From: an archaeon
Lineage (GTDB): Archaea > Nanobdellota > Nanobdellia > Woesearchaeales > UBA9642
Direction of reading: 5' to 3'
NCBI GenBank assembly: GCA_020057295.1
Contig: JAGVGF010000006.1
Span: forward strand, 179,752-243,751
Length of the DNA stretch: 64,000 nucleotides
The notes under the pieces were generated by a model that was given only the letters and a program-made list of their open reading frames with translations, was not told where the DNA came from and made no database searches. Position numbers and translations under genes: made by a program. Below are positions 1 to 64,000 of the stretch, piece by piece. Numbering within the stretch: position 1 is the stretch's first letter; each line of letters begins with the position of its first letter.

Positions 1-1746
1 TTCTGAACAAGTGTGTGATCCAGGATTTGTTCCGTCACAAGTCTCTGTTCCTTCAACAGCATTATTACCACAATAAGAACATGTTCCTCGAGTAATTGCA
101 CAAGTACTACTACAAGAAGGAGTTCCATGATTCATATCACGATCAACATTATTATACACGATACTATATTCAGAGCAAGTATGCGAACCAATATTTGTTT
201 TATCACATTCTTCAGTACCTTCAATAATATTATTCATACATAAAGAACAAGTTCCTTTCGTTAAAGCACAATTAGTACACGATGGAGTTCCATGATTCAA
301 ATTCCAGTAAGCATTGTTAAACAATGTAGTGAATTCATCACAACTATAACCACCAAGATTTGAACCATCACACTGCTCACTTCCTTCAACAATATTATTC
401 ATACACAAAGAACATGATCCTAAAGTTATTTGACAATTACCATTACATCCTGGAGTTCCATGATTCAAATTCCAGTCAGCATTGTTAAACAATGTAGTAA
501 AATAGTCACATGAATATCCTTCATCTAAATTAATCACTGAACCATCGCATTGTTCATAAACTCCATAAGCATTAGGCCATTGAAGAGAACCATCGCCGCA
601 TCGTGTACAGTCTGGATCAGATATCCCGTGACTTGCACATATTCCTGACGATATTCCGCAACTTGATCCATAATTATTCGGACATATTCCATCACTGGCT
701 CCGCAAGTATAAATATTATAATTTCCAGAAGAAACATCATATAATTTTACACCATAACCGTGTGTTCCAGAATAACATGTTCCAGAACATATTGGAGATA
801 TTGATCCTGAGCAAACATAAGATGTAGTCCAGCTACCACATTCATATACACATCCAGTTCCAGAGCCGTTCCATAATGCAAATTGTTCTAAAGAGTTTAA
901 AGGTTTTGCATCGAAAGATTCTCCATTAATAAATTCGCGATTATTCACCGAAATATCAGATAAAGTTATTTTTGGACAAATCCAGGAACTGCAATATTGT
1001 GAAGTCTGACAGACACCGGTACAATAATAATTATCTGGAGCATCGCAAGTCATTTCTGCATTTGTGTTACATGAACCTTCACAATAACAATTTCTATTAT
1101 TTAATTCTCCTCCTTGTTTACTATCACACATAGTTGTTGGTGAACTATATGTTACAGCGTAAACTTTATTATTGCCTGGAGTGTTATCACAAATGTAGTT
1201 GTAACATCCACCATTAGCTACGACATACATTCCGTCTTTGTAAGACACTGTACCATAAGAACTACATGCAATGTTTTGGCATTGACCATTTACACAATTC
1301 TGATTTGCTCCACACACATTTCCACACGATCCACAATTAGTAACAGTATTTATTGGAGTCTCACACCCATCAGATGCTATTTGATTACAATTTTTTTGTG
1401 TATTACGCGCACAAGGTTCGCATCCGCTAGAATCATCACAGTAAGAATTTATGCCACAATTTTGACTAAAATAACACGATACGCCACCAGTCCACCTAGC
1501 AGTGTTATATCCTGTACTCGTACAACCAAGAAAATCAATAGGATTACAACTAGGATAAGAAACGGGATTTTTAAACACACATGCTCCACCAGTCCATGTA
1601 CACAAACTATTCATTAAACATCCTGAATATGATTCGTGTGGACAAGGTGGACGCGCATAAACAATGTTTGATAATATTATTACTAAAAATATTAGTAGAA
1701 CAATGGTGATTCCTTTCCAAATATAACTTCGCCTACTCATCCTCAT
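1..1746 (-). CDS. Secreted Cys-rich repeat surface protein, 3' end outside the window (>580 aa, absent from ORF track)
   Basis: Hand translation is open from ATG 1746/1740 to position 1: MSRRSYIWKGITIVLLIFLVIILSNIVYA (signal peptide), an NCGSCGNVC motif, then 55-56 aa repeats C(M/G)NNxxEGxExCD...NHGTPxC. Confidence 0.9.
   Translation of the reverse strand, partial: MRMSRRSYIWKGITIVLLIFLVIILSNIVYARPPCPHESYSGCLMNSLCTWTGGACVFKNPVSYPSCNPIDFLGCTSTGYNTARWTGGVSCYFSQNCGINSYCDDSSGCEPCARNTQKNCNQIASDGCETPINTVTNCGSCGNVCGANQNCVNGQCQNIACSSYGTVSYKDGMYVVANGGCYNYICDNTPGNNKVYAVTYSSPTTMCDSKQGGELNNRNCYCEGSCNTNAEMTCDAPDNYYCTGVCQTSQYCSSWICPKITLSDISVNNREFINGESFDAKPLNSLEQFALWNGSGTGCVYECGSWTTSYVCSGSISPICSGTCYSGTHGYGVKLYDVSSGNYNIYTCGASDGICPNNYGSSCGISSGICASHGISDPDCTRCGDGSLQWPNAYGVYEQCDGSVINLDEGYSCDYFTTLFNNADWNLNHGTPGCNGNCQITLGSCSLCMNNIVEGSEQCDGSNLGGYSCDEFTTLFNNAYWNLNHGTPSCTNCALTKGTCSLCMNNIIEGTEECDKTNIGSHTCSEYSIVYNNVDRDMNHGTPSCSSTCAITRGTCSYCGNNAVEGTETCDGTNPGSHTCSE
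283..498. repeat. Intragenic 48-bp direct repeat (283-330 and 451-498, 1 mismatch)
   Basis: tggagttccatgattcaaattccagt(a/c)agcattgttaaacaatgtagt, offset 168 nt = one 56-aa repeat unit. Confidence 0.85.
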
Positions 1747-1890
1747 TTTTTACCTTTTAACTCACCTTTTAGTAATACACGACAATGTTATTTAAATATA
1801 TTGCGTTTTTTAAACTTAAATTTAGATAATATAAAAACTAAGAATAGTATCTGTTAATATATCTATTATGAAAATATATAATAAGAAAAA

Positions 1891-3690
1891 TTATTTTTTC
1901 AAAATCATCTTTATGGTTTTCATGTATGGTTTTTCTGTTCCTGTTGTCGGATTTGCAATCATTCTCAATAAATATACACCGCTACTTAATCCGTTTCCAT
2001 CTACTTGTTCTGTATACATTCCAGAATTTTGTATTCCTTTATCTACTTCTCTGACTAATTGTCCTAATGTGTTATATAATCCTAATGTTACATGAGCATT
2101 CTGCTTTAATGAATATCTAACATTTGTCGTCGGATTAAAAGGATTAGGAGAGTTTTGTGAAAGTTCGAACGATTTAGTATTATTTTTTAATATTAATTCT
2201 ATATTGTTTGAATATTTAAATTGTCCATCATTATCTATTTGTTTTAATCTATATTCTACTGTATCAGAAATATTTGTTTCTACAAATTCATATGTTCTTG
2301 ATACGGATGAACTTCCTGAACCTTGAACAAATCCTACTCTTTTCCAATCTTTAATTTTTCTATCAACATTTTTTTCTACATCAAAGCCATAATTATTTAC
2401 TTCTGTTGCAGTAGTCCATTTAAGACGAGCAATATTATCAATATATGATCCTATAAACGATACTAATTCTACTGGAAGAGGAGTTGAATTAGTAGTATTT
2501 GACCATTCACTAACTCCTGCTTCGTTTTTTGCTCTAACTCTTACAAAATATTTTGTATTTGGAGAAGCAGTAAAATTTTTATCTGTTCTTCTAAGTAAAG
2601 AATCATTTACTGAAAAAGTTGTGAATGATGAATCTGTGGATATTTGTAAATGATATGTTTCCGTACCAAATGAATTTGTCCATTTAACAAGCATTTCTAA
2701 AGGGACTCCTGTTGAATTATTAACTGGTTGTGTTATAGATACTGAAGATGGAATTGTTGGACTAACATAATCTTCTATATTTAATAAGAATGCGTTTTGT
2801 TCTCCTCTAACTTTTGCCTTATGATGTCTCTCAGCAGTTTTTGTTAATATATTATCATCTAATGTAAATTCTGGAGGATGTCCGTTCGGATCCATATTAC
2901 TTGAAAATGTTGTTACATAACTTTTATCATCTCCAAATCCTGCAACTTCGTGTTGTAAGATAGGAATTGTTGGACCAGGAGAAACATTTGCACTGATAAT
3001 ATTTATTAAACCATTTCCATCATCGAATATAGTAGTTTGATTGTTATATGGACTGTTAAAAGTTATTAGCACTCCACCATTATCTACTACATCCGCTGAA
3101 TCTGTTGTTAATATATATCTTTTTTCTTTCAATATAAATTCTATGCTTGATGTGTCGGAATCTTGCCATTGCGTTAATCCATTTCCTAATGCTTTTCTAA
3201 ATATTAACGAATCGTATGATGTTGCGTTGCTTAAGAATGTTTTTTTAGGGTAATCTGCAAATAGAGGGTCTTTATTTTTTGGAGCACTACTTGAATATAG
3301 ATCTATCATTTTCTCAGCTGTAATTATTCCTGTTCCTTTAGTTACAGTTTGTGTTGTTTCTGGAAGCGTAAAATTTAATGTCTTATTGCTTGTAATATTT
3401 ACTGCAGTTTCAAAAAAATCCATATATCCTTTTTTACTGATTCTTACATTATGTGTTCCTGATTGTATTCCTGCAATGGAGTAATTTCCGTTAACATCTG
3501 TTTCTGCAGTAATGGCACTTGAATCCACATATAATTTTACATTTTCTATTGGAACTCCTGTTGAATCTTTTAATGAAGTAATTTTTCCTTGTAAAGTGTA
3601 GTTTTGAGCTGAAGCTAATCCTGATACAAATAAAACAGGTAAAACTATTTTACGGAATAATCTACCTACAATATTATCGAGTTTTAGCAT
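1891..3690 (-). CDS. Secreted protein: carboxypeptidase-regulatory-like beta-sandwich, FN3-like domain and T9SS type A C-terminal sorting domain
   Basis: Signal peptide ending ASA-Q; GKITS...ETDVNGNYSI; FN3-like YFVRVRAKNEAGVSEWS; PLPVELVSF...YRLKQIDNDG module; C-terminal LSQNSPNPFNPTT...YNTLGQLV...LSSGVYLLR...KMILKK. Confidence 0.88.
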   Translation of the reverse strand: MLKLDNIVGRLFRKIVLPVLFVSGLASAQNYTLQGKITSLKDSTGVPIENVKLYVDSSAITAETDVNGNYSIAGIQSGTHNVRISKKGYMDFFETAVNITSNKTLNFTLPETTQTVTKGTGIITAEKMIDLYSSSAPKNKDPLFADYPKKTFLSNATSYDSLIFRKALGNGLTQWQDSDTSSIEFILKEKRYILTTDSADVVDNGGVLITFNSPYNNQTTIFDDGNGLINIISANVSPGPTIPILQHEVAGFGDDKSYVTTFSSNMDPNGHPPEFTLDDNILTKTAERHHKAKVRGEQNAFLLNIEDYVSPTIPSSVSITQPVNNSTGVPLEMLVKWTNSFGTETYHLQISTDSSFTTFSVNDSLLRRTDKNFTASPNTKYFVRVRAKNEAGVSEWSNTTNSTPLPVELVSFIGSYIDNIARLKWTTATEVNNYGFDVEKNVDRKIKDWKRVGFVQGSGSSSVSRTYEFVETNISDTVEYRLKQIDNDGQFKYSNNIELILKNNTKSFELSQNSPNPFNPTTNVRYSLKQNAHVTLGLYNTLGQLVREVDKGIQNSGMYTEQVDGNGLSSGVYLLRMIANPTTGTEKPYMKTIKMILKK

Positions 3691-3711
3691 AGTATATTAT
3701 GATAAGCAGTA

Positions 3712-3750
3712 TTTATAAAGTTTTTGGTTGTAGTCACTCAATAGTGACTA
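3712..3750 (-). promoter_or_regulatory. Archaeal TATA box (TTTATAAA 3712-3719) with upstream inverted repeat tagtcact-caat-agtgacta (3731-3750)
   Basis: TATA box lies 21 nt upstream of ATG 3690 (leaderless spacing) with A-rich BRE-like bases; the palindrome has perfect 8-bp arms. Confidence 0.55.
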
Positions 3751-3778
3751 TTATTAAGAATTTTTTCTAATAAAATAA

Positions 3779-6700
3779 CTAGTTTACAACAATATTTTTC
3801 TTTCCATAAATAAGATATTTTCCACTCGTACTATTAAACAAATTAGAAATTCCACAATAATAACCTATTTTATCAGTCACAACAATATCAGGGAATGTAC
3901 AATTAGTAATAATACTATTTACAATAAGATCATATTTCGGATCTTCAACAATGTTACCAGGAATTACAGCTGCAGTAGGATTTATTAAACAATTGCGTAC
4001 ACATTCATTAGATAAAGTAACTTTTTTCTTATCTAAACCACATTTTTTAGCACATTTTTTAACAGTATCAGCACTAGAACCATTAACTCTCTCATCACCA
4101 GTTATATTCACAAATAAAGGTAACTTAAATAACGCGTTAAGCAATTTAGAACAATTATTTCCTGTATTGAAATCCGTACCTACATCACAACTATTTAAAG
4201 CCGGAAAACAATATCCGTCTGTCAAACCATATCTGAATCCTTGAGGACAAAGAGTTTTATTAGCTGAACATATAACTGTATTTCCATCGTAATTAGTTAC
4301 AGCAGGATTATCCAAATTTAAACTTGCTACTAGACATGCAGCTTGACCACTAGAATTTTTATACACACAATTAGACGCGCCAGCGCATATCTTATGAACA
4401 GGAGGAACTGGTAATGCACATGATTGACCTAAAACAGTTAGTCCAAGTTTATCACGAACTTCTGCGCATGTCATCCACGTATGATGTGCAGAATCTATAG
4501 TGAAATTTACACCAGAGTTTGCAACAGGAATATTTTGTGTATGTGGATAGAATTTATCATCAACAGTATTCAAAGTTTTTGCCGCGTTTGTAAAGAATGC
4601 TGCTCCGCCAGGAGGAATTACACCCATTAATTTTCCTGCACATTTAGCAGGAATTGTACCATTTAAAGTATAATTAAATTCTATAGAAGTACTTCCTGCG
4701 CCAATACTTAAATCTCCCATTTCGCTACTATTTAATCCAATCACAGCTCCTTGACCGCCAATGTTACATGCACCATCAGTACTATTAATATCAACTTGTG
4801 CAAATCTTGCAGCAGAACAATCACCTGTAAAATTAATTACTACACGAACTTTATCTTTTGGAGCACACACTCCCCTATCACAACCAGTACCAGGATACAC
4901 TGCAACATTTGTAATAGAACATAATTGACAATATACACATCCAGGATTACTACTATCACAACTCTCACCATATTGAGGTTGAGTAATTCCATCACCACAT
5001 CGTGCAGCATCTTGAGTCCATTTCGGCCAATCTATAGTGCATGTATCAAGACATGGTGCATGACCAGGATAAGGCTGTCCAGCTTTTACGACATGAGTTA
5101 CACCGAGTGTATCGCATATTTCTCGACCATTATTATTATGATCTCCGTATATTTTATAATAATTAGTTCCGCCAGCATTAAGTCCTCGTTGAAAATCATT
5201 TTCGGTTAAATCATAAAATGTCCTATCAAGATTAGAAATATCATATGTTTGAGTTTCATCATTACACCAACTATCATATTTAAAATCACAATGTAACGTA
5301 GCCATAAAATAATTAGGATCAGTATCACTAAGAGGAACAACATAAAAATCAGGATAATCTGGAACCCACCATCTATTAGACCAAAATTTTGAATGGTTTA
5401 AATATCCCCAAAAGCCAGTAAACTGTCTCCATTCTATGTGTGCTTGATACCCGCTTTCACAATACGTTTCAGTGCCATCACAAAGAGTTCCATTTTGTGC
5501 AAGCCAAGGAAAAGGACCTCCATTAAGATTAGTAGCTCCTTCAGAAATAGTCTGTGCAATAGCATCTCCACATCTAGTCCTAAGAGTACAATTAGGCGAG
5601 CATCCACTACCATCTTGACCAATCATGTTGTCAGGATCATACTCGTCATAAGGATCATTTGCTCTTCTTGAGCATGTTACTGATGTTGTAATATTCTTAC
5701 TATTATTTGTTATCCATTGTAATCCATTCCATAATTTACATGATGCTACAGAACCTGAATGAGTCGCAGCAGCTTCATTTGAAGTTGCATAATTATTATC
5801 TATACAATATTTTACTCTGCTTGGTTTATCATCACATATAACAACGCGAGATCCGTCTGTTGCATTTGGAGAAGGATATGTTTTACTTCCACTAGTAGTA
5901 TTATAATCGCATTGTTCGCCTGCATCTAATTTTCCATCACCACATATTGGACCAATAATAGTTATATTTGAACATGTAGTATTACAATAGGAACAAACAG
6001 TATTAGGTGCAGCAACACATGCTGTGTTAGTATTAAATCCTCCTAAATCACATTGTTCTGTAATACTATTATGATTAGGAGTTTGTTTCATACCATCACC
6101 ACAGATTGACCAATGACATTTGTAACAATCAGCAGTATCAGTAGGACCAACATCACATTGTTCTCCATATATTGTATCTACAAAATAATTTCCACAAGAG
6201 CCATTAGTTAAAGTTATACCTTTAGTTAGTGTTGTAGAATAATAATTAGATTGTTTGTTTAAAGGAATTGGTAAACCACTATAAGCTTCTGAAGCGACTA
6301 GTGTTAAAGTTTGTCCATTACATCCAACGGGTATTGAAGGAATTTTATCGCTAAGTAAATTTGTAGGAGAAGTAAAACTACTAAGATTAGGATTGAAGAT
6401 TAATAATATCATTTTAGAAATAACATTAGTAGAATCTGGAGTGTTATAATTCATAACACAAGAACCGTATGCAGATGCGAAATCTATCTGTACACTTTTT
6501 GCTTTAGAACAATCTCCAGTATAATTTACAGTAATATTTAATTTATTATCAGAATTACATGCACTATTAACAATATCACATCCATTACCTGGTTTAATAT
6601 CTATACCAGTAATTTTGCAAGTTCCACACGCTCCATCGCCCATACAGAATGTATTTGCTGGACATTGTGCATCACTAGTACACGCAACACATTGCCGGAA

Positions 6701-9700
6701 TATGCATGTAGGCTTCAAAGAATTTTTAACTACACAATCAGTATTAGTATCACACTCTATATTATATAAGTATATAGGATTTATCTGTGTACCAGCATAA
6801 TACGCAAGAATGGTTGGAGGAAGAGTTGCTCCAATACCAAAATATTCCGTGTCTATTTTTTCAGAAACATCTTTAGAAGCTAGAACTTTTTTGGAAGGAT
6901 ATGAACCAAGTAAATCATCTTCAGTAATGTCTAATAATCTTTTTGATAAGTCATTAACAGGTAAAGATTTTACAACAACTCCACCATCATATCTAAATGA
7001 TATTCCTGTAATATTATTTATTACTTTATTACCACAAATCAAAGGAAGTGTTGGTACTGTATAAGTAAAAGACGTAGTAGTTATAAGAGGAGTATTTAAT
7101 AATGTATTAGATCCTGTCATGCCTTTCATCGAGCCACTACTAAATTGTATCTTACAAGAATTATCAGAACTTGCAGCATCCACTTGTATTGCTTCTGTTA
7201 ATGCACAATTGCCAGTATATCTAACATTAACAGTCCAAGTAGTACCAACATTACATGCATTAGCACTACTGCTACCACATGATGAAGGAGTAATTGATGC
7301 ACTTAATATTGTACAATCTTTAATTTGACAAGTATTAGTACATCCGACACTAGTATCTGGAATATTATTGGAGCAAGTAACAGGATATACATAAGCGGCA
7401 ATCAGAGTATTCCATCCCCCAACATATTTGATACATGGCGTTCCAAAAGTTATTGGTGTTGCGCCAACAGTTGCAGTATTAAATCCATTCTCCAAACAGA
7501 ATCTTGTCAATGAAGTAGTATCTCCACATACACCATAATAGTTAGCACCATTATTATTTGAACGTTGCATAGATGCAGTAGTACTAAACGTAACAGATGA
7601 TGGAGGTATATAATCACATTGCTCGCCAGAATCTGTAATAGTATTACCACATGTTGTACATCGTGAAACATCATATCCACTACAACCAGTATTACATCCT
7701 AATGTTCCTATCCATGTTCTACCATCATTCTTTACGCCCGTACAAGTCATAGAATTCAGCGTTGTACCATCACATGTTTCTGAAAATTCTTTAACATTAT
7801 TTCCACAATATCCACATTTACTATAATCAAAATTACAAGAATTAGTACATGAAACAACTCCATTATTGCAGTTCACAGCATTTCCGTTAGCATTAGAACA
7901 TGAATTGTATTGACTGCAAACTTTTCCATTAATATCAGAACCGTCACATATTTCAGCAGGTTCTCTTATACCATTACTACAATAACCACAACCAGCAGAA
8001 TTTAGTTTACATCCACCACAAATTAAATTTCCGTTGTTGGCCGGAACATCAGCACCATTTCCTTGTGGATCGCTATACACATTATAGTTTGCACAAGTTT
8101 TTCCATAAGCAGTTGAACCGTCACATTCATCTCCTCTATTTGGATCGATTATATTATCACCACAAATACTCGGAACCCATGAACATCCTAAAGTAGTACA
8201 TTTAGCTCCACGATACGCGCTACAATCAATTGTACCATCACAATAATTTGGATTAATAGCAGGTTCAACAGTGTAGCAATTGAGAGGTGCATCTGCACTA
8301 CAATCATATCCGGACCATGAAAGAGAAGGTATTTCAAATTCGCCACAACTTCTAGTTGATGGACCTTTACATATATATTCTAATTTACAAGAACTACATC
8401 CATCACCGACAACAGAATTTCCATCATCACATTCTTCTCCATCTAAAACGTTAACTACACCATCACCACAAACATTTGGTTGCCAACCACAACCAGCAGC
8501 AGTACAAGCAGAATTAGACTGCAAAGAAGAATCTTTACACTCAATTATACCGCCACAACTATGATAACATTCACTCCAAAACTGATCAGCATAGCAACCA
8601 GCAGGAGCAGTATCACATTCAGTCTCACAATTATCAACAAAATAACCATTACAACTTTGAGTTGATGAACCTTTACAAACGTACGTCTTTAAACAACTAC
8701 TTGAACATCCATCGTAATTGTTTAGATTACCATCATCACACTGTTCTCCAGCAGCAACATTCATCACACTATCACCACAAACATTTGGTTGCCAAGTACA
8801 ACCAGCAGCAGTACAAGCAGAATTAGACTGCAAAGAAGAATCCTTACAATTAATTGTGCCACCACAAATATTTGGATCATTGCCTGATTCAACAGTAGAG
8901 CAATCAGTAGGAGCATTTGCACCACAATCATAACCAGACCATGAAAGAGAAGGTATTGCAAAAATATCACAACTTCCAGTTGATGAACCTTTACAGACAT
9001 AATCTAATGCTATACGACAAGTTCCTTGTACAAAAGCTGAACAGTCAGTTCTACATCCAGGAGTGCCTATATATTCTGCACCATAAATATTAGCACAAGT
9101 GGAACCACTAGTACCATCACAAATTTCAAAACCATTTCGTATATTATCACCACAATGTTGTGTAGTAGTACATGCATTTAAAGTACAAGAAGCAGAACAA
9201 CTTTTAGAACCGATGTATCCATTAGTAATACAAATAGTTCCACTACCATCACATTGCTCATTACCATTTCTTACGTTATCACCACAAGATTCAGAAGGAA
9301 CACAAGTTCCTGACCAAGAACAAGATCCAGTACATGATTCAGTTCCCGCATAACCTGCTGCAGTAGTACATGCTCGAGTATTGCCATCGCATTGCTCAGG
9401 ACCAATCGTTATTGAATCTCCGCAATAATATGGAGTAACACAATTATTCCAGCTACACCAAAGGTCGCAAGATTTAGAGCCAGGATAACCGTTAACAAAA
9501 CATGTTTCAGTATTACTATCACATTGTTCATTACCATTTCTTACGTTATCTCCACAAGATTCATAAGAATAACATTGATCATACCCGTTACACAAACCAC
9601 CACATCGTTGAGTTCCAGAATAACCTGCTACGGTTGAACAAGATACAGTATCACCATCACATAATTCACGACCATTCCTCCAGCCGTCACCGCACATTTC

Positions 9701-10060
9701 TGTAGAATAACAATTAGAATAGCCTGTGCACAAGAAACAACTTTGAGTGCCAGTATAGCCGTTAAAATCTGTACAAGATTGAGAACCGCCATCGCAAGTT
9801 TCATAACCATTCTTTTTACCATCACCACAAGATTCACAAAATCCACAACCAGCCCACCGACAACTAGAACAATAATTTAGGCCATTATATCCCCCACCAC
9901 AGGAACAAGAATTAGGCCAATTTTGATCACACTGCTCTCCAGGATCCAAAATAGTATCACCACAATATGCGGAAACATTAGAAGAAATAATAATTAATAG
10001 AAAAGTGCTTAATATAAAAAATATTGTTAGTGAAAATAACGTTTTATTCTTCATCATCAT
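3779..10060 (-). CDS. Large secreted Cys-rich protein with Myxococcus-type cysteine-rich (DUF4215-like) repeats, 2093 aa
   Basis: N-terminal signal peptide; many CGDxxxxxxExCD(D)G repeats including CGDGVVNVLDGEECDDGNSVVGDGCSSC; three related beta-rich modules in the C-terminal half. Confidence 0.9.
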   Translation of the reverse strand: MMMKNKTLFSLTIFFILSTFLLIIISSNVSAYCGDTILDPGEQCDQNWPNSCSCGGGYNGLNYCSSCRWAGCGFCESCGDGKKNGYETCDGGSQSCTDFNGYTGTQSCFLCTGYSNCYSTEMCGDGWRNGRELCDGDTVSCSTVAGYSGTQRCGGLCNGYDQCYSYESCGDNVRNGNEQCDSNTETCFVNGYPGSKSCDLWCSWNNCVTPYYCGDSITIGPEQCDGNTRACTTAAGYAGTESCTGSCSWSGTCVPSESCGDNVRNGNEQCDGSGTICITNGYIGSKSCSASCTLNACTTTQHCGDNIRNGFEICDGTSGSTCANIYGAEYIGTPGCRTDCSAFVQGTCRIALDYVCKGSSTGSCDIFAIPSLSWSGYDCGANAPTDCSTVESGNDPNICGGTINCKDSSLQSNSACTAAGCTWQPNVCGDSVMNVAAGEQCDDGNLNNYDGCSSSCLKTYVCKGSSTQSCNGYFVDNCETECDTAPAGCYADQFWSECYHSCGGIIECKDSSLQSNSACTAAGCGWQPNVCGDGVVNVLDGEECDDGNSVVGDGCSSCKLEYICKGPSTRSCGEFEIPSLSWSGYDCSADAPLNCYTVEPAINPNYCDGTIDCSAYRGAKCTTLGCSWVPSICGDNIIDPNRGDECDGSTAYGKTCANYNVYSDPQGNGADVPANNGNLICGGCKLNSAGCGYCSNGIREPAEICDGSDINGKVCSQYNSCSNANGNAVNCNNGVVSCTNSCNFDYSKCGYCGNNVKEFSETCDGTTLNSMTCTGVKNDGRTWIGTLGCNTGCSGYDVSRCTTCGNTITDSGEQCDYIPPSSVTFSTTASMQRSNNNGANYYGVCGDTTSLTRFCLENGFNTATVGATPITFGTPCIKYVGGWNTLIAAYVYPVTCSNNIPDTSVGCTNTCQIKDCTILSASITPSSCGSSSANACNVGTTWTVNVRYTGNCALTEAIQVDAASSDNSCKIQFSSGSMKGMTGSNTLLNTPLITTTSFTYTVPTLPLICGNKVINNITGISFRYDGGVVVKSLPVNDLSKRLLDITEDDLLGSYPSKKVLASKDVSEKIDTEYFGIGATLPPTILAYYAGTQINPIYLYNIECDTNTDCVVKNSLKPTCIFRQCVACTSDAQCPANTFCMGDGACGTCKITGIDIKPGNGCDIVNSACNSDNKLNITVNYTGDCSKAKSVQIDFASAYGSCVMNYNTPDSTNVISKMILLIFNPNLSSFTSPTNLLSDKIPSIPVGCNGQTLTLVASEAYSGLPIPLNKQSNYYSTTLTKGITLTNGSCGNYFVDTIYGEQCDVGPTDTADCYKCHWSICGDGMKQTPNHNSITEQCDLGGFNTNTACVAAPNTVCSYCNTTCSNITIIGPICGDGKLDAGEQCDYNTTSGSKTYPSPNATDGSRVVICDDKPSRVKYCIDNNYATSNEAAATHSGSVASCKLWNGLQWITNNSKNITTSVTCSRRANDPYDEYDPDNMIGQDGSGCSPNCTLRTRCGDAIAQTISEGATNLNGGPFPWLAQNGTLCDGTETYCESGYQAHIEWRQFTGFWGYLNHSKFWSNRWWVPDYPDFYVVPLSDTDPNYFMATLHCDFKYDSWCNDETQTYDISNLDRTFYDLTENDFQRGLNAGGTNYYKIYGDHNNNGREICDTLGVTHVVKAGQPYPGHAPCLDTCTIDWPKWTQDAARCGDGITQPQYGESCDSSNPGCVYCQLCSITNVAVYPGTGCDRGVCAPKDKVRVVINFTGDCSAARFAQVDINSTDGACNIGGQGAVIGLNSSEMGDLSIGAGSTSIEFNYTLNGTIPAKCAGKLMGVIPPGGAAFFTNAAKTLNTVDDKFYPHTQNIPVANSGVNFTIDSAHHTWMTCAEVRDKLGLTVLGQSCALPVPPVHKICAGASNCVYKNSSGQAACLVASLNLDNPAVTNYDGNTVICSANKTLCPQGFRYGLTDGYCFPALNSCDVGTDFNTGNNCSKLLNALFKLPLFVNITGDERVNGSSADTVKKCAKKCGLDKKKVTLSNECVRNCLINPTAAVIPGNIVEDPKYDLIVNSIITNCTFPDIVVTDKIGYYCGISNLFNSTSGKYLIYGKKNIVVN
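8462..8848. repeat. Intragenic 78-bp direct repeat (8462-8539 and 8771-8848, 3 mismatches)
   Basis: Encodes CKDSSLQSNSACTAAGCxWQPNVCGD twice, offset 309 nt. Confidence 0.9.
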
Positions 10061-10718
10061 TACTCTTGACGACTTTTGATTTTGTCGTAGAAGATTTTTT
10101 CTCAGATTTAAATTTTTGTGTAATAGAATTTAATTCATTTACATTATCAATGAATGTTGGTAAAACTTTTCCAAATACTTTTTCCATTGCTTGCAATTGT
10201 GCACCGACGTCAATCATATGTTTATCATAATCTCCAATCTTTCCAATAATTGCATTGTGTAATTTATCGAATTGTGCTTGTAAGTCTGTCATCTGTTGTT
10301 CCATTGATGCTAACTTATTATCTGCTTTTTGTTTCCATTCAATTACTTTATTTATGTCTTTTACAAGTTCATTCCATTTCTCGTCTATGATTGCTTCTAC
10401 TAATTCTTCGGGCGATCCTTGTAATGAACTCATTGAAACCCCTTGTGAAGGCATAGATTGTATTGGTGGTAATTGATTACCAAGTTGTTGCATTTGTGGA
10501 CTTAATTGAGAATTTGATTGTTCGCCTGCTGCTTGTGGTGAACCCATTTCTGATTGTGATATTGCATCAAATATCTGGCTAGAAGTATAACCATCTCTTT
10601 GTAATGTTTGTATAATCTGATTATTAGTGTAGCCTTGCTGCTTCATTGCAGAAACTTGTCCAATCGGAATATCTGGACCAGCAGCGAGGTCAGATTTGTT
10701 AGACTTAAATATACCCAT
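10044..10718 (-). CDS. Hypothetical cytoplasmic coiled-coil protein
   Basis: 224-aa ORF with SD-like gagggtg upstream; helical N-domain, Q/P/S linker, heptad-rich C-half; overlaps the start of the downstream gene. Confidence 0.8.
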   Translation of the reverse strand: MGIFKSNKSDLAAGPDIPIGQVSAMKQQGYTNNQIIQTLQRDGYTSSQIFDAISQSEMGSPQAAGEQSNSQLSPQMQQLGNQLPPIQSMPSQGVSMSSLQGSPEELVEAIIDEKWNELVKDINKVIEWKQKADNKLASMEQQMTDLQAQFDKLHNAIIGKIGDYDKHMIDVGAQLQAMEKVFGKVLPTFIDNVNELNSITQKFKSEKKSSTTKSKVVKSNDDEE

Positions 10719-10898
10719 AACACCCTCTTTATATTATTAACGCACAATTACTATATATAATATGCATTTATACCAATAACATGTTTATAAACTTTACGCT
10801 CAACTATATATAGTATATTATTACAACATTATCCGAGTTCATCGTAACATTTTTAAACAATATATGTTTTCGTGAAATATTATTGTGGGGTAAATTTT

Positions 10899-12293
10899 AT
10901 GGGTTTGTTTGATAACATTATCAATAATCTGCCAGAAGTATCACGTCCAAGTCAGAAGAAGTTGCCTTTTAAGGACAAGCTTAAATGGACTCTGATTATA
11001 TTGATGATATTCTTTGTACTTGGAATGATTCCATTATTTGGTCTTGGTTCTAATGCATTACAACAGTTTGAATTCTTATCTATTATATTAGGTGCAAGTT
11101 TCGGATCCATAATATCACTTGGTATCGGTCCAATAGTTACTGCATCTATCGTATTACAATTATTGAATGGTTCTGGACTTTGGAAATTTGATATGACCAC
11201 ACATGAAGGTAAGCAAAGATTTCAAGGATTTCAGAAATTATTCTCTATATTTTTCATCATATTAGAAGCTGGCGTATATGTATTCATGGGAGGTCTTTCA
11301 CCTAATGCAGCATACATCGGTACTTCATTATATTTCCAGTTAGAATTAGTTTTAGTATTCCAATTAATCCTTGGCGGAATAATGATTATGTTTATGGACG
11401 AGATTGTTACTAAATGGGGTTTTGGTTCTGGTATCTCATTATTTATTGCGGCAGGTGTTGCTCAACAAGTATTTATCAGAGCATTTTCATTTCTTCCGAA
11501 TCCATCTAGTCCAGGAACGGTTACTGGAGCGATTCCTAACTTATTTATTAGTTTAGCAGGAGGAGATCCTACTACTGCGATGTTAATGATTGCATCCATT
11601 GTAGCAACTATAGTTGTATTCCTACTTGCAGTTTATGTTCAAGCAATGAAAGTAGAAATACCACTTAGTTTTGGTAGAGTAAGAGGACATGGAATAAGAT
11701 GGCCATTAAATTTCTTATACACATCTAACATTCCAGTAATTTTAGTCGCTGCATTAATGGCTAATGTACAATTATTTGCAACATTATTACAAAAATGGGG
11801 TCATCCAATACTTGGAACATTTAGTGGTAGCTCTCCAACATCAGGATTCGTATTATGGATTTATGGTGGAGATGTTGTCGGAAAACTTATTAAAGGATCA
11901 TTTGTACCAGCAGATTTATTTCATGCATTAGTATATATATTATTCATGGTTATTGGTTCAGTAGTATTCAGTATATTCTGGGTTCAGTCAGCAGGTATGG
12001 ATTCTAGAAGTCAAGCTAAACAGATAATGTCTTCAGGATTACAAATTCCAGGATTTAGACGAGATGAAAGAGTATTAGAAAGAGTTCTAGATAGATATAT
12101 TTGGCCATTGACAATAATGGGTGCAATTAGTGTAGGATTTTTAGCAGCTCTTGCAGATTTAAGCGGAGCATTATCTAGAGGAACAGGAATATTATTAACA
12201 GTAATGATTATATACCAATTATATGAGAATATTGCTCGTGAACACATGATGGATATGAATCCAATGATGAGAAAGTTCATGGGAAGTAAATAA
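10899..12293 (+). CDS. secY: Preprotein translocase subunit SecY (archaeal Sec61alpha type)
   Basis: LPEV...KLKWT, LGIGPIVTASIVLQLL, KWGFGSGISLFIAAGV, YTSNIPVIL, IPGFRRD, GTGILLTV; ATG 10899 after gtgggg is preferred over the track's GTG 10872. Confidence 0.98.
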   Translation: MGLFDNIINNLPEVSRPSQKKLPFKDKLKWTLIILMIFFVLGMIPLFGLGSNALQQFEFLSIILGASFGSIISLGIGPIVTASIVLQLLNGSGLWKFDMTTHEGKQRFQGFQKLFSIFFIILEAGVYVFMGGLSPNAAYIGTSLYFQLELVLVFQLILGGIMIMFMDEIVTKWGFGSGISLFIAAGVAQQVFIRAFSFLPNPSSPGTVTGAIPNLFISLAGGDPTTAMLMIASIVATIVVFLLAVYVQAMKVEIPLSFGRVRGHGIRWPLNFLYTSNIPVILVAALMANVQLFATLLQKWGHPILGTFSGSSPTSGFVLWIYGGDVVGKLIKGSFVPADLFHALVYILFMVIGSVVFSIFWVQSAGMDSRSQAKQIMSSGLQIPGFRRDERVLERVLDRYIWPLTIMGAISVGFLAALADLSGALSRGTGILLTVMIIYQLYENIAREHMMDMNPMMRKFMGSK

Positions 12294-12350
12294 TTAAAAT
12301 TAAAAAATATTTATTTTATTAATTTTTAAAATTTTTGAGGGGGAGTTTTT

Positions 12351-13118
12351 ATGGCAGGTTTTTTAGATACAATATTTAATCCTTGGTTAGGTCAAGCGCT
12401 ACTTTTACCATCATTCTGGTCCCTATTAATTATATGTACATTTATCACGCTACTTGTTACTGTAGTCTATAAATATACTACTAATCAAGTAGAGATGAAA
12501 CGTATCAAGGGAGACTTAAAGAAGTATCAGAAAGAGATGCGTGAAACTAAAGATACTAAGAAATTAATGGTCATACAAAAGAAGGCTTTAGAATTAAATA
12601 TGAAATATATGACCTCTTCATTTAAGTCAACATTATATACTTTTATTCCTATAATAATTATATTCGCTTGGCTTAACATGCATATTGCATACGAGCCAAT
12701 CAGACCAAATACAGATTTTATTATAACTGCACAATTTGGTGAAGGTGCTAAGGGATTTATTAATTTGACAACCATGCCTGAAATGAAATTTCTGAATGAT
12801 GCATCACAAGAAATTAAAGATAATAAAGCAGTGTGGAAATTAAATGGAGATTCGGGAGAGTATAAACTGAATTTCGATTATAATAATGAAGGACCATATA
12901 CACACACAGTGTTAATTACTAATGATAAAACTTATACCACTCCAGAAAAGATTATTAAAGATAGTAAATTGAAATCTATAATTAACGGTAATGCTCCAGT
13001 TCATCCATTTGGTCAAGATTTTAACTTGTTTGGATGGTATCCTGGATGGTTAGCCACATACATAATACTATCATTAATACTTTCTGCAGGATTTAGAAAA
13101 GTATTCGATGTATACTAA
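12351..13118 (+). CDS. DUF106 / EMC3-TMCO1 (Oxa1 superfamily) membrane protein
   Basis: TM1, charged coiled coil, TM2 (TFIPIIIIFAWL), beta-rich insert, C-terminal GWLATYII motif; usual position downstream of secY. Confidence 0.85.
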   Translation: MAGFLDTIFNPWLGQALLLPSFWSLLIICTFITLLVTVVYKYTTNQVEMKRIKGDLKKYQKEMRETKDTKKLMVIQKKALELNMKYMTSSFKSTLYTFIPIIIIFAWLNMHIAYEPIRPNTDFIITAQFGEGAKGFINLTTMPEMKFLNDASQEIKDNKAVWKLNGDSGEYKLNFDYNNEGPYTHTVLITNDKTYTTPEKIIKDSKLKSIINGNAPVHPFGQDFNLFGWYPGWLATYIILSLILSAGFRKVFDVY

Positions 13119-13190
13119 ACTATTTTTATTTCTTTAATTTCTAAGCACAAATTTGTAGGTTATAACTAGAATCAGTCATCACAAAACAAG

Positions 13191-13250
13191 AGAAATGTGC
13201 ACATTTCTAAGTTTTGAACCCCGTCTAAGAGTTCAAAACATTTATAAATG
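13191..13250 (+). promoter_or_regulatory. Promoter region of rpl34e with palindromes
   Basis: Perfect 18-bp palindrome agaaatgtgcacatttct (13191-13208); inverted repeat gttttgaac...gttcaaaac (13211-13239) abutting TTTATAAA. Confidence 0.5.
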
Positions 13251-13349
13251 CCCTAAAATTCCTTTATATTAGATAAGATAAGCATGTTCGAGTAAGTTTC
13301 ATGGTATTCGAATAAGCACAAATTAACAATAATAATTCAGAGGTCAAAA

Positions 13350-13613
13350 ATGCCAAGAGGAAATTTAAAATCAAGAACATACAGAAGAATTCATGTAAGA
13401 ACTACAAAGGGATCTAAATTAGTTTATGCTAAGAGAAAGCCATCAAAAGCACATTGTGCAATGTGTAATGCAATACTTCATGGTGTTGCAAGTGAAAGAC
13501 CATACATAATGGGCAAGTTAGCAAAGACTGAAAAGAGACCTGAAAGACCATTTGCTGGACAATTATGTAGTAAGTGCATGAGATTAAAAATCAAGTCAAC
13601 ATTAACAGAATAA
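13350..13613 (+). CDS. rpl34e: 50S ribosomal protein L34e
   Basis: SRTYRRIHVRT, CAMC...LHGV, KRPERPFAGQLCSKC; SD gaggt. Confidence 0.96.
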   Translation: MPRGNLKSRTYRRIHVRTTKGSKLVYAKRKPSKAHCAMCNAILHGVASERPYIMGKLAKTEKRPERPFAGQLCSKCMRLKIKSTLTE

Positions 13614-13656
13614 ATTTATTTTTATTAATTATTTAATTTTATAAAAAAACAAGAGA

Positions 13657-13705
13657 TTGTCTCCCGGATTTTTCGGCGACGGAATCGTTTCTGTGGAGAT
13701 GGAGA
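13657..13705 (+). ncRNA. Candidate structured 5' leader of rpl14e (three-way junction)
   Basis: GC-rich island in an AT-rich spacer: outer stem 13657-63/13696-702, hairpins 13664-76 and 13679-94; overlaps the ggaga SD-like region. Confidence 0.35.
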
Positions 13706-13713
13706 AGATTAAA

Positions 13714-14088
13714 ATGTTTGAAGTAGGAAGAATATGTGTAAAAATAGCTGGCAGAGATGCTGGACAAAAATGTGTAATAGTAGATGTTCTAGACGATAAA
13801 TATGTTCTAGTTGACGGTATGACTCGTAGAAGAAAATGTAACAAAATGCATTTAGAACCTTCAAGTCAGACTGTAGCAATAACACAAAATGCATCACATG
13901 AACATGTTATTAAAGCATTTAAGGAATTAGGTTTAGAAGTTAAAACTACTAAGGTTAAAGGAAAAACTGTAAAACCAAAAGCAGCAAAGTTATCAATAGT
14001 AAAACCTGTCGATACAAGACCTAAGAAAGAAAAGAAACCTAAAGCAGAAAAAGTTAAAGCTGAGAAATCAGAAAAGGTTAAAAAATAA
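13714..14088 (+). CDS. rpl14e: 50S ribosomal protein L14e
   Basis: MFEVGRICVKIAGRDAGQKCVIVDVLD...RRKCNKMHLEP with Lys-rich tail; start set to ATG 13714. Confidence 0.96.
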   Translation: MFEVGRICVKIAGRDAGQKCVIVDVLDDKYVLVDGMTRRRKCNKMHLEPSSQTVAITQNASHEHVIKAFKELGLEVKTTKVKGKTVKPKAAKLSIVKPVDTRPKKEKKPKAEKVKAEKSEKVKK

Positions 14089-14196
14089 ATTTTTTAATCA
14101 TTTTTTATTTTATTCTTTAAATTTATATTTCATTTTTTGTAAAATTTTATTATCACAACAATATTTATAAACTTATTCTCTTAATTTTTATACTAT

Positions 14197-17100
14197 ATGA
14201 GGGATGGTTATAAAAAGAGGGGTCAATTCACAATATTTGTTATTGTAGGGATAGTTATATTCTTTATATTTTCATTTGCGATATATTCTAGAGCTAAGCT
14301 TGTTAGTACACAATTAACAACATTGGCCGATAGACAAATCAAAGAATATATTGATAGAAATTCTATTAATCAATATGTTACAAGTTGTCTGGATGCTGTA
14401 GCAAACGAAGCTATAATACAAGCAGGCATTCAGGGAGGAGTATATAATTTTAGTGGACAAACGTTAAACACAGATTATGTCTTATATACCGATTCATATC
14501 ATAATCGTACAGTTAATCTTTCAATAGTTATCAAAGAAAATAACGGTTGTCCAGATAGCAGACCTGCATATCAATATGTTGTAACTCAAAGTCCGGGATT
14601 TTATCCATTCACTTTTGGAAATGTATATCTTAATGCTCTTGACTCATTATACAAACCAGCATATGCTGGAGGAATAAATAATTGTACAATTAATAATTTT
14701 CATGAACATAGCGGTTTTTTTGGTGTGAATAATCTTTCAATACTTTGTGATCTTAATGGTGCTAATACAGTAGATTTTAGATATGGTAATAGTAATTCTA
14801 TCAGTTGTGATTATTATAATTATGAAAACACTTTGCAAGTTTCCATGCAAGATTTTATATCTCGAGAAGTTAATAAGTGCATAAATTTTACTGAAGTTTT
14901 AAAACGTAGTCCTAGTAATATTACACTAGTTGGCAATGTTAGTTCTAGAGTTTTGTTTGGTCAACAAGGAATGGAAATAACTTTAGAATATCCTTTTACA
15001 ATTATGATGTTTAATCGTCAACCTGTTACTAGAATGTTTGATTTTACCGTAAATAAGAATATTGCATTCAAAGAATTATATGATTACACGTATGAGCTAG
15101 CTAACAATGAAGTTAAAGATATTAAATTTTATATCAACAGGAGTGGAAATAGTATTACTAGTCGCAGTACACGAAGATTGGGTGAAGACGTTTTTAGTTC
15201 AAACTATATTATAGATATACATTCAGGTAATGCTTATAATAATTTTACAGATATAATTAGCGTAATTGATTATGATAATAAAATTAATGGTGAACCTTTA
15301 GTAATTAATTTTGGTATAAAAAATCGTAGACCTGCATTAGAATATATTCACGAAGGTACATCAGATTTGTACGATGTGTTGGGTGTAGAAAATGAAACGA
15401 TGATACTTACACCAGTAGGTTTTGATCCCGACAGAGAAGCTGACAATGAACATTTAACATACATATATAATTTGTGGGCTGAAGATTATAAAAATGTTTA
15501 CAATTACACAGATATTAAATGTCGTGAGCCCGACAATTTAAATTATATTATTGCTAATTGTACTAATGGTTTTAATATTTCCTTATCAGGCGCACCACAT
15601 AATTGGTCTAATTCCACATTATATATATCAACACAAACCAATGCAAGTTATAGACCATCTAAAGAAGATACAGGATATCATATTGTTAGAATTACTATAT
15701 ATGATCGTAATAATTTATATGATTATCAAGATGTACGCATAATGGTATTTGATTTACCAACAGCTAAAATCAATGCAACAAACCTTTATGATGATATACC
15801 ATCAAATTATACATCATATGAGGATGCATACATACTCAATGGTACAAACTCAATTGCTGGAACAATCGCACAATCTATCGGTGCAACATTATCAACATTC
15901 ACATGGAATGATAGTCAAGAACCATTCAATATCACCGTAGATGTAAGACCAGGAATACAGTACAGAACATTATTTATTCCAAATATTAGCCTATTAACTT
16001 TTTCTCCAGATGTTGCAATATGGAATATCACACAGTATACGTTTGCAAAGAAGGGAGTAAGTTCTCAAATACACAATATATCATTAACCGTGAATACTTC
16101 AATGGGATTAAAACATACAGCAACATGGCAAGTAAATGTCACACAATGCGTTCCACATAAAGCAACACCATTTGTATATCCCTATCCTTATAATCCTCAA
16201 CCGTATAATTTAATTAATTCACTAATGGCAAATCATACATGTTGCCTGAGCAATTATTCATACGCACCTAATACTGTAGAATGTTTTAATAATGTAAGAT
16301 ATGGATTAAACAGAACATTAACAGATTATAGATTTTATCCAAACATACCTCAAGATCCAAATGCAAATCCTTCATACAATATAGTTTATTCGGGAATTAT
16401 TCTTGGAGATAAAACAGATAACGATATTTTTAGACAAACATTCTTAAGAAATTGTTCAGCAGATAGAGGAAACACATGTACTGGTCAAGCATCAGAAGAA
16501 AGAGAAGATGTTACAAAATGTGATGATAAAAATAATGGTGTTAGTAACATATGGGTTTTTGGAACTTATGAAAGATGCAGTGGTCCTCCTATTGCTAATA
16601 TTAATGTAAATTTATCAAGTAATCCTGGATGCATAAATTATGGCTCTGGACAAACATTCGAAAAATTATCAGGAGCCGGAACAGGAAGTTGCACGGGAGC
16701 CAGCGGAAGATGTGCGACAGGCAATGGTCCTGCTGAATCATTCGGATTCGGCGTATCAGTATACAAATATAAATGTGCAGGCGGTTGTAATAGTGTTAAT
16801 GGTAAATGTGAACCTACTAACTGTTTATGTGATAGAACTTGCGATGGTGGTGTTAGTAGCGAATGTGAAATTTATGGTCCCGGATCACACAACACAGGTA
16901 AATGCGACATTAATAGTATAGAGAAGGAATGTAATAATTGTAATTATCAAACAACAGGGAAATGTAAATTGACAGGATTAAATAATTGCAATGCAAATAT
17001 AGATTGTGATGGAAAAACTCCTGGAATGGCAACAGGAAATTGTAACGCAGGAATAAATCCTGGAATTCCAGATAAATGTAGTAATTCTTGTGGTGTTGAA

Positions 17101-17385
17101 GATTTTGGAACAACATGTAGTAGTTCGTGTCCTGGAGTAGCAACAGAATGTGATACTAAATCTCCTCTAAGTATTTCTTCTAACCCTAATAAGTACTGTA
17201 ATGAGAATTGTCAACTGGAAGATTGCGGGGCACATATTCCAGATATGAGCGAACCAAGTCATTGCAAAACTCAATGTACATTTAATTCTGATTGCTCTAC
17301 TAATAGTTGTTGTACAACACCCGGAAAGCTAAGATTTAGAGATTGTCTTGAAATAGGAGAAACATGCAATTCAGCACCATCATAA
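14197..17385 (+). CDS. Large class III signal peptide (prepilin-like) protein with Ig/PKD-like middle and Cys-rich C-terminus
   Basis: KKRG|QFTIFVIVGIVI N-terminus; TTTATAAA at 14164-14171; dense Cys in the last 400 aa. Confidence 0.85.
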   Translation: MRDGYKKRGQFTIFVIVGIVIFFIFSFAIYSRAKLVSTQLTTLADRQIKEYIDRNSINQYVTSCLDAVANEAIIQAGIQGGVYNFSGQTLNTDYVLYTDSYHNRTVNLSIVIKENNGCPDSRPAYQYVVTQSPGFYPFTFGNVYLNALDSLYKPAYAGGINNCTINNFHEHSGFFGVNNLSILCDLNGANTVDFRYGNSNSISCDYYNYENTLQVSMQDFISREVNKCINFTEVLKRSPSNITLVGNVSSRVLFGQQGMEITLEYPFTIMMFNRQPVTRMFDFTVNKNIAFKELYDYTYELANNEVKDIKFYINRSGNSITSRSTRRLGEDVFSSNYIIDIHSGNAYNNFTDIISVIDYDNKINGEPLVINFGIKNRRPALEYIHEGTSDLYDVLGVENETMILTPVGFDPDREADNEHLTYIYNLWAEDYKNVYNYTDIKCREPDNLNYIIANCTNGFNISLSGAPHNWSNSTLYISTQTNASYRPSKEDTGYHIVRITIYDRNNLYDYQDVRIMVFDLPTAKINATNLYDDIPSNYTSYEDAYILNGTNSIAGTIAQSIGATLSTFTWNDSQEPFNITVDVRPGIQYRTLFIPNISLLTFSPDVAIWNITQYTFAKKGVSSQIHNISLTVNTSMGLKHTATWQVNVTQCVPHKATPFVYPYPYNPQPYNLINSLMANHTCCLSNYSYAPNTVECFNNVRYGLNRTLTDYRFYPNIPQDPNANPSYNIVYSGIILGDKTDNDIFRQTFLRNCSADRGNTCTGQASEEREDVTKCDDKNNGVSNIWVFGTYERCSGPPIANINVNLSSNPGCINYGSGQTFEKLSGAGTGSCTGASGRCATGNGPAESFGFGVSVYKYKCAGGCNSVNGKCEPTNCLCDRTCDGGVSSECEIYGPGSHNTGKCDINSIEKECNNCNYQTTGKCKLTGLNNCNANIDCDGKTPGMATGNCNAGINPGIPDKCSNSCGVEDFGTTCSSSCPGVATECDTKSPLSISSNPNKYCNENCQLEDCGAHIPDMSEPSHCKTQCTFNSDCSTNSCCTTPGKLRFRDCLEIGETCNSAPS

Positions 17386-17484
17386 ATATTTCATTATAAT
17401 AAACCAATATCAATTTGTGCTTACAAAACCAAAACATATTTAAATACTATTGGTGGGTATTAGTGTTAAAAAGGTGGGTGTTTA

Positions 17485-20400
17485 ATGAACTTAAGGGTTT
17501 TAAAGTATTTTATAGTATTTATCCTCTTACTAAGCACGTTTATACTGGTTAATTCTTCTAATGTTAATGCTACATGTAATGTTTGGTTTAATGGTTGTTA
17601 TAAGGATGCTAATGCATGTACTGTTGGTAGTGCTTCTTATAATCAATACAAATGTAGACCATTTGTTGATGTTGATGCACCAATATGTACACTCGGTAAT
17701 GATCCTAAATGTATGCCTGGATGTTGTTGTCCTACATCTGCTTCTGCTGAACTTACTCTATCTGGATTATGTAATGTTACTAGAGGAACATTTAATTCTG
17801 GTAGTTATACATTAACTCAATGTCAAAATTTTTGTTCTAGTGTGGTTGCTGGTAGCAAATATAATATTACAGGAACAGTTACAATAGTTGGTACAGGTCT
17901 TGTTTCTGGTGCACATATAACTCTTAATCCTAGTGCTAAAAATAATAATACTATTTCTGGTGGTACTTATTCTTTGTACAATGTTGATCCTGGAACGTAC
18001 ACTGTTACTGCAGAATATAGTGGATGTAATAATAATACTCAAGTAGTAATTGTTAACTCTAATGTTGTTTCAGATATCACGATTAAGTGTGATTATTATA
18101 GTGTTAGTGGTAATGTGAATTATACTTCTGGCGGAATCTCTGGTGCAGAAGTTAAATCTAGTGTAGGAAATATTATTAGTGGAACAAATGGAGCGTATAC
18201 TCTTAGTAATATTTTAAAAAATACTGCATTTGATATTACAGCTAATAAAACAATTGGCGTTAATTGTTTCGGAACAATACATATTAATCCCGTACAAAGT
18301 AATCTTGTCGGACAAAATATTACTTTAGTATGTAATACTTATACTTTTAATGGAACAATTAAGAAACGTGATAATTCTCCATTAAGCGATGCAACAGTAA
18401 GTAGTAGAGGAGGACTTACAACAGGCAATGCTGCAGGATTTTATAATTTTAATTCTGTAACTCCTGGAAGTATTACCGTAACTGCTGTAAAAAATGGAAT
18501 CGCTGTTAGTGGTGGTATAATGAGTTGTAGTGGAGAGTTATCTTTTAGTTTAGATAATAATTATATCAACAAAGATTTTATTGTAACTTGTTGTACTGAT
18601 AAAACTTATAAGAGTCCATGTATAGATGGTCAGATAGAAACTACTGTAGAAACAACATGTGATGATGGTAGACCTTTAACCAATACAAAGAGTTATGCAC
18701 CATGTAGCGTTCCTACTGCTTGTGAATGGAATTTAACATGGACTGGATGTGCTGCTAATGCTGAAACTGAAAGTGCTGTTCCTGGTACTCCTGCAAAAAT
18801 TATTGCTAATGGTTGTGATCCTAATATAATAACGCCACAGCCAGAATTAGTACGTGCATGTCCAACACAATGTGGTGATGGAAATTTAAATGTTTCTAGA
18901 ATATTAAATGGTTTTGTAGTTCCTGAAACTTGTGATTATAATTATAAAAGTGGAATATATAATGTAAGTGATAGTTGTTTCGCTGCATGGCAAGCTGCCG
19001 ATATTAGTAATCCTAAAAAAATAAATTTTAAGAGCGATTTAACAACAGATGCTACATGTTACATTGGAAACTGCACATGTAAAACACCTCCTCCAAAAAT
19101 AATTCCTACATGTGTTGACAATCCTGGTAATCTTAGTGACTTAAACATTTCTCATATTGCAATGCAGCACGCATTTAATGTCAGCTGGAATATAACTAAT
19201 CAAAGCTGTGCAAATTATGTTTCAAACTTTAGTTTAAGAATTTGTAATAATGCCACCGGTGCATGCATGGATGTACTAAATAATTATGTTCCAGTAAATA
19301 ACAGTATTAGTAATAATAGTAGAGCATATTTACATAATGCTTCTGACAATAAACCAATACCTATAGTTGAACTTACTGAATATTGTTATGAATTAACAGT
19401 TACGTTTAATGATAGTATTGTTGATCCTGCAAAACGTAAAAGCAGTATGATTAAGTGTATTAAGGCTGGTGATGAAAAATGTATGAGCATACATACCGAT
19501 AGTTGGTGTACAAGCAATAAGAAAACTAGTTGTTATGCAAATAATACAATTAATATTGTTCCTACTATCTGCTCAGCTACAGAATTTTGTACAAACGTTA
19601 ACGGAAATGCAGAATGTGTATATCAGCCAGAGTGCAATTTATGTAATGGTATCTTCGGAATATTAAGTTATAGTGAATTGAGAATACCTAGTCTAAGGTC
19701 AGATGCTAATTTAGGAAAACTAATATGGTGTCCTTCATTAGTTCATCCAAATCCTAATCCTTCGCAAGATTGGTTTGATTCAAGTAATCTTTATGGTTGT
19801 TACTTAGATTATTCTATGTCTACAACTGTTGATCAATCGTATGATTGTGATAAAGTACTTTCTTGTTATAATTATTTATCTAAAGATTCTTGTGAAAATG
19901 ATTATTGTAACAAATTTAATCAGACAGGAGCTAATGGTTGTGGATGGCAACCATACAACGGGGATAAATCACTTACTCCTAACATTTTTGGTAAAGGTGT
20001 ATGTAGACCTAAGAACGAATCCGAACAACAGTGCGGATTATGTAATGATAATAATCCTTTAAAAGTTAACAGAATATTTAGTAATTGTACTAAAGACATT
20101 TGTGGATTATATGGTAACTGTTTCTTTAACACTAACGGAAACAATTGTATGAATGCAAGAGATGTTACTTGTCCAACATATACACTTCAAGACGATTGTA
20201 TAGGAACGAGCAGGAAAAATGTAAGTACGGTTGTTGATTGGAATCTTGTAGATGGTTTGTTAAGAAAAGTTAGCGGAACTAATGTAAGGATTAATAGTTC
20301 TGATGCTGTTGGCTTGGGCGTATGTTATTGGGATGGTTCATGTAAACGTAATACAGATAATAAAACAGACATAGTTGATTGTAAACCAATAGCATTAGGA

Positions 20401-23400
20401 GGAAAACTTACTATATGTACTAAAGATTATATTGCTCCAGTAACTAAAATTACTAATCGTACAGCTTACGGATTATTAATGGACTTGAATGGCGAGATAG
20501 AAATACAAGATAATAATGCATGGCCGATAGGAGATTCAAGCATAGACACTTCATATATTAATATCGGACCATCAAAGACAACATGGATGTATTACTGCGT
20601 GTCAGCATATGGTGTAGGTCCATGTTATCCTGATAATACTATGAATTTTACTGATTCTCAACAAAAGTATAAGGTTAATTTAACTAACTTCGGTCTAAGC
20701 AATGCAAATAATAGTCAATTGTTTACGATGTATTATTTCTCTGAGGATCCTGCAAAGAATCTTGAATTAATAAAGAGTTTCACATTTAAGTTAGATACTG
20801 AAGGACCAAACGTTAATGTAAACATAGGACTTGATCCTTACAAATTAAGCAGAAATCAATGGTTAACAAATATTACTGTAGATTTACAAGTTGTTAACAA
20901 CGAATTATCTCCTCCTGTAGAATGTAAATTTACAATGCATCCCCCAGAGACTATTGATAGAGTAATATCATTCAATGGTAAGGAACAGTATAATATTCCT
21001 CGAAGAGATAATCCTTCAGATGTAAAAATATATAACATAGCTACTGACAGATTACATACAGCATATCCTGAATTAGTTAATGGCGCATATACTTGGGAGT
21101 TGGATTGTTTTGATGCAGCTAAAAATCCTACACATAAAACAGGCAGCATTCAAATTGATGGAGATCTAAGAATTAATAACCCTATTCCAAAAACTAAAAC
21201 ATTTACAACAAGAAGTCTAGCTACTGGCACAGTACACACGTATCCTGTTAATATTAGTGTTAATACTACTGGTCCTGGATTGTGTAAATACAATGATACC
21301 ACACCATCATTACCTTTCAATAGTGCTTCAATGATTTCAATGATTAATGGATCATTTAATGATACATTAAAAACACAACAACACAATGCAACTATAAATA
21401 TTCCATTAAATGAACCTTATATTAATGGGACAGGATTATATTATTATTACATTGCATGTAATGTAAGTATTAATAGCGAGTATAATGTTATTACTGGTGA
21501 TGATTCTGATAATCCTGCATTTGCAATTGATGATGCAGCACCCGAGACTAAATTAATGGATGCTGGAAGAATTCCAATAAAAGAGTATAATAGCAGTATT
21601 CCAGCAAAAGATGGTTCAGTAGAAGATGTATTGAGGTTAATATTATCCTGTGATGATAATAATACATTATTGAGAACGTTATCGAATGCTAGCATGGCGT
21701 TTGGTTGTAATAATACAGCAAGATACTACTGTATATATAATAGTTCAAATGATTGTACAAATACTGCAACATACACACAATTTACTAGTGATATAGTGTT
21801 GAACTATAATATACGTGATGGTCCAGATAAAAAAATGTATGGTAATAATCCTAGAATATTCTTCTACAGTAAAGATCTTGGCGGTAATGTTGAAGATATA
21901 AAGTATGTTCAATTAAAGCTTAAAAATAATGTTTTAGAGAATCCTAATGTTACATTATACAATCCTTATGATATTAGTAAAGATATTATGAATATTACTG
22001 CTAGAGGAATAGATATTAATCAAGCATTAATTGCTATAAAAGTTAATTATAGTGATGAAACTAATGTTAGTATAGCATCATTGTCTAAATATTATGAAGT
22101 TCATAAAATAGATAGCGATAATGCATATGTTCCATTAAGAGAAGATACTCCGCTTAATAATACTGGAGAATTCCTATTCTTTAGACAATATTGGCCTAAT
22201 GGAAAATATAATTTAACTATTAATGCTACTGATGAAGATGGCAATAATAATATTAATACTACAATATTCTATGTTGAAGCGCCAGAAAACTTTGTACAAT
22301 TACAATCACCGGTATTAGGCATAGGAACTACAAGATTCTACAACATTAATGTGTCAACATTATATGATAGTACATGCAAATATAGTACAAGTGTATATCC
22401 AGCATATATTAATCTTTCAGACTGGTATATACAGTTAGATTATAAATTATTTAATATAACTAATGTTTCTGAGAATTTATATCATAATATTGCCAATTAT
22501 GATGGTGATGCTAGCGGAACGTTATATGTAATATGTAAAACTATTGATAGTTTAGATGAAAGTAATAAATCGTATGTTATGACATCGTTCCCCGTAGGAT
22601 ATTTAACCACAAATCCTGTTGTTAAGAATATTACATTCATCGGCCAACCAACATTCGATCCATTTAATAGTACGATAATCAATGCATCATACAATGCAAC
22701 AATAATTAAAGTTATTACAGACCAAGATACCGTATGTAGAATTAATGGTACTAGCACAATATTAAACGTCTATAATATGATGTTAAATGGTTCTGGAGTT
22801 TTAGAAAATATTTCAGATTATAATAGTTACAGTACAACACACACATTATTGATAAATTACAGTGGAAGACTAGGATCCACAATCAGCGGAGTATTCAATT
22901 ATACTATTAATTGTACCAACCATGCACAGAGAACAATCGCAAATGATACAAAGATATATCTAGATTTGAATTATCCTGCACCATCATTAACATACAGCGT
23001 AAATAATTCATATATAACTCGTAAGAGCATTAATGTAACATTCAACGATCCTTACATTACAAATTATACTTATAGTATTATCACAAATATTGCAGATCCT
23101 TGTACATATCTTACTTCCAAAGCATTTGGAACAATACTAGATGTTAAAGAAACATCAAAAGTATGTGTCAAAGGAGTAGATGTTTTAGGAAGAGCAGATA
23201 CTAAAACAATTCCTATAACTATTAGAAACTTTGATAGCGGAAATGTTACTGTTATTAGTCCAAGATATTTAAAAGATAAATACATACTTGGTCAAACAGC
23301 AACATTTGATTTAGTTATTGATACTGATGTAAATGCTACATGTAAATATACTAAGGCTGCAGACTTCCTTGAGGGCGGAACTAATCCTTTAGATACACTA

Positions 23401-26400
23401 TCATTTGACTACATATATAATGATGCTAGAGCTAAGTTAATGAATACTACGAATTCTACAAGTAATATAACAGGATACAACATAGGATTTGGCGAGAATG
23501 TTTTTGAGGATTTAATAATTATATGTAAAGCAGCAAATGTCGATCCTACATCATCGCCTAACATTAGCAGAGCATTCAGTGTTGCGTGGGATAATACATC
23601 TTCAAGTATCAACATTAATGCGCCACAATTAATTGATGATATGAATAATAGAATTGCGGTATTCGATATTACTACTGATGATAATACTATGTGTTATTTC
23701 AACGGAACATTATTCAACGGAGATAAAGACAATATATTATATAATGATTCAACAAAATATGTAAGTTACAAACAAACTCATAGACACACCACATATTATA
23801 CTAATCCAGAACATTATGTTGGTAATGATATATTATATACATATAATATTACATGTATTAATACTGCGGGATTATCAGGCAAGAACAACACTAATATAAG
23901 ATTCAAGCCAGCTATTAATATATCAGTCACACGTAATAGTCCAACACTATATCTGACAAATACTAGCTTACTCGTTTCTGCAAATACATCTATACAAGCT
24001 AATTGTTCATTGTATGTCAACAACACATTCAGTAGATGGATGGCTCCTACATCAAATAATAAGACACATAATATTTTAATAGATTTGAAAGATAATGAAT
24101 ATAATCTTAATGTATCATGTTTCGTTAATAGTAATATCAGTATAAGAGGAAGTACGAATTATACAGTTATTGTCGATACTAGACCTAGCAGAGTAGAATT
24201 ATCTGCTAATTCTATAATGTGTAATTTATCATTCTTTAATGCTAGTTTGAATATTATTAGCGCATACGGCATTAAAAATTATACATACGTTGTGTATAAC
24301 GGTTTGAATAACGAGATTAACAGAACTAAAATAACTTCAAGTATGGGTCGAACATATAATACATTATTAAATTATACAACACCTACAAATGTTAATGGTG
24401 AAGCTTACAGTTTAGAAGTTTCTGCAATATTTAATGACGGCAGCACGGATAGTAAGACTGTTAGTGTAACAACATATGATCCTGCTACTGATTCTCATTG
24501 TGATTATGTTAATCCCGGATTGACTATTACTAATAAAACAATAAATGCCAATATGGCAGAAGTAAACATTAGCTGTACTGACGCTAACAGTGGATGTAAA
24601 GGATATAGTTATGATATCATACCTGTTGGATGGGATTGCGCTACACGTGCAGTATATGGAAGTTTACAAACATTCACAAATAATAATGCATCAATAATAT
24701 TAACAAACGGACAAACAGGAAGATTATGTGTAAAAGTCTATGATAATAGTGTAAATAATAATTATAATACTACTGATGTTACAATAAATACCAGAGTAGC
24801 AATATGTAGTAACGGAGAATTAGACAGGATAGACCCAGCAATAATAGCAAACTACAATCTAGCAATAGGATCAACAAATGATTACAACGAAGTATGTGAT
24901 GGAAGTAATCTAAGAATAAACAGTTGTATTAATGTGCCACATAGTCCAGCATATACTGCAGGAACATTAACATGTAACCTCGGAATATGTAGCACATATA
25001 ACGAATCACAATGCAGACAAGGAATGCCAATAACACTAACAACACCACTATACTTCGGAATAGCAAATAAAAGCATATACAATCTAACGATAACAACACC
25101 ATCAAACAGCACATGCAGACTAGTAACAACACAACTACCAGATCCACTACCAGAAGGAGTAACAATAATAGACATATACAACGAGGCAGCTGACAAAAAT
25201 TTAACAAACAGAACGAATTACAAAGAAAATTATATAACAATAAATGCAACAGAACTAAACGATACATCACTATTCAACGAATATGCTAGAATAATATGTA
25301 ATAACACAGAACCAAACGCGAATGAAACAGGACAAGCATACAATGAGATACCATTAACGTTAGGATACTACGCTAATGGACCAACATTAAATATTACAGG
25401 ACCATCTATAATAAGAGATTTCAATTCTAGAATAATTACGCTAACTGTAGATACTAATCATCCTAGTATCTGTTATATTGAAGGACCATTAACTGGAGGA
25501 GCATATGCTAAGGCAAATATACCACCAGGTAAAGCATTAAACAAATATTATGATTATGATTATACAAGATTAAGAACATTAAATTATATGGCTGTTGTTA
25601 ATCCATTAGATTATGATAAATTCAGATATAATATTAGTTGTACTGACAGAGCAAATCTAACCACAGTTAAAGAATACAACATAACATATAACATTAGTCA
25701 AGATATTAATATTACATTTAATATGGCTAATTATTCATTAAATTCTAATGTAGAAATTGCTGTTAATACAAGCGTCATAGCTAATTGTACTATATTCATA
25801 GATGGATTTAATAACGGAACTTTCGGAGCTAACGGATTAATTCATTCTAAATATTTCACATTAGGAAGCAAAAATAATCATGAGATAGGAGTACAATGTA
25901 ATATTCCTAATACCGTAATATATTCTGAAATTAAATACCATAATATTACTGTTGATTTACAAAATCCTACAGTTAATATAAGTACTATTAACACAACAAC
26001 TTGTAATCTTGAATCATTCGATGTAAAAGTCAATGGCTCTGATGATACTACGCTTATATCATATAATTATACTGTTACGAGCACAGGAATAAGTTATACT
26101 AGCGGCAGCATAAATATTCCAGATACTATAACGTTCAATAATGAAGGTAACGGATTAACTGATGGTCAAGTATACAATATTGATGTATATACCATAGATC
26201 AATTTGGTAAGAACAGCGATCATAAACAATTAGCGATAACTGCACACAGTCCAAATAATAGCATCACATGTGATAGTAGAGAACCTACTATAACTATTGG
26301 TACTGCAACAATTATCAACAACACATTTGCTACTGTAGAAATTAATTGTACAGATTCAAAGGATGTAGCTAACGGAATATCTGCTAGTGGATGTCAATCA

Positions 26401-29400
26401 AAATATAAATATGCAACAGTTCCAAAAGGAGATTGTTCTGGACTAACAGAATCAGATTACAAAGAAGCAGAATTCTCCAACACTGATGAATATTCTAGTA
26501 CGCGTAAGTTAATATTATATGGAGATGTTGCAAAATTATGTGTACGTGGAATGGATAGAAGCGGAAAATATGCATATGCTAATAAAACCATATCGTTAAA
26601 TGCAATTGGATGTGGTGATGGAATAATACAGATAAAACCAACATTATCTGATTTAGGTTATGTATCAAGTTATGATAATTGGAATCAAGCATATTACGAT
26701 AGTATAACATACGAATATTGTGATACAAATGGAGCCACAGGAGCAACAAATTTAAGCGGCCAATCCTGCCAGAGTCTCGGTGAAGGAGTTGGTGGAACAT
26801 TATCATGCCCACATACTGGTGCTAACAAATGTAATTTCGATACTAGTAATTGTGTCAAGGGAATTAATGTTATATTAATTTCTCCATTACCGTTTGGATT
26901 AGGTCAATATAATAATTATAATTTGAGTGTTGGTACAAATAATTACACTTCAGTATGTAAAATAGGTGAATTAACATATCCTGGAGATACAATTGGTTCT
27001 TTCAATTATAATACTATGAATGTAATGAATCAGAGTGTAGTAAATAGTAGTATTAACAATTATACAATAACTATGAATGGTGGAGAGTATTATTATGCGC
27101 ATAAATATATCATATGTAACGCATCAATTTCAGGATATACTGGACCTGTTCTAGGAACATTCGGAATATTAGATGTATACACGGGTTATGAAGGAACATT
27201 ACCAAACATTTCATTAGGATTAGATAGAACTAAATTATTTGATTGGAATGATAGGACAGCATATGTCTACATAAATACTACTGACACTAATGGAATTGAT
27301 GAAAATACTGTTTGTTATATCAATGATAGTGGAATACTATATAATACATATTTAATACCAAACGGAAATGTAACAGATTATAGTACATATAGTTCTAAAA
27401 AAGCAGTGTATGTTGATTTCGGATCTAGATATACTAATCCAGCATATAAAATGTTTACATATAATGTTACATGTATTAATCGTGCACAGAAAAATACTAG
27501 TAAAACAATCAATTTAGAATATAATATTGTTGATTATATCAATATAAATAAGACTTTCCCATCAAGCCAATACATTGGCAGTGCAACTACAGATCTTGAT
27601 ATAAAAACAAACATATTAGCTAGATGTACTGTCAATGATGGAACATTAAAATCAATGGACAGCACATTAAGCACTACACACACTACTAATGTTAACATAG
27701 GAAACGGATGGAAGAATGTTACAGTAATATGTACATCACCATTTGCTAGCAGTAGAACTTTAATTAATACTACAGAATTTAGATTTAGAGGAAGTACTGT
27801 TGGTCCTAATGATGTAGCAATCAATGTAACATATAATTCATGTAGTTTGAATGATGTAAATATAACATTTAATTCTACAGATGTTACTGGAACAGGAATT
27901 GATAATTATAACTACAGTATTTCATCAGGAGTCAAAGATTGGACTATTGTAAATACGGTTGGTGGAAATACACACATAAACATTAAACCATCAGTCTCGT
28001 TAGTTTCAGGATCAGAATATACTGTACAAGCAACTGCTGTTGATAAAGCTGGATTTGTATCATCAGTAACATCAACAACATTTAGAGCATTAAATAACAC
28101 TGTATGGCAATGTGATAATACTAATCCTTCAATGACAATAACATTACAACCTGTAACATCAATATATAGAAAAGATGTTGAAATTAAATGTACTGATAAT
28201 TACTGTACTACTAGTTTCGATTATGCATTGATTGACCAATCAGGAAGTTGTAATAGTGCAACATATATAACTAAATCTTATGATACAATAAATACAGATT
28301 ATAGTACTGGAAAATTAACTATTGATAATACTAGTAAAGTTTGTGTCAAAGGAAGAGACTTAAAAGGAAATCTTGGAACATACGAGTTGGTAGTTACTGT
28401 TACTGATAGAACAAGCGGAATTATTAGAATAATTTATCCAACATTCTTAGAAGGACAATATATAACATCAAATACTAGCGTTACAAACGTAGTGATAGAC
28501 ACTGGTGTAACTGCTAACTGTAGATTAACAGAAGCAACAGGAACACTACCAGCATCAAACAATGCAGTATATGCAGGATCTAAAGATTTCAACGTTACAG
28601 GAAGCACATTAAAAATACATAATATAACTAATTTCACATTCACTAACGCAAACACTCTATACGATTGGCTATTCATATGTAATAGAACTGATGTGCTTAA
28701 TGCTCCAGAAAGTGAAGCATATATTATGGATGTATACAGTTTAATGTATGATGCAACAAAACCAACAATAGATAGCGTTTCAAGTACAAGTGTAACAGAC
28801 AGATGGGATAAAAATACAGAATTAACAATAATAACTAATGAACCTACAATATGTTATAGAGATGGAGTAATAATAAATAATCTAAATACAAGCAAATATA
28901 ATGACTATAATACCAAGCACATTGAAAAGATATCTTACATATCGTTAGGAGAAACATCACAAACATTCAATTATAATATAATATGTATGAATAGAGCTAA
29001 ATTAAACAGCACAAGTTCTGGAATATCAGTGTTATACGATTTAAACGATACACTAGGATTAGTAAAGACTGCGCCAGCAAGCAGTTCAGATGATATATAC
29101 TTAGCAAGTAATAGTGTAGAATTACAAGTTAGAACTAATTTATTAGCAGTATGCACTGCAAACAATGGTAGTGTAACAAACGTTATGGAATTACAACAAC
29201 CATCAACAGATCAATACTATTACTATAATATACAATTATCAAGTCTATCAAATATTACCAATGTAAATGTAACATGTGTACGAAGTGGAAGTATAGATGA
29301 ATCACACAAATATATATTACATTCTAACGTTGTTGGTCCACAACAACCAACTGTAAGTGTATCACCAAACGTGTGTAGTTTAACTAATGTAGCACTAACA

Positions 29401-32400
29401 TTTAATGTTACAGACGCTACAGGTGTTGGTATAAGAGAATATAATTATACTATACTTAATTCAACTTTAGGAACTGCTAAGGGATGGAGTACAATAACTA
29501 GCAATACAGACACAGCAACTTTATCATTAACACCGGATCAAACATACACTGTACAATTTATAGCAACAGATAATGCTGGATTCAAATCAAGTTTAGGTGT
29601 TGGAACATTCATTCCAAGAGCAGGAACAACATGGTATTGCGATAATACATATCCTGGAATTAATGTTAGAATAGTTTCCAATTCCATATTCTACAAAGAT
29701 GTGAATGTATCATGTAATGATAATTACTGTAATACTACATTTAAATGGGACTTTATAAGTCAATCAGGAACATGTAGTGGAACATCAACATATGACAAAA
29801 CAGGATATTATAATCAATTATTATCATTCAATAATAATAGCGGAAGACTATGTGTTAAAGGATACGATTACATAGGCCATAATACATACAATGAAACAAG
29901 CGTAGATATTATAAGTAGAAATGCTGGTGTGATGAATATTACTAATCCAACATTCTTAGAAACGCAATATATTATAGCACGTTCAAATGTTACCGATATT
30001 AATTTAACTACAGATATTAGTTCAGATTGTAAATACATAGCAGGCAATAGTTCAACTAATGATACTATAGCATATTCTGGTGCAACTCCATTTACAACAA
30101 CAGGCGGAACAACGAATCATAGTATTAGCGGATTTAGAATATACAGTCAACCTAACGAATTTGAAGATTACTACTTTATATGTAAACGTAATGACATAGT
30201 TGCTTCAGAAAGTGAAGCATATGCTGTTAAGAAAGATTACAGAATAACTTACGATGGCACTAATCCTGTTATTAATAATTATAGTGCTACAGATGTTACT
30301 GATAACTTGAATAAAAAGACTAATATAAGATTAACAACTAATGAACCTACAATATGTTATTACAATAATGGATCGTTGATGAATAATGATAATATCAAGT
30401 TATATAGTAGTTATACTAAAGATCATGAGACTATTATTGATTATACATTGACATTAGATAATAATCCACATCAATTGAATTATACATTATACTGTATGAA
30501 CTTTGTAGGACTAAACAGTACAAAAGTTAATATTTCTATACGTTATGAATTCACAAATGTCTTGAATTTAACAAAAGTTAGACCTGATGGCGTAAATAAT
30601 CCTGTATATTTATCAATTAATAATACAGAATTACAAGTTAAAGTAAATATGGATTCTAGTTGTAAATATGTATTAAATGGTGGTGCTCAGACAAACATAG
30701 CATTCAGCGCTACAACAGGCAGCGAGTATTATTATACTACAACATTAAATAATTTGGCTAATAGTAATACTATAAGCGTTACATGTACAAGATCAGGAAG
30801 TCTGCCTGTGAGTGCAGTATATAATGTCTATGCTAATAATGCCGGTCCTACTAATATGAATGTAAGTGCTAATACTATAACAACTTGTGGACAACCAAAT
30901 GTTACAGTAACATTCAGTGCAACCAATACTGGTGCAGGAATTAAAGGATTTAATTATACTATAAGAGATGAAACTGCAGGAACATTTATATCAAATGCAT
31001 TTACTAATAGTACAACAGTAACAATAGATACTAGCGTATGGATTGCAGGTCATGTATATAAGATTGAATCTAGAGCTGTAGATAATGCTGATGTATCATC
31101 ATCAAGTGATTGGATTGCAATAACATCTACAACAAGTAGTGCAACAGTTTGTGATAATACAAATCCATCATTAACTATTACAGATCAACAAACATCATTC
31201 TTAGATGTTATGGATGTAAGAATATCATGTACAGATACGATTAGTGGATGCACTAGCAGATTTAATTATTCGTTATTGGATGCCAATACAAATAATTGTA
31301 CTGGCGCAACTTATGATAATACAGAATTATACACTAACAATTTAACCATTACTGATCGTGGAAGATTATGTGTTAAAGGTTATGACAGGAATAATAATTC
31401 AGGATATAATACAGAGATTGTTAATATAATGAGCAAGAATAATACCGTAAATGTTACCACAGATACGCCAATCCCTCCTGTAAATTCAATTTATCCAAAC
31501 ACTTTGACAACCACATCACGATTAATCAACGTAACATTAACTTCAACTCTCGGAGCAACATGTAGGTATGGTTTAACACCAAACAACAATAATGGATTAG
31601 CGAATATGTACACTAATTACATACCGTTCAACACATCAGGAGACACCACACACATAATCAGAGAATTTGATACTCAAGAAAAGTACGAACAACTAGTTGA
31701 TGTAATATGTTACAATCAGAGTTTAAGTGCTACACCATATTCTAGATTAACATTACGAATAGTATATATCTCCAGTACAAGTACGCCTTTAATACAGTTT
31801 ACAGCACAGCCAAGTATTGTTTATGATTGGAATAATCGTAAAGCTAAATTGATTATAACGACTAATCAAGAGACTGTATGTACATTAACTTCAGCTAACG
31901 ACAACAAAAATAATTTACCAACAGATATTGGTAATTATAGTAATGCATTGACTTATCAATTAAATCATGAAAAAGATTTAGATTATACAGGATATGATAT
32001 TAGTATTAGAACATTTACTTACAGTGTTACATGTAAGAATCTTGTACAATTATCTTCAAGCAATACAACCGCTATATTATATAATGTCAGCAAGAACATA
32101 TCTATTGAATTAATCTCTCCATTAAATTATAATTCAAGTACTGTAGATTTAATGATTAATACTAGTTTAATAGCTAATTGTAATTTATTATTAGATGGAA
32201 CTGATAAGGGAGCATTAAGTAAAGATAATACCGGATTATTCCACAACATCGTTTTAACAGGATTAGTTAACGGAACATATAATACTGAATTTAGATGTAT
32301 TGTACCAATATTAGGTGTTACTGTATCTAAGAATTATAGTATTACTGTTAATACAAGTAGACCAAGAACATATTGTGGAGATGGTTTGACACAATTCATG

Positions 32401-34398
32401 ACAGCTAATGATAATGGACAGTATGAAGTATGTGATTGTCCAAATGGTATATGTACACAGGAACAAACTAGAGGATTATATTGCGGATCATTTACAGGAC
32501 AAAACTTTACTGGTCAAGGAATATTAAGATGTGCTAATGATTGTACTGCATTCAATAAGGTTGATTGTGATAAAGGTCAAGGATACTGTGGTGATGGTAA
32601 GATTCAAGTCAATAGTAATGGACAACATGAAGCATGTGATGGAACTAAATTTGCTGAAGGTATGAACTGTGCAAAATTAGGATATACTAGCGGAGAATTG
32701 GCATGTTCACATTGTGAATTAAACGCAAGCAGATGTTCTAAAACAGGAGTGACAACTCCTCCTGGCGGTCCTGTATGTAGTAACGCATTATTAGAAGGAG
32801 AAGTTTGTGAAGCTGGATCAGCAAACGTTACGTGTTTATCATTTGGTTATGATTATGGATATAATAATGCATTCGTACCATGTACATCATGCAGATACGA
32901 TTTAGCTGGATGCTACTTCAACTTAACACAAATAGTAACTCCTCCAGGAGGAAATCCTTGTGGTAATGGTAGACTTGAGAGTAGCGAAGATTGTGATGGA
33001 ACATTAGGATTAAATACCGTCTCATGTAAATCTATATTAGCTAATAATTATAGCATAGGTAATGTAAGTTGTAAGAGTACATGTAAATATGATACAAGTA
33101 AATGTGTCGATAGTAGAAATGGCTTGAGCAAATGTGTAAATGGTGTTAAAGATATTACTGAAGCAGATGTAGATTGTGGTGGAGATTGTGCAGGATGTTC
33201 CTTTAATAAAACTTGCTTTGGAAATAGTGATTGTGCAAGTAATAAATGTGTAAGTAGTAAGTGTGCAATTAATACATGTAACAACAGTAAATTTGATTCA
33301 GCATATGAAACAGATGTAGATTGTGGCGGAACATGTAAGCCATGTGATAATACTAAGAGTTGTACAGTAACAAGTGATTGTGTATCAGGATATTGTATTA
33401 GTAATAAATGTGATGTGAATCCTTGTGCTAATGGAATATTAGATGAGGGAGAAGTAGATATTGATTGTGGTGGAAGTTGTACATTATGTAATGTCGGACA
33501 AAAATGTGCTAGTAGTTCTGAATGTAGCACTGATAGTTGTGTTAACAATGTATGTACAGAAAAAGCTGAGCTTCCAAATACTAATCTTGAAGAATTAAAA
33601 TTGATACTATTAATATTTGGAATAGTACTAACTTTAGGTGGTACAGGATATATTGTATATAGATCGTTCTTTGGACAAAATATTAGCAACGGTAAAAAAC
33701 CTCCACAAAGCGGAATTCCACCAATAGCTAATATTAAAACTCCTAAACAATCTTTAGAAGAACAAAGAGGTATACAGAAACAAAAAGAAGCAATGTCTAA
33801 ACGTCAAGAGATGCGTGATTCTCAACGTAAGACAATAATACAAAATTTAGAAACAACAGCTAGACCTAAAAAAACAGAAGAAGAATTACATAAGCTTGAA
33901 GAAAAACCAACATTAAAGAAAGAAGAGAAGAATGAAGAAGAATATGTTGATTTATCAAATATTGATAATAAAAAATCTACAAAGAACGATAAAGTTAGCT
34001 CAAAAGAAAATTCAACATTTGGAAAATTAAAAGATATAACAAATAAAGACTCTGGAACTAAGAAAGGCAGTGAAGCATCAACATTTGATAAATTGAAAAA
34101 TATAAGTAAAAGTGATGAGATAGTTCAAAAGATTGCTCAAATGTCTGGAAGTTCTAAAGAAGATATAAAACCTGCATTAAATAACAAATTAACAGGAGAA
34201 GATGCACTAAAATTATTTGGAAACTTAAATAAAGAAAAAATTACTTCAGATGTATTCAGAGAGATATTATCTCACTTGATTGAAGGCGGTAAGATTACTA
34301 AAGAGAATGTTTCTAGCATATTATTCGAATACATGGATCGTGGAGTATTAACTAAGGGCGAAGTTGCTAAAATCTCTTCTGAATTAAAGATAATATAA
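17485..34398 (+). CDS. Giant (5637 aa) membrane-anchored surface protein / adhesin
   Basis: Sec-type signal peptide, carboxypeptidase-regulatory-like sandwiches, about six 500-600 aa supermodules marked by CV(K/R)xxD, CGDG and DVDCGG Cys repeats, TM LILLIFGIVLTLGGTGYIVY near 33600, charged cytoplasmic tail. Confidence 0.92.
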   Translation: MNLRVLKYFIVFILLLSTFILVNSSNVNATCNVWFNGCYKDANACTVGSASYNQYKCRPFVDVDAPICTLGNDPKCMPGCCCPTSASAELTLSGLCNVTRGTFNSGSYTLTQCQNFCSSVVAGSKYNITGTVTIVGTGLVSGAHITLNPSAKNNNTISGGTYSLYNVDPGTYTVTAEYSGCNNNTQVVIVNSNVVSDITIKCDYYSVSGNVNYTSGGISGAEVKSSVGNIISGTNGAYTLSNILKNTAFDITANKTIGVNCFGTIHINPVQSNLVGQNITLVCNTYTFNGTIKKRDNSPLSDATVSSRGGLTTGNAAGFYNFNSVTPGSITVTAVKNGIAVSGGIMSCSGELSFSLDNNYINKDFIVTCCTDKTYKSPCIDGQIETTVETTCDDGRPLTNTKSYAPCSVPTACEWNLTWTGCAANAETESAVPGTPAKIIANGCDPNIITPQPELVRACPTQCGDGNLNVSRILNGFVVPETCDYNYKSGIYNVSDSCFAAWQAADISNPKKINFKSDLTTDATCYIGNCTCKTPPPKIIPTCVDNPGNLSDLNISHIAMQHAFNVSWNITNQSCANYVSNFSLRICNNATGACMDVLNNYVPVNNSISNNSRAYLHNASDNKPIPIVELTEYCYELTVTFNDSIVDPAKRKSSMIKCIKAGDEKCMSIHTDSWCTSNKKTSCYANNTINIVPTICSATEFCTNVNGNAECVYQPECNLCNGIFGILSYSELRIPSLRSDANLGKLIWCPSLVHPNPNPSQDWFDSSNLYGCYLDYSMSTTVDQSYDCDKVLSCYNYLSKDSCENDYCNKFNQTGANGCGWQPYNGDKSLTPNIFGKGVCRPKNESEQQCGLCNDNNPLKVNRIFSNCTKDICGLYGNCFFNTNGNNCMNARDVTCPTYTLQDDCIGTSRKNVSTVVDWNLVDGLLRKVSGTNVRINSSDAVGLGVCYWDGSCKRNTDNKTDIVDCKPIALGGKLTICTKDYIAPVTKITNRTAYGLLMDLNGEIEIQDNNAWPIGDSSIDTSYINIGPSKTTWMYYCVSAYGVGPCYPDNTMNFTDSQQKYKVNLTNFGLSNANNSQLFTMYYFSEDPAKNLELIKSFTFKLDTEGPNVNVNIGLDPYKLSRNQWLTNITVDLQVVNNELSPPVECKFTMHPPETIDRVISFNGKEQYNIPRRDNPSDVKIYNIATDRLHTAYPELVNGAYTWELDCFDAAKNPTHKTGSIQIDGDLRINNPIPKTKTFTTRSLATGTVHTYPVNISVNTTGPGLCKYNDTTPSLPFNSASMISMINGSFNDTLKTQQHNATINIPLNEPYINGTGLYYYYIACNVSINSEYNVITGDDSDNPAFAIDDAAPETKLMDAGRIPIKEYNSSIPAKDGSVEDVLRLILSCDDNNTLLRTLSNASMAFGCNNTARYYCIYNSSNDCTNTATYTQFTSDIVLNYNIRDGPDKKMYGNNPRIFFYSKDLGGNVEDIKYVQLKLKNNVLENPNVTLYNPYDISKDIMNITARGIDINQALIAIKVNYSDETNVSIASLSKYYEVHKIDSDNAYVPLREDTPLNNTGEFLFFRQYWPNGKYNLTINATDEDGNNNINTTIFYVEAPENFVQLQSPVLGIGTTRFYNINVSTLYDSTCKYSTSVYPAYINLSDWYIQLDYKLFNITNVSENLYHNIANYDGDASGTLYVICKTIDSLDESNKSYVMTSFPVGYLTTNPVVKNITFIGQPTFDPFNSTIINASYNATIIKVITDQDTVCRINGTSTILNVYNMMLNGSGVLENISDYNSYSTTHTLLINYSGRLGSTISGVFNYTINCTNHAQRTIANDTKIYLDLNYPAPSLTYSVNNSYITRKSINVTFNDPYITNYTYSIITNIADPCTYLTSKAFGTILDVKETSKVCVKGVDVLGRADTKTIPITIRNFDSGNVTVISPRYLKDKYILGQTATFDLVIDTDVNATCKYTKAADFLEGGTNPLDTLSFDYIYNDARAKLMNTTNSTSNITGYNIGFGENVFEDLIIICKAANVDPTSSPNISRAFSVAWDNTSSSININAPQLIDDMNNRIAVFDITTDDNTMCYFNGTLFNGDKDNILYNDSTKYVSYKQTHRHTTYYTNPEHYVGNDILYTYNITCINTAGLSGKNNTNIRFKPAINISVTRNSPTLYLTNTSLLVSANTSIQANCSLYVNNTFSRWMAPTSNNKTHNILIDLKDNEYNLNVSCFVNSNISIRGSTNYTVIVDTRPSRVELSANSIMCNLSFFNASLNIISAYGIKNYTYVVYNGLNNEINRTKITSSMGRTYNTLLNYTTPTNVNGEAYSLEVSAIFNDGSTDSKTVSVTTYDPATDSHCDYVNPGLTITNKTINANMAEVNISCTDANSGCKGYSYDIIPVGWDCATRAVYGSLQTFTNNNASIILTNGQTGRLCVKVYDNSVNNNYNTTDVTINTRVAICSNGELDRIDPAIIANYNLAIGSTNDYNEVCDGSNLRINSCINVPHSPAYTAGTLTCNLGICSTYNESQCRQGMPITLTTPLYFGIANKSIYNLTITTPSNSTCRLVTTQLPDPLPEGVTIIDIYNEAADKNLTNRTNYKENYITINATELNDTSLFNEYARIICNNTEPNANETGQAYNEIPLTLGYYANGPTLNITGPSIIRDFNSRIITLTVDTNHPSICYIEGPLTGGAYAKANIPPGKALNKYYDYDYTRLRTLNYMAVVNPLDYDKFRYNISCTDRANLTTVKEYNITYNISQDINITFNMANYSLNSNVEIAVNTSVIANCTIFIDGFNNGTFGANGLIHSKYFTLGSKNNHEIGVQCNIPNTVIYSEIKYHNITVDLQNPTVNISTINTTTCNLESFDVKVNGSDDTTLISYNYTVTSTGISYTSGSINIPDTITFNNEGNGLTDGQVYNIDVYTIDQFGKNSDHKQLAITAHSPNNSITCDSREPTITIGTATIINNTFATVEINCTDSKDVANGISASGCQSKYKYATVPKGDCSGLTESDYKEAEFSNTDEYSSTRKLILYGDVAKLCVRGMDRSGKYAYANKTISLNAIGCGDGIIQIKPTLSDLGYVSSYDNWNQAYYDSITYEYCDTNGATGATNLSGQSCQSLGEGVGGTLSCPHTGANKCNFDTSNCVKGINVILISPLPFGLGQYNNYNLSVGTNNYTSVCKIGELTYPGDTIGSFNYNTMNVMNQSVVNSSINNYTITMNGGEYYYAHKYIICNASISGYTGPVLGTFGILDVYTGYEGTLPNISLGLDRTKLFDWNDRTAYVYINTTDTNGIDENTVCYINDSGILYNTYLIPNGNVTDYSTYSSKKAVYVDFGSRYTNPAYKMFTYNVTCINRAQKNTSKTINLEYNIVDYININKTFPSSQYIGSATTDLDIKTNILARCTVNDGTLKSMDSTLSTTHTTNVNIGNGWKNVTVICTSPFASSRTLINTTEFRFRGSTVGPNDVAINVTYNSCSLNDVNITFNSTDVTGTGIDNYNYSISSGVKDWTIVNTVGGNTHINIKPSVSLVSGSEYTVQATAVDKAGFVSSVTSTTFRALNNTVWQCDNTNPSMTITLQPVTSIYRKDVEIKCTDNYCTTSFDYALIDQSGSCNSATYITKSYDTINTDYSTGKLTIDNTSKVCVKGRDLKGNLGTYELVVTVTDRTSGIIRIIYPTFLEGQYITSNTSVTNVVIDTGVTANCRLTEATGTLPASNNAVYAGSKDFNVTGSTLKIHNITNFTFTNANTLYDWLFICNRTDVLNAPESEAYIMDVYSLMYDATKPTIDSVSSTSVTDRWDKNTELTIITNEPTICYRDGVIINNLNTSKYNDYNTKHIEKISYISLGETSQTFNYNIICMNRAKLNSTSSGISVLYDLNDTLGLVKTAPASSSDDIYLASNSVELQVRTNLLAVCTANNGSVTNVMELQQPSTDQYYYYNIQLSSLSNITNVNVTCVRSGSIDESHKYILHSNVVGPQQPTVSVSPNVCSLTNVALTFNVTDATGVGIREYNYTILNSTLGTAKGWSTITSNTDTATLSLTPDQTYTVQFIATDNAGFKSSLGVGTFIPRAGTTWYCDNTYPGINVRIVSNSIFYKDVNVSCNDNYCNTTFKWDFISQSGTCSGTSTYDKTGYYNQLLSFNNNSGRLCVKGYDYIGHNTYNETSVDIISRNAGVMNITNPTFLETQYIIARSNVTDINLTTDISSDCKYIAGNSSTNDTIAYSGATPFTTTGGTTNHSISGFRIYSQPNEFEDYYFICKRNDIVASESEAYAVKKDYRITYDGTNPVINNYSATDVTDNLNKKTNIRLTTNEPTICYYNNGSLMNNDNIKLYSSYTKDHETIIDYTLTLDNNPHQLNYTLYCMNFVGLNSTKVNISIRYEFTNVLNLTKVRPDGVNNPVYLSINNTELQVKVNMDSSCKYVLNGGAQTNIAFSATTGSEYYYTTTLNNLANSNTISVTCTRSGSLPVSAVYNVYANNAGPTNMNVSANTITTCGQPNVTVTFSATNTGAGIKGFNYTIRDETAGTFISNAFTNSTTVTIDTSVWIAGHVYKIESRAVDNADVSSSSDWIAITSTTSSATVCDNTNPSLTITDQQTSFLDVMDVRISCTDTISGCTSRFNYSLLDANTNNCTGATYDNTELYTNNLTITDRGRLCVKGYDRNNNSGYNTEIVNIMSKNNTVNVTTDTPIPPVNSIYPNTLTTTSRLINVTLTSTLGATCRYGLTPNNNNGLANMYTNYIPFNTSGDTTHIIREFDTQEKYEQLVDVICYNQSLSATPYSRLTLRIVYISSTSTPLIQFTAQPSIVYDWNNRKAKLIITTNQETVCTLTSANDNKNNLPTDIGNYSNALTYQLNHEKDLDYTGYDISIRTFTYSVTCKNLVQLSSSNTTAILYNVSKNISIELISPLNYNSSTVDLMINTSLIANCNLLLDGTDKGALSKDNTGLFHNIVLTGLVNGTYNTEFRCIVPILGVTVSKNYSITVNTSRPRTYCGDGLTQFMTANDNGQYEVCDCPNGICTQEQTRGLYCGSFTGQNFTGQGILRCANDCTAFNKVDCDKGQGYCGDGKIQVNSNGQHEACDGTKFAEGMNCAKLGYTSGELACSHCELNASRCSKTGVTTPPGGPVCSNALLEGEVCEAGSANVTCLSFGYDYGYNNAFVPCTSCRYDLAGCYFNLTQIVTPPGGNPCGNGRLESSEDCDGTLGLNTVSCKSILANNYSIGNVSCKSTCKYDTSKCVDSRNGLSKCVNGVKDITEADVDCGGDCAGCSFNKTCFGNSDCASNKCVSSKCAINTCNNSKFDSAYETDVDCGGTCKPCDNTKSCTVTSDCVSGYCISNKCDVNPCANGILDEGEVDIDCGGSCTLCNVGQKCASSSECSTDSCVNNVCTEKAELPNTNLEELKLILLIFGIVLTLGGTGYIVYRSFFGQNISNGKKPPQSGIPPIANIKTPKQSLEEQRGIQKQKEAMSKRQEMRDSQRKTIIQNLETTARPKKTEEELHKLEEKPTLKKEEKNEEEYVDLSNIDNKKSTKNDKVSSKENSTFGKLKDITNKDSGTKKGSEASTFDKLKNISKSDEIVQKIAQMSGSSKEDIKPALNNKLTGEDALKLFGNLNKEKITSDVFREILSHLIEGGKITKENVSSILFEYMDRGVLTKGEVAKISSELKII

Positions 34399-34411
34399 GA
34401 GTACAACTCAT

Positions 34412-34924
34412 ATGAGAAAAGGTCAAGTCGCAGGACAGATATTCATATATATTATGGCAGTTATAGTAGTTGGTGGTATAGCCTTAATAGGATATTCTGC
34501 AATCAAAGGCATAGTTAGTAAGAGTTGTGATGCTGAAAAATTAACATTTAAGTCAGACATGGAATCATTAATAGAAAAATATACATCTTATGGTTCTGTA
34601 AATAATAAAGTAATTACTGCACCATGTGATTATGACACAGTATGTTTTGTGGATAGCAGTAAGATGGGAACAGATCTTACTTTATGTACTACAAATAATA
34701 TTATCAAGGATAGTATACGTGTTGGTAGTTCTGATGGTAGTAGTAAAAATATTTTTGTAATATCTGGAGGAAAAACTATAGGTATAGGATATAGTTCACT
34801 TATTAGCCTACCACTTGCTCAACAAAATAATTGTACATGTATTAAACAACGTAATAAAAATTTTTATATAACATTTAATGGCAAAGGATCTAGTGCGGAA
34901 ATAAGTCCATACACTCCGGGTTAA
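34412..34924 (+). CDS. Prepilin-like protein (class III signal peptide)
   Basis: MRKG|QVAGQIFIYIMAVIVVGGIALIGY. Confidence 0.85.
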   Translation: MRKGQVAGQIFIYIMAVIVVGGIALIGYSAIKGIVSKSCDAEKLTFKSDMESLIEKYTSYGSVNNKVITAPCDYDTVCFVDSSKMGTDLTLCTTNNIIKDSIRVGSSDGSSKNIFVISGGKTIGIGYSSLISLPLAQQNNCTCIKQRNKNFYITFNGKGSSAEISPYTPG

Positions 34925-34925
34925 G

Positions 34926-35963
34926 ATGAAAAATGCTTCTAAAATTAATAAACTCAACAAGAAAGGTGTTGTGGATGTACAATTTAACTGGATATTTATT
35001 ATGATTACAGGATTTGTAATACTTTTATTCATTGTTAGTATTGTTTTAAGTCAAAAGAAAAATTCTGATACACAAGCAGCCTATTCTTCTATGAATCAGA
35101 TTGTTACAATACTTAAAGGCAAACAGCAAGCGGGAAACGTATATTCTGAAGTAAGCCTTCCAAAAACCAGTATGAGTTTTAGATGTGATCCGGTAACTAA
35201 TTATTTTACATTTAAAATTGAAGATTCTGAAAGAATACAAATGCCTTTAGAAATAATATTTGGTCCTAGAGATGTTGTTAGTAGTAAGGTACAATTTTGG
35301 AGTCAATCATTTGATGTACCGTTTCCTGTAACTATATTCACATATATGACTACAGCAAATAGTATTATAATGATTTATAACAATACAGACAGTTCTAATG
35401 CACAAAAATTATTTGATGATTTACCATCTAATGTTACAAAAAAGATAACAACAGATTTTAACGTCATAAAAGATTATACTAAATATAAAATTGTATGTAT
35501 CGAAGGTAGTTGTCCAACATCATCTATATCTAGAGAATACATTAAAATCAGTCCTGCTGCAGGATTGTATAGTTATGGTAATGTGACATTTTATACTAAA
35601 ACTAACACCGTACAGGGAACTGTTCCATACATTTCCAAAGCTTCGCTTCTTGGAGCATTATTTAGCGATAATGCAGAGTATTATACGTGTCAAATGAATC
35701 GTGCAATGATTCAATATGAAGTTAAAAGATCATTAGTTGAAAAAAGATTAGAGTTATTATACGATGACTTAAACCCGGGACAATGCAAAGTAAGTATTGA
35801 TGTAGCATTAAATGAATTAGTAATTCCTATGAGAAATAGCGTTTTAAGTTGGCCTAGTATCACAAATATTTATTCAAAATCATATGGTATAGATGCGGGA
35901 TCTACAAGTCTTACCGTAAGTAATATGGATTTAACATTGGGTAGCTGTCCAAAAATATATTAA
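34926..35963 (+). CDS. Prepilin-like protein (class III signal peptide)
   Basis: NKKG|VVDVQFNWIFIMITGFVILLF. Confidence 0.85.
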   Translation: MKNASKINKLNKKGVVDVQFNWIFIMITGFVILLFIVSIVLSQKKNSDTQAAYSSMNQIVTILKGKQQAGNVYSEVSLPKTSMSFRCDPVTNYFTFKIEDSERIQMPLEIIFGPRDVVSSKVQFWSQSFDVPFPVTIFTYMTTANSIIMIYNNTDSSNAQKLFDDLPSNVTKKITTDFNVIKDYTKYKIVCIEGSCPTSSISREYIKISPAAGLYSYGNVTFYTKTNTVQGTVPYISKASLLGALFSDNAEYYTCQMNRAMIQYEVKRSLVEKRLELLYDDLNPGQCKVSIDVALNELVIPMRNSVLSWPSITNIYSKSYGIDAGSTSLTVSNMDLTLGSCPKIY

Positions 35964-36011
35964 AGATATAATAAAGATAAAACAAAATCTGAAAAGTAAT
36001 CTGGAAAAAAT

Positions 36012-36509
36012 ATGTTGATAAAACGTAAAAACGGACAAGTACAACTTGGAGAAAGTACGGCAGTGATCGTTGTAGTTATTATAATCCTGTTTTTCGGAAT
36101 AATATTCTGGAACAAAATTAATAGTTCAGATATACAAAAGATAAATACTGAATCTCAGGAATTATCTGTTATAGAAATTGCGAATATAGTTTCTGAACTT
36201 CCAGAGCTAAAATGTTATGAAGTTAATGTTAACAAGATAAAATGTTTAGATTGGTATAAAGTATTAGCGATGAATGCCACAGTAAATAGTAACGGACCTA
36301 ATTATGAATTCTACAATAACTATTTCAAAAATTCAAAAATCACAATAAGGCAAATATATCCGACCAGCGTTAATATTACAATATACGATTCAAAACTTAG
36401 CAATAACACTAAAACATTGCTTATACCCATTCCCGTAAACATTAAAGATTACGTACATAAAACAACAGGATATGGTCTAATAATTGTAGAAGGATATTAC
36501 AAAGGCTGA
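36012..36509 (+). CDS. Prepilin-like protein (class III signal peptide)
   Basis: KRKNG|QVQLGESTAVIVVVIIILFFG. Confidence 0.85.
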   Translation: MLIKRKNGQVQLGESTAVIVVVIIILFFGIIFWNKINSSDIQKINTESQELSVIEIANIVSELPELKCYEVNVNKIKCLDWYKVLAMNATVNSNGPNYEFYNNYFKNSKITIRQIYPTSVNITIYDSKLSNNTKTLLIPIPVNIKDYVHKTTGYGLIIVEGYYKG

Positions 36510-36510
36510 A

Positions 36511-37029
36511 ATGAACATCAGACACAATAAAAAGATTAAGGGACAAATAGAAATATTTGGCTTAGCGGTGATTGTTATACTTATATCAATAGGATTTTTT
36601 ATATTTGTATCGCTTAAAGCGCAACATCCAACAGAAAATCCTCAAAAAGAGTATACTAATGACAAGCTTGCTAACGATTTTGTATTATCAATATTAGATG
36701 TTAATGTAAAAGATTGTGATACCTTTACTCTTAAAGATTTAATCGTAGATTGCGGCAGAGATAGAAAGATAGATTGTGGAGGAACATCTTCATGTTTCGC
36801 TGCTAATAAAACAATTACAGACTTGCTTAATGGAACTTTTATGGTCATGAATACTAAATTTAGATTCTATTCTGAAAATCTTAAAGATAACGCTGGTAGA
36901 GAAATCATTAATATAACACATCTTAATTGTACATCTAATATGCGTCAAGGACAAAGGGGTACAGCAATAATATCTTTATACCCTTGGCCCAACAATGTTT
37001 ATTTAAATATGAATATCTGCTATCAATAG
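36511..37029 (+). CDS. Prepilin-like protein (class III signal peptide)
   Basis: KKIKG|QIEIFGLAVIVILISIGFF. Confidence 0.85.
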   Translation: MNIRHNKKIKGQIEIFGLAVIVILISIGFFIFVSLKAQHPTENPQKEYTNDKLANDFVLSILDVNVKDCDTFTLKDLIVDCGRDRKIDCGGTSSCFAANKTITDLLNGTFMVMNTKFRFYSENLKDNAGREIINITHLNCTSNMRQGQRGTAIISLYPWPNNVYLNMNICYQ

Positions 37030-37065
37030 AAAGCTTTATAATATATTATACCAATATTATGCTCT

Positions 37066-37194
37066 ATGGAAGGCGATGATGATGGTGGAGTGAGTTGGAA
37101 TAAGATTGTTACATTAGTTTTTGTTATTAGTGCAATGATTATACTTATGATTTTGGTTACGATAATATTTATAATGCCTATATTGAGGGAATAA
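37066..37194 (+). CDS. 42-aa single-TM microprotein (absent from ORF track)
   Basis: MEGDDDGGVSWNKIVTLVFVISAMIILMILVTIIFIMPILRE; TATA-like TTTATAAT 23 nt upstream; stop 1 nt before the next ATG. Confidence 0.7.
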   Translation: MEGDDDGGVSWNKIVTLVFVISAMIILMILVTIIFIMPILRE

Positions 37195-37195
37195 A

Positions 37196-37777
37196 ATGAT
37201 GAATCTACCAGATAAGGATCCAAAAAGCCAAAGATTAGCATTATTACTAAAGATAATGGTATTCGTACTATTACTTATAGGAGTATTACTGCTTACAGGA
37301 TATTTGAAGAAGATAATGTTATTTGTCAATCCAGACATTGAAAACTGTAAAGGCGGTAGTTGTAGAGATTCATGTATTAAGGATCAAGAAATAATGAATA
37401 ATAATGCTGCATGCAGCGATACAAGCAAAGTCTGCTGTGTAATTAATGATAGAACTCCGAGTGCTGAATGTGTAGGATACACTAAAGGGTATGTCTGCGG
37501 TAGACTGATGATATGTGATGCTGACTTAGTTTGTGTGAGTAGATGTGATTATTGTGCACAAAATCCTGATGATAAAGCATGTGTTATAGATGCAGAAGTA
37601 GTAACCATCGGTGCTAGCGTAACTAAATTTGATGATAAATTCACGTGTGGTTGTACAGAAATGGACTGTAACAGTTTTGATAATAGTAAACTTGGAACAT
37701 GTGTTAAAGGATTCTGTCCTTCAGATGTGCCTGTAGCAACTAACTATATGTGTTGCGTAAATCCTTATAAGAAATAA
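37196..37777 (+). CDS. Membrane-anchored Cys-rich protein with defensin-like motif; paralog of 40987-41604
   Basis: N-terminal TM; C-x4-C-x3-C-x12-C-x6-CC; C(D/E)YCAQNP and FxCGC shared with 40987. Confidence 0.82.
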   Translation: MMNLPDKDPKSQRLALLLKIMVFVLLLIGVLLLTGYLKKIMLFVNPDIENCKGGSCRDSCIKDQEIMNNNAACSDTSKVCCVINDRTPSAECVGYTKGYVCGRLMICDADLVCVSRCDYCAQNPDDKACVIDAEVVTIGASVTKFDDKFTCGCTEMDCNSFDNSKLGTCVKGFCPSDVPVATNYMCCVNPYKK

Positions 37778-37800
37778 AAATATCAGAATAAAATAAAAAT

Positions 37801-38619
37801 ATGTTAAAAAAAAATACTCGTGGAATGTTTAGTCAACTATTAGTTATTGTATTGATATTAAGTGCAGCTATACTTATAATGTTAGTAGTTATGAAATTTT
37901 TATATTCTAATAACGCCAAAGGTGCTATTGATACATGCAGATTTAGTGTAGTTGCACAAAGCGCTACAGCACTTAAAGTAGATTCAAGCGGATTGACAAG
38001 TCCTATAGCAATTAATTGTGAGAAACGATACGTTAATTTATTCAATAATAAGGTGGAAATAGGAAATAATCCTGAAGATACAGATACTGCTCAAATAGTA
38101 TATAATAATAAGCCCGTAAAGAAATTTTTAGAATTAAACGACTTTATTGTTAATCAAATTGTCGCTGAAGAAATGAGAATATGCTGGTATCAATTTGGCC
38201 AAGGAAGAGTTAAAGTCTTTGCAAATGATAAAAACGTACTTGAAAATAGCAATGTTTGTTTCATATGTTCTGAGATAAGTTTTAAAGATAATATGGGTAA
38301 ATCAGAATTTGTAGGATTAGCAGATTATCTTAATCAAACATATATTGCTAATGAGAAAATGACTTATTACCAATACTTAAATGATGCTTCAATGTCTGCC
38401 GAAACTTTTGAACAGTATAATAAAGATGCAAAAAGTTCTGGAAAGACAAATATTTATGATATTAAATTATATAAGGATAAAACTTATTATATTATCTTTA
38501 AGAAAGGAGACTGGACCTTTAGGAGTAGTTATAGATTTTATCCTATAATTATTTCTTCAGATGAAATTAATGGTTATGATGCATATGATCACTCTTTATG
38601 CGATATGCAGGCAACATGA
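37801..38619 (+). CDS. Prepilin-like protein; paralog of 38616-39530
   Basis: NTRG|MFSQLLVIVLIL; CRxS, IVAEEMRICWYQFGQG, CFIC. Confidence 0.85.
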   Translation: MLKKNTRGMFSQLLVIVLILSAAILIMLVVMKFLYSNNAKGAIDTCRFSVVAQSATALKVDSSGLTSPIAINCEKRYVNLFNNKVEIGNNPEDTDTAQIVYNNKPVKKFLELNDFIVNQIVAEEMRICWYQFGQGRVKVFANDKNVLENSNVCFICSEISFKDNMGKSEFVGLADYLNQTYIANEKMTYYQYLNDASMSAETFEQYNKDAKSSGKTNIYDIKLYKDKTYYIIFKKGDWTFRSSYRFYPIIISSDEINGYDAYDHSLCDMQAT

Positions 38620-39530
38620 AATCTAAAGGCATAGCATTTAATAATTTATTATTGATACTTTTAGCTATGGCTGCTCTAATATTATTTAGTCTGTTCTTAT
38701 ACAATAAATATGCTGATACAAGAGATATGCTTGCTGTACAGAATTGTAGAAATAGTATTGCAGCACATTCAGTAGTTGCTAAGGGAACATTTAGTCAGAT
38801 TTTTACAGATGTAAAATGTCCTACAAGAGATATAACTTTAGGCAAAAGTCAATTAAAAGATTCTAAAAGAATTATTGCTGAAGATATGCATCGATGCTGG
38901 TATGAGTGGGGTCAGGGCAAAGAACAATTGTTCCAAGGTGATGGAATGTTTTGTCACATCTGTGCCACATACACTTTTGATGAAAAAGGACAAAAAATTG
39001 ATGGATTTATACACTATCTTGCTAGTACACCAATGTATGTCAAATATCCTGGTGATACTCTAGGAATAAAATATTTAGATTATATGAATCCATATCATAC
39101 AGAAAATGCTGAACAAATGATTCAGAAAAGCGATCAGGTTATTACACCGTACGATTATATTAACACTTCAGCACAATACACTACTGTAATAGTCTATGCT
39201 TCAGGAAAAGAACAAATACAGAAATTTCTTGAAGGCGGAACAAGAGCGACTGTCGGCACTATAGGAGGTCTAGCATTAATTGCCGGTTCTGCCGGATCAG
39301 CATATATTGTTGGTAGTCTATTATTACTTAGCAATCCTGGAGGATGGGTAGTATTAGGAACAGTCGCATTATTAACTCTAGGCTATGAAGCAGTAGGCCT
39401 AGCGACTAATGTTAAAAATCCTGAATGGGTTTCATTTATGGTTTTTAGACCATACAATGTCGATGAATTATCAAATCTTGGATGTCAAAAGCTTGAAGCT
39501 AACCAAGTATCACACGCACCAAATAAATAA
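38616..39530 (+). CDS. Prepilin-like protein with internal Gly-rich hydrophobic segment
   Basis: MKSKG|IAFNNLLLILL (ATGA overlap with the upstream stop); IAEDMHRCWYEWGQG, CHIC; GTIGGLALIAG...SNPGGWVVLG. Confidence 0.85.
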   Translation: MKSKGIAFNNLLLILLAMAALILFSLFLYNKYADTRDMLAVQNCRNSIAAHSVVAKGTFSQIFTDVKCPTRDITLGKSQLKDSKRIIAEDMHRCWYEWGQGKEQLFQGDGMFCHICATYTFDEKGQKIDGFIHYLASTPMYVKYPGDTLGIKYLDYMNPYHTENAEQMIQKSDQVITPYDYINTSAQYTTVIVYASGKEQIQKFLEGGTRATVGTIGGLALIAGSAGSAYIVGSLLLLSNPGGWVVLGTVALLTLGYEAVGLATNVKNPEWVSFMVFRPYNVDELSNLGCQKLEANQVSHAPNK

Positions 39531-39627
39531 GATATAATAATAACATCGTAAATATCAATGTTATAAATAATAATAAAAATATATAATGGAAATATTTATA
39601 TTCAATAAGTACTAGGAAATGATTAAA

Positions 39628-39774
39628 ATGATAAAGTTTCATAAGAAGGGAGAAGCAGGAGAGGGTGCTGGATTCGGATTAGGAAATTTTGCGCAAATAG
39701 CACTTCTCGTAGGAATATTTTTAATAATATTAATTATATCGATAGTAATATACAATAAGATAAGCACTCCTTAG
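39628..39774 (+). CDS. 48-aa minimal (Flp-sized) prepilin-like protein (absent from ORF track)
   Basis: MIKFHKKG|EAGEGAGFGLGNFAQIALLVGIFLIILIISIVIYNKISTP; TATA-like TTTATATT at 39595-39602. Confidence 0.75.
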   Translation: MIKFHKKGEAGEGAGFGLGNFAQIALLVGIFLIILIISIVIYNKISTP

Positions 39775-39809
39775 ATTTTAATCGAACTATAAATTTTAAT
39801 GTGATTATT

Positions 39810-40391
39810 ATGAACAAAAAAGGTATAACAGCAATACTCCTTGTGGTTATAGGATTACTTATTTTATTACTAATAATGGTTGGATGGGGTAAATCATTAT
39901 ATGAAGGTATTGTGTCTTGGAGTAATACTTATGAGAAGCCTAAGTTAAATTATGATAATGCGTTCTTATTTAATGCACAGTACGTTAGTATTAATGAAAG
40001 TGCAGATTTTAAAGCTAAATGTTCTGGTGGAACAAATAATCAGTATATATGTACAAAACCTGTAAAAGTATTATTTTATGTGAACATAAAAAATATCGGT
40101 TCTAAGATGCGTGTATTATATCCTAACCCCATAATCGATTCCTGTAAAGGAAGTAATTGTCAAGAATATGTAAGAGTTGGTGGAAGCAGGTCTTGTGCTG
40201 TAACTCCAGGAACAGATATACTATGCGAGGCTGGAGAAAATGAGTTTAATACGGCAGGAACATATAGAATTTATCCTGCAGTATTTTGTAAAATTGACGA
40301 TCCAATCAATGGATGTCAAAAGACAGGGATAAGCAGTCCAATATACTCTTATAATAAGGATAGCTGGATAGAAATCACTATTCAGCCTTAA
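39810..40391 (+). CDS. Prepilin-like protein with Ig-like domain
   Basis: MNKKG|ITAILLVVIGLLILLL; VNIKNIG...YRIYP...WIEITI domain related to 41610 and to the C-terminus of 42368. Confidence 0.82.
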   Translation: MNKKGITAILLVVIGLLILLLIMVGWGKSLYEGIVSWSNTYEKPKLNYDNAFLFNAQYVSINESADFKAKCSGGTNNQYICTKPVKVLFYVNIKNIGSKMRVLYPNPIIDSCKGSNCQEYVRVGGSRSCAVTPGTDILCEAGENEFNTAGTYRIYPAVFCKIDDPINGCQKTGISSPIYSYNKDSWIEITIQP

Positions 40392-40476
40392 TATTGAATA
40401 AAATCATCAAAAAATTTATAAAGAACATATAACAAGATAGAGTATAAATGATTATTTTTATCGCGAGGTGCGTCAT

Positions 40477-40716
40477 ATGAAAAAGCAAGGTGTCGAGTTA
40501 AGTATGAATGTTATTATAATTGCAGCTATAGGATTATTAGTTTTAGTCATATTAGCAGTACTAGTTATAAATTCTGGAGGTAGATTCCAGGGCGGTACAC
40601 AATCATGTTCTGTAAAGGGCGGAGTATGTTCAGCTACATGTTCAAATGGCGAGCTTAGCGGCGGAACATGTGAAGGTAGCAACAGATGTTGTAAGATATT
40701 TACACTGAGTCCTTAA
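40477..40716 (+). CDS. Small pilin-like protein with beta-defensin-like domain (candidate major subunit)
   Basis: MKKQG|VELSMNVIIIAAIGLLVLVIL; C-x6-C-x3-C-x9-C-x5-CC; own TTTATAAA (40415-40422), SD gaggtg, downstream T-tract. Confidence 0.85.
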   Translation: MKKQGVELSMNVIIIAAIGLLVLVILAVLVINSGGRFQGGTQSCSVKGGVCSATCSNGELSGGTCEGSNRCCKIFTLSP

Positions 40717-40734
40717 TTTTTATTTTTTCTTTCT
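40717..40734 (+). terminator. Oligo-T archaeal terminator-like tract
   Basis: T-rich run immediately after the stop of 40477-40716. Confidence 0.4.
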
Positions 40735-40759
40735 ATAAAATTTTAAAGGTTTAAAAAAA

Positions 40760-41011
40760 ATGTTTAAGTCCAACGGTAAAGGTGTCGAGCTAGCGTTTAA
40801 CACAATAATTCTTATCGTTATCGGACTACTTGTTCTATTCGTTATAGGATTTTTTATAATGCGTGGAGGAATGACATTCAATTCTGGAACATCATGTGAA
40901 GGCAATGGCGGAACATGTATACCATTTACTAGCACATGTGGTGAAGATAAACAATTAGCAGCTTGGAGTTGCGGAAGTAGTCAAAGATGTTGCGTTACAA
41001 AAACAATATAA
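40760..41011 (+). CDS. Small pilin-like protein with beta-defensin-like domain; paralog of 40477
   Basis: GKG|VELAFNTIILIVIGLLVLFVI; C-x6-C-x6-C-x10-C-x5-CC. Confidence 0.85.
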   Translation: MFKSNGKGVELAFNTIILIVIGLLVLFVIGFFIMRGGMTFNSGTSCEGNGGTCIPFTSTCGEDKQLAAWSCGSSQRCCVTKTI

Positions 41012-41604
41012 AAAAGAAGGGAATGAGTGATATGGTTCTTGGACTAATTATTAGTCTAGCAGCCATAATACTTCTAGTTATTGTTATAACAAATATATCA
41101 AAGAGTGCTAATAAAAATGTACAATGCGGTGGGTTAATTAGCGGAACATGTGAAAAAACATGTTCTACTGGGAAATTACCAACATTAGATATAGGAGATG
41201 CTTGTGCTAACAGAAAAGACGGGTTAACTACTTGCTGTGCTGGTTTAGATGTTTCTAAGAGTACAACCAGTAATGATAATACTGGTAATGAATTATGTCA
41301 AACTAGAGCAGTTGGTGCTGATTGTAGTACACAACAATATTTTTACAAAGTGTGTAATGCTACAAAACAGTGCGTATACAAGTGTGAATATTGTGCACAA
41401 AATCCTGGTGTAAGTGGATGTGCTGGATTTAAAAGTAATAATGATAAGCTTGTAACATTCAATAGTCAATTTAGTTGTGGATGTAGCAAAGATCAATGCA
41501 CAGAGAAATCTAAGACTGGTAAGTGCTTAATTAATACAGTACCTCAAGGATTCTTTTGCTCTCCAAACTTGTATTGCTGCGAGGTTCCAAATCCTTCAGG
41601 ATAA
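40987..41604 (+). CDS. Prepilin-like Cys-rich protein with defensin-like motif
   Basis: KKKG|MSDMVLGLIISLAAIILL; C-x7-C-x3-C-x13-C-x9-CC; CEYCAQNP. Confidence 0.82.
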   Translation: MLRYKNNIKKKGMSDMVLGLIISLAAIILLVIVITNISKSANKNVQCGGLISGTCEKTCSTGKLPTLDIGDACANRKDGLTTCCAGLDVSKSTTSNDNTGNELCQTRAVGADCSTQQYFYKVCNATKQCVYKCEYCAQNPGVSGCAGFKSNNDKLVTFNSQFSCGCSKDQCTEKSKTGKCLINTVPQGFFCSPNLYCCEVPNPSG

Positions 41605-41609
41605 ATTTT

Positions 41610-42362
41610 ATGAAAAAATATAATAATCGTGGAGAAGTGAATTGGGTTTTGGTACTAATAGTTGGTCTTATAGCTGTATTAATAATTGTTTTAATAATTA
41701 GATCATGGGGTAAGAGTGCGGATAATAATTTCAAGACATTATCTAACTGCGGATCATTAACGGGCGGAATGGGATTCTGTAGAGTTGAATGTAAGGAGGG
41801 CGAATTAAAGTATCAAAACTTTGGCGGATGTCCTCCTAAAGATGATTCTGGAGCAACATTCTGCTGTATCAATCCTGATAAGAGTGTAAGTTCTGTTCTA
41901 CCAGAAGAATTTGGAGGCAGTGATACGTATAATTTTAAGATAAAATATATTGGATTCCTATATAATGCAAGTGAAGCTATGCCTACAAATTGTCATTTGA
42001 TTTCTGGAAGTACTGTTAAGATGCAATGCACAAAAGGAATAGGAATAACTTTACCCATACAGATAAATATACAGAATGTTGGTACACAACCGTTAGATGT
42101 ATACGGTCTTCCAATGGTCACAATTAATGATAATTACAATACTATGACTACTCCTGCTAACGGTAATACTTTAACAAAATTAGCAGTAGGAGGGGCTGAA
42201 AGTAGTGTAGCTAAAATTGTTATTGAACCTTCTAAGGCTAACGGGTTTTATAGAATTTATGGATATGCAAAATGTGAAACCCAAGAATGTAAAAATACCA
42301 ATCCTAAAGGAGTATTAAGAAAATATGATGATAATGCATATATCGAAGTCACATTCACATAA
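41610..42362 (+). CDS. Prepilin-like protein with defensin-like motif and Ig-like domain
   Basis: MKKYNNRG|EVNWVLVLIVGLIAV; C-x9-C-x3-C-x12-C-x10-CC; start set to ATG 41610. Confidence 0.82.
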   Translation: MKKYNNRGEVNWVLVLIVGLIAVLIIVLIIRSWGKSADNNFKTLSNCGSLTGGMGFCRVECKEGELKYQNFGGCPPKDDSGATFCCINPDKSVSSVLPEEFGGSDTYNFKIKYIGFLYNASEAMPTNCHLISGSTVKMQCTKGIGITLPIQINIQNVGTQPLDVYGLPMVTINDNYNTMTTPANGNTLTKLAVGGAESSVAKIVIEPSKANGFYRIYGYAKCETQECKNTNPKGVLRKYDDNAYIEVTFT

Positions 42363-42367
42363 ATCTT

Positions 42368-43933
42368 ATGGTTTCATTAAATAATTCTAGGAAAGGGAAC
42401 TTAGTATTACAATTTGTAGTTTTATTGATAATAACTTTAATAATGATTTTTGTGATTTCAGCTTTTGGAGTAAAGATATTTGAAGGATTCTTCCCAAGTA
42501 CTGATTCTTCAACAACTAAAAGTTTCACAGCACTATATACAGCTATGAATACTAAATCGTTAAGCACTAAAAATTATGATTCGGTAAAATTAGGAACATA
42601 TATTGCAAAGGATCACGGAATATATTTCTTTGATAACAGTGCAACAGGATGTATAAGAGGGATAGTTAAAATATCTAGACCTACAGCATGTGATGGAAAA
42701 GCGAGCTGTTTGTGTTTACTTAAAGGACCTATAGAACATAGCGGAACGCCTGCAGATACTGATAAATATGTTAAAGTATGTAAAGATTTTAATCAAACAT
42801 TCTCGATAAATCAAGATACTTTGAGTTTGTACAATTCTGGATGTGGTACATCTACAACTAATCAGTTCTATAATATTATAATTGCGCATACTGGCGAAAA
42901 AACAATGGTTATAATGGAAAGTAATGAGTCCAGTCGTAAATATGACGATGAAATGAAAAAATTAACATGCCCTACGATAGCGGATAGTGTATCGCCTTCG
43001 TATATATGTTCTGGAAAGAAAGATGGAGAAATACTCACAGGTAAAGAAGTGTTTGATGCATGTAGTGAATACAACAAGACATGGAATGTATTTGTTGCAG
43101 AATGTAAATATGATACTAATAAATATCCTAAACGTTGTGAATTAAATTGTGAAAAGTGGAAATTTGATTGTGAAACAATGATACCAAATTCCGACACTGG
43201 ATGTGACGCATATAATCAAGGAGGCATAGTAAGAGTTAATGATCAAGATTATAAATATCTTCTGGAAGGAAATTTAAACACTGATAAAAGTTATGGTGAA
43301 ACAAGTAACTATTTCGCATGTAATTTAGACTTGGAAGCATGTCAAATCAGTAAAAATGGAAATGGTTGTGAGGCAAAAACGGCCGCAGATATACCTTCTG
43401 TAGGAACAGGACAATCGTATATGAAATGTTATGAGAAAGGGCAATCATTTGACGGTAAAGCTGATGCTAGAAAAGCTGTAAATATTCAGAAAATACAATT
43501 ATCTGGAAATTCTATTAAAGACGGTTCTTGTAAAAAAATTAATTCTAGCGAATCTGTAATTATAACAAAGAAAAATTCTGATGTTTTTACAAACTATAAC
43601 GTTTACAAATGTAAGCCTGGATCTGAAGTATCTTTTGAAACAGTCGTAGAAAATAAAGCAACATATCCTATGAAACTCAGAGCTTTTACTAAACTTGTAC
43701 AACTGGATGATAGTGTTCCTGCAGTGAGAATGCCAGCAAGTTCTTTGGGAGAAGTCACAGATGCAGAGATTGGACAAACTACAATATTACCATCAACTAT
43801 TACTCTAACAGCGGATTTAGGATGGTATTATTCCATTACACCTTCAGTAATAATAGATGGAGAAACAACTCCTATAGATTCTTTATCTAGTACACTAGAC
43901 ACTAGATTTTATATAGAGATTAATGACAAGTAG
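42368..43933 (+). CDS. Prepilin-like protein, Cys-rich, with C-terminal Ig-like domain
   Basis: SRKG|NLVLQFVVLLIITLIMIF; CLC motif; ends FYIEIND. Confidence 0.82.
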   Translation: MVSLNNSRKGNLVLQFVVLLIITLIMIFVISAFGVKIFEGFFPSTDSSTTKSFTALYTAMNTKSLSTKNYDSVKLGTYIAKDHGIYFFDNSATGCIRGIVKISRPTACDGKASCLCLLKGPIEHSGTPADTDKYVKVCKDFNQTFSINQDTLSLYNSGCGTSTTNQFYNIIIAHTGEKTMVIMESNESSRKYDDEMKKLTCPTIADSVSPSYICSGKKDGEILTGKEVFDACSEYNKTWNVFVAECKYDTNKYPKRCELNCEKWKFDCETMIPNSDTGCDAYNQGGIVRVNDQDYKYLLEGNLNTDKSYGETSNYFACNLDLEACQISKNGNGCEAKTAADIPSVGTGQSYMKCYEKGQSFDGKADARKAVNIQKIQLSGNSIKDGSCKKINSSESVIITKKNSDVFTNYNVYKCKPGSEVSFETVVENKATYPMKLRAFTKLVQLDDSVPAVRMPASSLGEVTDAEIGQTTILPSTITLTADLGWYYSITPSVIIDGETTPIDSLSSTLDTRFYIEINDK

Positions 43934-43987
43934 CATCCACTATTAAAATCGATACCTATTTAAACTTTCATTCTATATTTATAGTGT

Positions 43988-44902
43988 ATGTTTAGACGTC
44001 TGGGAAAGAAGGGTGATGAGAGTAAATTAATGTTTCTCATGTGGGAAGTTATTGTGTTAGCAATAGTTGTTATTGCATTGATTGTGGCGGTGAGAAGTGT
44101 TGCTAATAATAGTAGTTTCTGGAAGAAGTATTATTCTTATGACCTTGCAATGATTACTGAATTGGAGCATACTAATCAGGGCGATTTTATTATTAATTAC
44201 AAACTTAAAGAATATACAGGCATAGCTAAAAGTTTAGGTTTAGTTAGTGATCAATCATATGATATTTCTTTACTTAAAGGTGTTGTGGAAGTTTATCAAA
44301 GTCCCAAAGATGATGACAAGTTCCCGACTAAATTCTTATACGGCATATCAAAAGATATTAATGTTATTGAAAGCACGATAGTATCTAACTTTTTTACTAT
44401 TTCTAAGATAGGTAATGAATTACGTTTTAAAGAATCTTATGGACGTGATAAGGATGTTTGTCCATCCATATCTACTAGTGCTAACATCAGTGAATTAAAG
44501 TTTACAATATTATCTACAAATCCTAAAGTCGATTCTTACTCTACATATCTTGATGGTTTACTAAAGAATTATGGTGTTGGTAGTAATCATAGTGATGAAT
44601 TACTAATAGTTTTCATATATACTAATACCACAAATACTACCATATACTATTCAGACAAACAAATCTCTAAAGCAAGTAAGCTTGGATGTATATTACGTAA
44701 AAATTTGATTGCGACATATTCTGATAAAGATATAACATTATTAAAATACGACGGATTATTAGATGGAGTGCAAGAATTTTCTACAAACAGACAAACAAAT
44801 AATTATTTTATAATTATAGCATTATCCGATACTGATTTTAGTGTAAGTAATACAGACTTTGATAGCATAGTTAAAGAAACTATAAAAAATTATTATAGTT
44901 AA
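43988..44902 (+). CDS. Prepilin-like protein; C-terminus possibly a degenerate Amidase_3-like fold
   Basis: GKKG|DESKLMFLMWEVIVLAIVV; C-terminal TIYYS...ASKLGCILRKNL...IKNYY pattern. Confidence 0.75.
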   Translation: MFRRLGKKGDESKLMFLMWEVIVLAIVVIALIVAVRSVANNSSFWKKYYSYDLAMITELEHTNQGDFIINYKLKEYTGIAKSLGLVSDQSYDISLLKGVVEVYQSPKDDDKFPTKFLYGISKDINVIESTIVSNFFTISKIGNELRFKESYGRDKDVCPSISTSANISELKFTILSTNPKVDSYSTYLDGLLKNYGVGSNHSDELLIVFIYTNTTNTTIYYSDKQISKASKLGCILRKNLIATYSDKDITLLKYDGLLDGVQEFSTNRQTNNYFIIIALSDTDFSVSNTDFDSIVKETIKNYYS

Positions 44903-44917
44903 AAAAATTAATTAAAA

Positions 44918-45454
44918 ATGATTAAAATAAGAAATAGAAATAACCGTGGACAAGTACAATTCTTTTTAGAGAATGTATTTAGATTAGGATTCTTAATGAT
45001 AGCATTATTAGCTTTTTTTCTATTAGTTAATTTTTATGTTGTTAATAAAATAGATACAACACAATTGGAAGCAGAAACTGTTGCTAATAGAATAATATAT
45101 TCTAATATTATAATGCACAACGATATAAATACTGGAAGAGTATATGTAGGAATAGTCGATAAACAGAAAGTTGACGATTCTAGAATTTTTAATCAAATAA
45201 ATTATTTGAATGAGAGGCATGTAGCTGTAAAGATTAAATTACTAAATAACACTCCAAAAAACGATTTTGTTAAGGAAGCGTACATCAATAAAGCACAGTT
45301 TGAACGTTTAAAGGTGATTATTGATGCAAATCTTGGAGGCAGCGGCAAGGGCGGTGCCACGATGTTTATCAAAAAATATCCTGTTACAATAAAAGATTAT
45401 AATACATATTCATACGGGACACTTGTTTTGGAGATAATAGTTCCAAACAGTTAA
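44918..45454 (+). CDS. Prepilin-like protein
   Basis: NNRG|QVQFFLENVFRLGFLMIALLAFFLLV. Confidence 0.82.
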   Translation: MIKIRNRNNRGQVQFFLENVFRLGFLMIALLAFFLLVNFYVVNKIDTTQLEAETVANRIIYSNIIMHNDINTGRVYVGIVDKQKVDDSRIFNQINYLNERHVAVKIKLLNNTPKNDFVKEAYINKAQFERLKVIIDANLGGSGKGGATMFIKKYPVTIKDYNTYSYGTLVLEIIVPNS

Positions 45455-45501
45455 AATTATGATGAAACAAGGATTTAGAAAATAGTTATTAAACAAATAA
45501 A

Positions 45502-46044
45502 ATGCGCAAAAAAAATAAATTATTAAAAAATAAGAAAGGTCAAGAAATGCTGATAGATTTCTGGACAATAATAATATTTACAGGAATAGTTATAATATTC
45601 TTGGTATTATTCTACATATCTAAAGGAGATGTTGGAAATACTGCTAAAGATGAGTTTAAATCTAAAGATGTAAATATAATATTAACATCATTTTTGCGCT
45701 CGCCAGCATATTTCGATTATAGTAAGACCGCTGCCGAAGTAATTTCAGAAGATAGTTATAGTAAAGATTTTACACGCACACAATCAATAGTACAAAAATT
45801 ATTCGTCGGGGTAGACACATATAATAACAAGAAAGTGAAGGATATAATTTTATGTGTAAAGAAAGATTCAAGTAAATTAGTAGAGTATTCTATAAAATAT
45901 GATAACAATAATTATGTAGTAAGCACCAAAAGTGGTGGAGAATGTGAATCTAGCTTACAATATACTTATGCTGAAGAAAACATTCCTAGACATGATACTA
46001 ATTCATTATATATTAAATTAGGAGTATTGACAGTTGACAAATAA
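45502..46044 (+). CDS. Prepilin-like protein
   Basis: NKKG|QEMLIDFWTIIIFTGIVIIFLVLF. Confidence 0.82.
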   Translation: MRKKNKLLKNKKGQEMLIDFWTIIIFTGIVIIFLVLFYISKGDVGNTAKDEFKSKDVNIILTSFLRSPAYFDYSKTAAEVISEDSYSKDFTRTQSIVQKLFVGVDTYNNKKVKDIILCVKKDSSKLVEYSIKYDNNNYVVSTKSGGECESSLQYTYAEENIPRHDTNSLYIKLGVLTVDK

Positions 46045-46051
46045 TTCAAAA

Positions 46052-49000
46052 ATGTTTAATAACAAGAGAGGACAATTGTTTGTGGTAGTTGTAGCTATAG
46101 CTGTAACTCTTGCTATAGCATCATCATATTTCATACTACAATATGTAGTGTATGCACATATTTCTGAAGACGTAACCCTAGGAACATATCAATCAGGAAT
46201 GGTTGATACATTAAATGATGCTGATAAAGTATTAGTATATAATGACTTATTGGCTAAATATTCATCATATGATGCATTACGCAAATTCATGGATAATGGA
46301 GGAGTATACAATAAAATAGTAAATGATGATTCTGGATCAGATACGACTGTAACATGTGGACGTTATATCTATAATTTATGGAATGATGCTAATAAGAATT
46401 GTTATCCTGAATATACTAAAACTTATCAAAAATATTTAGATGATAGCTTGAGAAGTAGAGTTTCTAATGTAAATAGTATTCCTAAGTACTATCCTTTTAC
46501 AATATTCAAGGCTTTAGATTATAATTATGAATATTACTCAAATAATAAATCCATATTCGCTGTTGCTAATGATCCATTAACGCTTTACGTTTTCAAAAAT
46601 ACAGCAACTAAGAACAATATAGGATTGCAATCTTATGTTGCTTTAAAAAGTGCTGCATCATTAAAAGATGGAGATATCACAGGAGTACCTTTTGACAGCG
46701 CTGTTCCAAGCAATTATCTTGCTGCTAATAATCGTAAAATAGATTCTATTGTTATACATTATACTGCTGGTGAAAGCATTAGCAGTGCAATGAGTAGGTT
46801 TAAACAAGAAAATCAAGCTAGTGCACATTATATTATCGGCGGAGCTAAAGATAATTATGCTGTTGAACAAGTAGTTTTAGACAAGGACGTTGCATATCAT
46901 GCAGGATGTATTAATAGTCAAATTACAAATATATGTGCATACAAAGATCCTGTGAATTCCAAAGGAGCATTCTGTAAGGATACTACATATGGTAACATTA
47001 ATTCTAGATCTATAGGTATAGAAATTGTTAATTTAGGATTTGATTGCGGTGCAACAGGTAAAGAGTATTGTAGAGCCGATTCTTTACAAACTAACATTAA
47101 TGGTTTAAAGTATTGGCAAAAATATCCTGATCAACAAATGGATAAAATCGTAGCGCTTTCGGCAATACTTGTTAAAAAGTATGGTGTTAGTAAAGATAAT
47201 ATTATCGGGCATGATCAAATAACTGCATGTAAAAGTGATCCTGGGCCAGCATTTGACTGGACTAATTTTAAAAGTAAACTTGATGAAGCATTAAAGCTTG
47301 ATATCAATCAATTAGAAACAGTGGTGGTTAGCGGTAATACTTTCAATGGATGTCCTAAAACGTCTAATACTGATTGGAAAATTGGTAATTTAATGGTTTC
47401 TAAAGACAGTTTAAATGCCGATGATACTTTAACAGTCACTTTGACAATAATCAACACTGGAGATAACTGTGTTAATGTTCAACCTAAAATATATTTTACT
47501 TCACGACAGACAACGCTTCTTAATGGCCAACCGTTTACTCCTAATTTTCCATCATCAGCCATATTCAAGAAGAGCGATGCTAAACCTTATATTAATATTG
47601 AATTAAAATGTAAATTTACTACAGATGTTAATATTGCTAATAGTGAGCAAGCTAATGGTAACTGTGTATTGTTAGCACCTCCTGCAAATGCTAATGTTCC
47701 CTTTTCTTATACAGTTTATGCAAAAGCTTCTGAAGAAAACGGTCTTAATGAAAAAACTGGATTGAATATGGAAAAACCTTTAACTGTTTATAAGCCTAAA
47801 GGGACAACTTCTGGTAGCGGTAATGGTCAAGGAATAACAGTTTCTAATGATTTATCTCCTACTGAAAAAAATCGTGTTGATCAAACTAGACAAAATCTTG
47901 AGAAATTAAATATTATAGGATATATTGGAGAAGTTGCTGATAAATATCAGATACCTAAAGAATTATTAATGGGAAAAATAACTCAAGAATCAAGTGGTAT
48001 TAATTATAAAATAAAAATTGATTCTGATCCAAAAAAATCTAATTATGCTGTTGGTATTTCACAAATTGAAGGATGGCAACATTATAATTTAATTAAAGAC
48101 ACATGTGGCGCAGAATATGTTACTGAATGTGCAGCATGTACGAGTTGTGACCTTAACGGCAAAGGAACTACGTGTAGAAATGATTTGAAAAATTGTTGTA
48201 AATTTGAAAAGTTTGGTAACGATCCTAAATGTCAAATTGATGTTGGTGCAAGATTATTAAAACAGGAATATGATAGATATGTCTATAATTATGAAGCATA
48301 TAAGAATAATGTAATGAATAGTTGTAAGGATCCTATATATCAACAAAAATATTTAGCTTATACTGGATGGGAACGTGCATTAAGAGCATATAATGGTTTT
48401 GGATGTGACCCTAAAGCAAGAAATGATCTTTATGTGGATTTAGTTTCGAAATGGGCTAGCGGTTGGGGATATACTGGAACATATCAAAATATTGTAAAAG
48501 CAGAAGTAGAAACTGGCATACTTGGAACATATGATATTAAACCTTCATATACGACAAGTGTCGGATTTGATTTTAAGATACTAGATAAATTAACAGAATT
48601 TGCTCAAAAAACAACTAAGGAGTGTGGTGGTGCTGATTCTAAGGATTTATGTGTACAAGATAATATTCAATTATTTAACACAGAAAATATACCTATTTTT
48701 GCTAAAAATAATGAACATATTAATCTAACAACTAATTGTGAAGATGATTATATCACCAAAATACTTATGGGGACAGTCAGAGAAATTGATGATTGCGTGA
48801 ACAGTAATGAAACCGAATGTCAATGTGTAATTAATTCTCCAGAAGATATTAACATAAATCTTAGAGGAAGTGTTGAAGGAACAACTTTAACGTATAATGG
48901 CAATGATAAACAGCGGAATGTATATAGTGATAGAATAATTTATTCTAATGGTGGATTGATTAATAAAACTGTTTCATTAAAAGATGTAACAATATCTAAA

Positions 49001-50050
49001 AACCAGACAGGACTTTCTTTTGAAAATAAGTACGGTCGTAAATGTGCTCCTCTAAAGAATAGTTACGATATGTGTTTAAAGACTGATTTTAATGTTCCTG
49101 TTGTTAAGAATGATAAATTAATTTATGAAAATTTAACATTAAAATTTTCCATAAGATTAAGAGACGATGTGCCTCCAGATTCTGTAGTAAATATAGATGC
49201 ATATAGTCAAAATCACACAAATAACTCTATAATATTAACTTGGGATAAGAATCCTGAATTAGATGTTGCCAAATATATAATATATTTAAGTGATGATATG
49301 AACACATTTAATAGACCTACAGACGGATTAAAGAGCGCAATACCATACAGAGTTATACCTGCAGTTCAAGGATTCGATGAATATTATGATATAGATTATC
49401 AAAATCCTGTATGTAAAGTAAATGCGGACAACACAGGAGTTTATTGTGTGTTTAATGTTGCAGCAAGTAAAGCTGTTAATGGTGCTGGAATAAGAATAAC
49501 ATTAGAAGAGAACAAATTATATTACCTCTCTAAATCAAATCAATTCTTGTACATACTTAATGGCAGTGATGCTTATAATAAATTGGCCGATGGTCAAGAT
49601 AAGAATATAGCAATTACAGCTGTTGATGCAGATGGTAATGAAATGAAATTTATTAATATTTCATCAAGCACAATCACAGTTACGGCTGAAGATTTATTAG
49701 AATCAGGATTTACAAATATTACTAGTTACAAATTTGAAAATAACAACAATACTTTAGTACTATCATGGAATCAAATCACAAAGTATATTAATGGTAAACC
49801 ATTAAGTTCAAACACTGCGGTGTATTATAATGTATATATGATTCAATCTCCTATTTGTTCTGATCAAGGAATGAGTATTGCAACCATGGGCTCCAGCCAA
49901 GGCGAGTTTAATAGTAATGCAGATAATGCTATAATTGTCTCAAGTATGAGTATTGGAGATTACTGTGTTGGTGTGACTTCAAAGACTAATAATGGCAGAG
50001 AATTTGATGGAATATACGTTCAAAAAATTACTTTACCAGCACATAGTTAA
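46052..50050 (+). CDS. Prepilin-like multidomain peptidoglycan hydrolase: N-acetylmuramoyl-L-alanine amidase (Amidase_2), SLT lytic transglycosylase and FN3-like domains
   Basis: NKRG|QLFVVVVAIAV; IVIHYT, SAHY, AYHAG, NSRSIGIE, IIGHDQI, KSDPG; QESSG, AVGISQI, ALRAYNG; ILTWDKNPELDVAKYIIY. Confidence 0.92.
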   Translation: MFNNKRGQLFVVVVAIAVTLAIASSYFILQYVVYAHISEDVTLGTYQSGMVDTLNDADKVLVYNDLLAKYSSYDALRKFMDNGGVYNKIVNDDSGSDTTVTCGRYIYNLWNDANKNCYPEYTKTYQKYLDDSLRSRVSNVNSIPKYYPFTIFKALDYNYEYYSNNKSIFAVANDPLTLYVFKNTATKNNIGLQSYVALKSAASLKDGDITGVPFDSAVPSNYLAANNRKIDSIVIHYTAGESISSAMSRFKQENQASAHYIIGGAKDNYAVEQVVLDKDVAYHAGCINSQITNICAYKDPVNSKGAFCKDTTYGNINSRSIGIEIVNLGFDCGATGKEYCRADSLQTNINGLKYWQKYPDQQMDKIVALSAILVKKYGVSKDNIIGHDQITACKSDPGPAFDWTNFKSKLDEALKLDINQLETVVVSGNTFNGCPKTSNTDWKIGNLMVSKDSLNADDTLTVTLTIINTGDNCVNVQPKIYFTSRQTTLLNGQPFTPNFPSSAIFKKSDAKPYINIELKCKFTTDVNIANSEQANGNCVLLAPPANANVPFSYTVYAKASEENGLNEKTGLNMEKPLTVYKPKGTTSGSGNGQGITVSNDLSPTEKNRVDQTRQNLEKLNIIGYIGEVADKYQIPKELLMGKITQESSGINYKIKIDSDPKKSNYAVGISQIEGWQHYNLIKDTCGAEYVTECAACTSCDLNGKGTTCRNDLKNCCKFEKFGNDPKCQIDVGARLLKQEYDRYVYNYEAYKNNVMNSCKDPIYQQKYLAYTGWERALRAYNGFGCDPKARNDLYVDLVSKWASGWGYTGTYQNIVKAEVETGILGTYDIKPSYTTSVGFDFKILDKLTEFAQKTTKECGGADSKDLCVQDNIQLFNTENIPIFAKNNEHINLTTNCEDDYITKILMGTVREIDDCVNSNETECQCVINSPEDININLRGSVEGTTLTYNGNDKQRNVYSDRIIYSNGGLINKTVSLKDVTISKNQTGLSFENKYGRKCAPLKNSYDMCLKTDFNVPVVKNDKLIYENLTLKFSIRLRDDVPPDSVVNIDAYSQNHTNNSIILTWDKNPELDVAKYIIYLSDDMNTFNRPTDGLKSAIPYRVIPAVQGFDEYYDIDYQNPVCKVNADNTGVYCVFNVAASKAVNGAGIRITLEENKLYYLSKSNQFLYILNGSDAYNKLADGQDKNIAITAVDADGNEMKFINISSSTITVTAEDLLESGFTNITSYKFENNNNTLVLSWNQITKYINGKPLSSNTAVYYNVYMIQSPICSDQGMSIATMGSSQGEFNSNADNAIIVSSMSIGDYCVGVTSKTNNGREFDGIYVQKITLPAHS

Positions 50051-50189
50051 AAGGTATAAATAAAATATATTCAAGACTCTAAAAAAACCATAACACATTT
50101 AAAGCCATAAGTAAATCATTCTATGAGGGGGATTTAAAATTTAATTCGTATTTGCTCATTTGCAAGACGATGAACAAAAGGTGTTTTAC

Positions 50190-51323
50190 ATGATTCACGT
50201 ACCATTAAAAGATATTATAGCTAAAATTACAGCACATACAGGACTTTCTGAAGCTGATGTTAGACTGAAAGTTCGTGAAAAGATTGAACAATTATATGGT
50301 CTAGTTAGTGAAGAAGGTGCAGCACATATTATTGCTAACGAGTACGGTATTAAATTATTTGATATTTCAGGCGAATTAAAGATTAAAGACATACTGCTTG
50401 GTATGAAGAGTGTAGATGTTGTTGGTAAGGTTCTTAGAAAATATGAATTAAGAGAATTTAATACTGAAAAACGTAAAGGTAAAGTTGCTAATTTAATGAT
50501 TGGTGATGAAACTGGAACAATAAGAGTAGTTTTCTGGAATGATAAAACTAATGAATTCACACAACTTAAAGATGAAGATATTATAAAAATTAAGAATGCT
50601 TACGTTAGAGATAATGCTGGACGTAAAGAATTACATTTAGGAGATACATCGCATATTATTATTAATCCGCCGAATGTTACTGTAAATACTAGAGAACATA
50701 AAGAATATGGCAAGAAACATATTTCTGAACTAACTGACACTGTGAGTGCTGAAATACTTGGAACAATCGTACAAGTTTTTGATGTAAAATTCTTTGAAGT
50801 ATGCCCACAATGCAATAAGAGATTAAGATTAAAAGATAATCAGTTCGCATGTGAAACACATGGTGTTCAGAATCCAGCATTTAATTATGTATTAAATGTA
50901 TATTTGGATGATGGAACAGGAAATATTAGGGCGATATTCTGGAAGCAACAGTCTCAAAGATTGTTAAAGATTGATGATAAAGCATTTGATGCTATAAGAT
51001 TACAACCTGAAACATTTGAAAAGTATAAGAACGATTTACTTGGAGTTCAGGTTAAGGTTTTAGGCACCGCAAAAAATAATATTATGGGTAGACTAGAGTT
51101 TAATGCGGAGATTGTGTTTACTGAATTGAATCCTGATCAAGAAGTCGAAATGTTAGATCACATGCGTGAAGTAGCATTAGACACTAAAACTTCAAATGCT
51201 GTAGTTAATAATGTATCTAACAGTAATACAGTAAGTCCTGTTCCAGCTAAAACTGTTGATAAACCAGTTAAATCTACAGATTTAGATGATGAATTTGAAG
51301 TCAGTGAAGACTTTTTAGAATAA
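50190..51323 (+). CDS. rpa: Replication protein A (OB-fold ssDNA-binding protein with Zn finger)
   Basis: GLVSEEGAAHIIA N-domain, GKVANLMIGDETGTIRVVFW, CPQC...CETHG, LDDGTGNIRA; ATG 50190 after aggtg. Confidence 0.92.
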   Translation: MIHVPLKDIIAKITAHTGLSEADVRLKVREKIEQLYGLVSEEGAAHIIANEYGIKLFDISGELKIKDILLGMKSVDVVGKVLRKYELREFNTEKRKGKVANLMIGDETGTIRVVFWNDKTNEFTQLKDEDIIKIKNAYVRDNAGRKELHLGDTSHIIINPPNVTVNTREHKEYGKKHISELTDTVSAEILGTIVQVFDVKFFEVCPQCNKRLRLKDNQFACETHGVQNPAFNYVLNVYLDDGTGNIRAIFWKQQSQRLLKIDDKAFDAIRLQPETFEKYKNDLLGVQVKVLGTAKNNIMGRLEFNAEIVFTELNPDQEVEMLDHMREVALDTKTSNAVVNNVSNSNTVSPVPAKTVDKPVKSTDLDDEFEVSEDFLE

Positions 51324-51334
51324 AGGTAATAAAA

Positions 51335-51601
51335 ATGGATTTTTTAAGCATAATCCAACTAATAAGTGGTGTAATACTAATATTCTTCCTACCAGGGTAC
51401 TTAATATTAAGATTATTCTATAAGCATTTGAAAGGTTTAGAACAGATAGTTATAAGCATTGGCCTTAGCATATCGTTTAGCATAATTATAGCGCTAATAT
51501 TAGGATTTATCGGTATATTCAATTACTGGAATAGTATAATAGCTTACACCATAGTACTTGTAGGCGTTATAACATATTATGCTATTAGAATGATAAGATG
51601 A
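51335..51601 (+). CDS. Small membrane protein (DUF1616-like)
   Basis: FFLPGY...LEQIVISIGLSI; three hydrophobic segments. Confidence 0.7.
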   Translation: MDFLSIIQLISGVILIFFLPGYLILRLFYKHLKGLEQIVISIGLSISFSIIIALILGFIGIFNYWNSIIAYTIVLVGVITYYAIRMIR

Positions 51602-52716
51602 AATATTCTATAATATTACCTTGCAAAAATGAAGAAGACACAGTATCCACAGTAATATTAAAAGCAAGAAAGATTCTTCCTGATGCAGAAATAATAGTTG
51701 TGGATAATAATTCTACGGACAACTCCGCAAAACTTGCAAGAAAAATTGGTGCTAAAATTCTAAAAGAACCAATACCAGGATATGGTGCGGCATTGTTACA
51801 AGGATTTAAAGAGGCAGGGGGAGAATATGTAATAATGTGCGATGCAGACAACACATATGATTTGTTAGAATTGCCAAAGCTATTAAAATATGTAAATGAA
51901 AAAAATAATTATGATATTATTATTGGCAATAGAATGAATAAGAATATGAAAAGAGAAGCCATGCCTTTTATGCATAAATATTTAGGAAATCCGTTTCTAA
52001 GCTCTATAATGAGATTTATGTTTAATAATAATATAAAAGATTCACAATCAGGGTTAAGAATTATTAAAAAATCTTCATTAGAAAAATTAAATCTACAATC
52101 CTCTGGGATGGAAATAGCATCAGAAATAATAATTAAGGCATTAAAGTTAAATATGAAAATAAAAGAAACAAATATCACATATTATCCTCGAATTGGAGAG
52201 TCAAAACTTAGAAGCTTTAATGATGGATGGAAACATCTTAAAATGATGTTATTATATAGTCCAGACCATCTCTTTCTTATTCCGGGTATAACGCTATTTG
52301 TATTAGGATTCTTATTAATAACCGTACTATTATTTCAAAAAATACAATTTTTCGGCATAACATTAGTAACACATCCAGCAATTATTGGAAGTCTTATGAC
52401 TATACTTGGTTTTCAAATAATGCAATTATGGGCTTATGCCAAAACCTATAGGGTAACAATATTTGATGAAAGAGATGAATTAATTTCAAAGATGCATAAA
52501 GCCATTAGTTTAGAAAACTCGATGATATTTGGAAGTTTGCTAATATTACTAGGGATAATTATCGGTATTATAATCATAGCTACATGGATCCAAAGAGACT
52601 TAGGAAAAATAGATTATTTTGAAAAAAGTATATTTGCATTAACAATAATAGTTCTAGGAATTCAAACAATTTTTTCTGGATTCATGCTCAGTATCCTTGG
52701 AACAAAAAGATCTTAA
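51598..52716 (+). CDS. Glycosyltransferase family 2 (polyprenol-phosphate glycosyltransferase-like) with C-terminal TMs
   Basis: SIILPCKNEE, VVDNNSTD, GYGAA, DADNTYD, DSQSG, RIGESKL. Confidence 0.93.
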   Translation: MKYSIILPCKNEEDTVSTVILKARKILPDAEIIVVDNNSTDNSAKLARKIGAKILKEPIPGYGAALLQGFKEAGGEYVIMCDADNTYDLLELPKLLKYVNEKNNYDIIIGNRMNKNMKREAMPFMHKYLGNPFLSSIMRFMFNNNIKDSQSGLRIIKKSSLEKLNLQSSGMEIASEIIIKALKLNMKIKETNITYYPRIGESKLRSFNDGWKHLKMMLLYSPDHLFLIPGITLFVLGFLLITVLLFQKIQFFGITLVTHPAIIGSLMTILGFQIMQLWAYAKTYRVTIFDERDELISKMHKAISLENSMIFGSLLILLGIIIGIIIIATWIQRDLGKIDYFEKSIFALTIIVLGIQTIFSGFMLSILGTKRS

Positions 52717-52768
52717 AATTAAAATAATAAATTATTAAATAAAAAACACAACAAAAGAGCATAATAAA

Positions 52769-53848
52769 ATGAAAATAGCAATATTTCACGATTATTTTGG
52801 AAGCATAGGTGGAGGAGAGAAGCTAGTTTTAGATTTGGCTCACGGGTTAAATGCAGATGTGTACACAACAGAAATAAACCGTAAAAATCTCAAAAGAATA
52901 AATAAACACCATGTACGCGTAATACTATTAAAAGATAGCATAAAATTTCCGGTATTAAAACAAATTCATTCTTCAATAATATTTCATAATGCAAATTTAA
53001 ACAATAAAGGTTACGATTTTTATATTATGAGCGGCAACTGGGCGATATTCGCGTGTAAAAAACACCATTCAAATATCAATTTTATACATACACCTCCCAG
53101 AATGTTTTATGATGATAACAAATCATTCTATAAACAAGTGCCGTGGTATGGTAAAATACTTTTTTTGATTTGGGTCACTATCCACAAACGGATTTACGAA
53201 AAACAAATAAAATATATGGACAGCATTATCGCAAATTCTAATAATACACAACATAGAATAAAAAAATATTATCACAAAGATTCTGTAGTAATATCTCCTC
53301 CAATAAAAAAATATGCGTTCAGAAAATATGGAGATTATTGGCTCAGTATAAACAGAATATATCCTCATAAGAGAATAGAACTTCAAATAGAAGCATTCAG
53401 AAAATTACCACACGAAAGATTAATTATAGTTGGAGGATATATGAGTGGAGATCATGCAAAAGCATATGCAAATAAAGTATTTACAAATCTACCTAAGAAT
53501 GTGAGCTATATAGGAGAAATAGATGAAAGAATAGTAGAAAAATTATATGGAGAGTGTAAAGCATTTATTACAACTTCCAAAGACGAAGATTTTGGAATGA
53601 CTGTACTTGAAGCAATGAGTGCAGGAAAACCTGTTATTGCACCAAATGAAGGAGGCTATAGAGAGACAGTAATTAATGGAAAAACAGGATATTTAGTAAA
53701 AGCAAATAGTACAGAAATAATTAAGAACATTAAAAAAATATCTGTTAATCCTTCAAAATATAAATCCGCATGCATCATCCAAGCAGATAAGTATAATATA
53801 TCACGATTTATAAAAAAAATCAAACAGGAATTAACTTATAAGAGATAA
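52769..53848 (+). CDS. Glycosyltransferase family 4
   Basis: IGGGEK, RIYPHKRI, EDFGMTVLEAMSAGKPVI. Confidence 0.93.
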   Translation: MKIAIFHDYFGSIGGGEKLVLDLAHGLNADVYTTEINRKNLKRINKHHVRVILLKDSIKFPVLKQIHSSIIFHNANLNNKGYDFYIMSGNWAIFACKKHHSNINFIHTPPRMFYDDNKSFYKQVPWYGKILFLIWVTIHKRIYEKQIKYMDSIIANSNNTQHRIKKYYHKDSVVISPPIKKYAFRKYGDYWLSINRIYPHKRIELQIEAFRKLPHERLIIVGGYMSGDHAKAYANKVFTNLPKNVSYIGEIDERIVEKLYGECKAFITTSKDEDFGMTVLEAMSAGKPVIAPNEGGYRETVINGKTGYLVKANSTEIIKNIKKISVNPSKYKSACIIQADKYNISRFIKKIKQELTYKR

Positions 53849-53857
53849 AATAACTAG

Positions 53858-54895
53858 TCATTTACGATTTTTAATAATATGATACGTCGTAGAAAGCATT
53901 TCTTTAGTACTTCTTAAGATTTTTTTAGGACTAAAAACAGAAATATGTTTCATGTCGCTTTTGTCTAACATCTTTCTTTGTCTTAATTGGCCACATCCTG
54001 AATATATATCATTTCCAAAACTATTGAGTATTCCTACACTGATATTTTTCTTTTTCAATATTTTCATGAATTTTTCAGCAGTTTCTATACTAGAGCTCTT
54101 AAGACCTGGAAAGTTATTATCACAATACATTTTTAGAGATACATTGAATTTTTTAGAACCAATCATTAATGCCAATCTTTCCGCATCTTCTGGAGTATCA
54201 TTAACACCATCAAATAACAAATAGTTTATACAAACAGCTGTATTTGTCTGTTTAGAATAATGTTCCATTGATTTTATCAAATCAGGAATATTACTTATAC
54301 TTTTGGGCATGAGTTTTTTTCTTTGATCTTCAGTAGTTGCATGCAAAGAAAGGTATAAGTATAAATTCAATTTTTCTTCAGTCAACTTATAAATTTTCGG
54401 GATTATTCCTGACGTAGATAATGAAATGTGTAAACTATCACCGTGATTGCCTTCTTTATTGAAAAATTTTATTGCATCTACAACATTGTCATAATTCAGT
54501 AACGGCTCGCCCATCCCCATGAATGTTATACCTGTAATTTTCACCTTAGATCCCTTACGTTTTAAATGATCTTGTACCACGAGTAATTGATCAATTATCT
54601 CTTTAGAGGTCATATCTCTCACAAACTTATCTTTTCCAGTAGCACAAAAACTACAATCTAATCTACATCCAACCTGACAAGATATACATAATGACACAAG
54701 TTTTTTATGCAGAAAGATATTTTTTGAATAAGCCAATAATACACATTCTATAAAATTTCCATCAGAAAGCTTCATTAAGTATTTTATCGTCCCTTTATTT
54801 GTTAAAGAATCTATTGTTTGAACTATGGACATACTAAATGCGGTATTAATAGTATTATCTTCAGTATTATCTTGAAAAGTATCGACATTTTTCAT
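53858..54895 (-). CDS. rlmN: RlmN/Cfr-family class A radical SAM methyltransferase (divergent)
   Basis: CISCQVGCRLDCSFCATG, FMGMGEPLLN, SLHA, GVND, GCGQL. Confidence 0.8.
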   Translation of the reverse strand: MKNVDTFQDNTEDNTINTAFSMSIVQTIDSLTNKGTIKYLMKLSDGNFIECVLLAYSKNIFLHKKLVSLCISCQVGCRLDCSFCATGKDKFVRDMTSKEIIDQLLVVQDHLKRKGSKVKITGITFMGMGEPLLNYDNVVDAIKFFNKEGNHGDSLHISLSTSGIIPKIYKLTEEKLNLYLYLSLHATTEDQRKKLMPKSISNIPDLIKSMEHYSKQTNTAVCINYLLFDGVNDTPEDAERLALMIGSKKFNVSLKMYCDNNFPGLKSSSIETAEKFMKILKKKNISVGILNSFGNDIYSGCGQLRQRKMLDKSDMKHISVFSPKKILRSTKEMLSTTYHIIKNRK

Positions 54896-54991
54896 AAGAG
54901 TTCACCAAAAAATTAAATTTGTGCATACACGCGTATTATACAATTTATTACATACAAATAACTTAACAAACGTGCATCAAAGCATAGATTA

Positions 54992-55555
54992 TCACTTACT
55001 ATTGCTATTCATATAGTTTGTGAGAAGCACTCTTTGAACATCTTCATAGATGCCTCCTCGCTCATTAAGTCTATAATTAAGATGTGCAATATATGCTGGT
55101 AGGATGTTTTGTATGTAAGATTTTCTTGCTCCAACAACTACTCGTGGAACTTTAGTATAAACTATAAATCCTTCACACATGGAGCATGGCTCAAAAGTGG
55201 TATAGAGTGTGACATTTTCTATCTTACTAAAATCGCTAACATGTAACTTATTTAATGCATCATTGATAACAAGCATCTCTGCATGATTTCTATGATCTTC
55301 AAGTCTTCTAGAAGTAGCTTCTGAAGAAGATATTATCTTTCCATTAACAACAAGTACAGCTCCAACAGGGATATCTCCATGTTCATAAGAAGAATTTGCG
55401 AGAGCATATGCTAAGTCCATAAACTTTTTGTCATCAGAACTTATACCTAAGGTAGAATGACTTATAAAAACAACATAAGATACGAATAGAATTAATACTA
55501 CAAATATAATTATAGCACATAATCCTATAAACATAAGAATCTTGTTTTTTTTCAT
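54992..55555 (-). CDS. TadA-like Zn-dependent nucleoside deaminase with N-terminal membrane anchor
   Basis: PVGAVLV, HAEM, TFEPCSMC; N-terminal KKNK followed by a long hydrophobic stretch. Confidence 0.88.
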   Translation of the reverse strand: MKKNKILMFIGLCAIIIFVVLILFVSYVVFISHSTLGISSDDKKFMDLAYALANSSYEHGDIPVGAVLVVNGKIISSSEATSRRLEDHRNHAEMLVINDALNKLHVSDFSKIENVTLYTTFEPCSMCEGFIVYTKVPRVVVGARKSYIQNILPAYIAHLNYRLNERGGIYEDVQRVLLTNYMNSNSK

Positions 55556-55748
55556 AAAGCCGCCAATGTACAAAATAAAATAATATATTATATACCATAT
55601 TTTTAAAACAGGAATAGTCTAGATATCCTGTTTATGAATCATATTAATAAATCGTTAGTTGCTAACGATACTAGACAATAAGTAAAACATTCAAGAATTT
55701 AAATATGTTTCTATAGATGTGGTTGTTTATGAATAATAGGATAGCACA

Positions 55749-57170
55749 CTATAATTTAACATCTTTCCAGGGCAATAAGACAGATCTTTCTAACGCTCCA
55801 TTTACAATAAAGCTATGATAATAATTCATATTTGGCGAACCATGGACTAGAGGATAATTATAAGAATATGCCTTTAAATTATCAAGAAGATTTTTATGAG
55901 CAGCACTAACAAAAGAATTATTATTTGTTTCTTTGTCCGATTTTAATATTTTAATTAACTCTGGGCAAGCCACAATCTTTTCTTGATTAGAATATTTCGG
56001 AGAAATTCTCATGAACTCTGGTTTAAAAGAATATATTATCCGCTTATTTGATGAATGTGAATCTTTCAAAATTTTAATAATTTTTGATTTATGGAATGTT
56101 TTTATACAAAAAGCATAGTATTCATCGTCAACATTTGTTCTAAATAGATAAATATCTGTCAATGAAAATTTTTTTTGTAAATTTTTAAGAGTTTTTAAAA
56201 CTTCAGGTAGAAGCATATCGTTGTATCTAAAAACAGGAATATAATTTTCTTTCAAACCATATACTTTGTTGATAAAAAAATAAGAATCATAAGTTAATCC
56301 GTAGGATTTAGGCATAAGTGATCTTATTTTTGAATTTAGACTATAACGTAATTTTTTTATTAAACTATTTTCAAAATCAACACCATCGGCCACACCGGTA
56401 TAGTTTAATCTTTGAATATTAGACAATAGTTCTTTTAAGGATTTAGTCCTCAAATCATGTAAACTAATCGGCGTACATATGTATCCTGTAGCCGAATTTA
56501 TAGTTAAAGGAAGTCTCATAAGCGCTCTCGTATTAATTGTTATTTTATGATCCATAACTATACCATTATTGCATAATTGTGTAATCAAATCTTTACGTTT
56601 ATTAACAAAATATTCTTCTCTAATTATATTATCTTCAATTTTTGGATCTGGAACTATGTCTATAAATTCTATATGAAAACCCTTTTTTCCAGAAAACATT
56701 ATGGATTTCAAAGGATATCCCCATTTATTCATTAAATCGATAATTTTTAATGATTCTAATCGAGATTTTTCTAAGATAGGATTATCAACGTCAAAAATAA
56801 GATCATTACCTAATATTATACCACTATTCTTATTTTTTTTGTAAAATTTTGATCCAATCTCAGTAGGATCTTCCCACCTAGAAATACTGTAATGTACAGT
56901 GATGGGAGTATATTTTATTAAATGCTTTCTTAAATCATCTGTATTTTTTATACGAGATTTAATCTTTATAACTTTGGATTGAGATAAAAAAAATCTAAAG
57001 TGTCTTGATTCAGGACTTTCAGGCAACCATAAGTCAGAGTTTTTATAATACTCTTTAAGAACAGTAATATCTTTTTTAAATTTCAAATTGTTTATGAAAC
57101 AAAATATTTTGTAATAAAACACGTATTTCCTAAAAAAATTTCTCGATTTAATTATCAGAGCATAAAACAA
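55749..57170 (-). CDS. Archaeo-eukaryotic primase (PriS-like) domain protein with unknown C-terminal domain
   Basis: DLIFDVD, FSGKKGFH, DHKITINTRALMRLPLTINSATG; probable TTG start at 57170 after aggtga (track start 57197). Confidence 0.85.
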   Translation of the reverse strand: MFYALIIKSRNFFRKYVFYYKIFCFINNLKFKKDITVLKEYYKNSDLWLPESPESRHFRFFLSQSKVIKIKSRIKNTDDLRKHLIKYTPITVHYSISRWEDPTEIGSKFYKKNKNSGIILGNDLIFDVDNPILEKSRLESLKIIDLMNKWGYPLKSIMFSGKKGFHIEFIDIVPDPKIEDNIIREEYFVNKRKDLITQLCNNGIVMDHKITINTRALMRLPLTINSATGYICTPISLHDLRTKSLKELLSNIQRLNYTGVADGVDFENSLIKKLRYSLNSKIRSLMPKSYGLTYDSYFFINKVYGLKENYIPVFRYNDMLLPEVLKTLKNLQKKFSLTDIYLFRTNVDDEYYAFCIKTFHKSKIIKILKDSHSSNKRIIYSFKPEFMRISPKYSNQEKIVACPELIKILKSDKETNNNSFVSAAHKNLLDNLKAYSYNYPLVHGSPNMNYYHSFIVNGALERSVLLPWKDVKL

Positions 57171-57259
57171 GATATCACCTTTCAAAAAGACAAACAATAA
57201 CTAATGGTTGTAATTGATTATTAATTAATAAAGCATCATTAACAACAATATACAATTAA

Positions 57260-57979
57260 CTATTTACTGTGAACATTTTTAATATATTTCTGTATAACCA
57301 TAGATGTCGGACCATCTGCTATAATCTCTCCTTTAGATAGATATATGCATCTTTTGAAATGTTTTTTAATCAAATCCAGATCATGTGATACAAATAGTAA
57401 AGTTTTACCTTTCTTCTCAAATTGATCGAAAAGAGAGATACATTTAGTATTAAATGAAAAATCACCTGCTCCTAAAAACTCATCTAATAATAAAATATCA
57501 GGATCAGTATGAACAGCTATGGAAAATATCAATCTTAACTTCATTCCTGAAGATAAATTTTTTACAGGCTCACCAATACAATCTTCTAGATCTGAAAAAA
57601 TCAATATTTTATTAATTTTTTTTGAGATATCTCTCCTAGATAAACCAAAAAGTGTACAATACAAATAAATATATTCGCGTACATTTAGACTCTCTTGAAA
57701 ATCAAAACCTTGCTGAAGAATAGGTGCTGTTTTTCCAGATACACTTACACACCCATTGCTTGGTGTTAAAATGCCTGCAATAACCATTAATAATGTAGAT
57801 TTTCCTGAACCATTAGGTCCTATTATAGCTACACGTTCACCTTTTGTAATTCTTAAATTAACGTTTTTTAAAGCATAAATCTTTTTCGAAGCGAAAATAT
57901 TTGAAAATATACTCTGATGTAATGTTCCCTTTGATCTAGTCACGCCAAACAATTTATCGACTTTTTCTAGGACAATCAT
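57260..57979 (-). CDS. wzt: Polysaccharide ABC exporter ATPase (Wzt/TagH type)
   Basis: GPNGSGKST, LSSGMKLRL, LLLDEFLGAGD, VSHD. Confidence 0.92.
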   Translation of the reverse strand: MIVLEKVDKLFGVTRSKGTLHQSIFSNIFASKKIYALKNVNLRITKGERVAIIGPNGSGKSTLLMVIAGILTPSNGCVSVSGKTAPILQQGFDFQESLNVREYIYLYCTLFGLSRRDISKKINKILIFSDLEDCIGEPVKNLSSGMKLRLIFSIAVHTDPDILLLDEFLGAGDFSFNTKCISLFDQFEKKGKTLLFVSHDLDLIKKHFKRCIYLSKGEIIADGPTSMVIQKYIKNVHSK

Positions 57980-57980
57980 A

Positions 57981-58751
57981 TTATATCCTCTCTGCTACAT
58001 TTTTTATTAATTTATTAAAAATCCAATATGAAACAATAAATAATATACACGCCAATAAAGTAAAAATAAAAAGTGCATTGAAATTAGGAATTTTTCCATA
58101 AATAAGTATATCTCTACTAAAAGTTATAAGATAATACAAGGGATTTACATCCACAATAAAATATAAGCTTTTAGGGATAACTTCTTTAGTATAGATTATA
58201 GGAGTTAAAAACCATCCAAAAAATAGGACGTTTTTCCAGACATGTTCTATATCTCCGAAATACGAAAATAGGACCGAGAAAACCAATGAAATACTAGTTA
58301 CTAACAGCAATTCCAATAGAAAAATATAGAATATAAAAAACATAGACAAGGATAAGCTTGCAGCATATGCTACGATAACGGTTAATATAATAAATTCTAT
58401 TATATGTGAATAAAAACAACTTAATATTACTCCTAAAATCATCGACACCCTATTGGTAGAAGTTTTTTTGACAACATTCATAAAAAACCAAAATGTTTTT
58501 GATCCATCTGATGTAGCTATATTAAAAAAATTCCAATGAACAACTCCTATAAGAACATACAAAGCATAATTTGGAACGTTAGAACCGATATTCTTAGAAA
58601 ATAAGAAGTATAGTACTCCAAATAATATTAACGGGTTTATAATACTCCACAAAAAATAAAGATAAGAATGTTTGTATTTTATTTTAAAATGTGCCTTACT
58701 AAATTCAAAAATAATGTTTAGATACTTTCTAAATTCATAATTGACAATCAT
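57981..58751 (-). CDS. wzm: Polysaccharide ABC exporter permease (Wzm/TagG type)
   Basis: FKIKYKHSYLYFLWSIINP, FLTPIIY, NPLYY. Confidence 0.9.
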   Translation of the reverse strand: MIVNYEFRKYLNIIFEFSKAHFKIKYKHSYLYFLWSIINPLILFGVLYFLFSKNIGSNVPNYALYVLIGVVHWNFFNIATSDGSKTFWFFMNVVKKTSTNRVSMILGVILSCFYSHIIEFIILTVIVAYAASLSLSMFFIFYIFLLELLLVTSISLVFSVLFSYFGDIEHVWKNVLFFGWFLTPIIYTKEVIPKSLYFIVDVNPLYYLITFSRDILIYGKIPNFNALFIFTLLACILFIVSYWIFNKLIKNVAERI

Positions 58752-58814
58752 GAAATTAAGACACTAAAACAGTTTAAAAACATTATGATTAAAAGTTCCA
58801 CAAAACACAACATA

Positions 58815-60293
58815 TTATTTCACAGTGTATATATAGACACTATCTTTGGAATATACTAAATTTAAGAAATCGCAATCCATAGAAGTTCTTGAGTAAACCA
58901 AGTTATTGAATTGCTTATCGAGTAAATTCTTTTTAGTTCCACAATCTGAATTGAAGAATAGCATAACGCGACTAATATTGCTAGCTCTAAGACTAGATTC
59001 TGGAACAGCGTATACTTTGTTATAGCTTATAGGATATACCCCTAGAGCAGGAACTCCTGCAATCATAATTCTATTATTTACACCTAAGTTACTTTTTATC
59101 CAAGATAAAGCTTCATAATCGGAGTCAGAAATCATATGTGCTGGACTAAAGTTACTATCTGCCACATAATAATAATTATAGAAAGCTCCAATTAATAAAA
59201 TCAAGACTAACATAGAAATTATACTAATTGATACAAAATGATTTTTTATTTTAATAAATATTAACTCTAATGAATGATATGCTCCTATCGCTGAGAGAGG
59301 AACCATAGCAAGCATCATAAAGAATAATGATCGTTGATAAGGAAGCAATAATGTTGCTTTAAAGATAGGATAAGACAATATTGCAAAAAGCGGAAATACA
59401 AGAGTCATGAGAAGTATTCGATTATATTGCTTTTTAAACAAGAAATAAATTCCGATAATTGCAAACAATATACCAATTAAACCATATATTTGAAGCAGAG
59501 AATATTCTATTTCTTGTCCTAAAGTCCAACCTTGTTTAAAAATTAAGAAATCTTTTAACCTGGTGAATCCTGTTAAAAGAGCCATTAAAACAAACAGAGC
59601 CACACCATAATAAATATGTGTACGTTTAAGTTTTTTATTGTATAATAAGTATATAGCCAAAACTGATGTAATAAATACTGTTGCAAGAGGATAAAATATG
59701 AGTGATATAATAAAGAATACTATTGAAAAATGTCTCAAATCTTCTCTAAGATAAGTATAAAAGATTAAAAAGATTAAAAAAGTGCTTACAATTATGGGAA
59801 CAAAAAATCCTAGACTGTAAATATTTATATTGCCCTTTATTGATAAAAAAAACAATCCTGCAATTACTCCGATGTAAAAATTTTTAGTAACTCCATAAGC
59901 GAATAAGAAAATACTTAAAATAGATATAACAATGAATACCGCTGGAAGAAACTGTTGATTAAGTACAGGATCAAGACCTGTAAGAGTAAAAAACCATGCA
60001 ATAAAAAGATGAAATCCTAATTCAAAATCATCAAATTCCAAAGTTAGAGAAGGATTATTTGAATTTAAAGCAAGATAGGGATTTTTTGAGTATATTCCTT
60101 CTTTTTCCATGAAATACATTCCTTTAGCTAAGTGTGTCCATTCATCACCATGTATGGGATAAAGATATAACTGTGAAGCACACCCATTACATTTAGTATA
60201 ATCTCTATAATGTAAGCCATAAATAAGAAAAACACCAAGTATTATCACTGCTGCCAGCAGCAGATATTTAACTTTATAACCCCCACTATTCAC
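58815..60293 (-). CDS. Multi-TM GT-C-like membrane protein (putative polyprenol-dependent glycosyltransferase)
   Basis: First-loop PIHGDEWTH acidic motif, more than 10 hydrophobic segments, C-terminal soluble domain DYEALSWIK. Confidence 0.7.
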   Translation of the reverse strand: MNSGGYKVKYLLLAAVIILGVFLIYGLHYRDYTKCNGCASQLYLYPIHGDEWTHLAKGMYFMEKEGIYSKNPYLALNSNNPSLTLEFDDFELGFHLFIAWFFTLTGLDPVLNQQFLPAVFIVISILSIFLFAYGVTKNFYIGVIAGLFFLSIKGNINIYSLGFFVPIIVSTFLIFLIFYTYLREDLRHFSIVFFIISLIFYPLATVFITSVLAIYLLYNKKLKRTHIYYGVALFVLMALLTGFTRLKDFLIFKQGWTLGQEIEYSLLQIYGLIGILFAIIGIYFLFKKQYNRILLMTLVFPLFAILSYPIFKATLLLPYQRSLFFMMLAMVPLSAIGAYHSLELIFIKIKNHFVSISIISMLVLILLIGAFYNYYYVADSNFSPAHMISDSDYEALSWIKSNLGVNNRIMIAGVPALGVYPISYNKVYAVPESSLRASNISRVMLFFNSDCGTKKNLLDKQFNNLVYSRTSMDCDFLNLVYSKDSVYIYTVK

Positions 60294-60469
60294 ATAGTAA
60301 ATTAGCAGAATATCCTATATAAATTTTACTGAATAACATATTTAATCTAAACAAGATATAAGAAATATTTATAAATAACACGTCTTAGAATTATAACATA
60401 TTATAAGGCATTATAAAGACTATATCTTAAGAATTTTGCTAAAGGTATAAAGTTAATAAACATATTAAA

Positions 60470-61225
60470 ATGATTAAAAATTGGGATTTAATTAAAGAAT
60501 TAGCTTGGAGCGACTTTAAAGTAAGATATAAAGGCTCTATACTAGGAGTATTTTGGAGCTTTCTTAAACCAATATTATTATTTACAATATTTTACGTGGT
60601 GTTTTCTATAATTTTAAAAAATGATGTGGAAAATTATGCTTTATTCATACTTTTAGGAGTAATAATGTGGAATTTTCTTGTAGAATCTACGAACATAAGC
60701 ATGAATAATATGCTTGTAAAAAAAGAATTATTGAAATCTATGTATTTTTCAAGGGAAGTTTTAGTGATAAGCTCTTGTCTGAACGCACTTATTACAGCAG
60801 CATCTAATTTAATATTATTTTTTATAATAGCCATCATTCTTAAATTAGATTTTAGTCCATATGTGCTGTTTCTATTTGTTTCTATGATTTTACTATTTAT
60901 ATTAACCTTAGGAACATCTTATATTCTTGCAGCATTGTATGTTAAGTACAGAGATATTACATATATTTGGGAGGTATGTGTACAGATTGGCTTCTGGATA
61001 ACTCCCATAGTCTATGACGTAAAACTGATACCAAACAAATATTTGTATATATACATGATTAATCCTTTTGCTAGAATAATAAACGATGCACATAACGCTG
61101 TGTTATATCATACTCTGCCAAGTTTATACGGGTTAACATTAACTATAGTAATATGTGTGATCATATATTTTATAGGATATAAACTTTATAGTTATAGAAG
61201 TAAATATTTTGCTGAGGAGGTTTAA
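60470..61225 (+). CDS. wzm: Polysaccharide ABC exporter permease (Wzm), second copy
   Basis: DFKVRYKGSILGVFWSFLKP, YRDI, WITPIVY, INPF. Confidence 0.93.
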   Translation: MIKNWDLIKELAWSDFKVRYKGSILGVFWSFLKPILLFTIFYVVFSIILKNDVENYALFILLGVIMWNFLVESTNISMNNMLVKKELLKSMYFSREVLVISSCLNALITAASNLILFFIIAIILKLDFSPYVLFLFVSMILLFILTLGTSYILAALYVKYRDITYIWEVCVQIGFWITPIVYDVKLIPNKYLYIYMINPFARIINDAHNAVLYHTLPSLYGLTLTIVICVIIYFIGYKLYSYRSKYFAEEV

Positions 61226-61226
61226 A

Positions 61227-61976
61227 ATGATAAAAATAAAACACGTAACTAAATCATTCATACTACCTCATGAAAGAAAATATACCATATTTGAATATAT
61301 ATTATCATTTATAAAAATGAAGAGAGGATACGAAAAGTATTATGCATTAAGAGATATAAATTTAGACATAGAGTATGGAGAAGTAATAGGAATAATAGGA
61401 GATAATGGAAGTGGAAAATCTACTTTACTTAAAATAATAGCTAATATATTGGTGCCTGACAGCGGTGAAGTTATTACTCACGGAAAAATTTCATCCTTTA
61501 TAGAACTAGGAGTAGGATTTCAAGATGAATTAACCGCGAGAGAGAATGTATATTTGTACGGAATATTAACAGGAATGTCCAAAAAGGAAATTGCTTCTAA
61601 ATATGAAGAGATAGTAAAATATTCTGGAGTAAAAAGATTTATGGATGTTAAATTAAAAAAATTCAGTACTGGTATGAGATTAAGAGTTGCATTTTCAACA
61701 GCAATACAATCAAATCTCGACATATTAATCTTAGATGATATAATAGGTGTCGGAGATATTAATTTTCAAAAAAAATGTTTCGAAGCTTTTCAAAAATTTA
61801 AGAAAGAAAGAAAAACTATAATATTAGCTTATCATCACATCGAAGCAATAGAAAAATTATGCGATAAAGTGTTATATCTTGAAAAAGGAAGGCAAATAGC
61901 ATTTGGACCTGCACCAAAGATAGTAAAAATGTACATTGAAAGAAATGAGAAAAATAAACGCAAATCTCTCACGTAA
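61227..61976 (+). CDS. wzt: Polysaccharide ABC exporter ATPase (Wzt), second copy
   Basis: GDNGSGKST, FSTGMRLR, LILDDIIGVGD (atypical Walker B), AYHH; ATG 61227 after gaggagg. Confidence 0.9.
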   Translation: MIKIKHVTKSFILPHERKYTIFEYILSFIKMKRGYEKYYALRDINLDIEYGEVIGIIGDNGSGKSTLLKIIANILVPDSGEVITHGKISSFIELGVGFQDELTARENVYLYGILTGMSKKEIASKYEEIVKYSGVKRFMDVKLKKFSTGMRLRVAFSTAIQSNLDILILDDIIGVGDINFQKKCFEAFQKFKKERKTIILAYHHIEAIEKLCDKVLYLEKGRQIAFGPAPKIVKMYIERNEKNKRKSLT

Positions 61977-61993
61977 AACTATAACATAAAAAA

Positions 61994-62902
61994 ATGCATA
62001 TGAAATTAACTGAAAATATCATAATAAAAGTCTTAGGTAGGAGAGGAAGACTTAAAGTTGACGAATTTAGAGTCAGACACGACTTAGTTAAAGGAAAGTT
62101 TTTTACGAAAAAGAATATAATCACTCTTTTTCTTCAAAATAAACTCTATGGAAGGTTTATTCTCCCAAAACAAATCTATGGGCAAATATATAGTTGGAAG
62201 GAATGTAATGATGCTATATTTTTAAAATTTAAAAATATTAATGGTAAACGACGTACGTGTCCATTTTGTGGGTGGAGAGGAAAAATTTTTGTCACATTTC
62301 ATTCTAAATATAACAAGATAATAAACAATGGTTGCCCTAAATGCGGATCTTTTCCACGTCACAGATTACAATATTTCTACTTAAAAAAAAAACTTTCGAA
62401 TTATAAAGAGATTAACACATTAAACATTGCGCCAGAAAAATGTATGGAAAAATTTCTACAATCATATAAAAATATAAAATACATTAGTTGCGACATTAAA
62501 GCAAAAGCTATGCTCAAAGAGGATATAACTAGACTAACGTTTAAGGAGAAACAATTTGATTTAATAATCTGTAATCACGTATTAGAACATATACTGGAAG
62601 ATAAAAAAGCAATTAGAGAATTATTTCGTGTTCTTAAGAAGGATGGTTTTGCAATAATACAAGTTCCTATATCAAATACATATAAAACTCAAGAAAATAT
62701 TAGATTTACTGAGGAACAAAGAGAGAGGATATATGGCCTTAGCGATCATGTAAGATATTATGGATTAGATTTTAAAAAAAGACTTGAAAAAGCAGGATTT
62801 AAAGTAAAAGTAGACAAATTTGCTAATAAACTTCCAAAAAAATATATTGATAAATATGGTCTTGATTCGACTGAAAAAATTTATGTTTGTAAAAAGGATT
62901 AG
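61994..62902 (+). CDS. Class I SAM-dependent methyltransferase (glycan-locus type) with CxxC pairs
   Basis: CPFC...CPKCGSFPRHR, LNIAPE, FDLIICNHVLEHI, ELFRVLK, HVRYYG. Confidence 0.88.
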   Translation: MHMKLTENIIIKVLGRRGRLKVDEFRVRHDLVKGKFFTKKNIITLFLQNKLYGRFILPKQIYGQIYSWKECNDAIFLKFKNINGKRRTCPFCGWRGKIFVTFHSKYNKIINNGCPKCGSFPRHRLQYFYLKKKLSNYKEINTLNIAPEKCMEKFLQSYKNIKYISCDIKAKAMLKEDITRLTFKEKQFDLIICNHVLEHILEDKKAIRELFRVLKKDGFAIIQVPISNTYKTQENIRFTEEQRERIYGLSDHVRYYGLDFKKRLEKAGFKVKVDKFANKLPKKYIDKYGLDSTEKIYVCKKD

Positions 62903-62908
62903 ATACAA

Positions 62909-64000
62909 ATGAAAATATGCTATATAACTAGAAATTATAAGACAGAGATACCGTGGAATGGAGTGTCAACATATGTATCTACTATTGCGCCGATATTAGC
63001 AAGCAAAGGCCATGAAATACACATTATTTGCCAAGCAAAGACAAAGGAAAGGAAATATGTTAAAGAGAATATACATATTCACGCAATAACACCTTATCAA
63101 CCAAGCTACTACAATAAAGATTATAAAAATAATATTTTTTTAAAGATTCTAGATAAAATAATGGGTAGAATATTATACGCTATGTCATTCAACATAAAAT
63201 CCTATCTAATCTATCGAGATATTCAAAAAACAAAAAGATGTGACATATTGGAGTCCGAAGATGGAGGAGGAGCAGGACTTCTTCCAGCATTTGACAAAAA
63301 AACACCTGTAATAACATTTCTTCACACACCCTGGACTTTGATTGATAAATTGAATCAAAACAGAGGAGTAGATAGGATGTTAATAAAAATTTTAGAAAAA
63401 CAACAATTAAAGAGAAGCTATCAAGTTAATGCTAATAGTTTTTCTATAATAAAAAAGGTTTCAAAAGTTTTTGATATTAAATTAGATGCTAAAGTTATAA
63501 GATATCCTATTAATACATCTGAAATCAGTTTAAAAGCGGATAAAAAAAGTCCAATTTCTGGTAAGTATATGTTGTATTATGGCGCTATAGAAAAACGCAA
63601 GGGCATAATTACGCTTGTAAAAGCTATGCAAGGTGTTTTCTTAAAAGACAAAATAATAAAATTGGTGATTATAGGCAATGAACCTATAAATACTGTCAAA
63701 GAAAATAGCTTGAAAGAACATGCTTTAAAAGAATTAAGCAAATATAGTAAAAGAATAATATTTTTACCACAACAAGAACCCGATAAGATTTTTTCTATAG
63801 TAAAAAAATCATCGTGTGTTGTTCTTCCTTCAATATGGGAGGCTTTCGGATATACTTGTCTAGAAAGTATGACTCTCGGAAAAATAGTAATAGCATCAAG
63901 TGGAAGCGGATTCGAAGAACAAATAGAAACAGACGGAAAAAACGGATATCTTTTTGAACCAGAGAACCATAAAGAACTAACAACAAAAATATTACAAGTA
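62909..64000 (+). CDS. Glycosyltransferase family 4, 3' end outside the window (absent from ORF track)
   Basis: MKICYITRNY...GHEIHII, GAIEKRKG, PSIWEAFGYTCLESMTLGK, NGYLFEP. Confidence 0.9.
   Translation, partial: MKICYITRNYKTEIPWNGVSTYVSTIAPILASKGHEIHIICQAKTKERKYVKENIHIHAITPYQPSYYNKDYKNNIFLKILDKIMGRILYAMSFNIKSYLIYRDIQKTKRCDILESEDGGGAGLLPAFDKKTPVITFLHTPWTLIDKLNQNRGVDRMLIKILEKQQLKRSYQVNANSFSIIKKVSKVFDIKLDAKVIRYPINTSEISLKADKKSPISGKYMLYYGAIEKRKGIITLVKAMQGVFLKDKIIKLVIIGNEPINTVKENSLKEHALKELSKYSKRIIFLPQQEPDKIFSIVKKSSCVVLPSIWEAFGYTCLESMTLGKIVIASSGSGFEEQIETDGKNGYLFEPENHKELTTKILQV

Follow-up and report, generated by a model that had tools for sequence, protein, structure and literature searches.

The C-terminal tail of type IX secretion systems (T9SS) is usually taken as a hallmark of the diderm bacteria of the FCB group, and is used to predict the cargo of the T9SS. 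Motifs B, D, and E are distinguished in this C-terminal domain (CTD), whereas the signals of the PGF-CTERM type are short, tripartite, and transmembrane. Together with the archaeosortase ArtA, PGF-CTERM represents the C-terminal sorting signals of the archaea (excerpts of 10.1101/2023.06.07.544157), and the names of the T9SS motifs follow a review of the system (excerpts of PMC10202324). A search of a literature collection found no paper connecting DPANN or Woesearchaeota with the T9SS, and the sole archaeal mention found was a passing T9SS annotation in MBG-D archaea (excerpts of PMC6461988).

The gene described here, from a window of 64,000 nucleotides (the whole stretch of DNA that was analyzed), is a complete cargo gene of the Ignavibacteria type that is native in a tiny, symbiont-type DPANN archaeon of the single-membrane type, which has no T9SS machine. 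The source genome, assigned to the Woesearchaeota, is 100% complete, with 0.46% contamination. The window also encodes SecY, an EMC3/DUF106 insertase, and an RPA-type ssDNA-binding protein, and the best organism-named matches of this SecY are Candidatus Woesearchaeota, with one exception.

The gene and its C-terminal tail

The open reading frame at 1891..3690 of the minus strand is real, and its 599 codons and stop encode a secreted multidomain protein in which a T9SS type A CTD is the last domain, as indicated by the ORF list, the Pfam and NCBIfam matches, and an AlphaFold2 model with a mean pLDDT of 80.7. The signal peptide (aa 1-28, 3607..3690, minus strand), recognized by inspection of the sequence, consists of MLKLDNIVGRLFRK, a hydrophobic core of 14 residues, and ASA|Q, with a basic n-region, and the model has an N-terminal helix at aa 2-22, where the pLDDT is below 50. 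The product is probably exported by Sec, as a protein of the archaeon's surface or extracellular space.

The signal peptide is followed, on the same minus strand, by a Transthyretin-like/CarboxypepD_reg domain (approximately aa 29-114, 3349..3606), an alpha/beta middle domain that belongs to none of the known families, with conserved QHExxGFG, SNMN, and RGEQ (approximately aa 115-306, 2773..3348), an Fn3-like domain of the YHLQISTDSSF... repeat type (approximately aa 307-404, 2479..2772), and a pre-tail beta-sandwich (approximately aa 405-505, 2176..2478), to which the PLPVELVSF...YRLKQID module belongs (aa 403-486). The CTD itself (approximately aa 506-599, 1894..2175) is supported by PF18962, TIGR04183, the AlphaFold2 beta-sandwich, and a comparison with the paralog.

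The middle domain has no Pfam match, even at an E-value of 10, across 10 members of the family, and no sequence match was found for it among the solved structures, the matches of the 599-aa protein there being confined to the N-terminal domain. A search of the protein atlas gave no usable match, in the fold searches the matches were dominated by the beta-sandwich domains of the protein, and a model of the passenger alone was less confident (pLDDT 67). A zincin-like metallopeptidase was considered for this domain and rejected, given that the combination of HExxH and a zincin fold was not found, and that the match was single and borderline.

The earlier note had recognized a T9SS type A CTD in the PLPVELVSF...YRLKQID module and in the tail of the form QNxPNPFNP...SGVY, and this identification holds for both the motifs and the profiles. 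Membership was decided by scores above the curated cut-offs, and the tail reaches 30.6 bits with PF18962 Por_Secre_tail (aa 515-586, cut-off 27 bits) and 28.7 bits with TIGR04183 of NCBIfam (aa 515-585, cut-off 23 bits), the latter rising to 34 bits in a six-frame search of the genome. The string QNSPNPFNP...SSGVYLLRM...KTIKMILKK spans aa 512-599, with PNPF near the start of the domain, GxY in the strands just before the end, and a final strand that is basic, in alignment with the bacterial tails. Every recognizable motif is intact, including the K-rich C-terminal strand, and the domain runs to the stop codon, at the extreme C-terminus of the protein. The AlphaFold2 model predicts the strand pattern of a beta-sandwich at aa 509-597; no significant sequence match links the tail to any of the solved protein chains, and PorU 6za2 was seen only in a multi-domain Foldseek alignment.

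Genomic setting and the missing machinery

A TATA box, TTTATAAA, lies at 3712..3719 of the minus strand and starts at -29 from the ATG, as in a leaderless-type archaeal promoter, an assignment based on the sequence and on the genome-wide peak of the motif. Among the 905 ORFs of the genome with at least 150 aa, a TATA-like motif starts at -30/-29 in 129, and at any other position in 12 at most; this octamer is shared by the tandem paralog, also at -29. The archaeal TATA box at leaderless spacing that had been claimed previously therefore sits at the peak position of the genome. The claim of a host-like AT content stands for the GC content of the gene (0.30 vs. a mean of 0.314 in the ORFs of the genome), but not for the third codon position, where the gene is approximately 2 sd more AT-rich than average (GC3 0.133 vs. 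0.203, sd 0.034).

The upstream neighbor (3779..10060, minus strand) encodes a giant secreted protein of 2093 aa, with 8.5% cysteine, identified from the ORF list, its cysteine content, and the layout of the locus, and has no Pfam family at an E-value of 1e-5 or less. Downstream, the 5' part of a gene for a second giant secreted protein (1287 aa, 7.6% cysteine) occupies 1..1746 of the minus strand and continues past the start of the window (C3:177634-181497), and this gene is followed in the genome by a tail-bearing tandem paralog of 700 aa (C3:175469-177571). The target gene has its own promoter, and so need not be transcribed together with the giant genes. In another species of the genus (G009), the flanks are syntenic, with AspRS, three membrane genes, orf224, and SecY, and the locus contains a different tail-bearing protein and two cysteine-rich giants. 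The native promoter, the tandem paralog, and the variable surface-protein locus with its conserved flanks all support the description of the gene as domesticated.

T9SS cargo would be expected in a genome that encodes the translocon and processing parts of the system (SprA/Sov, PorV, PorU, GldK/PorK, and GldM/PorM), a set that the source genome does not present. Profile searches of the 100%-complete assembly found no SprA, GldK, GldM, or PorV, and the matches to PorU are confined to the model's tail portion, outside its catalytic part. Three Ignavibacteria genomes that have the passenger family served as positive controls for SprA, PorU, and PorV (the GldK and GldM searches having no such control), and all of them have SprA (797-1021 bits), PorU (513-996 bits), and PorV (240-262 bits). 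Two archaeal relatives searched for the same three proteins returned only a tail-portion match to PorU, in G016, and a 35-residue match to PorV of 25.9 bits, in G034. The view of the archaeon as an organism without detectable T9SS parts is upheld by these searches. Without a translocon, a sortase, or a shuttle, the tail cannot serve as a T9SS address in this archaeon, and must have another job.

Kinship, retention, and competing explanations

A search for relatives of the protein recovered 1025 proteins at an E-value of 0.001 or less among 8000 candidates, and of the 119 non-self matches listed, eight bear the name of an organism, in every case Ignavibacteria or "Bacteroidetes bacterium". Over their full length, the last 195 aa match the C-terminal ends of Ignavibacteria proteins that carry an organism name, at 43-45% identity, for example, P0032, a T9SS type A sorting domain-containing protein of Ignavibacterium sp. 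(90/199 identical, E 1e-49), and P0106 of the Melioribacteraceae (85/196 identical, E 6e-50). Ten further relatives span the whole passenger, at 34-40% identity, and Por_Secre_tail is present in 10 of the 12 family members scanned (these ten, plus P0002 and P0004). One member of the family lies on an Ignavibacteriales contig with 44% GC, amid bacterial genes, where it adjoins another T9SS cargo gene. The full architecture of the gene is that of a small cargo family that the archaeon has in common with T9SS-bearing Ignavibacteria, so that it appears to have crossed the domain boundary as one unit, and the best reading is the transfer of a whole cargo gene between the Ignavibacteria and the archaeon.

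The direction of this transfer was probably from the bacteria to the archaea. Of 201 Ignavibacteria genomes, with only 12 candidates scored per genome, 3 gave a member of the passenger family, as did 2 of the 19 genomes of the archaeal family; given this rarity on both sides, the counts do not settle the direction, and prevalence was dropped as an argument for it. A scan of metagenomes recovered only three short contigs. Multiple independent transfers were also considered, and the tree of the passenger family, which does not resolve its backbone, is compatible with a single archaeal clade, which the AU test does not reject (p 0.166). The acquisition from an FCB-group partner that was originally proposed stands with regard to the relatives, given the eight named matches and the three T9SS-bearing genomes, but not with regard to a physical partner.

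The source genome contains five tail-bearing ORFs, on four contigs of 124-268 kb, all with signal peptides. The tail was also found in 12 of 18 further members of the archaeal family; across the phylum, 32 of 301 high-quality genomes have it (11%), including the closed, single-contig G034 and G323. It is C-terminal in all five ORFs of the source genome and in five of the seven ORFs of relatives that were examined. In the other two, it is internal (aa 104-184 of 585 in L011, from G016, and aa 78-157 of 579 in L012, from G032), with roughly 400 more residues after it, an arrangement more in keeping with a reused fold than with an address tag at the C-terminus. The tail of the tandem paralog is identical at 76 of 96 aa (79%), while the passengers are approximately 30% identical, and the comparison of these tails, over 96 codons only, gives a dS of 0.57, a dN of 0.134, and a dN/dS of approximately 0.24. 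These values indicate purifying selection on the tail.

Taken together, the tail is selected for, has spread over unrelated surface proteins, and has moved to internal positions in relatives, a pattern against which the other explanations can be weighed. An error of assembly or binning that placed a bacterial gene among archaeal DNA is exceedingly improbable. The closest named relatives of the protein are indeed bacterial, and the matches of some relatives come from MAGs with 4-6% contamination (G012, G013), where the contigs concerned are short, but the gene is approximately 62 kb inside the nearer end of a contig of 243,751 bp, with archaeal markers on both sides, and has the -29 TATA signature of the genome. 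Its GC content of 0.30 compares with 0.37-0.48 at the loci of the Ignavibacteria homologs. GC content was also considered as a separator of archaeal and Ignavibacteria contigs, and does not separate them. The number of copies and of contigs, the conserved synteny in G009, and the presence of the tail in closed archaeal genomes also oppose an artefact. A tail that was simply carried along with the transferred gene, with no role in the archaeon, might explain an HMM score only just above the cut-off and the degenerate appearance of the tail at the same locus in G009. This is quite unlikely, given the low dN/dS of tails whose passengers have diverged so far, and the occurrence of the tail on unrelated passengers in five genes and in more than a tenth of the sampled genomes of the phylum.

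The tail might, instead, still work as a sorting or anchoring signal, read by an archaeal system analogous to PorU/PorV or to an archaeosortase, which would cleave the protein or attach it to the S-layer or to surface glycans. Some machinery that still read the tail would also be expected to keep its motifs intact, and the purifying selection on tails that are nearly identical in two otherwise diverged paralogs, the predominantly C-terminal position, the recurrence across the phylum, and the signal peptides of all five proteins speak for this possibility. It is nevertheless unlikely, as the source genome has no homolog of the catalytic part of PorU, or of PorV, SprA, GldK, or GldM, no candidate machinery was identified, and the domain is internal in two relatives. 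A use directed at a host, in which the archaeon lives or preys on T9SS-bearing FCB bacteria and its tail proteins mimic cargo, and bind to or are routed by the T9SS of the host, is very unlikely. It draws on the gene family that the archaeon has in common with Ignavibacteria in which the T9SS is complete, on the peptidoglycan amidase domain of a 1338-aa protein encoded in the same window, and on genomic proposals of Woesearchaeota that attack bacteria (excerpts of PMC9723730 and PMC12352652). The internal tails are ill-suited to a secretion tag, however, there is no evidence of a physical association with FCB bacteria, and the tail proteins are found in ordinary archaeal surface-protein loci. 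The T9SS recognizes its substrates from the periplasmic side, so that it would present the wrong face to a protein that came from outside. A link between the tail and Amidase_2 was sought across the sample of the phylum; it is weak, with the amidase in 9 of the 32 tail-bearing genomes vs. 40 of the 269 others, and is confounded by the kinship of these genomes. The hint of a bacterial host is accordingly weak, and the mimicry or engagement of the T9SS of a partner, as suggested in the earlier note, is unsupported. The most specific version, an archaeal effector in which tail-tagged proteins are delivered to the periplasm of the host, to be exported and anchored on the surface by its own T9SS, is highly improbable; if true, the archaeon would be exploiting the secretion address of a bacterium. 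The cargo family repeatedly shared with the Ignavibacteria, the intact and selected motifs, and the amidase in the window are compatible with such a hijack, and the internal tails and the absence of evidence for an association count against it.

Proposed role and comparison with known systems

The reading considered probable, if well short of certain, is that of a cargo gene shared with the Ignavibacteria and now native to the archaeon, whose product is exported by Sec, with the tail being kept as a folded Ig-like module that has a stabilizing or docking role. The gene is by now native, with a leaderless archaeal promoter of its own, AT-rich codons, and a tandem paralog, and forms part of a variable surface-protein locus, beside the giant cysteine-rich proteins. 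The protein would presumably be exported through Sec, and the tail retained for its fold, rather than as a T9SS address. The most likely role of this module is to stabilize the protein, or to dock it to a partner on the surface through non-covalent contacts, and the neighboring giant proteins may be candidate docking partners; both the docking role and the partner are conjectural.

Given this, the calling of "T9SS substrates" from profiles is unsafe outside the bacteria. The archaeal proteins also provide a natural experiment on the role of the folded tail apart from secretion. The gene flow documented here between the Ignavibacteria and the Woesearchaeota could, in addition, guide the search for the partners of these archaea.

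The archaeal tail resembles the PGF-CTERM/ArtA system in being a C-terminal element of secreted archaeal surface proteins, but differs from it in being a predicted beta-sandwich domain, and in the absence of a C-terminal hydrophobic helix from the 599-aa protein. With the CTDs of RgpB, PorZ, and Hbp35 of Porphyromonas gingivalis (excerpts of PMC10202324), it would share the form of a C-terminal Ig-like beta-sandwich of approximately 80-90 residues; the likeness is one of predicted strand pattern, and the archaeal tail has no significant sequence match to the solved chains. The cargo proteins of the Ignavibacteria and Bacteroidota differ in their carrier, which here is an archaeon without SprA, PorV, PorU, GldK, or GldM, and in the leaderless archaeal promoter. 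Ignavibacteria cargo shares with the archaeal protein the same tail family, above the cut-offs, and the same Fn3-like pre-tail module (45% over 199 aa). In the homolog on the Ignavibacteriales MAG contig BTUV01000034.1 (L045), the layout is also alike, with a signal peptide, CarboxypepD_reg, a middle domain, Fn3, and the tail, and aa 2-295 of the archaeal passenger are 36% identical to the Ignavibacteriales homolog.

A type IX secretion tail on an archaeal protein

The target gene (window positions 1891–3690, minus strand, 599 codons) encodes a protein with a CarboxypepD_reg domain at residues 41–109 (Pfam, 42.4 bits, cut-off 32.3) and a Por_Secre_tail domain at residues 515–586 (Pfam, 30.6 bits, cut-off 27), and it is also recognized by TIGR04183, the type A sorting domain of the type IX secretion system, or T9SS (NCBIfam, 28.7 bits, cut-off 23). 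The earlier note had read such a tail from the sequence, and both models, each above its cut-off, bear it out, as do the two motifs on which the reading was based, PLPVELVSF...YRLKQID at residues 403–486 and QNSPNPFNP...SSGVYLLRM...KTIKMILKK at residues 512–599. The tail is a genuine member of the T9SS C-terminal domain family, and the sequence shows what is expected of a Sec substrate. An AlphaFold2 model drawing on 13 members of the family (mean pLDDT 80.7) resolves six parts. Among these are the signal peptide, modelled with low confidence as an N-terminal helix, an alpha/beta domain (residues ~115–306, pLDDT ~90), the PVEL module, which forms a second Fn3-like sandwich (residues 405–502), and the tail sandwich (residues 509–597).

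The window also codes for SecY, an EMC3/DUF106-type insertase, and an RPA-type OB-fold protein, and the best organism-named relatives of this SecY belong to Candidatus Woesearchaeota (72–87% identity). A further SecY record, P0149, which is 84% identical and labelled ‘Alphaproteobacteria bacterium’, is probably misbinned or mislabelled. The genome of the window, G000, comprises 1.20 Mb in six contigs, each with a GC content of 0.31, and is 100% complete with 0.46% contamination; on its 243,751-bp contig, the target is separated from the closer end by approximately 62 kb. The largest ORF of the window (17485–34398, plus strand) encodes 5637 residues uninterrupted by stops, and is followed by some 15 co-directional ORFs with no Pfam matches at E <= 1e-5.

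Promoter, composition, and locus of the gene

The target gene is native, duplicated, and under selection. The TATA box at leaderless spacing that had been proposed for it was recovered, with TTTATAAA beginning exactly at -29 from the ATG, and the identical octamer also stands at -29 in the tandem paralog, 6 kb away. Among the 905 ORFs of at least 150 residues in G000, a TATA-like motif starts at -30 or -29 in 129, and at every other position in 12 or fewer, a peak that is the signature of leaderless archaeal transcripts; SD-like tetramers are found at -16 to -4 in 283 of the same ORFs. The claim of a host-like AT content stood for the overall GC (0.30, in comparison with 0.31 in the contigs), but not for GC3 (0.133; genome mean 0.203, sd 0.034), by which the target is more AT-rich than the average of its genome. 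The homologous loci in Ignavibacteria have a GC of 0.37–0.48.

The locus runs on a single strand through orf224, a 2093-residue cysteine-rich giant, the target, a 1287-residue cysteine-rich giant, and the 700-residue tail-bearing paralog. The flanks, namely AspRS, three small membrane genes, orf224/237, and SecY, are kept in G009, a genome of the same genus (SecY identity 83%), where they enclose a 1037-residue tail-bearing protein on the opposite strand, together with two cysteine-rich giants. With its flanks conserved around differing content, this is therefore a variable locus for surface proteins whose place on the chromosome is fixed. The orf224 gene itself (10044–10718, minus strand, 224 residues) is Q/M-rich and adjoins SecY, overlaps the start of the 2093-residue giant gene by 17 bases, has no Pfam family, and is conserved at 67–72% identity in three species of the genus (loci L055, L056, and L057).

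Relatives and origin

The last ~200 residues of the target match hundreds of proteins at approximately 45% identity (E ~1e-40). The search recovered 1025 proteins at E <= 0.001 among 8000 candidates, and in the 120 listed, all eight organism-named matches are Ignavibacteria or ‘Bacteroidetes bacterium’. Identities reach 90/199 with an Ignavibacterium sp. protein and 85/196 with one from Melioribacteraceae, in each case at the C-terminus of that protein. The passenger (residues 1–410), searched against 1.84 billion representatives, gave 7981 matches, most of them due to the Fn3-like repeat, and ten further proteins cover it fully at 34–40% identity. When these ten were scanned together with the database proteins P0002 and P0004, Por_Secre_tail was present in 10 of the 12, the other two appearing truncated.

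In a profile search in which at most 12 candidates were scored per genome, the passenger family was found in three of 201 Ignavibacteria genomes. One member is on the Ignavibacteriales MAG contig BTUV01000034.1 (GC 0.44), where it lies among PALP, HIT, B12-binding, and AMP-binding enzyme genes, and adjoins another T9SS cargo gene. One Ignavibacteria homolog (L053, G514:C3:995300-996142), whose contig is at least about 1 Mb long, has a single in-frame TAG, which could reflect a pseudogene or a sequencing error. In the archaeal family, two of 19 genomes carry the passenger family (G000 and G007), and of 200 further genomes sampled from the order, only seven gave matches, all partial, to single domains, and of 24–31 bits. 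The passenger family is thus common to Ignavibacteria and Woesearchaeota. The metagenomic locus L047, nearly identical to protein P0365, looks archaeal and carries a TATA-like box near -28/-29. The target, the paralog, loci L043, L047, and L057, and proteins P0284, P0331, and P0365, all archaeal or archaeal-looking members, have the n-region pattern M-x-K-L-[ED]-x-I-V in common ahead of the hydrophobic core, and the three Ignavibacteria members lack it.

A maximum-likelihood tree of 18 members contains well-supported small clades, of the target with P0002 and P0326 and of the paralog with the G007 sequence, and each bacterial sequence pairs, with good support, with one metagenomic partner. The backbone is without resolution, and a single archaeal clade is not rejected by the AU test (p 0.166). 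While the tree does not prove a direction, transfer from bacteria to archaea is inferred, because all the building blocks are typical of FCB cargo and the tail is not known to have a role outside that group. The FCB-group origin suggested by the earlier note is thus supported by both the named tail matches and the presence of the passenger family in Ignavibacteria.

The tail in a genome without the secretion machinery

Counted genome-wide, tail-bearing ORFs number five in G000, across four contigs, all five with an N-terminal signal peptide ending in AQ, and the T9SS machinery is missing, as the earlier note anticipated. The genome search returned no matches for SprA, GldK, GldM, or PorV (with a positive control covering SprA and PorV), and the PorU model matched by its own tail portion only, on four of the five ORFs. 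As the standard control genomes gave scarcely any signal for these families, further searches with SprA, PorU, and PorV covered two archaeal relatives and, as positive controls, three Ignavibacteria genomes (G412, G514, and G610). The Ignavibacteria gave 797–1021, 513–996, and 240–262 bits, respectively, and in them the tail portion of the PorU model drew dozens of additional matches. One of the archaeal relatives (G016, six contigs) had no SprA or PorV match and a PorU match in the tail portion only, and the other (G034, a closed single contig) had no SprA or PorU match and one 35-residue PorV match of 25.9 bits. The machinery that would read the tail is missing in G000.

The tail recurs in 12 of the 18 other family genomes, in four of 22 other families of the order, and in 32 of the 301 phylum genomes with a completeness of 90% or more (20 of 225 genera), including the closed genomes G034 and G323. 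The passengers of the target and the paralog share approximately 30% identity, and their tails are identical at 76/96 residues and 236/288 nucleotides. With a dS of 0.57 and a dN of 0.134, the tail is no fresh conversion tract, and the ratio of ~0.24 (Nei-Gojobori) indicates purifying selection on the tail, over only 96 codons. Three tail matches of equal score at a 3009-base spacing on contig C35 of the archaeal relative G242 (ORFs of 866, 866, and 798 residues) suggest that near-identical tail-bearing genes are arrayed there in tandem.

The strict tail motif lies within 80–89 residues of the end in 10 of the 12 ORFs at the loci examined. Internal tails are found at L011 (G016, same family; residues 104–184 of 585) and L012 (G032, same order; residues 78–157 of 579). 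In both proteins, a signal peptide and a CarboxypepD_reg-like stretch come first, then the T9SS-type domain, still close to the N-terminus, and then ~400 further residues. An internal copy of this kind cannot act as a C-terminal address tag. In its C-terminal part, L011 carries another CarboxypepD_reg domain, along with an SNMN motif resembling that of the middle domain of the target.

After Sec export, the target protein would stay outside the cell, where the tail may form a stable Ig-like end module, and possibly a docking piece. The five tail genes of G000 adjoin large, co-directional secreted proteins in all four loci, and these proteins are therefore candidate partners; since a promoter of its own precedes the target, this arrangement does not imply that it is transcribed together with the giant genes. 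The small tail-bearing proteins of 241 and 242 residues (C4:170910-177568 and C5:13771-18401) are encoded just a few bases downstream of the genes for large secreted proteins (919, 621, and 1297 residues), and in the same orientation.

The ‘partner’, the ‘mimicry’, and the engagement of ‘the partner's T9SS’ raised by the earlier note are not supported, and a host-directed use of the tail-bearing protein, despite its high interest, has a low probability. It draws on a window ORF (46034–50050, plus strand, 1338 residues) with an N-acetylmuramoyl-L-alanine (peptidoglycan) amidase domain (PF01510, 84.8 bits), in an archaeon expected to have no peptidoglycan. The amidase family occurs in 49 of the 301 good phylum genomes, that is, in nine of 32 tail-bearing genomes versus 40 of 269 others, and with four of these nine from the genus of G000 and three from one other family, its association with the tail across the phylum is a weak hint. 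Two papers carry a genomic proposal that some Woesearchaeota attack bacteria (PMC9723730, PMC12352652).

A full-text search recovered no paper joining DPANN with ‘type IX secretion’, nor Woesearchaeota with T9SS, and a broader search gave a single archaeal mention, the annotation of a Por-tail peptidase from MBG-D archaea in one row of a table (PMC6461988); T9SS reviews leave archaea untreated (PMC10202324). The target is a domesticated T9SS cargo gene of the Ignavibacteria type in a Woesearchaeon without T9SS, and the likeliest role of its tail there is that of a plain folded module put to new use.

Follow-up and report, generated by a model that had tools for sequence, protein, structure and literature searches.

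Could a cluster of archaeal genes that carry the cysteine pattern of vertebrate beta-defensins encode the subunits of a surface filament? In the window (the whole 64,000-nucleotide stretch analyzed, positions 179,752–243,751 of contig JAGVGF010000006.1), C..C..C..C..CC motifs occur in five plus-strand genes between positions 37,196 and 42,362, where the first-pass annotation had placed them, and a sixth copy lies on another contig. The first gene (37,196–37,777) encodes a 193-aa protein with the motif at nt 37,346–37,438 (C-x4-C-x3-C-x12-C-x6-CC). Further downstream are two mini-pilin-like proteins, one of 79 aa (40,477–40,716; motif nt 40,606–40,692, CSVKGGVCSATCSNGELSGGTCEGSNRCC), whose spacing, C-x6-C-x3-C-x9-C-x5-CC, is exactly the one that annotation had quoted as the tightest, and one of 83 aa (40,760–41,011; motif nt 40,895–40,993, C-x6-C-x6-C-x10-C-x5-CC). 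They are followed by a 205-aa protein (40,987–41,604; motif nt 41,125–41,238, x7/x3/x13/x9) and a 250-aa protein (41,610–42,362; motif nt 41,748–41,867, x9/x3/x12/x10). A loose pattern (C-x4-10-C-x3-6-C-x7-14-C-x4-10-CC) was run against every ORF of 50 aa or longer in the 1.2-Mb genome. Of these 3097 ORFs, six matched, namely these five genes and C5:9663–9938, whereas 200 within-ORF shuffles gave 0.46 matches on average and never more than 3.

In the two mini-pilin-like proteins, little besides the motif lies outside the hydrophobic helix, which bears out the earlier claim that it is essentially their whole extracellular head. The 79-aa protein is counted from the ATG at 40,477, which has GAGGTG six bases upstream and is where the database copy (P0001) begins; the ORF lister begins at an alternative start, the GTG at 40,468. 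Its N-terminus reads MKKQG/VELSMNVIIIAAIGLLVLVILAVLVIN (the slash marks the presumed cut) and leads into the six-cysteine head, a T-run follows the stop codon, and both mini genes have an A/T-rich TATA-like stretch of their own. The N-terminus of the 83-aa protein reads GKG/VELAFNTIILIVIG. In the 193-aa protein (12 homologues; AF2 model pLDDT 78.3), a hydrophobic N-terminal helix (model residues 9–44) precedes the six-cysteine domain (residues 51–81) and a second domain with 14 cysteines at about residues 92–187. Its paralogue, the 205-aa protein (BLASTP E 1e-12 over the full length), has a KKKG/MSDMV... helix, a six-cysteine domain and a 14-cysteine second domain; a word search gave no homologues of it, and it was present at ~30% identity in all six own-genus genomes searched. 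The 250-aa protein, counted from the ATG at 41,610 (the ORF lister begins at the TTG at 41,556), combines an NRG/EVNWVLVLIVGL helix and a six-cysteine domain with a beta-rich C-terminal domain that it shares with a 196-aa protein at 39,801–40,391 (BLASTP E 1e-5). Over its first ~100 residues, the 250/268-aa protein matches the 205-aa protein (E 2e-10), and all six cysteines line up. A head-only HMM, whose training set included the 79- and 83-aa proteins, found these two (E 7.9e-14 and 1e-7), the 193-aa protein (3.8e-4) and the contig-5 copy (4.9e-7); the proteins of 205 and 250 aa were missed even with a limit of E ≤ 10.

The 79-aa protein belongs to a very large unnamed family. Among 200 candidates, 175 were homologues at E ≤ 0.01, and of the 120 listed, 91 keep the strict motif in 45 different cysteine spacings; the other 29 have six cysteines with looser spacing (14), eight (3) or four (12). 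With a limit of E ≤ 1e-3 there are 3107 cluster representatives, and with E ≤ 1e-10 there are 854; of 131 new ones, 127 have six cysteines, every one ending in CC. A family match was found in 325 of the 401 sampled genomes of the phylum, Nanobdellota (319 of 395 without six unpublished genomes), and the family is apparently restricted to records labelled as DPANN lineages, doubtful automatic labels aside. Its members combine a nearly invariant pilin-type N-terminal helix with a head that spans about 45 residues and evolves fast. Alignment A3 shows 7 positions of the helix to be invariant and 11 nearly so, whereas the only conserved positions of the head are the six cysteines and one glycine. 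Across 45 pairs from 10 own-genus genomes, the nonsynonymous difference was 0.113 for the helix, compared with 0.458 for the head.

What do the heads resemble? Profile and model searches support, as a prediction, a likeness to beta-defensins and to nothing else in the libraries searched. With Pfam Defensin_beta, whose cut-off is 21 bits, the isolated head scored 21.2 and the whole protein 19.4. When the family profile was compared with PDB sequences, 31 of the 42 rows at E ≤ 10 were defensins or defensin-fold proteins, led by beta-defensin 106 (E 0.0028). The structure prediction and Foldseek comparison suggested by the first-pass annotation returned only the beta-defensin fold (21 of 21 matches of the isolated-head model, with E of at least 1.8), as did the VIA search, which is independent of Foldseek (12 of 12 chains at Z ≥ 2; 48,161 searched). 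Residues 44–86 of the 193-aa model aligned to CpoBD13 (Z 3.5), HBD4 (3.3) and AvBD11 (3.1). The defensin-like fold that had been proposed stands as a prediction, reached by profiles and by two AlphaFold models, but none of the scores is strong (no E below 0.0028, no Z above 4.0), and the AF2 models may lean on the cysteine spacing alone. Other profile or fold matches of the heads were the tick carboxypeptidase inhibitor (Pfam Inhibitor_I68, matched by the 83-aa protein at E 1.5e-4 and 22.6 bits, under the cut-off of 25), helianthamide, crotamine and platypus defensin-like peptides, which we take to have the beta-defensin fold; these are secreted animal proteins, and the match says nothing on common function.

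Does this likeness reflect common descent? The heads share with vertebrate beta-defensins (Pfam PF00711, PF13841) the cysteine spacing, the glycines before C2 and C4, a closing CC with a basic residue after it, and a predicted three-stranded fold with a C3–C6 bridge suggested by variants. True kinship with animal trans-defensins, whether by shared ancestry or by an ancient transfer, would account for identity beyond the cysteines, as in the gapless alignment with mouse beta-defensin 8 (GG-x-C before C2, G-T-C at C4 and CC-K in common), for the Defensin_beta score at the cut-off and for the two fold searches in which the isolated head returned defensin-fold proteins only. However, the E-values are all marginal for a 30-residue cysteine-rich module, the scores lie at or under the family thresholds, and the spacing varies widely, as the 45 spacings of the 91 motif-bearers illustrate. 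Charge, context and biogenesis also differ, the archaeal heads being non-cationic and attached to a pilin-type helix, not released as a free peptide from a Sec precursor. The family, moreover, is apparently DPANN-confined, and the trans-defensin literature (PMC7203481) traces these proteins to an origin within animals. We regard kinship as improbable and convergence as more likely; stable mini-folds with three disulfides are few, and archaea and animals would have arrived at the same one independently. Bacterial cis-defensins (five classes in PMC11561630; actifensin) are likewise prokaryotic, disulfide-rich and defensin-named, but they are CS-alpha-beta proteins, which form another superfamily. 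Just two plant-type (cis) entries were matched, at E 1.7 and 2, and of 92 family members, 12 match Pfam AtDEF-like at E ≤ 0.1.

The cysteines probably form disulfides. All 12 four-cysteine variants among the 120 listed homologues, and both of those among the new cluster representatives, lack C3 and have C[YW] instead of CC. The joint absence of C3 and C6 in 14 of 14 variants is what a 3–6 bridge predicts and lends indirect support to this one of the pairings expected at first pass (1–5, 2–4 and 3–6). The genome has two VKOR copies, the stronger at 79.7 bits, together with one DsbA-like Thioredoxin_4 protein (107.5 bits). Binding of zinc or an iron-sulfur cluster in place of disulfides has the richness in cysteine, and nothing else, in its favor; the domain sits outside the membrane helix, the oxidative genes are present, cysteines are lost pairwise with an aromatic residue substituted, and the family alignments contain no conserved His or Asp ligands, so that metal binding is hardly credible.

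The array lies in a conserved plus-strand island of about 15 pilin-like genes, with a giant surface protein at one end and a peptidoglycan amidase at the other. The island starts with a 5637-aa ORF (17,485–34,398), whose BLASTP matches in relatives are likewise large proteins and lie at the corresponding end of the island. Four conserved pilin-like genes (34,412–37,029; 170, 345, 165 and 172 aa) come next; their N-termini are short and basic and have sites of the G/A-Q type (KNGQVQ, KGQIE), and their orthologues stand in the same order in five of six picked relatives. The island also holds further N-terminal-helix genes (37,801–40,391; 272, 310, 51 and 196 aa), of which p272 and p310 have syntenic orthologues, and downstream pilin-like genes (42,368–46,044; 521, 304, 178 and 180 aa), of which p304, p178 and p180 do. 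A 1338-aa protein with an N-acetylmuramoyl-L-alanine amidase domain (46,034–50,050; Pfam Amidase_2 E 8.7e-24) closes the island and has weak BLASTP matches at the same end in four of six relatives. The island order is maintained in five of six picked genomes of the order and in detail at six loci in five own-genus genomes; in one of the six picked relatives, the mini genes have an unrelated neighborhood.

Are the six-cysteine proteins pilins? We infer this from their N-terminal pattern, the gene neighborhood and assembly genes elsewhere in the genome, which encodes one A24 prepilin peptidase and has four matches to the T2SSE ATPase and four, in two loci, to the T2SSF platform. Where the 79-aa protein reads KKG-VELSMNVIII, some family members read KKAQG-LSMNVIII, an alignment that puts G/A at -1. 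To our knowledge, Glu at +2 after the presumed cut is foreign to characterized archaeal pilins. The pilin sites in Table 1 of PMC4371748 likewise differ from it. The Pfam pilin models PF04021 and PF07790 and NCBIfam gave no match to the six-cysteine genes, Pilin_N matched nothing in the genome, and Class_IIIsignal had just four sub-threshold genome matches, all at other loci. EpdE of Methanococcus maripaludis is a short pilin. As described in PMC4371748, it is the major pilin of the type IV-like Epd pili, whose pilins EpdA–E are processed by EppA, and this system of major plus minor pilins resembles the island in its several pilin-like genes and K-G-Q-[VIL] type processing sites. The Epd sites KGQV and KGQI (Table 1 there) are close to those of the island genes at 36,012 (KNGQV) and 36,511 (KGQI), whereas the six-cysteine proteins, set beside them, read K-G-V-E and have a head predicted to be a three-disulfide knot.

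Alternatively, the proteins might be membrane-anchored and non-polymerizing, with an uncleaved signal-anchor helix that displays each knob singly as a ligand or cell coat. This would fit the missing pilin HMM matches, the distance of the ATPase/platform loci (C3:43.5–46.3 kb and C5:98–101 kb) from the island (C3:197–230 kb) and the 193-aa clade, which has no clear K/R-G/A site. A mere anchor, however, need not be nearly invariant across thousands of proteins while the head changes four times faster, K-K-[GA] is aligned at -1 across family members, and about 15 genes with G/A-Q pilin-type sites surround the proteins in conserved order. We consider single display possible but unlikely, and prefer pilin-like subunits.

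Could the proteins instead be weapons in the manner of big defensins (horseshoe crab, bivalves, amphioxus), in which a hydrophobic N-terminal part is likewise joined to a beta-defensin-like C-terminal part, released or inserted into a neighbor's envelope to kill or permeabilize it alongside the amidase at the island end? The family profile matches 2rng (E 0.062, with the alignment extending into the hydrophobic part), 6qbk (E 0.11) and 8bgk, and of 92 family members, 6 match Pfam Defensin_big at E ≤ 0.1. On the other hand, the N-domain of big defensins is a soluble, globular beta-alpha-alpha-beta domain and their C-domain is cationic, as PMC7203481 describes them, whereas the archaeal N-terminal part is modelled as one long membrane-type helix and the heads are near neutral, as the first-pass annotation had noted. 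The net charge is 0, 0, -1, 0 and -1 in the five motifs and averages 0.02 (-7 to +3) in the heads of the 120 listed homologues. Since the heads are not cationic, killing is unlikely; the high number of copies, the tandem paralogues and the speed at which the heads evolve better suit structural or adhesive subunits, and an effector role appears very improbable.

We favor, with a probability of roughly 60%, pilin-like subunits of a surface filament whose disulfide-knotted heads contact a host. In this tiny, symbiotic-type DPANN archaeon of the Woesearchaeota type, proteins with class III type signals would lose a short basic leader ending in G (KKQG/VELS...), presumably cut by the single A24 prepilin peptidase, and their hydrophobic helix of 25–30 residues would pack inside the core of a type-IV-like filament, which one or other of the two loci with ATPase and platform genes would assemble. 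The knob outside the helix, about 30–40 residues in which VKOR and the DsbA-like protein would introduce three disulfides, would fold into three short antiparallel strands linked by C3–C6 and probably C1–C5 and C2–C4. As the knob is the whole head of the 79- and 83-aa proteins, these are candidate main subunits; the 193-, 205- and 250-aa proteins, with the knob directly after the helix and further domains attached, would be minor or tip subunits compatible with the same lattice. Because the heads are uncharged and fast-evolving, specific contact, that is, adhesion to or recognition of a host cell envelope, is likely, rather than membrane lysis.

The beta-defensin fold has so far been reported only from animals and is here predicted in an archaeon. 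As the tick inhibitor, helianthamide, crotamine and platypus matches illustrate, this fold is used in binding and inhibition and also in killing. In five neighboring DPANN genes, the exposed part of the protein starts with, or consists only of, a predicted three-disulfide, defensin-like knob.

The window forms the final 64 kb of contig 3 of a 1.2 Mb genome (31% G+C, six contigs), and it holds genes of an archaeal kind, namely a SecY with a Sec61 plug, an EMC3/TMCO1-like insertase, RPA-type OB folds and a match to the primase small subunit. No tRNA genes were found in the window. The five genes in which the first-pass annotation saw a C..C..C..C..CC array are all present on the forward strand and encode proteins of 193 (start at 37196), 79 (40477), 83 (40760), 205 (40987) and 250 aa (41610). 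The peptide that it quoted, CSVKGGVCSATCSNGELSGGTCEGSNRCC, matches the 79-aa protein exactly, as does the beta-defensin spacing that it proposed (C-x6-C-x3/4-C-x9-C-x5/6-CC), which is looser in the other four genes. A loose version of the motif matched 6 of the 3097 ORFs of the genome, the five window genes and one ORF on contig 5 (9663–9938, reverse strand); within-ORF shuffles gave a mean of 0.46 matches and a maximum of 3. The six-cysteine array is real and clustered. The contig-5 gene is a sixth family member, of 91 aa from its listed start, which lies outside the pilin-like gene island of the other five and adjoins a 529-aa secreted-looking protein. The ATG at 40477 is the likely start of the 79-aa gene (82 aa if read from the GTG at 40468) because GAGGTG stands six bases upstream and a database copy, P0001 (79 aa), begins there. 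Similarly, the ATG at 41610 is most likely the true start of the 268-aa ORF listed at TTG 41556, since the alignment with the 205-aa paralogue begins at this point.

In each protein, the six cysteines form a head, or knob, after an N-terminal hydrophobic helix. From the domain columns of the family alignment A1, an HMM of the head alone was made and run on the 8247 stop-to-stop frames of the genome. It recovered the 79- and 83-aa proteins, both among its training sequences, along with the contig-5 copy at E 4.9e-7 and the 193-aa protein at E 3.8e-4; it missed the 205- and 250-aa proteins and gave no further match below E 0.27 in these frames. By BLASTP, the 193-aa protein is related to the 205-aa protein over the full length (E 1e-12), and the N-terminal ~100 residues of the 250/268-aa protein match the 205-aa protein at E 2e-10, with the six cysteines all in register. 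Furthermore, the 250-aa protein and a 196-aa protein at 39801 have related C-terminal domains (BLASTP E 1e-5). From this BLASTP and HMM kinship it follows that the knob is a module always placed directly after the N-terminal helix, either alone or with more domains behind it. The beta-rich C-terminal domain shared by 39801–40391 and 41610–42362 ends in ...YRIY...C...C...I[ET][IV]T, and at the own-genus loci a gene pair with this domain flanks the mini genes (the 79- and 83-aa genes).

The 193- and 205-aa proteins carry 14-cysteine second domains (37469–37756 and 41290–41590, respectively), in which a C-[EDY]-[YF]-C-x-x-N-P core and a terminal CC are invariant columns of A2, the alignment of the 193-aa clade. 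This domain recurs inside ~460–900-aa proteins elsewhere in the genome and in its own genus. For its portion of the 193-aa model (~residues 90–190), there was no structural match among those listed, as the helix and the first domain took up the list. A word-based homologue search with the 205-aa protein returned the query as its sole match, and the relatives found by a six-frame search of same-family genomes all came from its own genus and one other.

How widespread is the family? With the 82-aa query, 175 of 200 candidates scored E ≤ 0.01. Among 120 listed homologues, 91 carried the strict motif, 14 had six cysteines in a looser spacing, 3 had eight and 12 had four; C1-x6-C2 and the terminal CC were present in every one of the 91 strict-motif members. 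When 1.84 billion cluster representatives were searched exhaustively with a profile, 3107 scored E ≤ 1e-3, 854 of them E ≤ 1e-10, and six cysteines were found in 127 of 131 newly met representatives, all ending in CC. A six-frame search found a family match in 325 of 401 sampled genomes of the phylum (232 of 281 genera; 10 of 10 in the own genus, including G000), although the profile used includes the helix, which may by itself account for the weaker matches in other orders. Six of the 325 genomes are unpublished (G242, G243, G321, G332, G359 and G395), and the count is 319 of 395 when they are left out. The matches were often in tandem. The source names of the homologues include Woesearchaeota, Nanoarchaeota and Nanobdellota among others. 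A scan with the motif pattern, covering one genome for each of 185,579 species, gave 60 loci, with titles of Woesearchaeota, Nanoarchaeota, Nanoarchaeia, Nanobdellota/Nanobdellati, Pacearchaeota or a generic "archaeon"; several "uncultured Methanosarcinales" titles and one "Alphaproteobacteria" are taken to be automatic mislabels.

The two parts of the protein differ in conservation. Across the family, the N-terminal part, KKG-VELSMNVIIIAAIGLLVLVILAVLVIN, hardly varies, and in the head the six cysteines and the glycine before C2 are conserved, but no more. Across ten own-genus genomes (45 pairs), the nonsynonymous difference, given as uncorrected proportions and thus a rough measure, was 0.113 in the helix versus 0.458 in the head, with synonymous sites saturated in both parts (0.79 and 0.73).

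The N-termini have class III-type features, a short basic leader ending in G and then 25–30 hydrophobic residues. As read from the sequence, with a slash at the end of the leader, they are KKQG/VELSMNVIIIAAIGLLVLVILAVLVI in the 79-aa protein, GKG/VELAFN... in the 83-aa, KKKG/MSDMV... in the 205-aa and NRG/EVNWV... in the 250-aa protein; no clear cleavage site was found in the 193-aa clade. Some family members read KKAQG-LSMNVIII, and position −1 is therefore G/A. The neighbouring island proteins carry the sites KNGQV, KGQI and NRGQV, which resemble KGQV, KGQI and KGQL, among the EppA-type sites of Methanococcus Epd pilins given in PMC4371748. The genome encodes an assembly set of one Peptidase_A24 prepilin peptidase (C3:75740-76090; 53.3 bits), with four matches to T2SSE and four to T2SSF, the latter in two loci; none of the peptidase, ATPase and platform genes adjoins the island, and they lie far from it. 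PF04021 (Class_IIIsignal) gave four sub-threshold matches in the genome, all at other loci, and PF07790 gave none. The four matches, at C2:247787-248350 and C5:107519-108008 (contigs 2 and 5), mark other pilin-like genes, the contig-5 pair lying ~7 kb away from C5:98-101 kb, where one of the ATPase and platform loci is. NCBIfam returned nothing beyond spurious matches for 17 island proteins at E ≤ 1, and scans of the six-cysteine proteins for Pfam/NCBIfam pilin models gave spurious transmembrane matches only. An oligomer prediction with four copies of residues 9–82 and the family alignment A3 scored 0.01 (mark 0.42), which speaks neither for nor against a polymer. The leader with its hydrophobic stretch, the G/A at −1, the neighbours' sites, the assembly set and the conserved gene island speak for a pilin; the outcomes with PF04021 and PF07790, the distance of the assembly genes and the lack of a clear site in the 193-aa clade speak against one. 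The proteins are likely to be pilins of a filament, and the six-cysteine protein appears to be a type-IV-pilin-like protein with a head type unreported in prokaryotes.

Could the head have the defensin fold that the first-pass annotation proposed? Pfam Defensin_beta (PF00711) matched the 82-aa protein at E 0.0011 (19.4 bits, cut-off 21) and the isolated head at E 2.8e-4 (21.2 bits, cut-off 21), and Inhibitor_I68, the tick carboxypeptidase inhibitor, matched the 83-aa protein at E 1.5e-4 (22.6 bits, cut-off 25). Among 92 family members, the Pfam matches at E ≤ 0.1 were Defensin_beta (14), Defensin_beta_2 (8), Defensin_big (6), Inhibitor_I68 (4), AtDEF-like (12) and YxzE (13). Matches to DUF948, DUF6458 and HemY_N outnumber these, all via the hydrophobic helix, and were regarded as composition matches. 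A single head compared with PDB sequences gave six rows at E ≤ 10, of which the top three were beta-defensins (E 0.14–0.68) aligned with six cysteines in register, two without gaps and one with a single one-residue gap. The family profile gave 42 rows: 31 defensins or proteins of defensin fold, one "chimeric peptide" and ten unrelated proteins, nine of which match helix positions. The best row was beta-defensin 106 (E 0.0028).

The predicted structures point the same way. The AlphaFold2 model of the head (92 aligned sequences) had a pLDDT of 76.6 (85–87 in the core) and short strands. All 21 Foldseek matches in the PDB at E ≤ 10 were defensin-type, with weak scores (E of at least 1.8, TM-scores 0.38–0.58). 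With VIA, a structure aligner independent of Foldseek, 12 chains among 48,161 reached Z of at least 2, and all 12 were defensin-type (best match Z 4.0, rmsd 2.2 Å over 38 residues). In the model of the whole 193-aa protein (17 sequences, pLDDT 78.3), the first 20 Foldseek rows were defensins; VIA matched residues 44–86 to CpoBD13 (Z 3.5) and also to HBD4, AvBD11, HBD2 and others, the other rows matching the long helix. The proposed fold is supported at the level of prediction: both structure searches with the head model led to defensin-type proteins alone, but every score is weak and the models are predictions. The sequence and modelled-structure matches to defensins are consistent and specific, though weak one by one. 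A cis-defensin (CS-alpha-beta) reading of the heads was considered and set aside.

With two VKOR homologues and a DsbA-like thioredoxin-fold protein encoded in the genome, disulfides could plausibly form outside the cytoplasm. The sole independent hint on how the cysteines may pair comes from natural variants. All 14 four-cysteine heads (12 listed homologues and 2 newly met representatives) lack C3 and carry C-[YW] in place of CC, and the lost partner would be C6 because the flanking x-[KP]-L-G holds the register in most of them. The joint loss of C3 and C6 supports a probable C3–C6 bridge, one of the three in the beta-defensin pairing (C1–C5, C2–C4, C3–C6), and misfits the alpha-defensin pairing C3–C5, though the 14 variants may represent no more than two or three events. 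Metal binding by the head cysteines was also considered and set aside.

The head differs from known defensins in its setting. Beta-defensins are cationic, free secreted peptides, whereas the archaeal head is not cationic and is fused to a long hydrophobic helix. Its net charge averages 0.02 (range −7 to +3) in the 120 listed homologues and is 0 or −1 in the five window motifs; therefore, defensin-like membrane attack is unlikely. Big defensins have, in the description drawn from PMC7203481, a globular, hydrophobic beta1-alpha1-alpha2-beta2 N-domain, whereas the N-terminal part of the 193-aa model is one long helix (residues 9–44).

The six-cysteine genes belong to an island of ~15 pilin-like genes that begins with a 5637-aa open frame (17485–34398, forward strand), with large weakly similar proteins at the same place in relatives. 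It ends with a 1338-aa protein (46034–50050, forward strand) bearing an N-acetylmuramoyl-L-alanine amidase domain (Pfam Amidase_2, E 8.7e-24), with weak counterparts at the island end in four of six relatives. With pN denoting an island protein of N aa, the order is the giant protein, p170-p345-p165-p172, p272-p310, a 51-aa gene, the six-cysteine genes, p304-p178-p180 and the amidase-bearing protein. The 51-aa ORF (39619–39774, forward strand) encodes a single hydrophobic helix, and a 50–52-aa gene lies at or near its position in four of the picked relatives. This order is kept in five of six genomes of the taxonomic order, picked for long contigs; one of the six has the mini genes beside ribosomal protein genes. 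The own-genus order, a 196-aa-like gene, two mini genes, a 190-aa two-domain gene and a 230–260-aa gene, is kept in detail. Elsewhere in the window, a 599-aa protein (1891–3690, reverse strand) has CarboxypepD_reg-like domains and a match to Por_Secre_tail (30.6 bits, cut-off 27), the C-terminal sorting domain of the bacterial type IX secretion system, unexpected in an archaeon. A very large ORF of 2093 aa lies at 3779–10060 (reverse strand).

What might such a filament do? Three features fit a recognition surface exposed on a filament: the head evolves fast while the helix is frozen, paralogues stand in tandem, and the larger ones add domains to the same base module. That an archaeon encodes a peptidoglycan hydrolase hints at a bacterial partner as its target, and the giant protein and the Amidase_2 protein lead us to infer contact with a peptidoglycan-bearing cell, and perhaps an attack on it. 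Taken to its full extent, the reading would be of a near-universal surface filament of Woesearchaeota-type DPANN archaea, with ~75-residue subunits that each carry a beta-defensin-type knot; the knot would be a polyvalent binder of a conserved host envelope molecule (lipid II-like precursors, LPS or peptidoglycan) that acts with the island-closing amidase, and a genuine ancient relative of the animal trans-defensins. We give this whole combination roughly one chance in ten, and homology of the heads with animal defensins is unlikely. If that ancient kinship were true, the origin of the fold would move out of animals. Trans-defensins arose exclusively in animals according to a statement in PMC7203481, and the bacterial defensins reported in PMC11561630 are cis-defensins only. 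A literature search of listings, abstracts and passages of PMC6142677, with subscription journals outside its scope, found no description of the six-cysteine pilin-like family. Since the heads are so small and disulfides can be mapped by routine methods, the central claims are cheap to check.

A prokaryotic copy of the fold, convergent or related, would bear on how few stable three-disulfide mini-folds exist and, if the models are right, would place the fold in a structural or adhesive role without cationic charge. An attached life on other cells is presumed for DPANN archaea, and most subunits of their surface fibres have yet to be assigned. The six-cysteine family, small and abundant, has matches in about four in five of the phylum's sampled genomes, and its conserved island also holds a giant surface protein and a cell-wall amidase; the family is therefore a concrete candidate for the attachment apparatus.

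What the first reader, a model, noticed from the sequence alone, without database searches (positions are those of the whole stretch)
46052..50050. Archaeal prepilin fused to both an amidase and a lytic transglycosylase
Seen: an Amidase_2 region (about 46720-47290) retains the AmpD/AmiD-type Zn ligands (IHYT His, GHD His, KSDPG Asp) and the IGIE Glu. An SLT region (about 47900-48470) retains motif I QES, motif II GISQ and motif III AYNG. Both have Cys-rich inserts matching the host's surface-protein style. Known: these enzymes cut the stem peptide and the glycan strand of bacterial peptidoglycan, which archaea lack. Peptidoglycan hydrolases have been reported in archaea, but I do not know of a described pilin-borne dual enzyme. 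Inference: a pilus-tip drill for bacterial walls, or a tool for scavenging wall fragments.
Basis: partly seen in the sequence, partly recalled or inferred. Interest (0 to 1): 0.9.

Follow-up and report, generated by a model that had tools for sequence, protein, structure and literature searches.

The report
Pilin-like archaeal protein carrying wall-cutting enzymes
A tiny-genome archaeon that makes no bacterial-type cell wall encodes a 1332-residue surface protein whose pilin-style N-terminus is joined to two enzymes that cut bacterial cell walls, probably a contact tool for breaching bacterial neighbours.

Summary
Window 46052-50050 (+) encodes one 1332-aa protein. It has a class III (prepilin-type) N-terminus (KRG|Q plus about 25 hydrophobic residues). 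It has an Amidase_2 domain (Pfam E 8.6e-24) with the His/Glu/His/Asp set intact. It has an SLT lytic-transglycosylase domain that scores just under Pfam's cut-off (20.5 vs 21.3 bits) because of a 43-residue, 10-Cys insert. Orthologues and the invariant Glu646 secure that domain.

The genome is archaeal, 1.2 Mb and rated 100% complete. It has no Mur ligase. It does have a prepilin peptidase and pilus ATPases. Chimerism is excluded: 11 of 12 genus-mates carry a full-length orthologue in the same gene order.

New here:
- The protein belongs to a family that always keeps the pilin-like module and a C-terminal scaffold.
- The wall-peptide enzyme varies between Amidase_2 and M23, and possibly NlpC/P60; YkuD or VanY appears as an extra or alternative domain in some relatives. 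At least two swaps occurred.
- The gene sits last in a run of at least 16 class III genes.

Large extracellular murein transglycosylases of DPANN archaea, and bactericidal archaeal wall hydrolases, are already published. So this is a new variant of a known kind. Mounting on a pilus tip is plausible but unproven.

The parts
46052..50050 (+). Whole gene, 1332 aa plus TAA stop (P0001). The start is taken as the ATG at 46052; an in-frame TTG lies at 46034.
46052..46150 (+). Class III (prepilin-type) signal. Short basic head MFNNKR, putative cleavage between Gly7 and Gln8 (nt 46072|46073), then an uncharged hydrophobic helix to about residue 33.
   Evidence: Motif statistics over 21 family members. 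AF2 predicts a helix at residues 5-33. The same K/R-G/A-Q + hydrophobic pattern occurs in small genes beside the pilus ATPase on contig C5.
46052..46696 (+). N-module (residues 1-215): signal plus a conserved domain with Cys102, Trp110 and Cys117. It is the carrier part of the family and also occurs as a stand-alone 190-aa protein in a related genome.
   Evidence: Invariant columns. Module HMM hits in L107-L113. No Pfam family.
46730..47248 (+). Amidase_2 (N-acetylmuramoyl-L-alanine amidase, AmpD/AmiD type). His236 is at 46757-46759, Glu324 at 47021-47023, His387 at 47210-47212, Asp396 at 47237-47239. Extra Cys-bearing stretches lie at 46907-46987 and 47036-47113.
47369..47794 (+). Beta-sandwich (Ig/FN3-like) spacer, residues 440-581.
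   Evidence: AF2 gives strands with pLDDT about 80-88. Foldseek hits are beta-sandwich domains.
47858..48466 (+). SLT / GH23-type lytic transglycosylase domain, residues about 603-805. Catalytic Glu646 is at 47987-47989, GISQ at 48053-48064, AYNG at 48386-48397.
   Evidence: The AF2 model is all-alpha with pLDDT 83-95.
48104..48232 (+). 43-residue insert with 10 Cys inside the SLT domain (residues 685-727).
   Evidence: Absent from P0002. Shared by 3 of 9 orthologues. pLDDT dips to about 64.
48497..50047 (+). C-terminal scaffold, residues 816-1332: a helical part, then several FN3-like sandwiches. It is conserved across the family and in shorter relatives of other genera.
   Evidence: AF2 mean pLDDT 84.5. 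Foldseek top hits are tandem FN3 arrays. Module HMMs Cmod1/Cmod2.
43988..46044 (+). Three conserved upstream genes with class III-like N-termini: g304 (43988-44902), g178 (44918-45454), g180 (45502-46044). They are candidate partner minor pilins.
   Evidence: Syntenic in genus-mates. Q12 is invariant in 12 of 12 g178 orthologues. Complex prediction gave weak support.
14197..43933 (+). The wider same-strand run of genes. Most begin with a short basic head, K/R-G, and a hydrophobic stretch (at least 13 such genes here, several Cys-rich). It is interrupted by a 5637-aa protein with a Sec-type signal (17485-34398).

Best explanation
The gene encodes a surface-displayed, two-enzyme peptidoglycan hydrolase of a small-genome (DPANN-like) archaeon, built on a pilin-type carrier.

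Shown:
- The N-terminus has every sequence feature of an archaeal class III signal.
- An intact AmpD/AmiD-type amidase would cut the stem peptide off MurNAc.
- An SLT lytic transglycosylase with its catalytic Glu would cut the glycan strand.
- A beta-sandwich spacer and an FN3-rich C-terminal scaffold complete the protein.
- The organism has no Mur ligase, so the substrate is not its own wall.

Inferred:
- The genome's single A24 prepilin peptidase cuts after Gly7.
- The hydrophobic helix then holds the protein in the membrane, or in a type IV filament or pseudopilus made by one of the genome's ATPase/platform sets. It probably sits there together with the three conserved upstream pilin-like proteins, as a tip or minor-pilin complex.
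- On contact with a bacterium, the amidase and the transglycosylase together open a local hole in the sacculus. This allows attachment, access to the bacterial membrane, or lysis.
- The wall-peptide enzyme has been exchanged repeatedly in the family and the protein evolves fast. This fits adaptation to different bacterial wall chemistries.
For: Domains and residues:
- Amidase_2 scores 84.8 bits.
- Its active-site residues are identical to AmpDh2's and invariant in 6/6 amidase-bearing members.
- The SLT is supported by orthologues (44.4 bits in P0002; 13/21 members).
- Glu646 is invariant in 21/21.
- PDB profile hits are lytic transglycosylases only, 10/10. MltC scores 7.8e-6 with the whole-family profile.

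Class III motif:
- K/R at -2, G/S/A at -1 and Gln at +1 are each 21/21.
- The genome holds 1 Peptidase_A24 match, 4 T2SSE matches and 4 T2SSF matches.
- Small K/R-G/A-Q + hydrophobic genes lie next to the C5 ATPase locus.

Peptidoglycan as the target:
- Of 25 family members, 6 carry Amidase_2 and 16 carry M23 at the same place, and 24/25 keep the SLT region.
- Pfam on 21 members found M23 in 12, Amidase_2 in 6, YkuD in 2 and NlpC/P60 in 1.
- A relative in another genus joins the N-module to VanY/Peptidase_M15.

Not self-directed: no Mur_ligase_M match in a genome rated 100% complete.

Not chimeric:
- 11 of 12 genus-mates have a full-length orthologue.
- g178 and g180 lie upstream in 11/11 of those loci, and RPA lies downstream in 10/11.

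Fast evolution: best-segment identity to genus-mates is 27-39% for this protein. It is 63-75% for the RPA next door and 44-52% for g178.

Swapping: on a tree of the C-terminal scaffold (25 rows, 525 columns, quick method) the amidase label needs 4 changes, and starred branches force at least 2.

Binding to neighbours:
- The complex of g178 + g180 + residues 1-215 scored ipSAE 0.59 (median of 3 runs). The best of 3 controls scored 0.00. The verdict was 'weak support'.
- The mark was reached by 58 of 80 solved complexes and 2 of 110 mismatches. At 0.60 or under it was reached by only 7 of those 80 and by both mismatches that passed.
- The runs agree in at least 70% of contacts, and the partner's pLDDT is at least 51.
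- The shared hydrophobic helices may drive this score.
Against: - No pilin family of Pfam or NCBIfam matches the N-module.
- The fold model of the N-module is poor (mean pLDDT 65, with residues 88-123 below 50).
- Foldseek on that model returned only beta-sandwich hits.
- No assembly ATPase, platform or peptidase gene lies in the 64-kb window. The nearest are at C3:43550-46304 and C3:75740, more than 100 kb upstream, and on contig C5.
- Pfam SLT is below its cut-off for this protein itself. The effect of the 10-Cys insert on activity is unknown.
- No cell-wall-binding domain is recognised.
- No expression data exist (one search listed no RNA holder, which is no evidence either way).
- A 1300-residue cargo on a pilin is sterically unusual.
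- The complex test is only weak support, and the calibration does not cover three-chain jobs run with my own alignments.
Confidence: 0.62

Rival explanations
1. It is a plain membrane-anchored ecto-enzyme. The N-terminal hydrophobic stretch acts as an uncleaved signal-anchor (or is cleaved but never enters a filament). The protein then stands on the cell surface and cuts bacterial peptidoglycan on contact, with no pilus involved.
For: No pilus assembly genes lie in the window. No pilin family is hit. The N-module model is poor. The long FN3-rich stalk could by itself hold the enzymes away from the cell.
Against: Gln at +1 and G/S/A at -1 are invariant in 21/21 proteins that are otherwise about 30% identical. 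That is hard to explain for a mere anchor. The gene closes a run of at least 16 genes with the same N-terminal pattern. The genome keeps a prepilin peptidase. There is weak support for contact with the two upstream pilin-like proteins.
Confidence: 0.22
2. It is a feeding tool. The enzymes release muropeptides and amino sugars from dead bacterial walls, and the archaeon imports them as food.
For: DPANN genomes lack many biosynthetic routes. A paper on Pacearchaeota proposes peptidoglycan of dead cells as an amino-acid source (PMC11537232, passages read). ABC transporters lie nearby at 57260-61976.
Against: No AnmK, Peptidase_S66 (LD-carboxypeptidase) or glucosamine-6-P isomerase match was found in a genome rated 100% complete. 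So the usual routes for anhydro-muropeptides are not seen. An enzyme tied to the cell by a hydrophobic helix suits contact better than bulk digestion. These three markers do not exclude unknown routes.
Confidence: 0.1
3. It is an adhesin with dead or vestigial enzyme folds. The amidase and SLT folds serve only to bind peptidoglycan and hold on to a bacterial host.
For: The Cys-rich inserts lie inside both catalytic domains. SLT scores below Pfam's cut-off here. No separate wall-binding domain is present.
Against: All residues that align with the AmpDh2 active site are kept and invariant in 6/6. Glu646 is invariant in 21/21. Family members keep swapping in other catalytic domains with good scores, for example M23 up to 6.9e-26.
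Confidence: 0.05
4. It is an artefact: a bacterial or viral fragment mis-assembled or mis-binned into an archaeal genome.
For: Both enzyme families are bacterial or phage in origin. The one full-length hit in the named genome collection bears the title 'Alphaproteobacteria bacterium'.
Against: The contig carries archaeal SecY with the Sec61 plug, an EMC3/YidC-like gene and RPA. The genome's rRNAs are archaeal. GC is even, 0.28-0.31 from 44 to 52 kb. Synteny with RPA holds in 10 of 11 genus-mate loci. The 'Alphaproteobacteria' locus itself encodes Rad51/RadA (212 bits) and archaeal-type RPA. In the viral collection, only amidase-domain matches appeared among the 80 loci kept, none full-length.
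Confidence: 0.01

Closest known systems
[quoted passage not shown] 2021, PMC8204110; GH23 proteins of Vigneron et al. 2022, PMC9723730). Passages read.
   Same: Small-genome archaea, a big secreted protein with an SLT/GH23 domain, and proposed action on bacterial walls of hosts or prey. My search also found 2000-2500-aa relatives of the SLT region with Sec-type signals. These may be that family.
   Different: The passages I read mention no class III signal, no pilin-gene context, no amidase/M23 partner domain and no domain swapping. I could not test membership of fam00969 because the supplementary tables are closed.
Archaeal modular peptidoglycan hydrolases that kill bacteria (Woldo/Danwoldo of Halogranum; Strock et al. 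2025, PMC12352652). Passages read.
   Same: Archaeal proteins with bacterial-type wall hydrolase domains (M23 and others). They are acquired by transfer, shuffled domain by domain, and common in Nanoarchaeota.
   Different: Those are diffusible Sec/Tat-secreted enzymes, defined by one catalytic plus one wall-binding domain. This protein has no recognised wall-binding domain, so that survey's filter would skip it. It has two catalytic domains and a class III signal, which that survey did not score.
Class III-signal cargo proteins of archaea: the Sulfolobales bindosome and 'SPIII' substrate-binding proteins (PMC13705601). Passages read.
   Same: A pilin-blueprint N-terminus joined to a large functional C-terminal part. 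The cargo genes lie away from the ATPase/platform locus. The proposed display is on a type IV filament base.
   Different: The cargo there is solute-binding proteins for uptake. Here it is wall-cutting enzymes. That paper reports type IV filament systems as scarce in DPANN.
Bacterial modular (bimodular) type IV pilins and tip minor-pilin complexes (recalled: S. sanguinis PilB/PilC, GspK-type large minor pseudopilins). One review appeared in a search listing only (PMC6916266).
   Same: A pilin module fused to a functional module. A small set of adjacent minor-pilin genes.
   Different: Bacterial, with N-methylated Phe/Glu5-type signals. I found no example with peptidoglycan hydrolase cargo: search gave 1 paper, seen as a listing only.
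AmpDh2/AmiD/AmpD amidases and the family 1 lytic transglycosylases MltC, MltE and Slt70.
   Same: Nearest solved relatives by sequence. Active-site residues coincide.
   Different: About 25-30% identity or less, Cys-rich inserts, and fusion in one 1332-aa archaeal surface protein.

Membership tests
Amidase_2 (PF01510; AmpD/AmiD-type N-acetylmuramoyl-L-alanine amidase) | Profile match above the curated cut-off | tested here: met
   84.8 bits against a cut-off of 26, covering profile positions 2-131 of 131.
Amidase_2 (PF01510; AmpD/AmiD-type N-acetylmuramoyl-L-alanine amidase) | Zn ligands His/His/Asp and the catalytic Glu (the roles of these residues are recalled from the AmpD/AmiD literature, not read here) | tested here: met
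   His236, Glu324, His387 and Asp396 align on identical residues of AmpDh2. They are invariant in 6/6 amidase-bearing members.
Amidase_2 (PF01510; AmpD/AmiD-type N-acetylmuramoyl-L-alanine amidase) | Cleaves the MurNAc-L-Ala bond | not testable with these tools
   Needs an enzyme assay.
SLT / GH23 family 1 lytic transglycosylase (PF01464) | Profile match above the curated cut-off | tested here: inconclusive
   This protein scores 13.8 bits whole and 20.5 bits for residues 590-815, against a cut-off of 21.3. Its orthologues pass: P0002 at 44.4 bits, 13/21 members at E <= 0.001, and 5/7 genus-mates.
SLT / GH23 family 1 lytic transglycosylase (PF01464) | Catalytic Glu in the E-S motif, the G-x-x-Q motif and the AYNxG motif (motif names recalled) | tested here: met
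   QES 645-647, GISQ 668-671 and AYNG 779-782 are present. Glu646, Gly668, Gln671, Tyr780 and Asn781 are invariant in 21/21. The E-S motif aligns on the ESS/ESG of MltC and MltE.
SLT / GH23 family 1 lytic transglycosylase (PF01464) | Lysozyme-like all-alpha fold | tested here: inconclusive
   The AF2 model is helical with pLDDT 83-95 over residues 603-805. But the Foldseek ranking was taken over by the FN3 repeats, so no transglycosylase structure appeared in the list.
Archaeal class III signal peptide / type IV pilin-like protein | Short basic head, K/R then G/A/S at -1, followed by about 20 or more hydrophobic residues | tested here: met
   KRG|Q plus 25 uncharged residues. Family statistics are 21/21 at positions -2, -1 and +1.
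Archaeal class III signal peptide / type IV pilin-like protein | Match to a curated pilin or class III family | tested here: not met
   No such Pfam or NCBIfam hit for the protein, its first 60 or 215 residues, or its neighbours.
Archaeal class III signal peptide / type IV pilin-like protein | Prepilin peptidase and assembly ATPase/platform in the genome | tested here: met
   Peptidase_A24 has 1 match, T2SSE 4 and T2SSF 4. None lies in the window.
Archaeal class III signal peptide / type IV pilin-like protein | Pilin fold (N-terminal helix packed on a beta-sheet) and incorporation into a filament | tested here: inconclusive
   A helix at 5-33 is predicted, but the domain model is poor. The complex test with two neighbours gave weak support, 0.59 against 0.00. 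Filament incorporation cannot be tested here.
Modular archaeal PGH as defined by Strock et al. 2025 | At least one catalytic domain plus one recognised cell-wall-binding domain | tested here: not met
   Two catalytic domains are present, but no LysM, SH3b, PG_binding or similar domain was found by Pfam.
fam00969 (Castelle et al. 2021) | Membership in that protein cluster | not testable with these tools

The most novel reading that the evidence does not exclude
A clade of DPANN archaea mounts a cassette-swappable set of peptidoglycan hydrolases on a pilin module. The set is an amidase or M23 endopeptidase plus a lytic transglycosylase, sometimes with a YkuD or VanY domain. The protein assembles with three conserved minor pilin-like proteins at the tip of a type IV filament, giving the archaeon a cross-domain 'drill' for attaching to and breaching bacterial hosts. 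That would be the first molecular mechanism for archaeon-on-bacterium episymbiosis or predation, and the first enzyme-bearing archaeal pilin.
Probability: 0.3. Interest if true: 0.85.

Novelty: new variant of a known kind. Interest (0 to 1): 0.62.

Why it matters
Whether any DPANN archaea live on bacteria rather than on other archaea is an open question. So far it is argued mainly from the presence of murein transglycosylase genes.

This locus sharpens that argument into something testable:
- a defined protein with two intact wall-cutting activities;
- a processing site that the genome's own prepilin peptidase should cut;
- three conserved partner genes;
- a natural series of orthologues in one genus that differ in which wall-peptide bond they attack.

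That series could be used to match archaeal lineages to bacterial wall chemotypes. It also extends the idea of 'functionalised' archaeal type IV filaments from nutrient binding to attack. Finally, it points to a class of archaeal wall hydrolases that surveys based on Sec/Tat signals and wall-binding domains would miss.

Tried and rejected
- Whole-protein word-index search found only one homologue. The exhaustive search with the SLT piece was needed to find the family.
- The search for related loci with the 21-row alignment failed for lack of a conserved stretch. I re-ran it with the 6 amidase-bearing rows. That run used amidase patterns, so it mostly returned bacterial AmpD-like genes at 24-44% identity. 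The donor of the amidase therefore cannot be named: Alphaproteobacteria top the list at 28-33%, and phage amidases in the viral scan are as near at 24-32%.
- The protein Atlas gave no usable hit for the whole protein. For residues 1-215 it gave only leads under 0.9: small hypothetical proteins of Nanobdellota/Woesearchaeota, 0.84-0.88.
- Pfam on the first 60 residues of eight cluster genes gave no pilin family.
- My genome-wide regular-expression scan for class III-like N-termini is crude: 102 of 2125 frames matched, many of them ordinary membrane proteins. I use it only to show where the K/R-G/A-Q genes cluster.
- The look-up of sequencing runs listed one DNA run with a small share (0.14) and no RNA holder. 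I did not lay it and draw nothing from it.
- I first read the Pfam tally as one slot with four alternative domains. One search showed that YkuD is an extra domain between the sandwich and the SLT, in a protein that also has M23. So I dropped that reading.
- Self-wall remodelling is rejected: no Mur ligase.
- Supplements are closed. Castelle 2021 Table S3 and Strock 2025 Table S2 may list this family or its architectures. My statement that the pilin fusion is not in print rests on searches and on passages of PMC8204110, PMC10936187, PMC9723730, PMC11537232, PMC12352652 and PMC13705601 only.

Full report
WHAT IS THERE

Window 46034..50050 (+) is one open frame. From the ATG at 46052 it gives a 1332-aa protein, P0001. 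The parts, in order:
- a class III-like N-terminus, MFNNKRG|QLFVVVVAIAVTLAIASSYFILQYVV;
- a conserved N-module to about residue 215;
- Amidase_2 at residues 227-399;
- a beta-sandwich at residues 440-581;
- an SLT domain at residues 603-805 with a 43-residue, 10-Cys insert (685-727);
- a C-terminal scaffold (816-1332) that starts helical and continues as FN3-like sandwiches.

The protein has 34 Cys and 12 N-x-S/T sequons.

CHECKING THE TWO ENZYMES

The amidase is beyond doubt:
- Pfam gives 84.8 bits (E 8.6e-24) over the full model.
- The nearest solved proteins are AmpDh2, AmiD and AmpD.
- An NCBIfam AmpD model gives a partial match.
- His236, Glu324, His387, Lys394 and Asp396 sit on identical residues of AmpDh2 and are invariant in all 6 amidase-bearing relatives. 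That these are the zinc ligands and the catalytic acid is recalled knowledge of AmpD/AmiD, not read here.

The SLT domain is weaker in this one protein: 13.8 bits on the whole protein, and 20.5 bits on residues 590-815 against a cut-off of 21.3. The cause is the Cys-rich insert after motif II, which P0002 lacks. The case rests on relatives:
- P0002 is 35% identical over 100% of the length and scores 44.4 bits.
- 13 of 21 family members pass E <= 0.001.
- Thr644, Glu646, Gly668, Gln671, Tyr780 and Asn781 are invariant in 21 of 21.
- A profile of nine orthologous SLT regions finds only lytic transglycosylases in the PDB: 10 of 10 hits are MltC, MltE/EmtA or Slt70. The E-S motif lies on theirs.
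- The whole-family profile finds MltC at 7.8e-6.
- The AF2 model of this region is helical with pLDDT 83-95.
- I could not confirm the fold by structure search because the FN3 repeats swamped Foldseek.

WHOSE GENE IS IT

- The window is the last 64 kb of a 244-kb contig. The genome is 1.20 Mb in 6 contigs, rated 100% complete and 0.46% contaminated.
- Its rRNAs match the archaeal SSU and LSU models best.
- The window also encodes SecY with the Sec61 plug, an EMC3/YidC-like protein and an archaeal-type RPA right after the gene.
- GC is even across the region.
- Size and gene content fit DPANN. The Atlas leads for the N-module point to Nanobdellota/Woesearchaeota, but only at scores of 0.84-0.88. 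I could not name the lineage.
- The genome has no Mur_ligase_M match, so it builds neither murein nor pseudomurein by the known ligase route.
- Besides this gene it has one other SLT protein, 342 aa, on contig C5. It has no M23.

THE FAMILY

The exhaustive search with the SLT piece gave 96 proteins at E <= 0.001. Among them is a set of about 1100-1540-aa proteins with the same N-terminus.

N-terminal motif. In 21 aligned members, position -2 is K/R in 21/21, -1 is G (12), S (5) or A (4), +1 is Gln in 21/21, +3 is Phe in 18/21, and a hydrophobic stretch follows.

Enzyme content:
- Pfam on these 21 members found SLT in 13, Peptidase_M23 in 12, Amidase_2 in 6, YkuD in 2 and NlpC/P60 in 1.
- I classified 25 members (the 21 plus 4 genus-mate ORFs) with phmmer, using one example of each domain as query. 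Amidase_2 was in 6, M23 in 16, and neither in 3. The SLT region was recognisable in 24 of 25.
- Of the three with neither, one has an NlpC/P60 match at 22.6 bits (cut-off 23). Two show nothing.
- YkuD is an extra domain between the sandwich and the SLT, in proteins that also have M23.

So the family keeps carrier, spacer, transglycosylase and scaffold, and exchanges the enzyme that attacks the peptide part of the wall.

Swapping. On a tree of the scaffold alone (25 rows, 525 columns, quick IQ-TREE) the amidase label needs 4 changes. Well-supported branches force at least 2. The label is not significantly clustered: 41 of 500 shuffles were as low.

DISTRIBUTION AND SYNTENY

- Among 60 relatives searched, 37 have some match at E <= 1e-10, which is 38 of 61 with the own genome.
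- All 12 genus-mates match. 11 match over the full length. In one (G003) a single 1017-aa frame matches only profile positions 3-374 and 761-1292, so it lacks the sandwich and the SLT. One (G004) has an in-frame TGA.
- In the 11 full-length loci, g178 and g180 lie just upstream in 11/11, and RPA lies downstream in 10/11. The eleventh locus ends at its contig end.
- Best-segment identity to the window is 27-39% for this protein, 30-40% for g180, 44-52% for g178 and 63-75% for RPA. The enzyme-bearing protein is therefore the fastest-evolving of the four.
- Within the genus the slot holds M23 in 7 loci. It holds Amidase_2 in the window and two others (the loci were matched to P ids by length and N-terminus only). 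It holds NlpC/P60-like in one and nothing recognisable in one.

In other genera of the order the modules occur in other combinations:
- a stand-alone 190-aa N-module next to an M23 protein;
- N-module + M23;
- N-module + SLT + scaffold (823 aa);
- N-module + scaffold with no known enzyme (973 and 851 aa);
- N-module + VanY/Peptidase_M15 (364 aa).

A pilin-sized stand-alone form, together with free recombination with wall-active cargo, is what a 'modular pilin' would look like.

IS IT A PILIN

For:
- The cleavage-site pattern above.
- The same pattern in g178 (Gln12 invariant in 12/12) and G-E/Q in g180.
- At least 16 same-strand genes from 14197 to 50050 with such N-termini.
- Small K/R-G/A-Q genes directly beside an ATPase/platform operon on contig C5.
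- One A24 peptidase in the genome.
- A predicted helix at residues 5-33.
- The complex prediction of g178 + g180 + residues 1-215: score 0.59 (runs 0.59, 0.65, 0.54) against 0.00 for the best of three controls. The verdict was 'weak support', with partner pLDDT at least 51 and at least 70% of contacts shared between runs. Per the tool's calibration, such a pass at 0.60 or under is 'more often wrong than right unless the guess was likely beforehand'. The control proteins were unrelated natural proteins chosen by the tool, not matched for a hydrophobic N-helix. Helix bundling may therefore explain the score.

Against:
- No curated pilin family matches.
- The N-module model is poor.
- No assembly genes lie in the window.

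I therefore call the N-terminus a class III signal with good confidence. Filament incorporation remains an inference.

WHAT IT DOES

The substrate cannot be the archaeon's own wall. The repeated choice of murein-specific domains makes bacterial peptidoglycan the target. Across the family and its relatives these are MurNAc-L-Ala amidase, M23, YkuD, VanY and possibly NlpC/P60, always alongside or near an SLT.

An amidase strips peptides from the glycan, and a lytic transglycosylase then cuts the denuded or intact strand. Together they open a hole, not merely nick the wall. Being tied by a hydrophobic helix, the protein must act on contact.

The genome shows no AnmK, Peptidase_S66 or glucosamine-6-P isomerase. 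This argues, weakly, against muropeptide feeding and for breaching or attachment.

Fast divergence and cassette exchange fit tracking of host wall types.

WHAT IS KNOWN

All papers below were read as passages only.
- Castelle et al. [quoted passage not shown]
- Vigneron et al. 2022 call such MAGs 'vampiristic' (PMC9723730).
- Zhang et al. 2024 and Takamiya et al. 2024 repeat the point (PMC10936187 and PMC11537232; author names recalled).
- Strock et al. 2025 show experimentally that archaeal M23 and glucosaminidase proteins kill bacteria, and note that such homologues are most diverse in Nanoarchaeota. But they required a wall-binding domain and scored only Sec/Tat signals (PMC12352652).
- A 2026 survey of archaeal type IV filaments proposes that class III-signal binding proteins functionalise filaments. 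It does not mention hydrolases in the passages found (PMC13705601).

Six searches turned up no description of a class III/pilin-borne peptidoglycan hydrolase in archaea. Supplements that might list the family were closed.

VERDICT

- It is a new variant of a known kind: the DPANN murein hydrolase idea gains a delivery module, a partner operon and a natural cassette series.
- Interest 0.62.

Noticed in passing
window 1891-3690 (-): This 599-aa protein of an archaeal genome carries a Por_Secre_tail domain, the bacterial T9SS C-terminal sorting signal (30.6 bits, cut-off 27). It also has CarboxypepD_reg and PEGA domains. A T9SS sorting tail in an archaeon is odd.
   Followed up: no
window 17485-34398 (+) and 3779-10060 (-): Two giant proteins, 5637 aa and 2093 aa, have Sec-type signals and Cys-rich starts. 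Pfam finds almost nothing in them: a sub-threshold CarboxypepD_reg and a sub-threshold DUF4215. The 5637-aa gene sits inside the run of class III genes.
   Followed up: partly
window 40468-40716 and 40760-41011 (+); also 37196-37777, 40987-41604: These are small class III-like proteins whose mature parts are Cys-rich knots. They have sub-threshold likeness to beta-defensin (19.4 bits, cut-off 21) and carboxypeptidase inhibitor I68 (22.6 bits, cut-off 25). They may be pilin-borne miniproteins.
   Followed up: no
L002 (genome contigs record titled 'Alphaproteobacteria bacterium', 37-kb contig): The locus is archaeal. It encodes Rad51/RadA (212 bits) and archaeal-type RPA, has the same pilin-like gene order as the window, and has GC 0.34-0.37. 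The record's title looks wrong.
   Followed up: partly
G000 contig C5:31487-32014 (-), locus L091: This is a second, stand-alone SLT protein (342-aa frame; Pfam SLT 43.1 and 22.5 bits in two pieces) with a different, non-class III N-terminus.
   Followed up: no
L110:4038-5129 (-) (G013): The family's N-module is fused to a VanY/Peptidase_M15 D-Ala-D-Ala carboxypeptidase domain (28.7 and 28.2 bits) in a 364-aa protein. A separate protein carrying the scaffold follows it.
   Followed up: partly
L104 (G004) and G003:C15:13716-16724: One genus-mate's orthologue has an in-frame TGA. Another lacks the sandwich and SLT parts within a single 1017-aa frame. These may be decay, assembly error or a natural short form.
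   Followed up: no
P0006 (1225 aa) from the representative search: This is another class III-type protein with Amidase_2 at residues 225-364 but the SLT region at the far C-terminus (1010-1177). It is a different order of the same parts.
   Followed up: no
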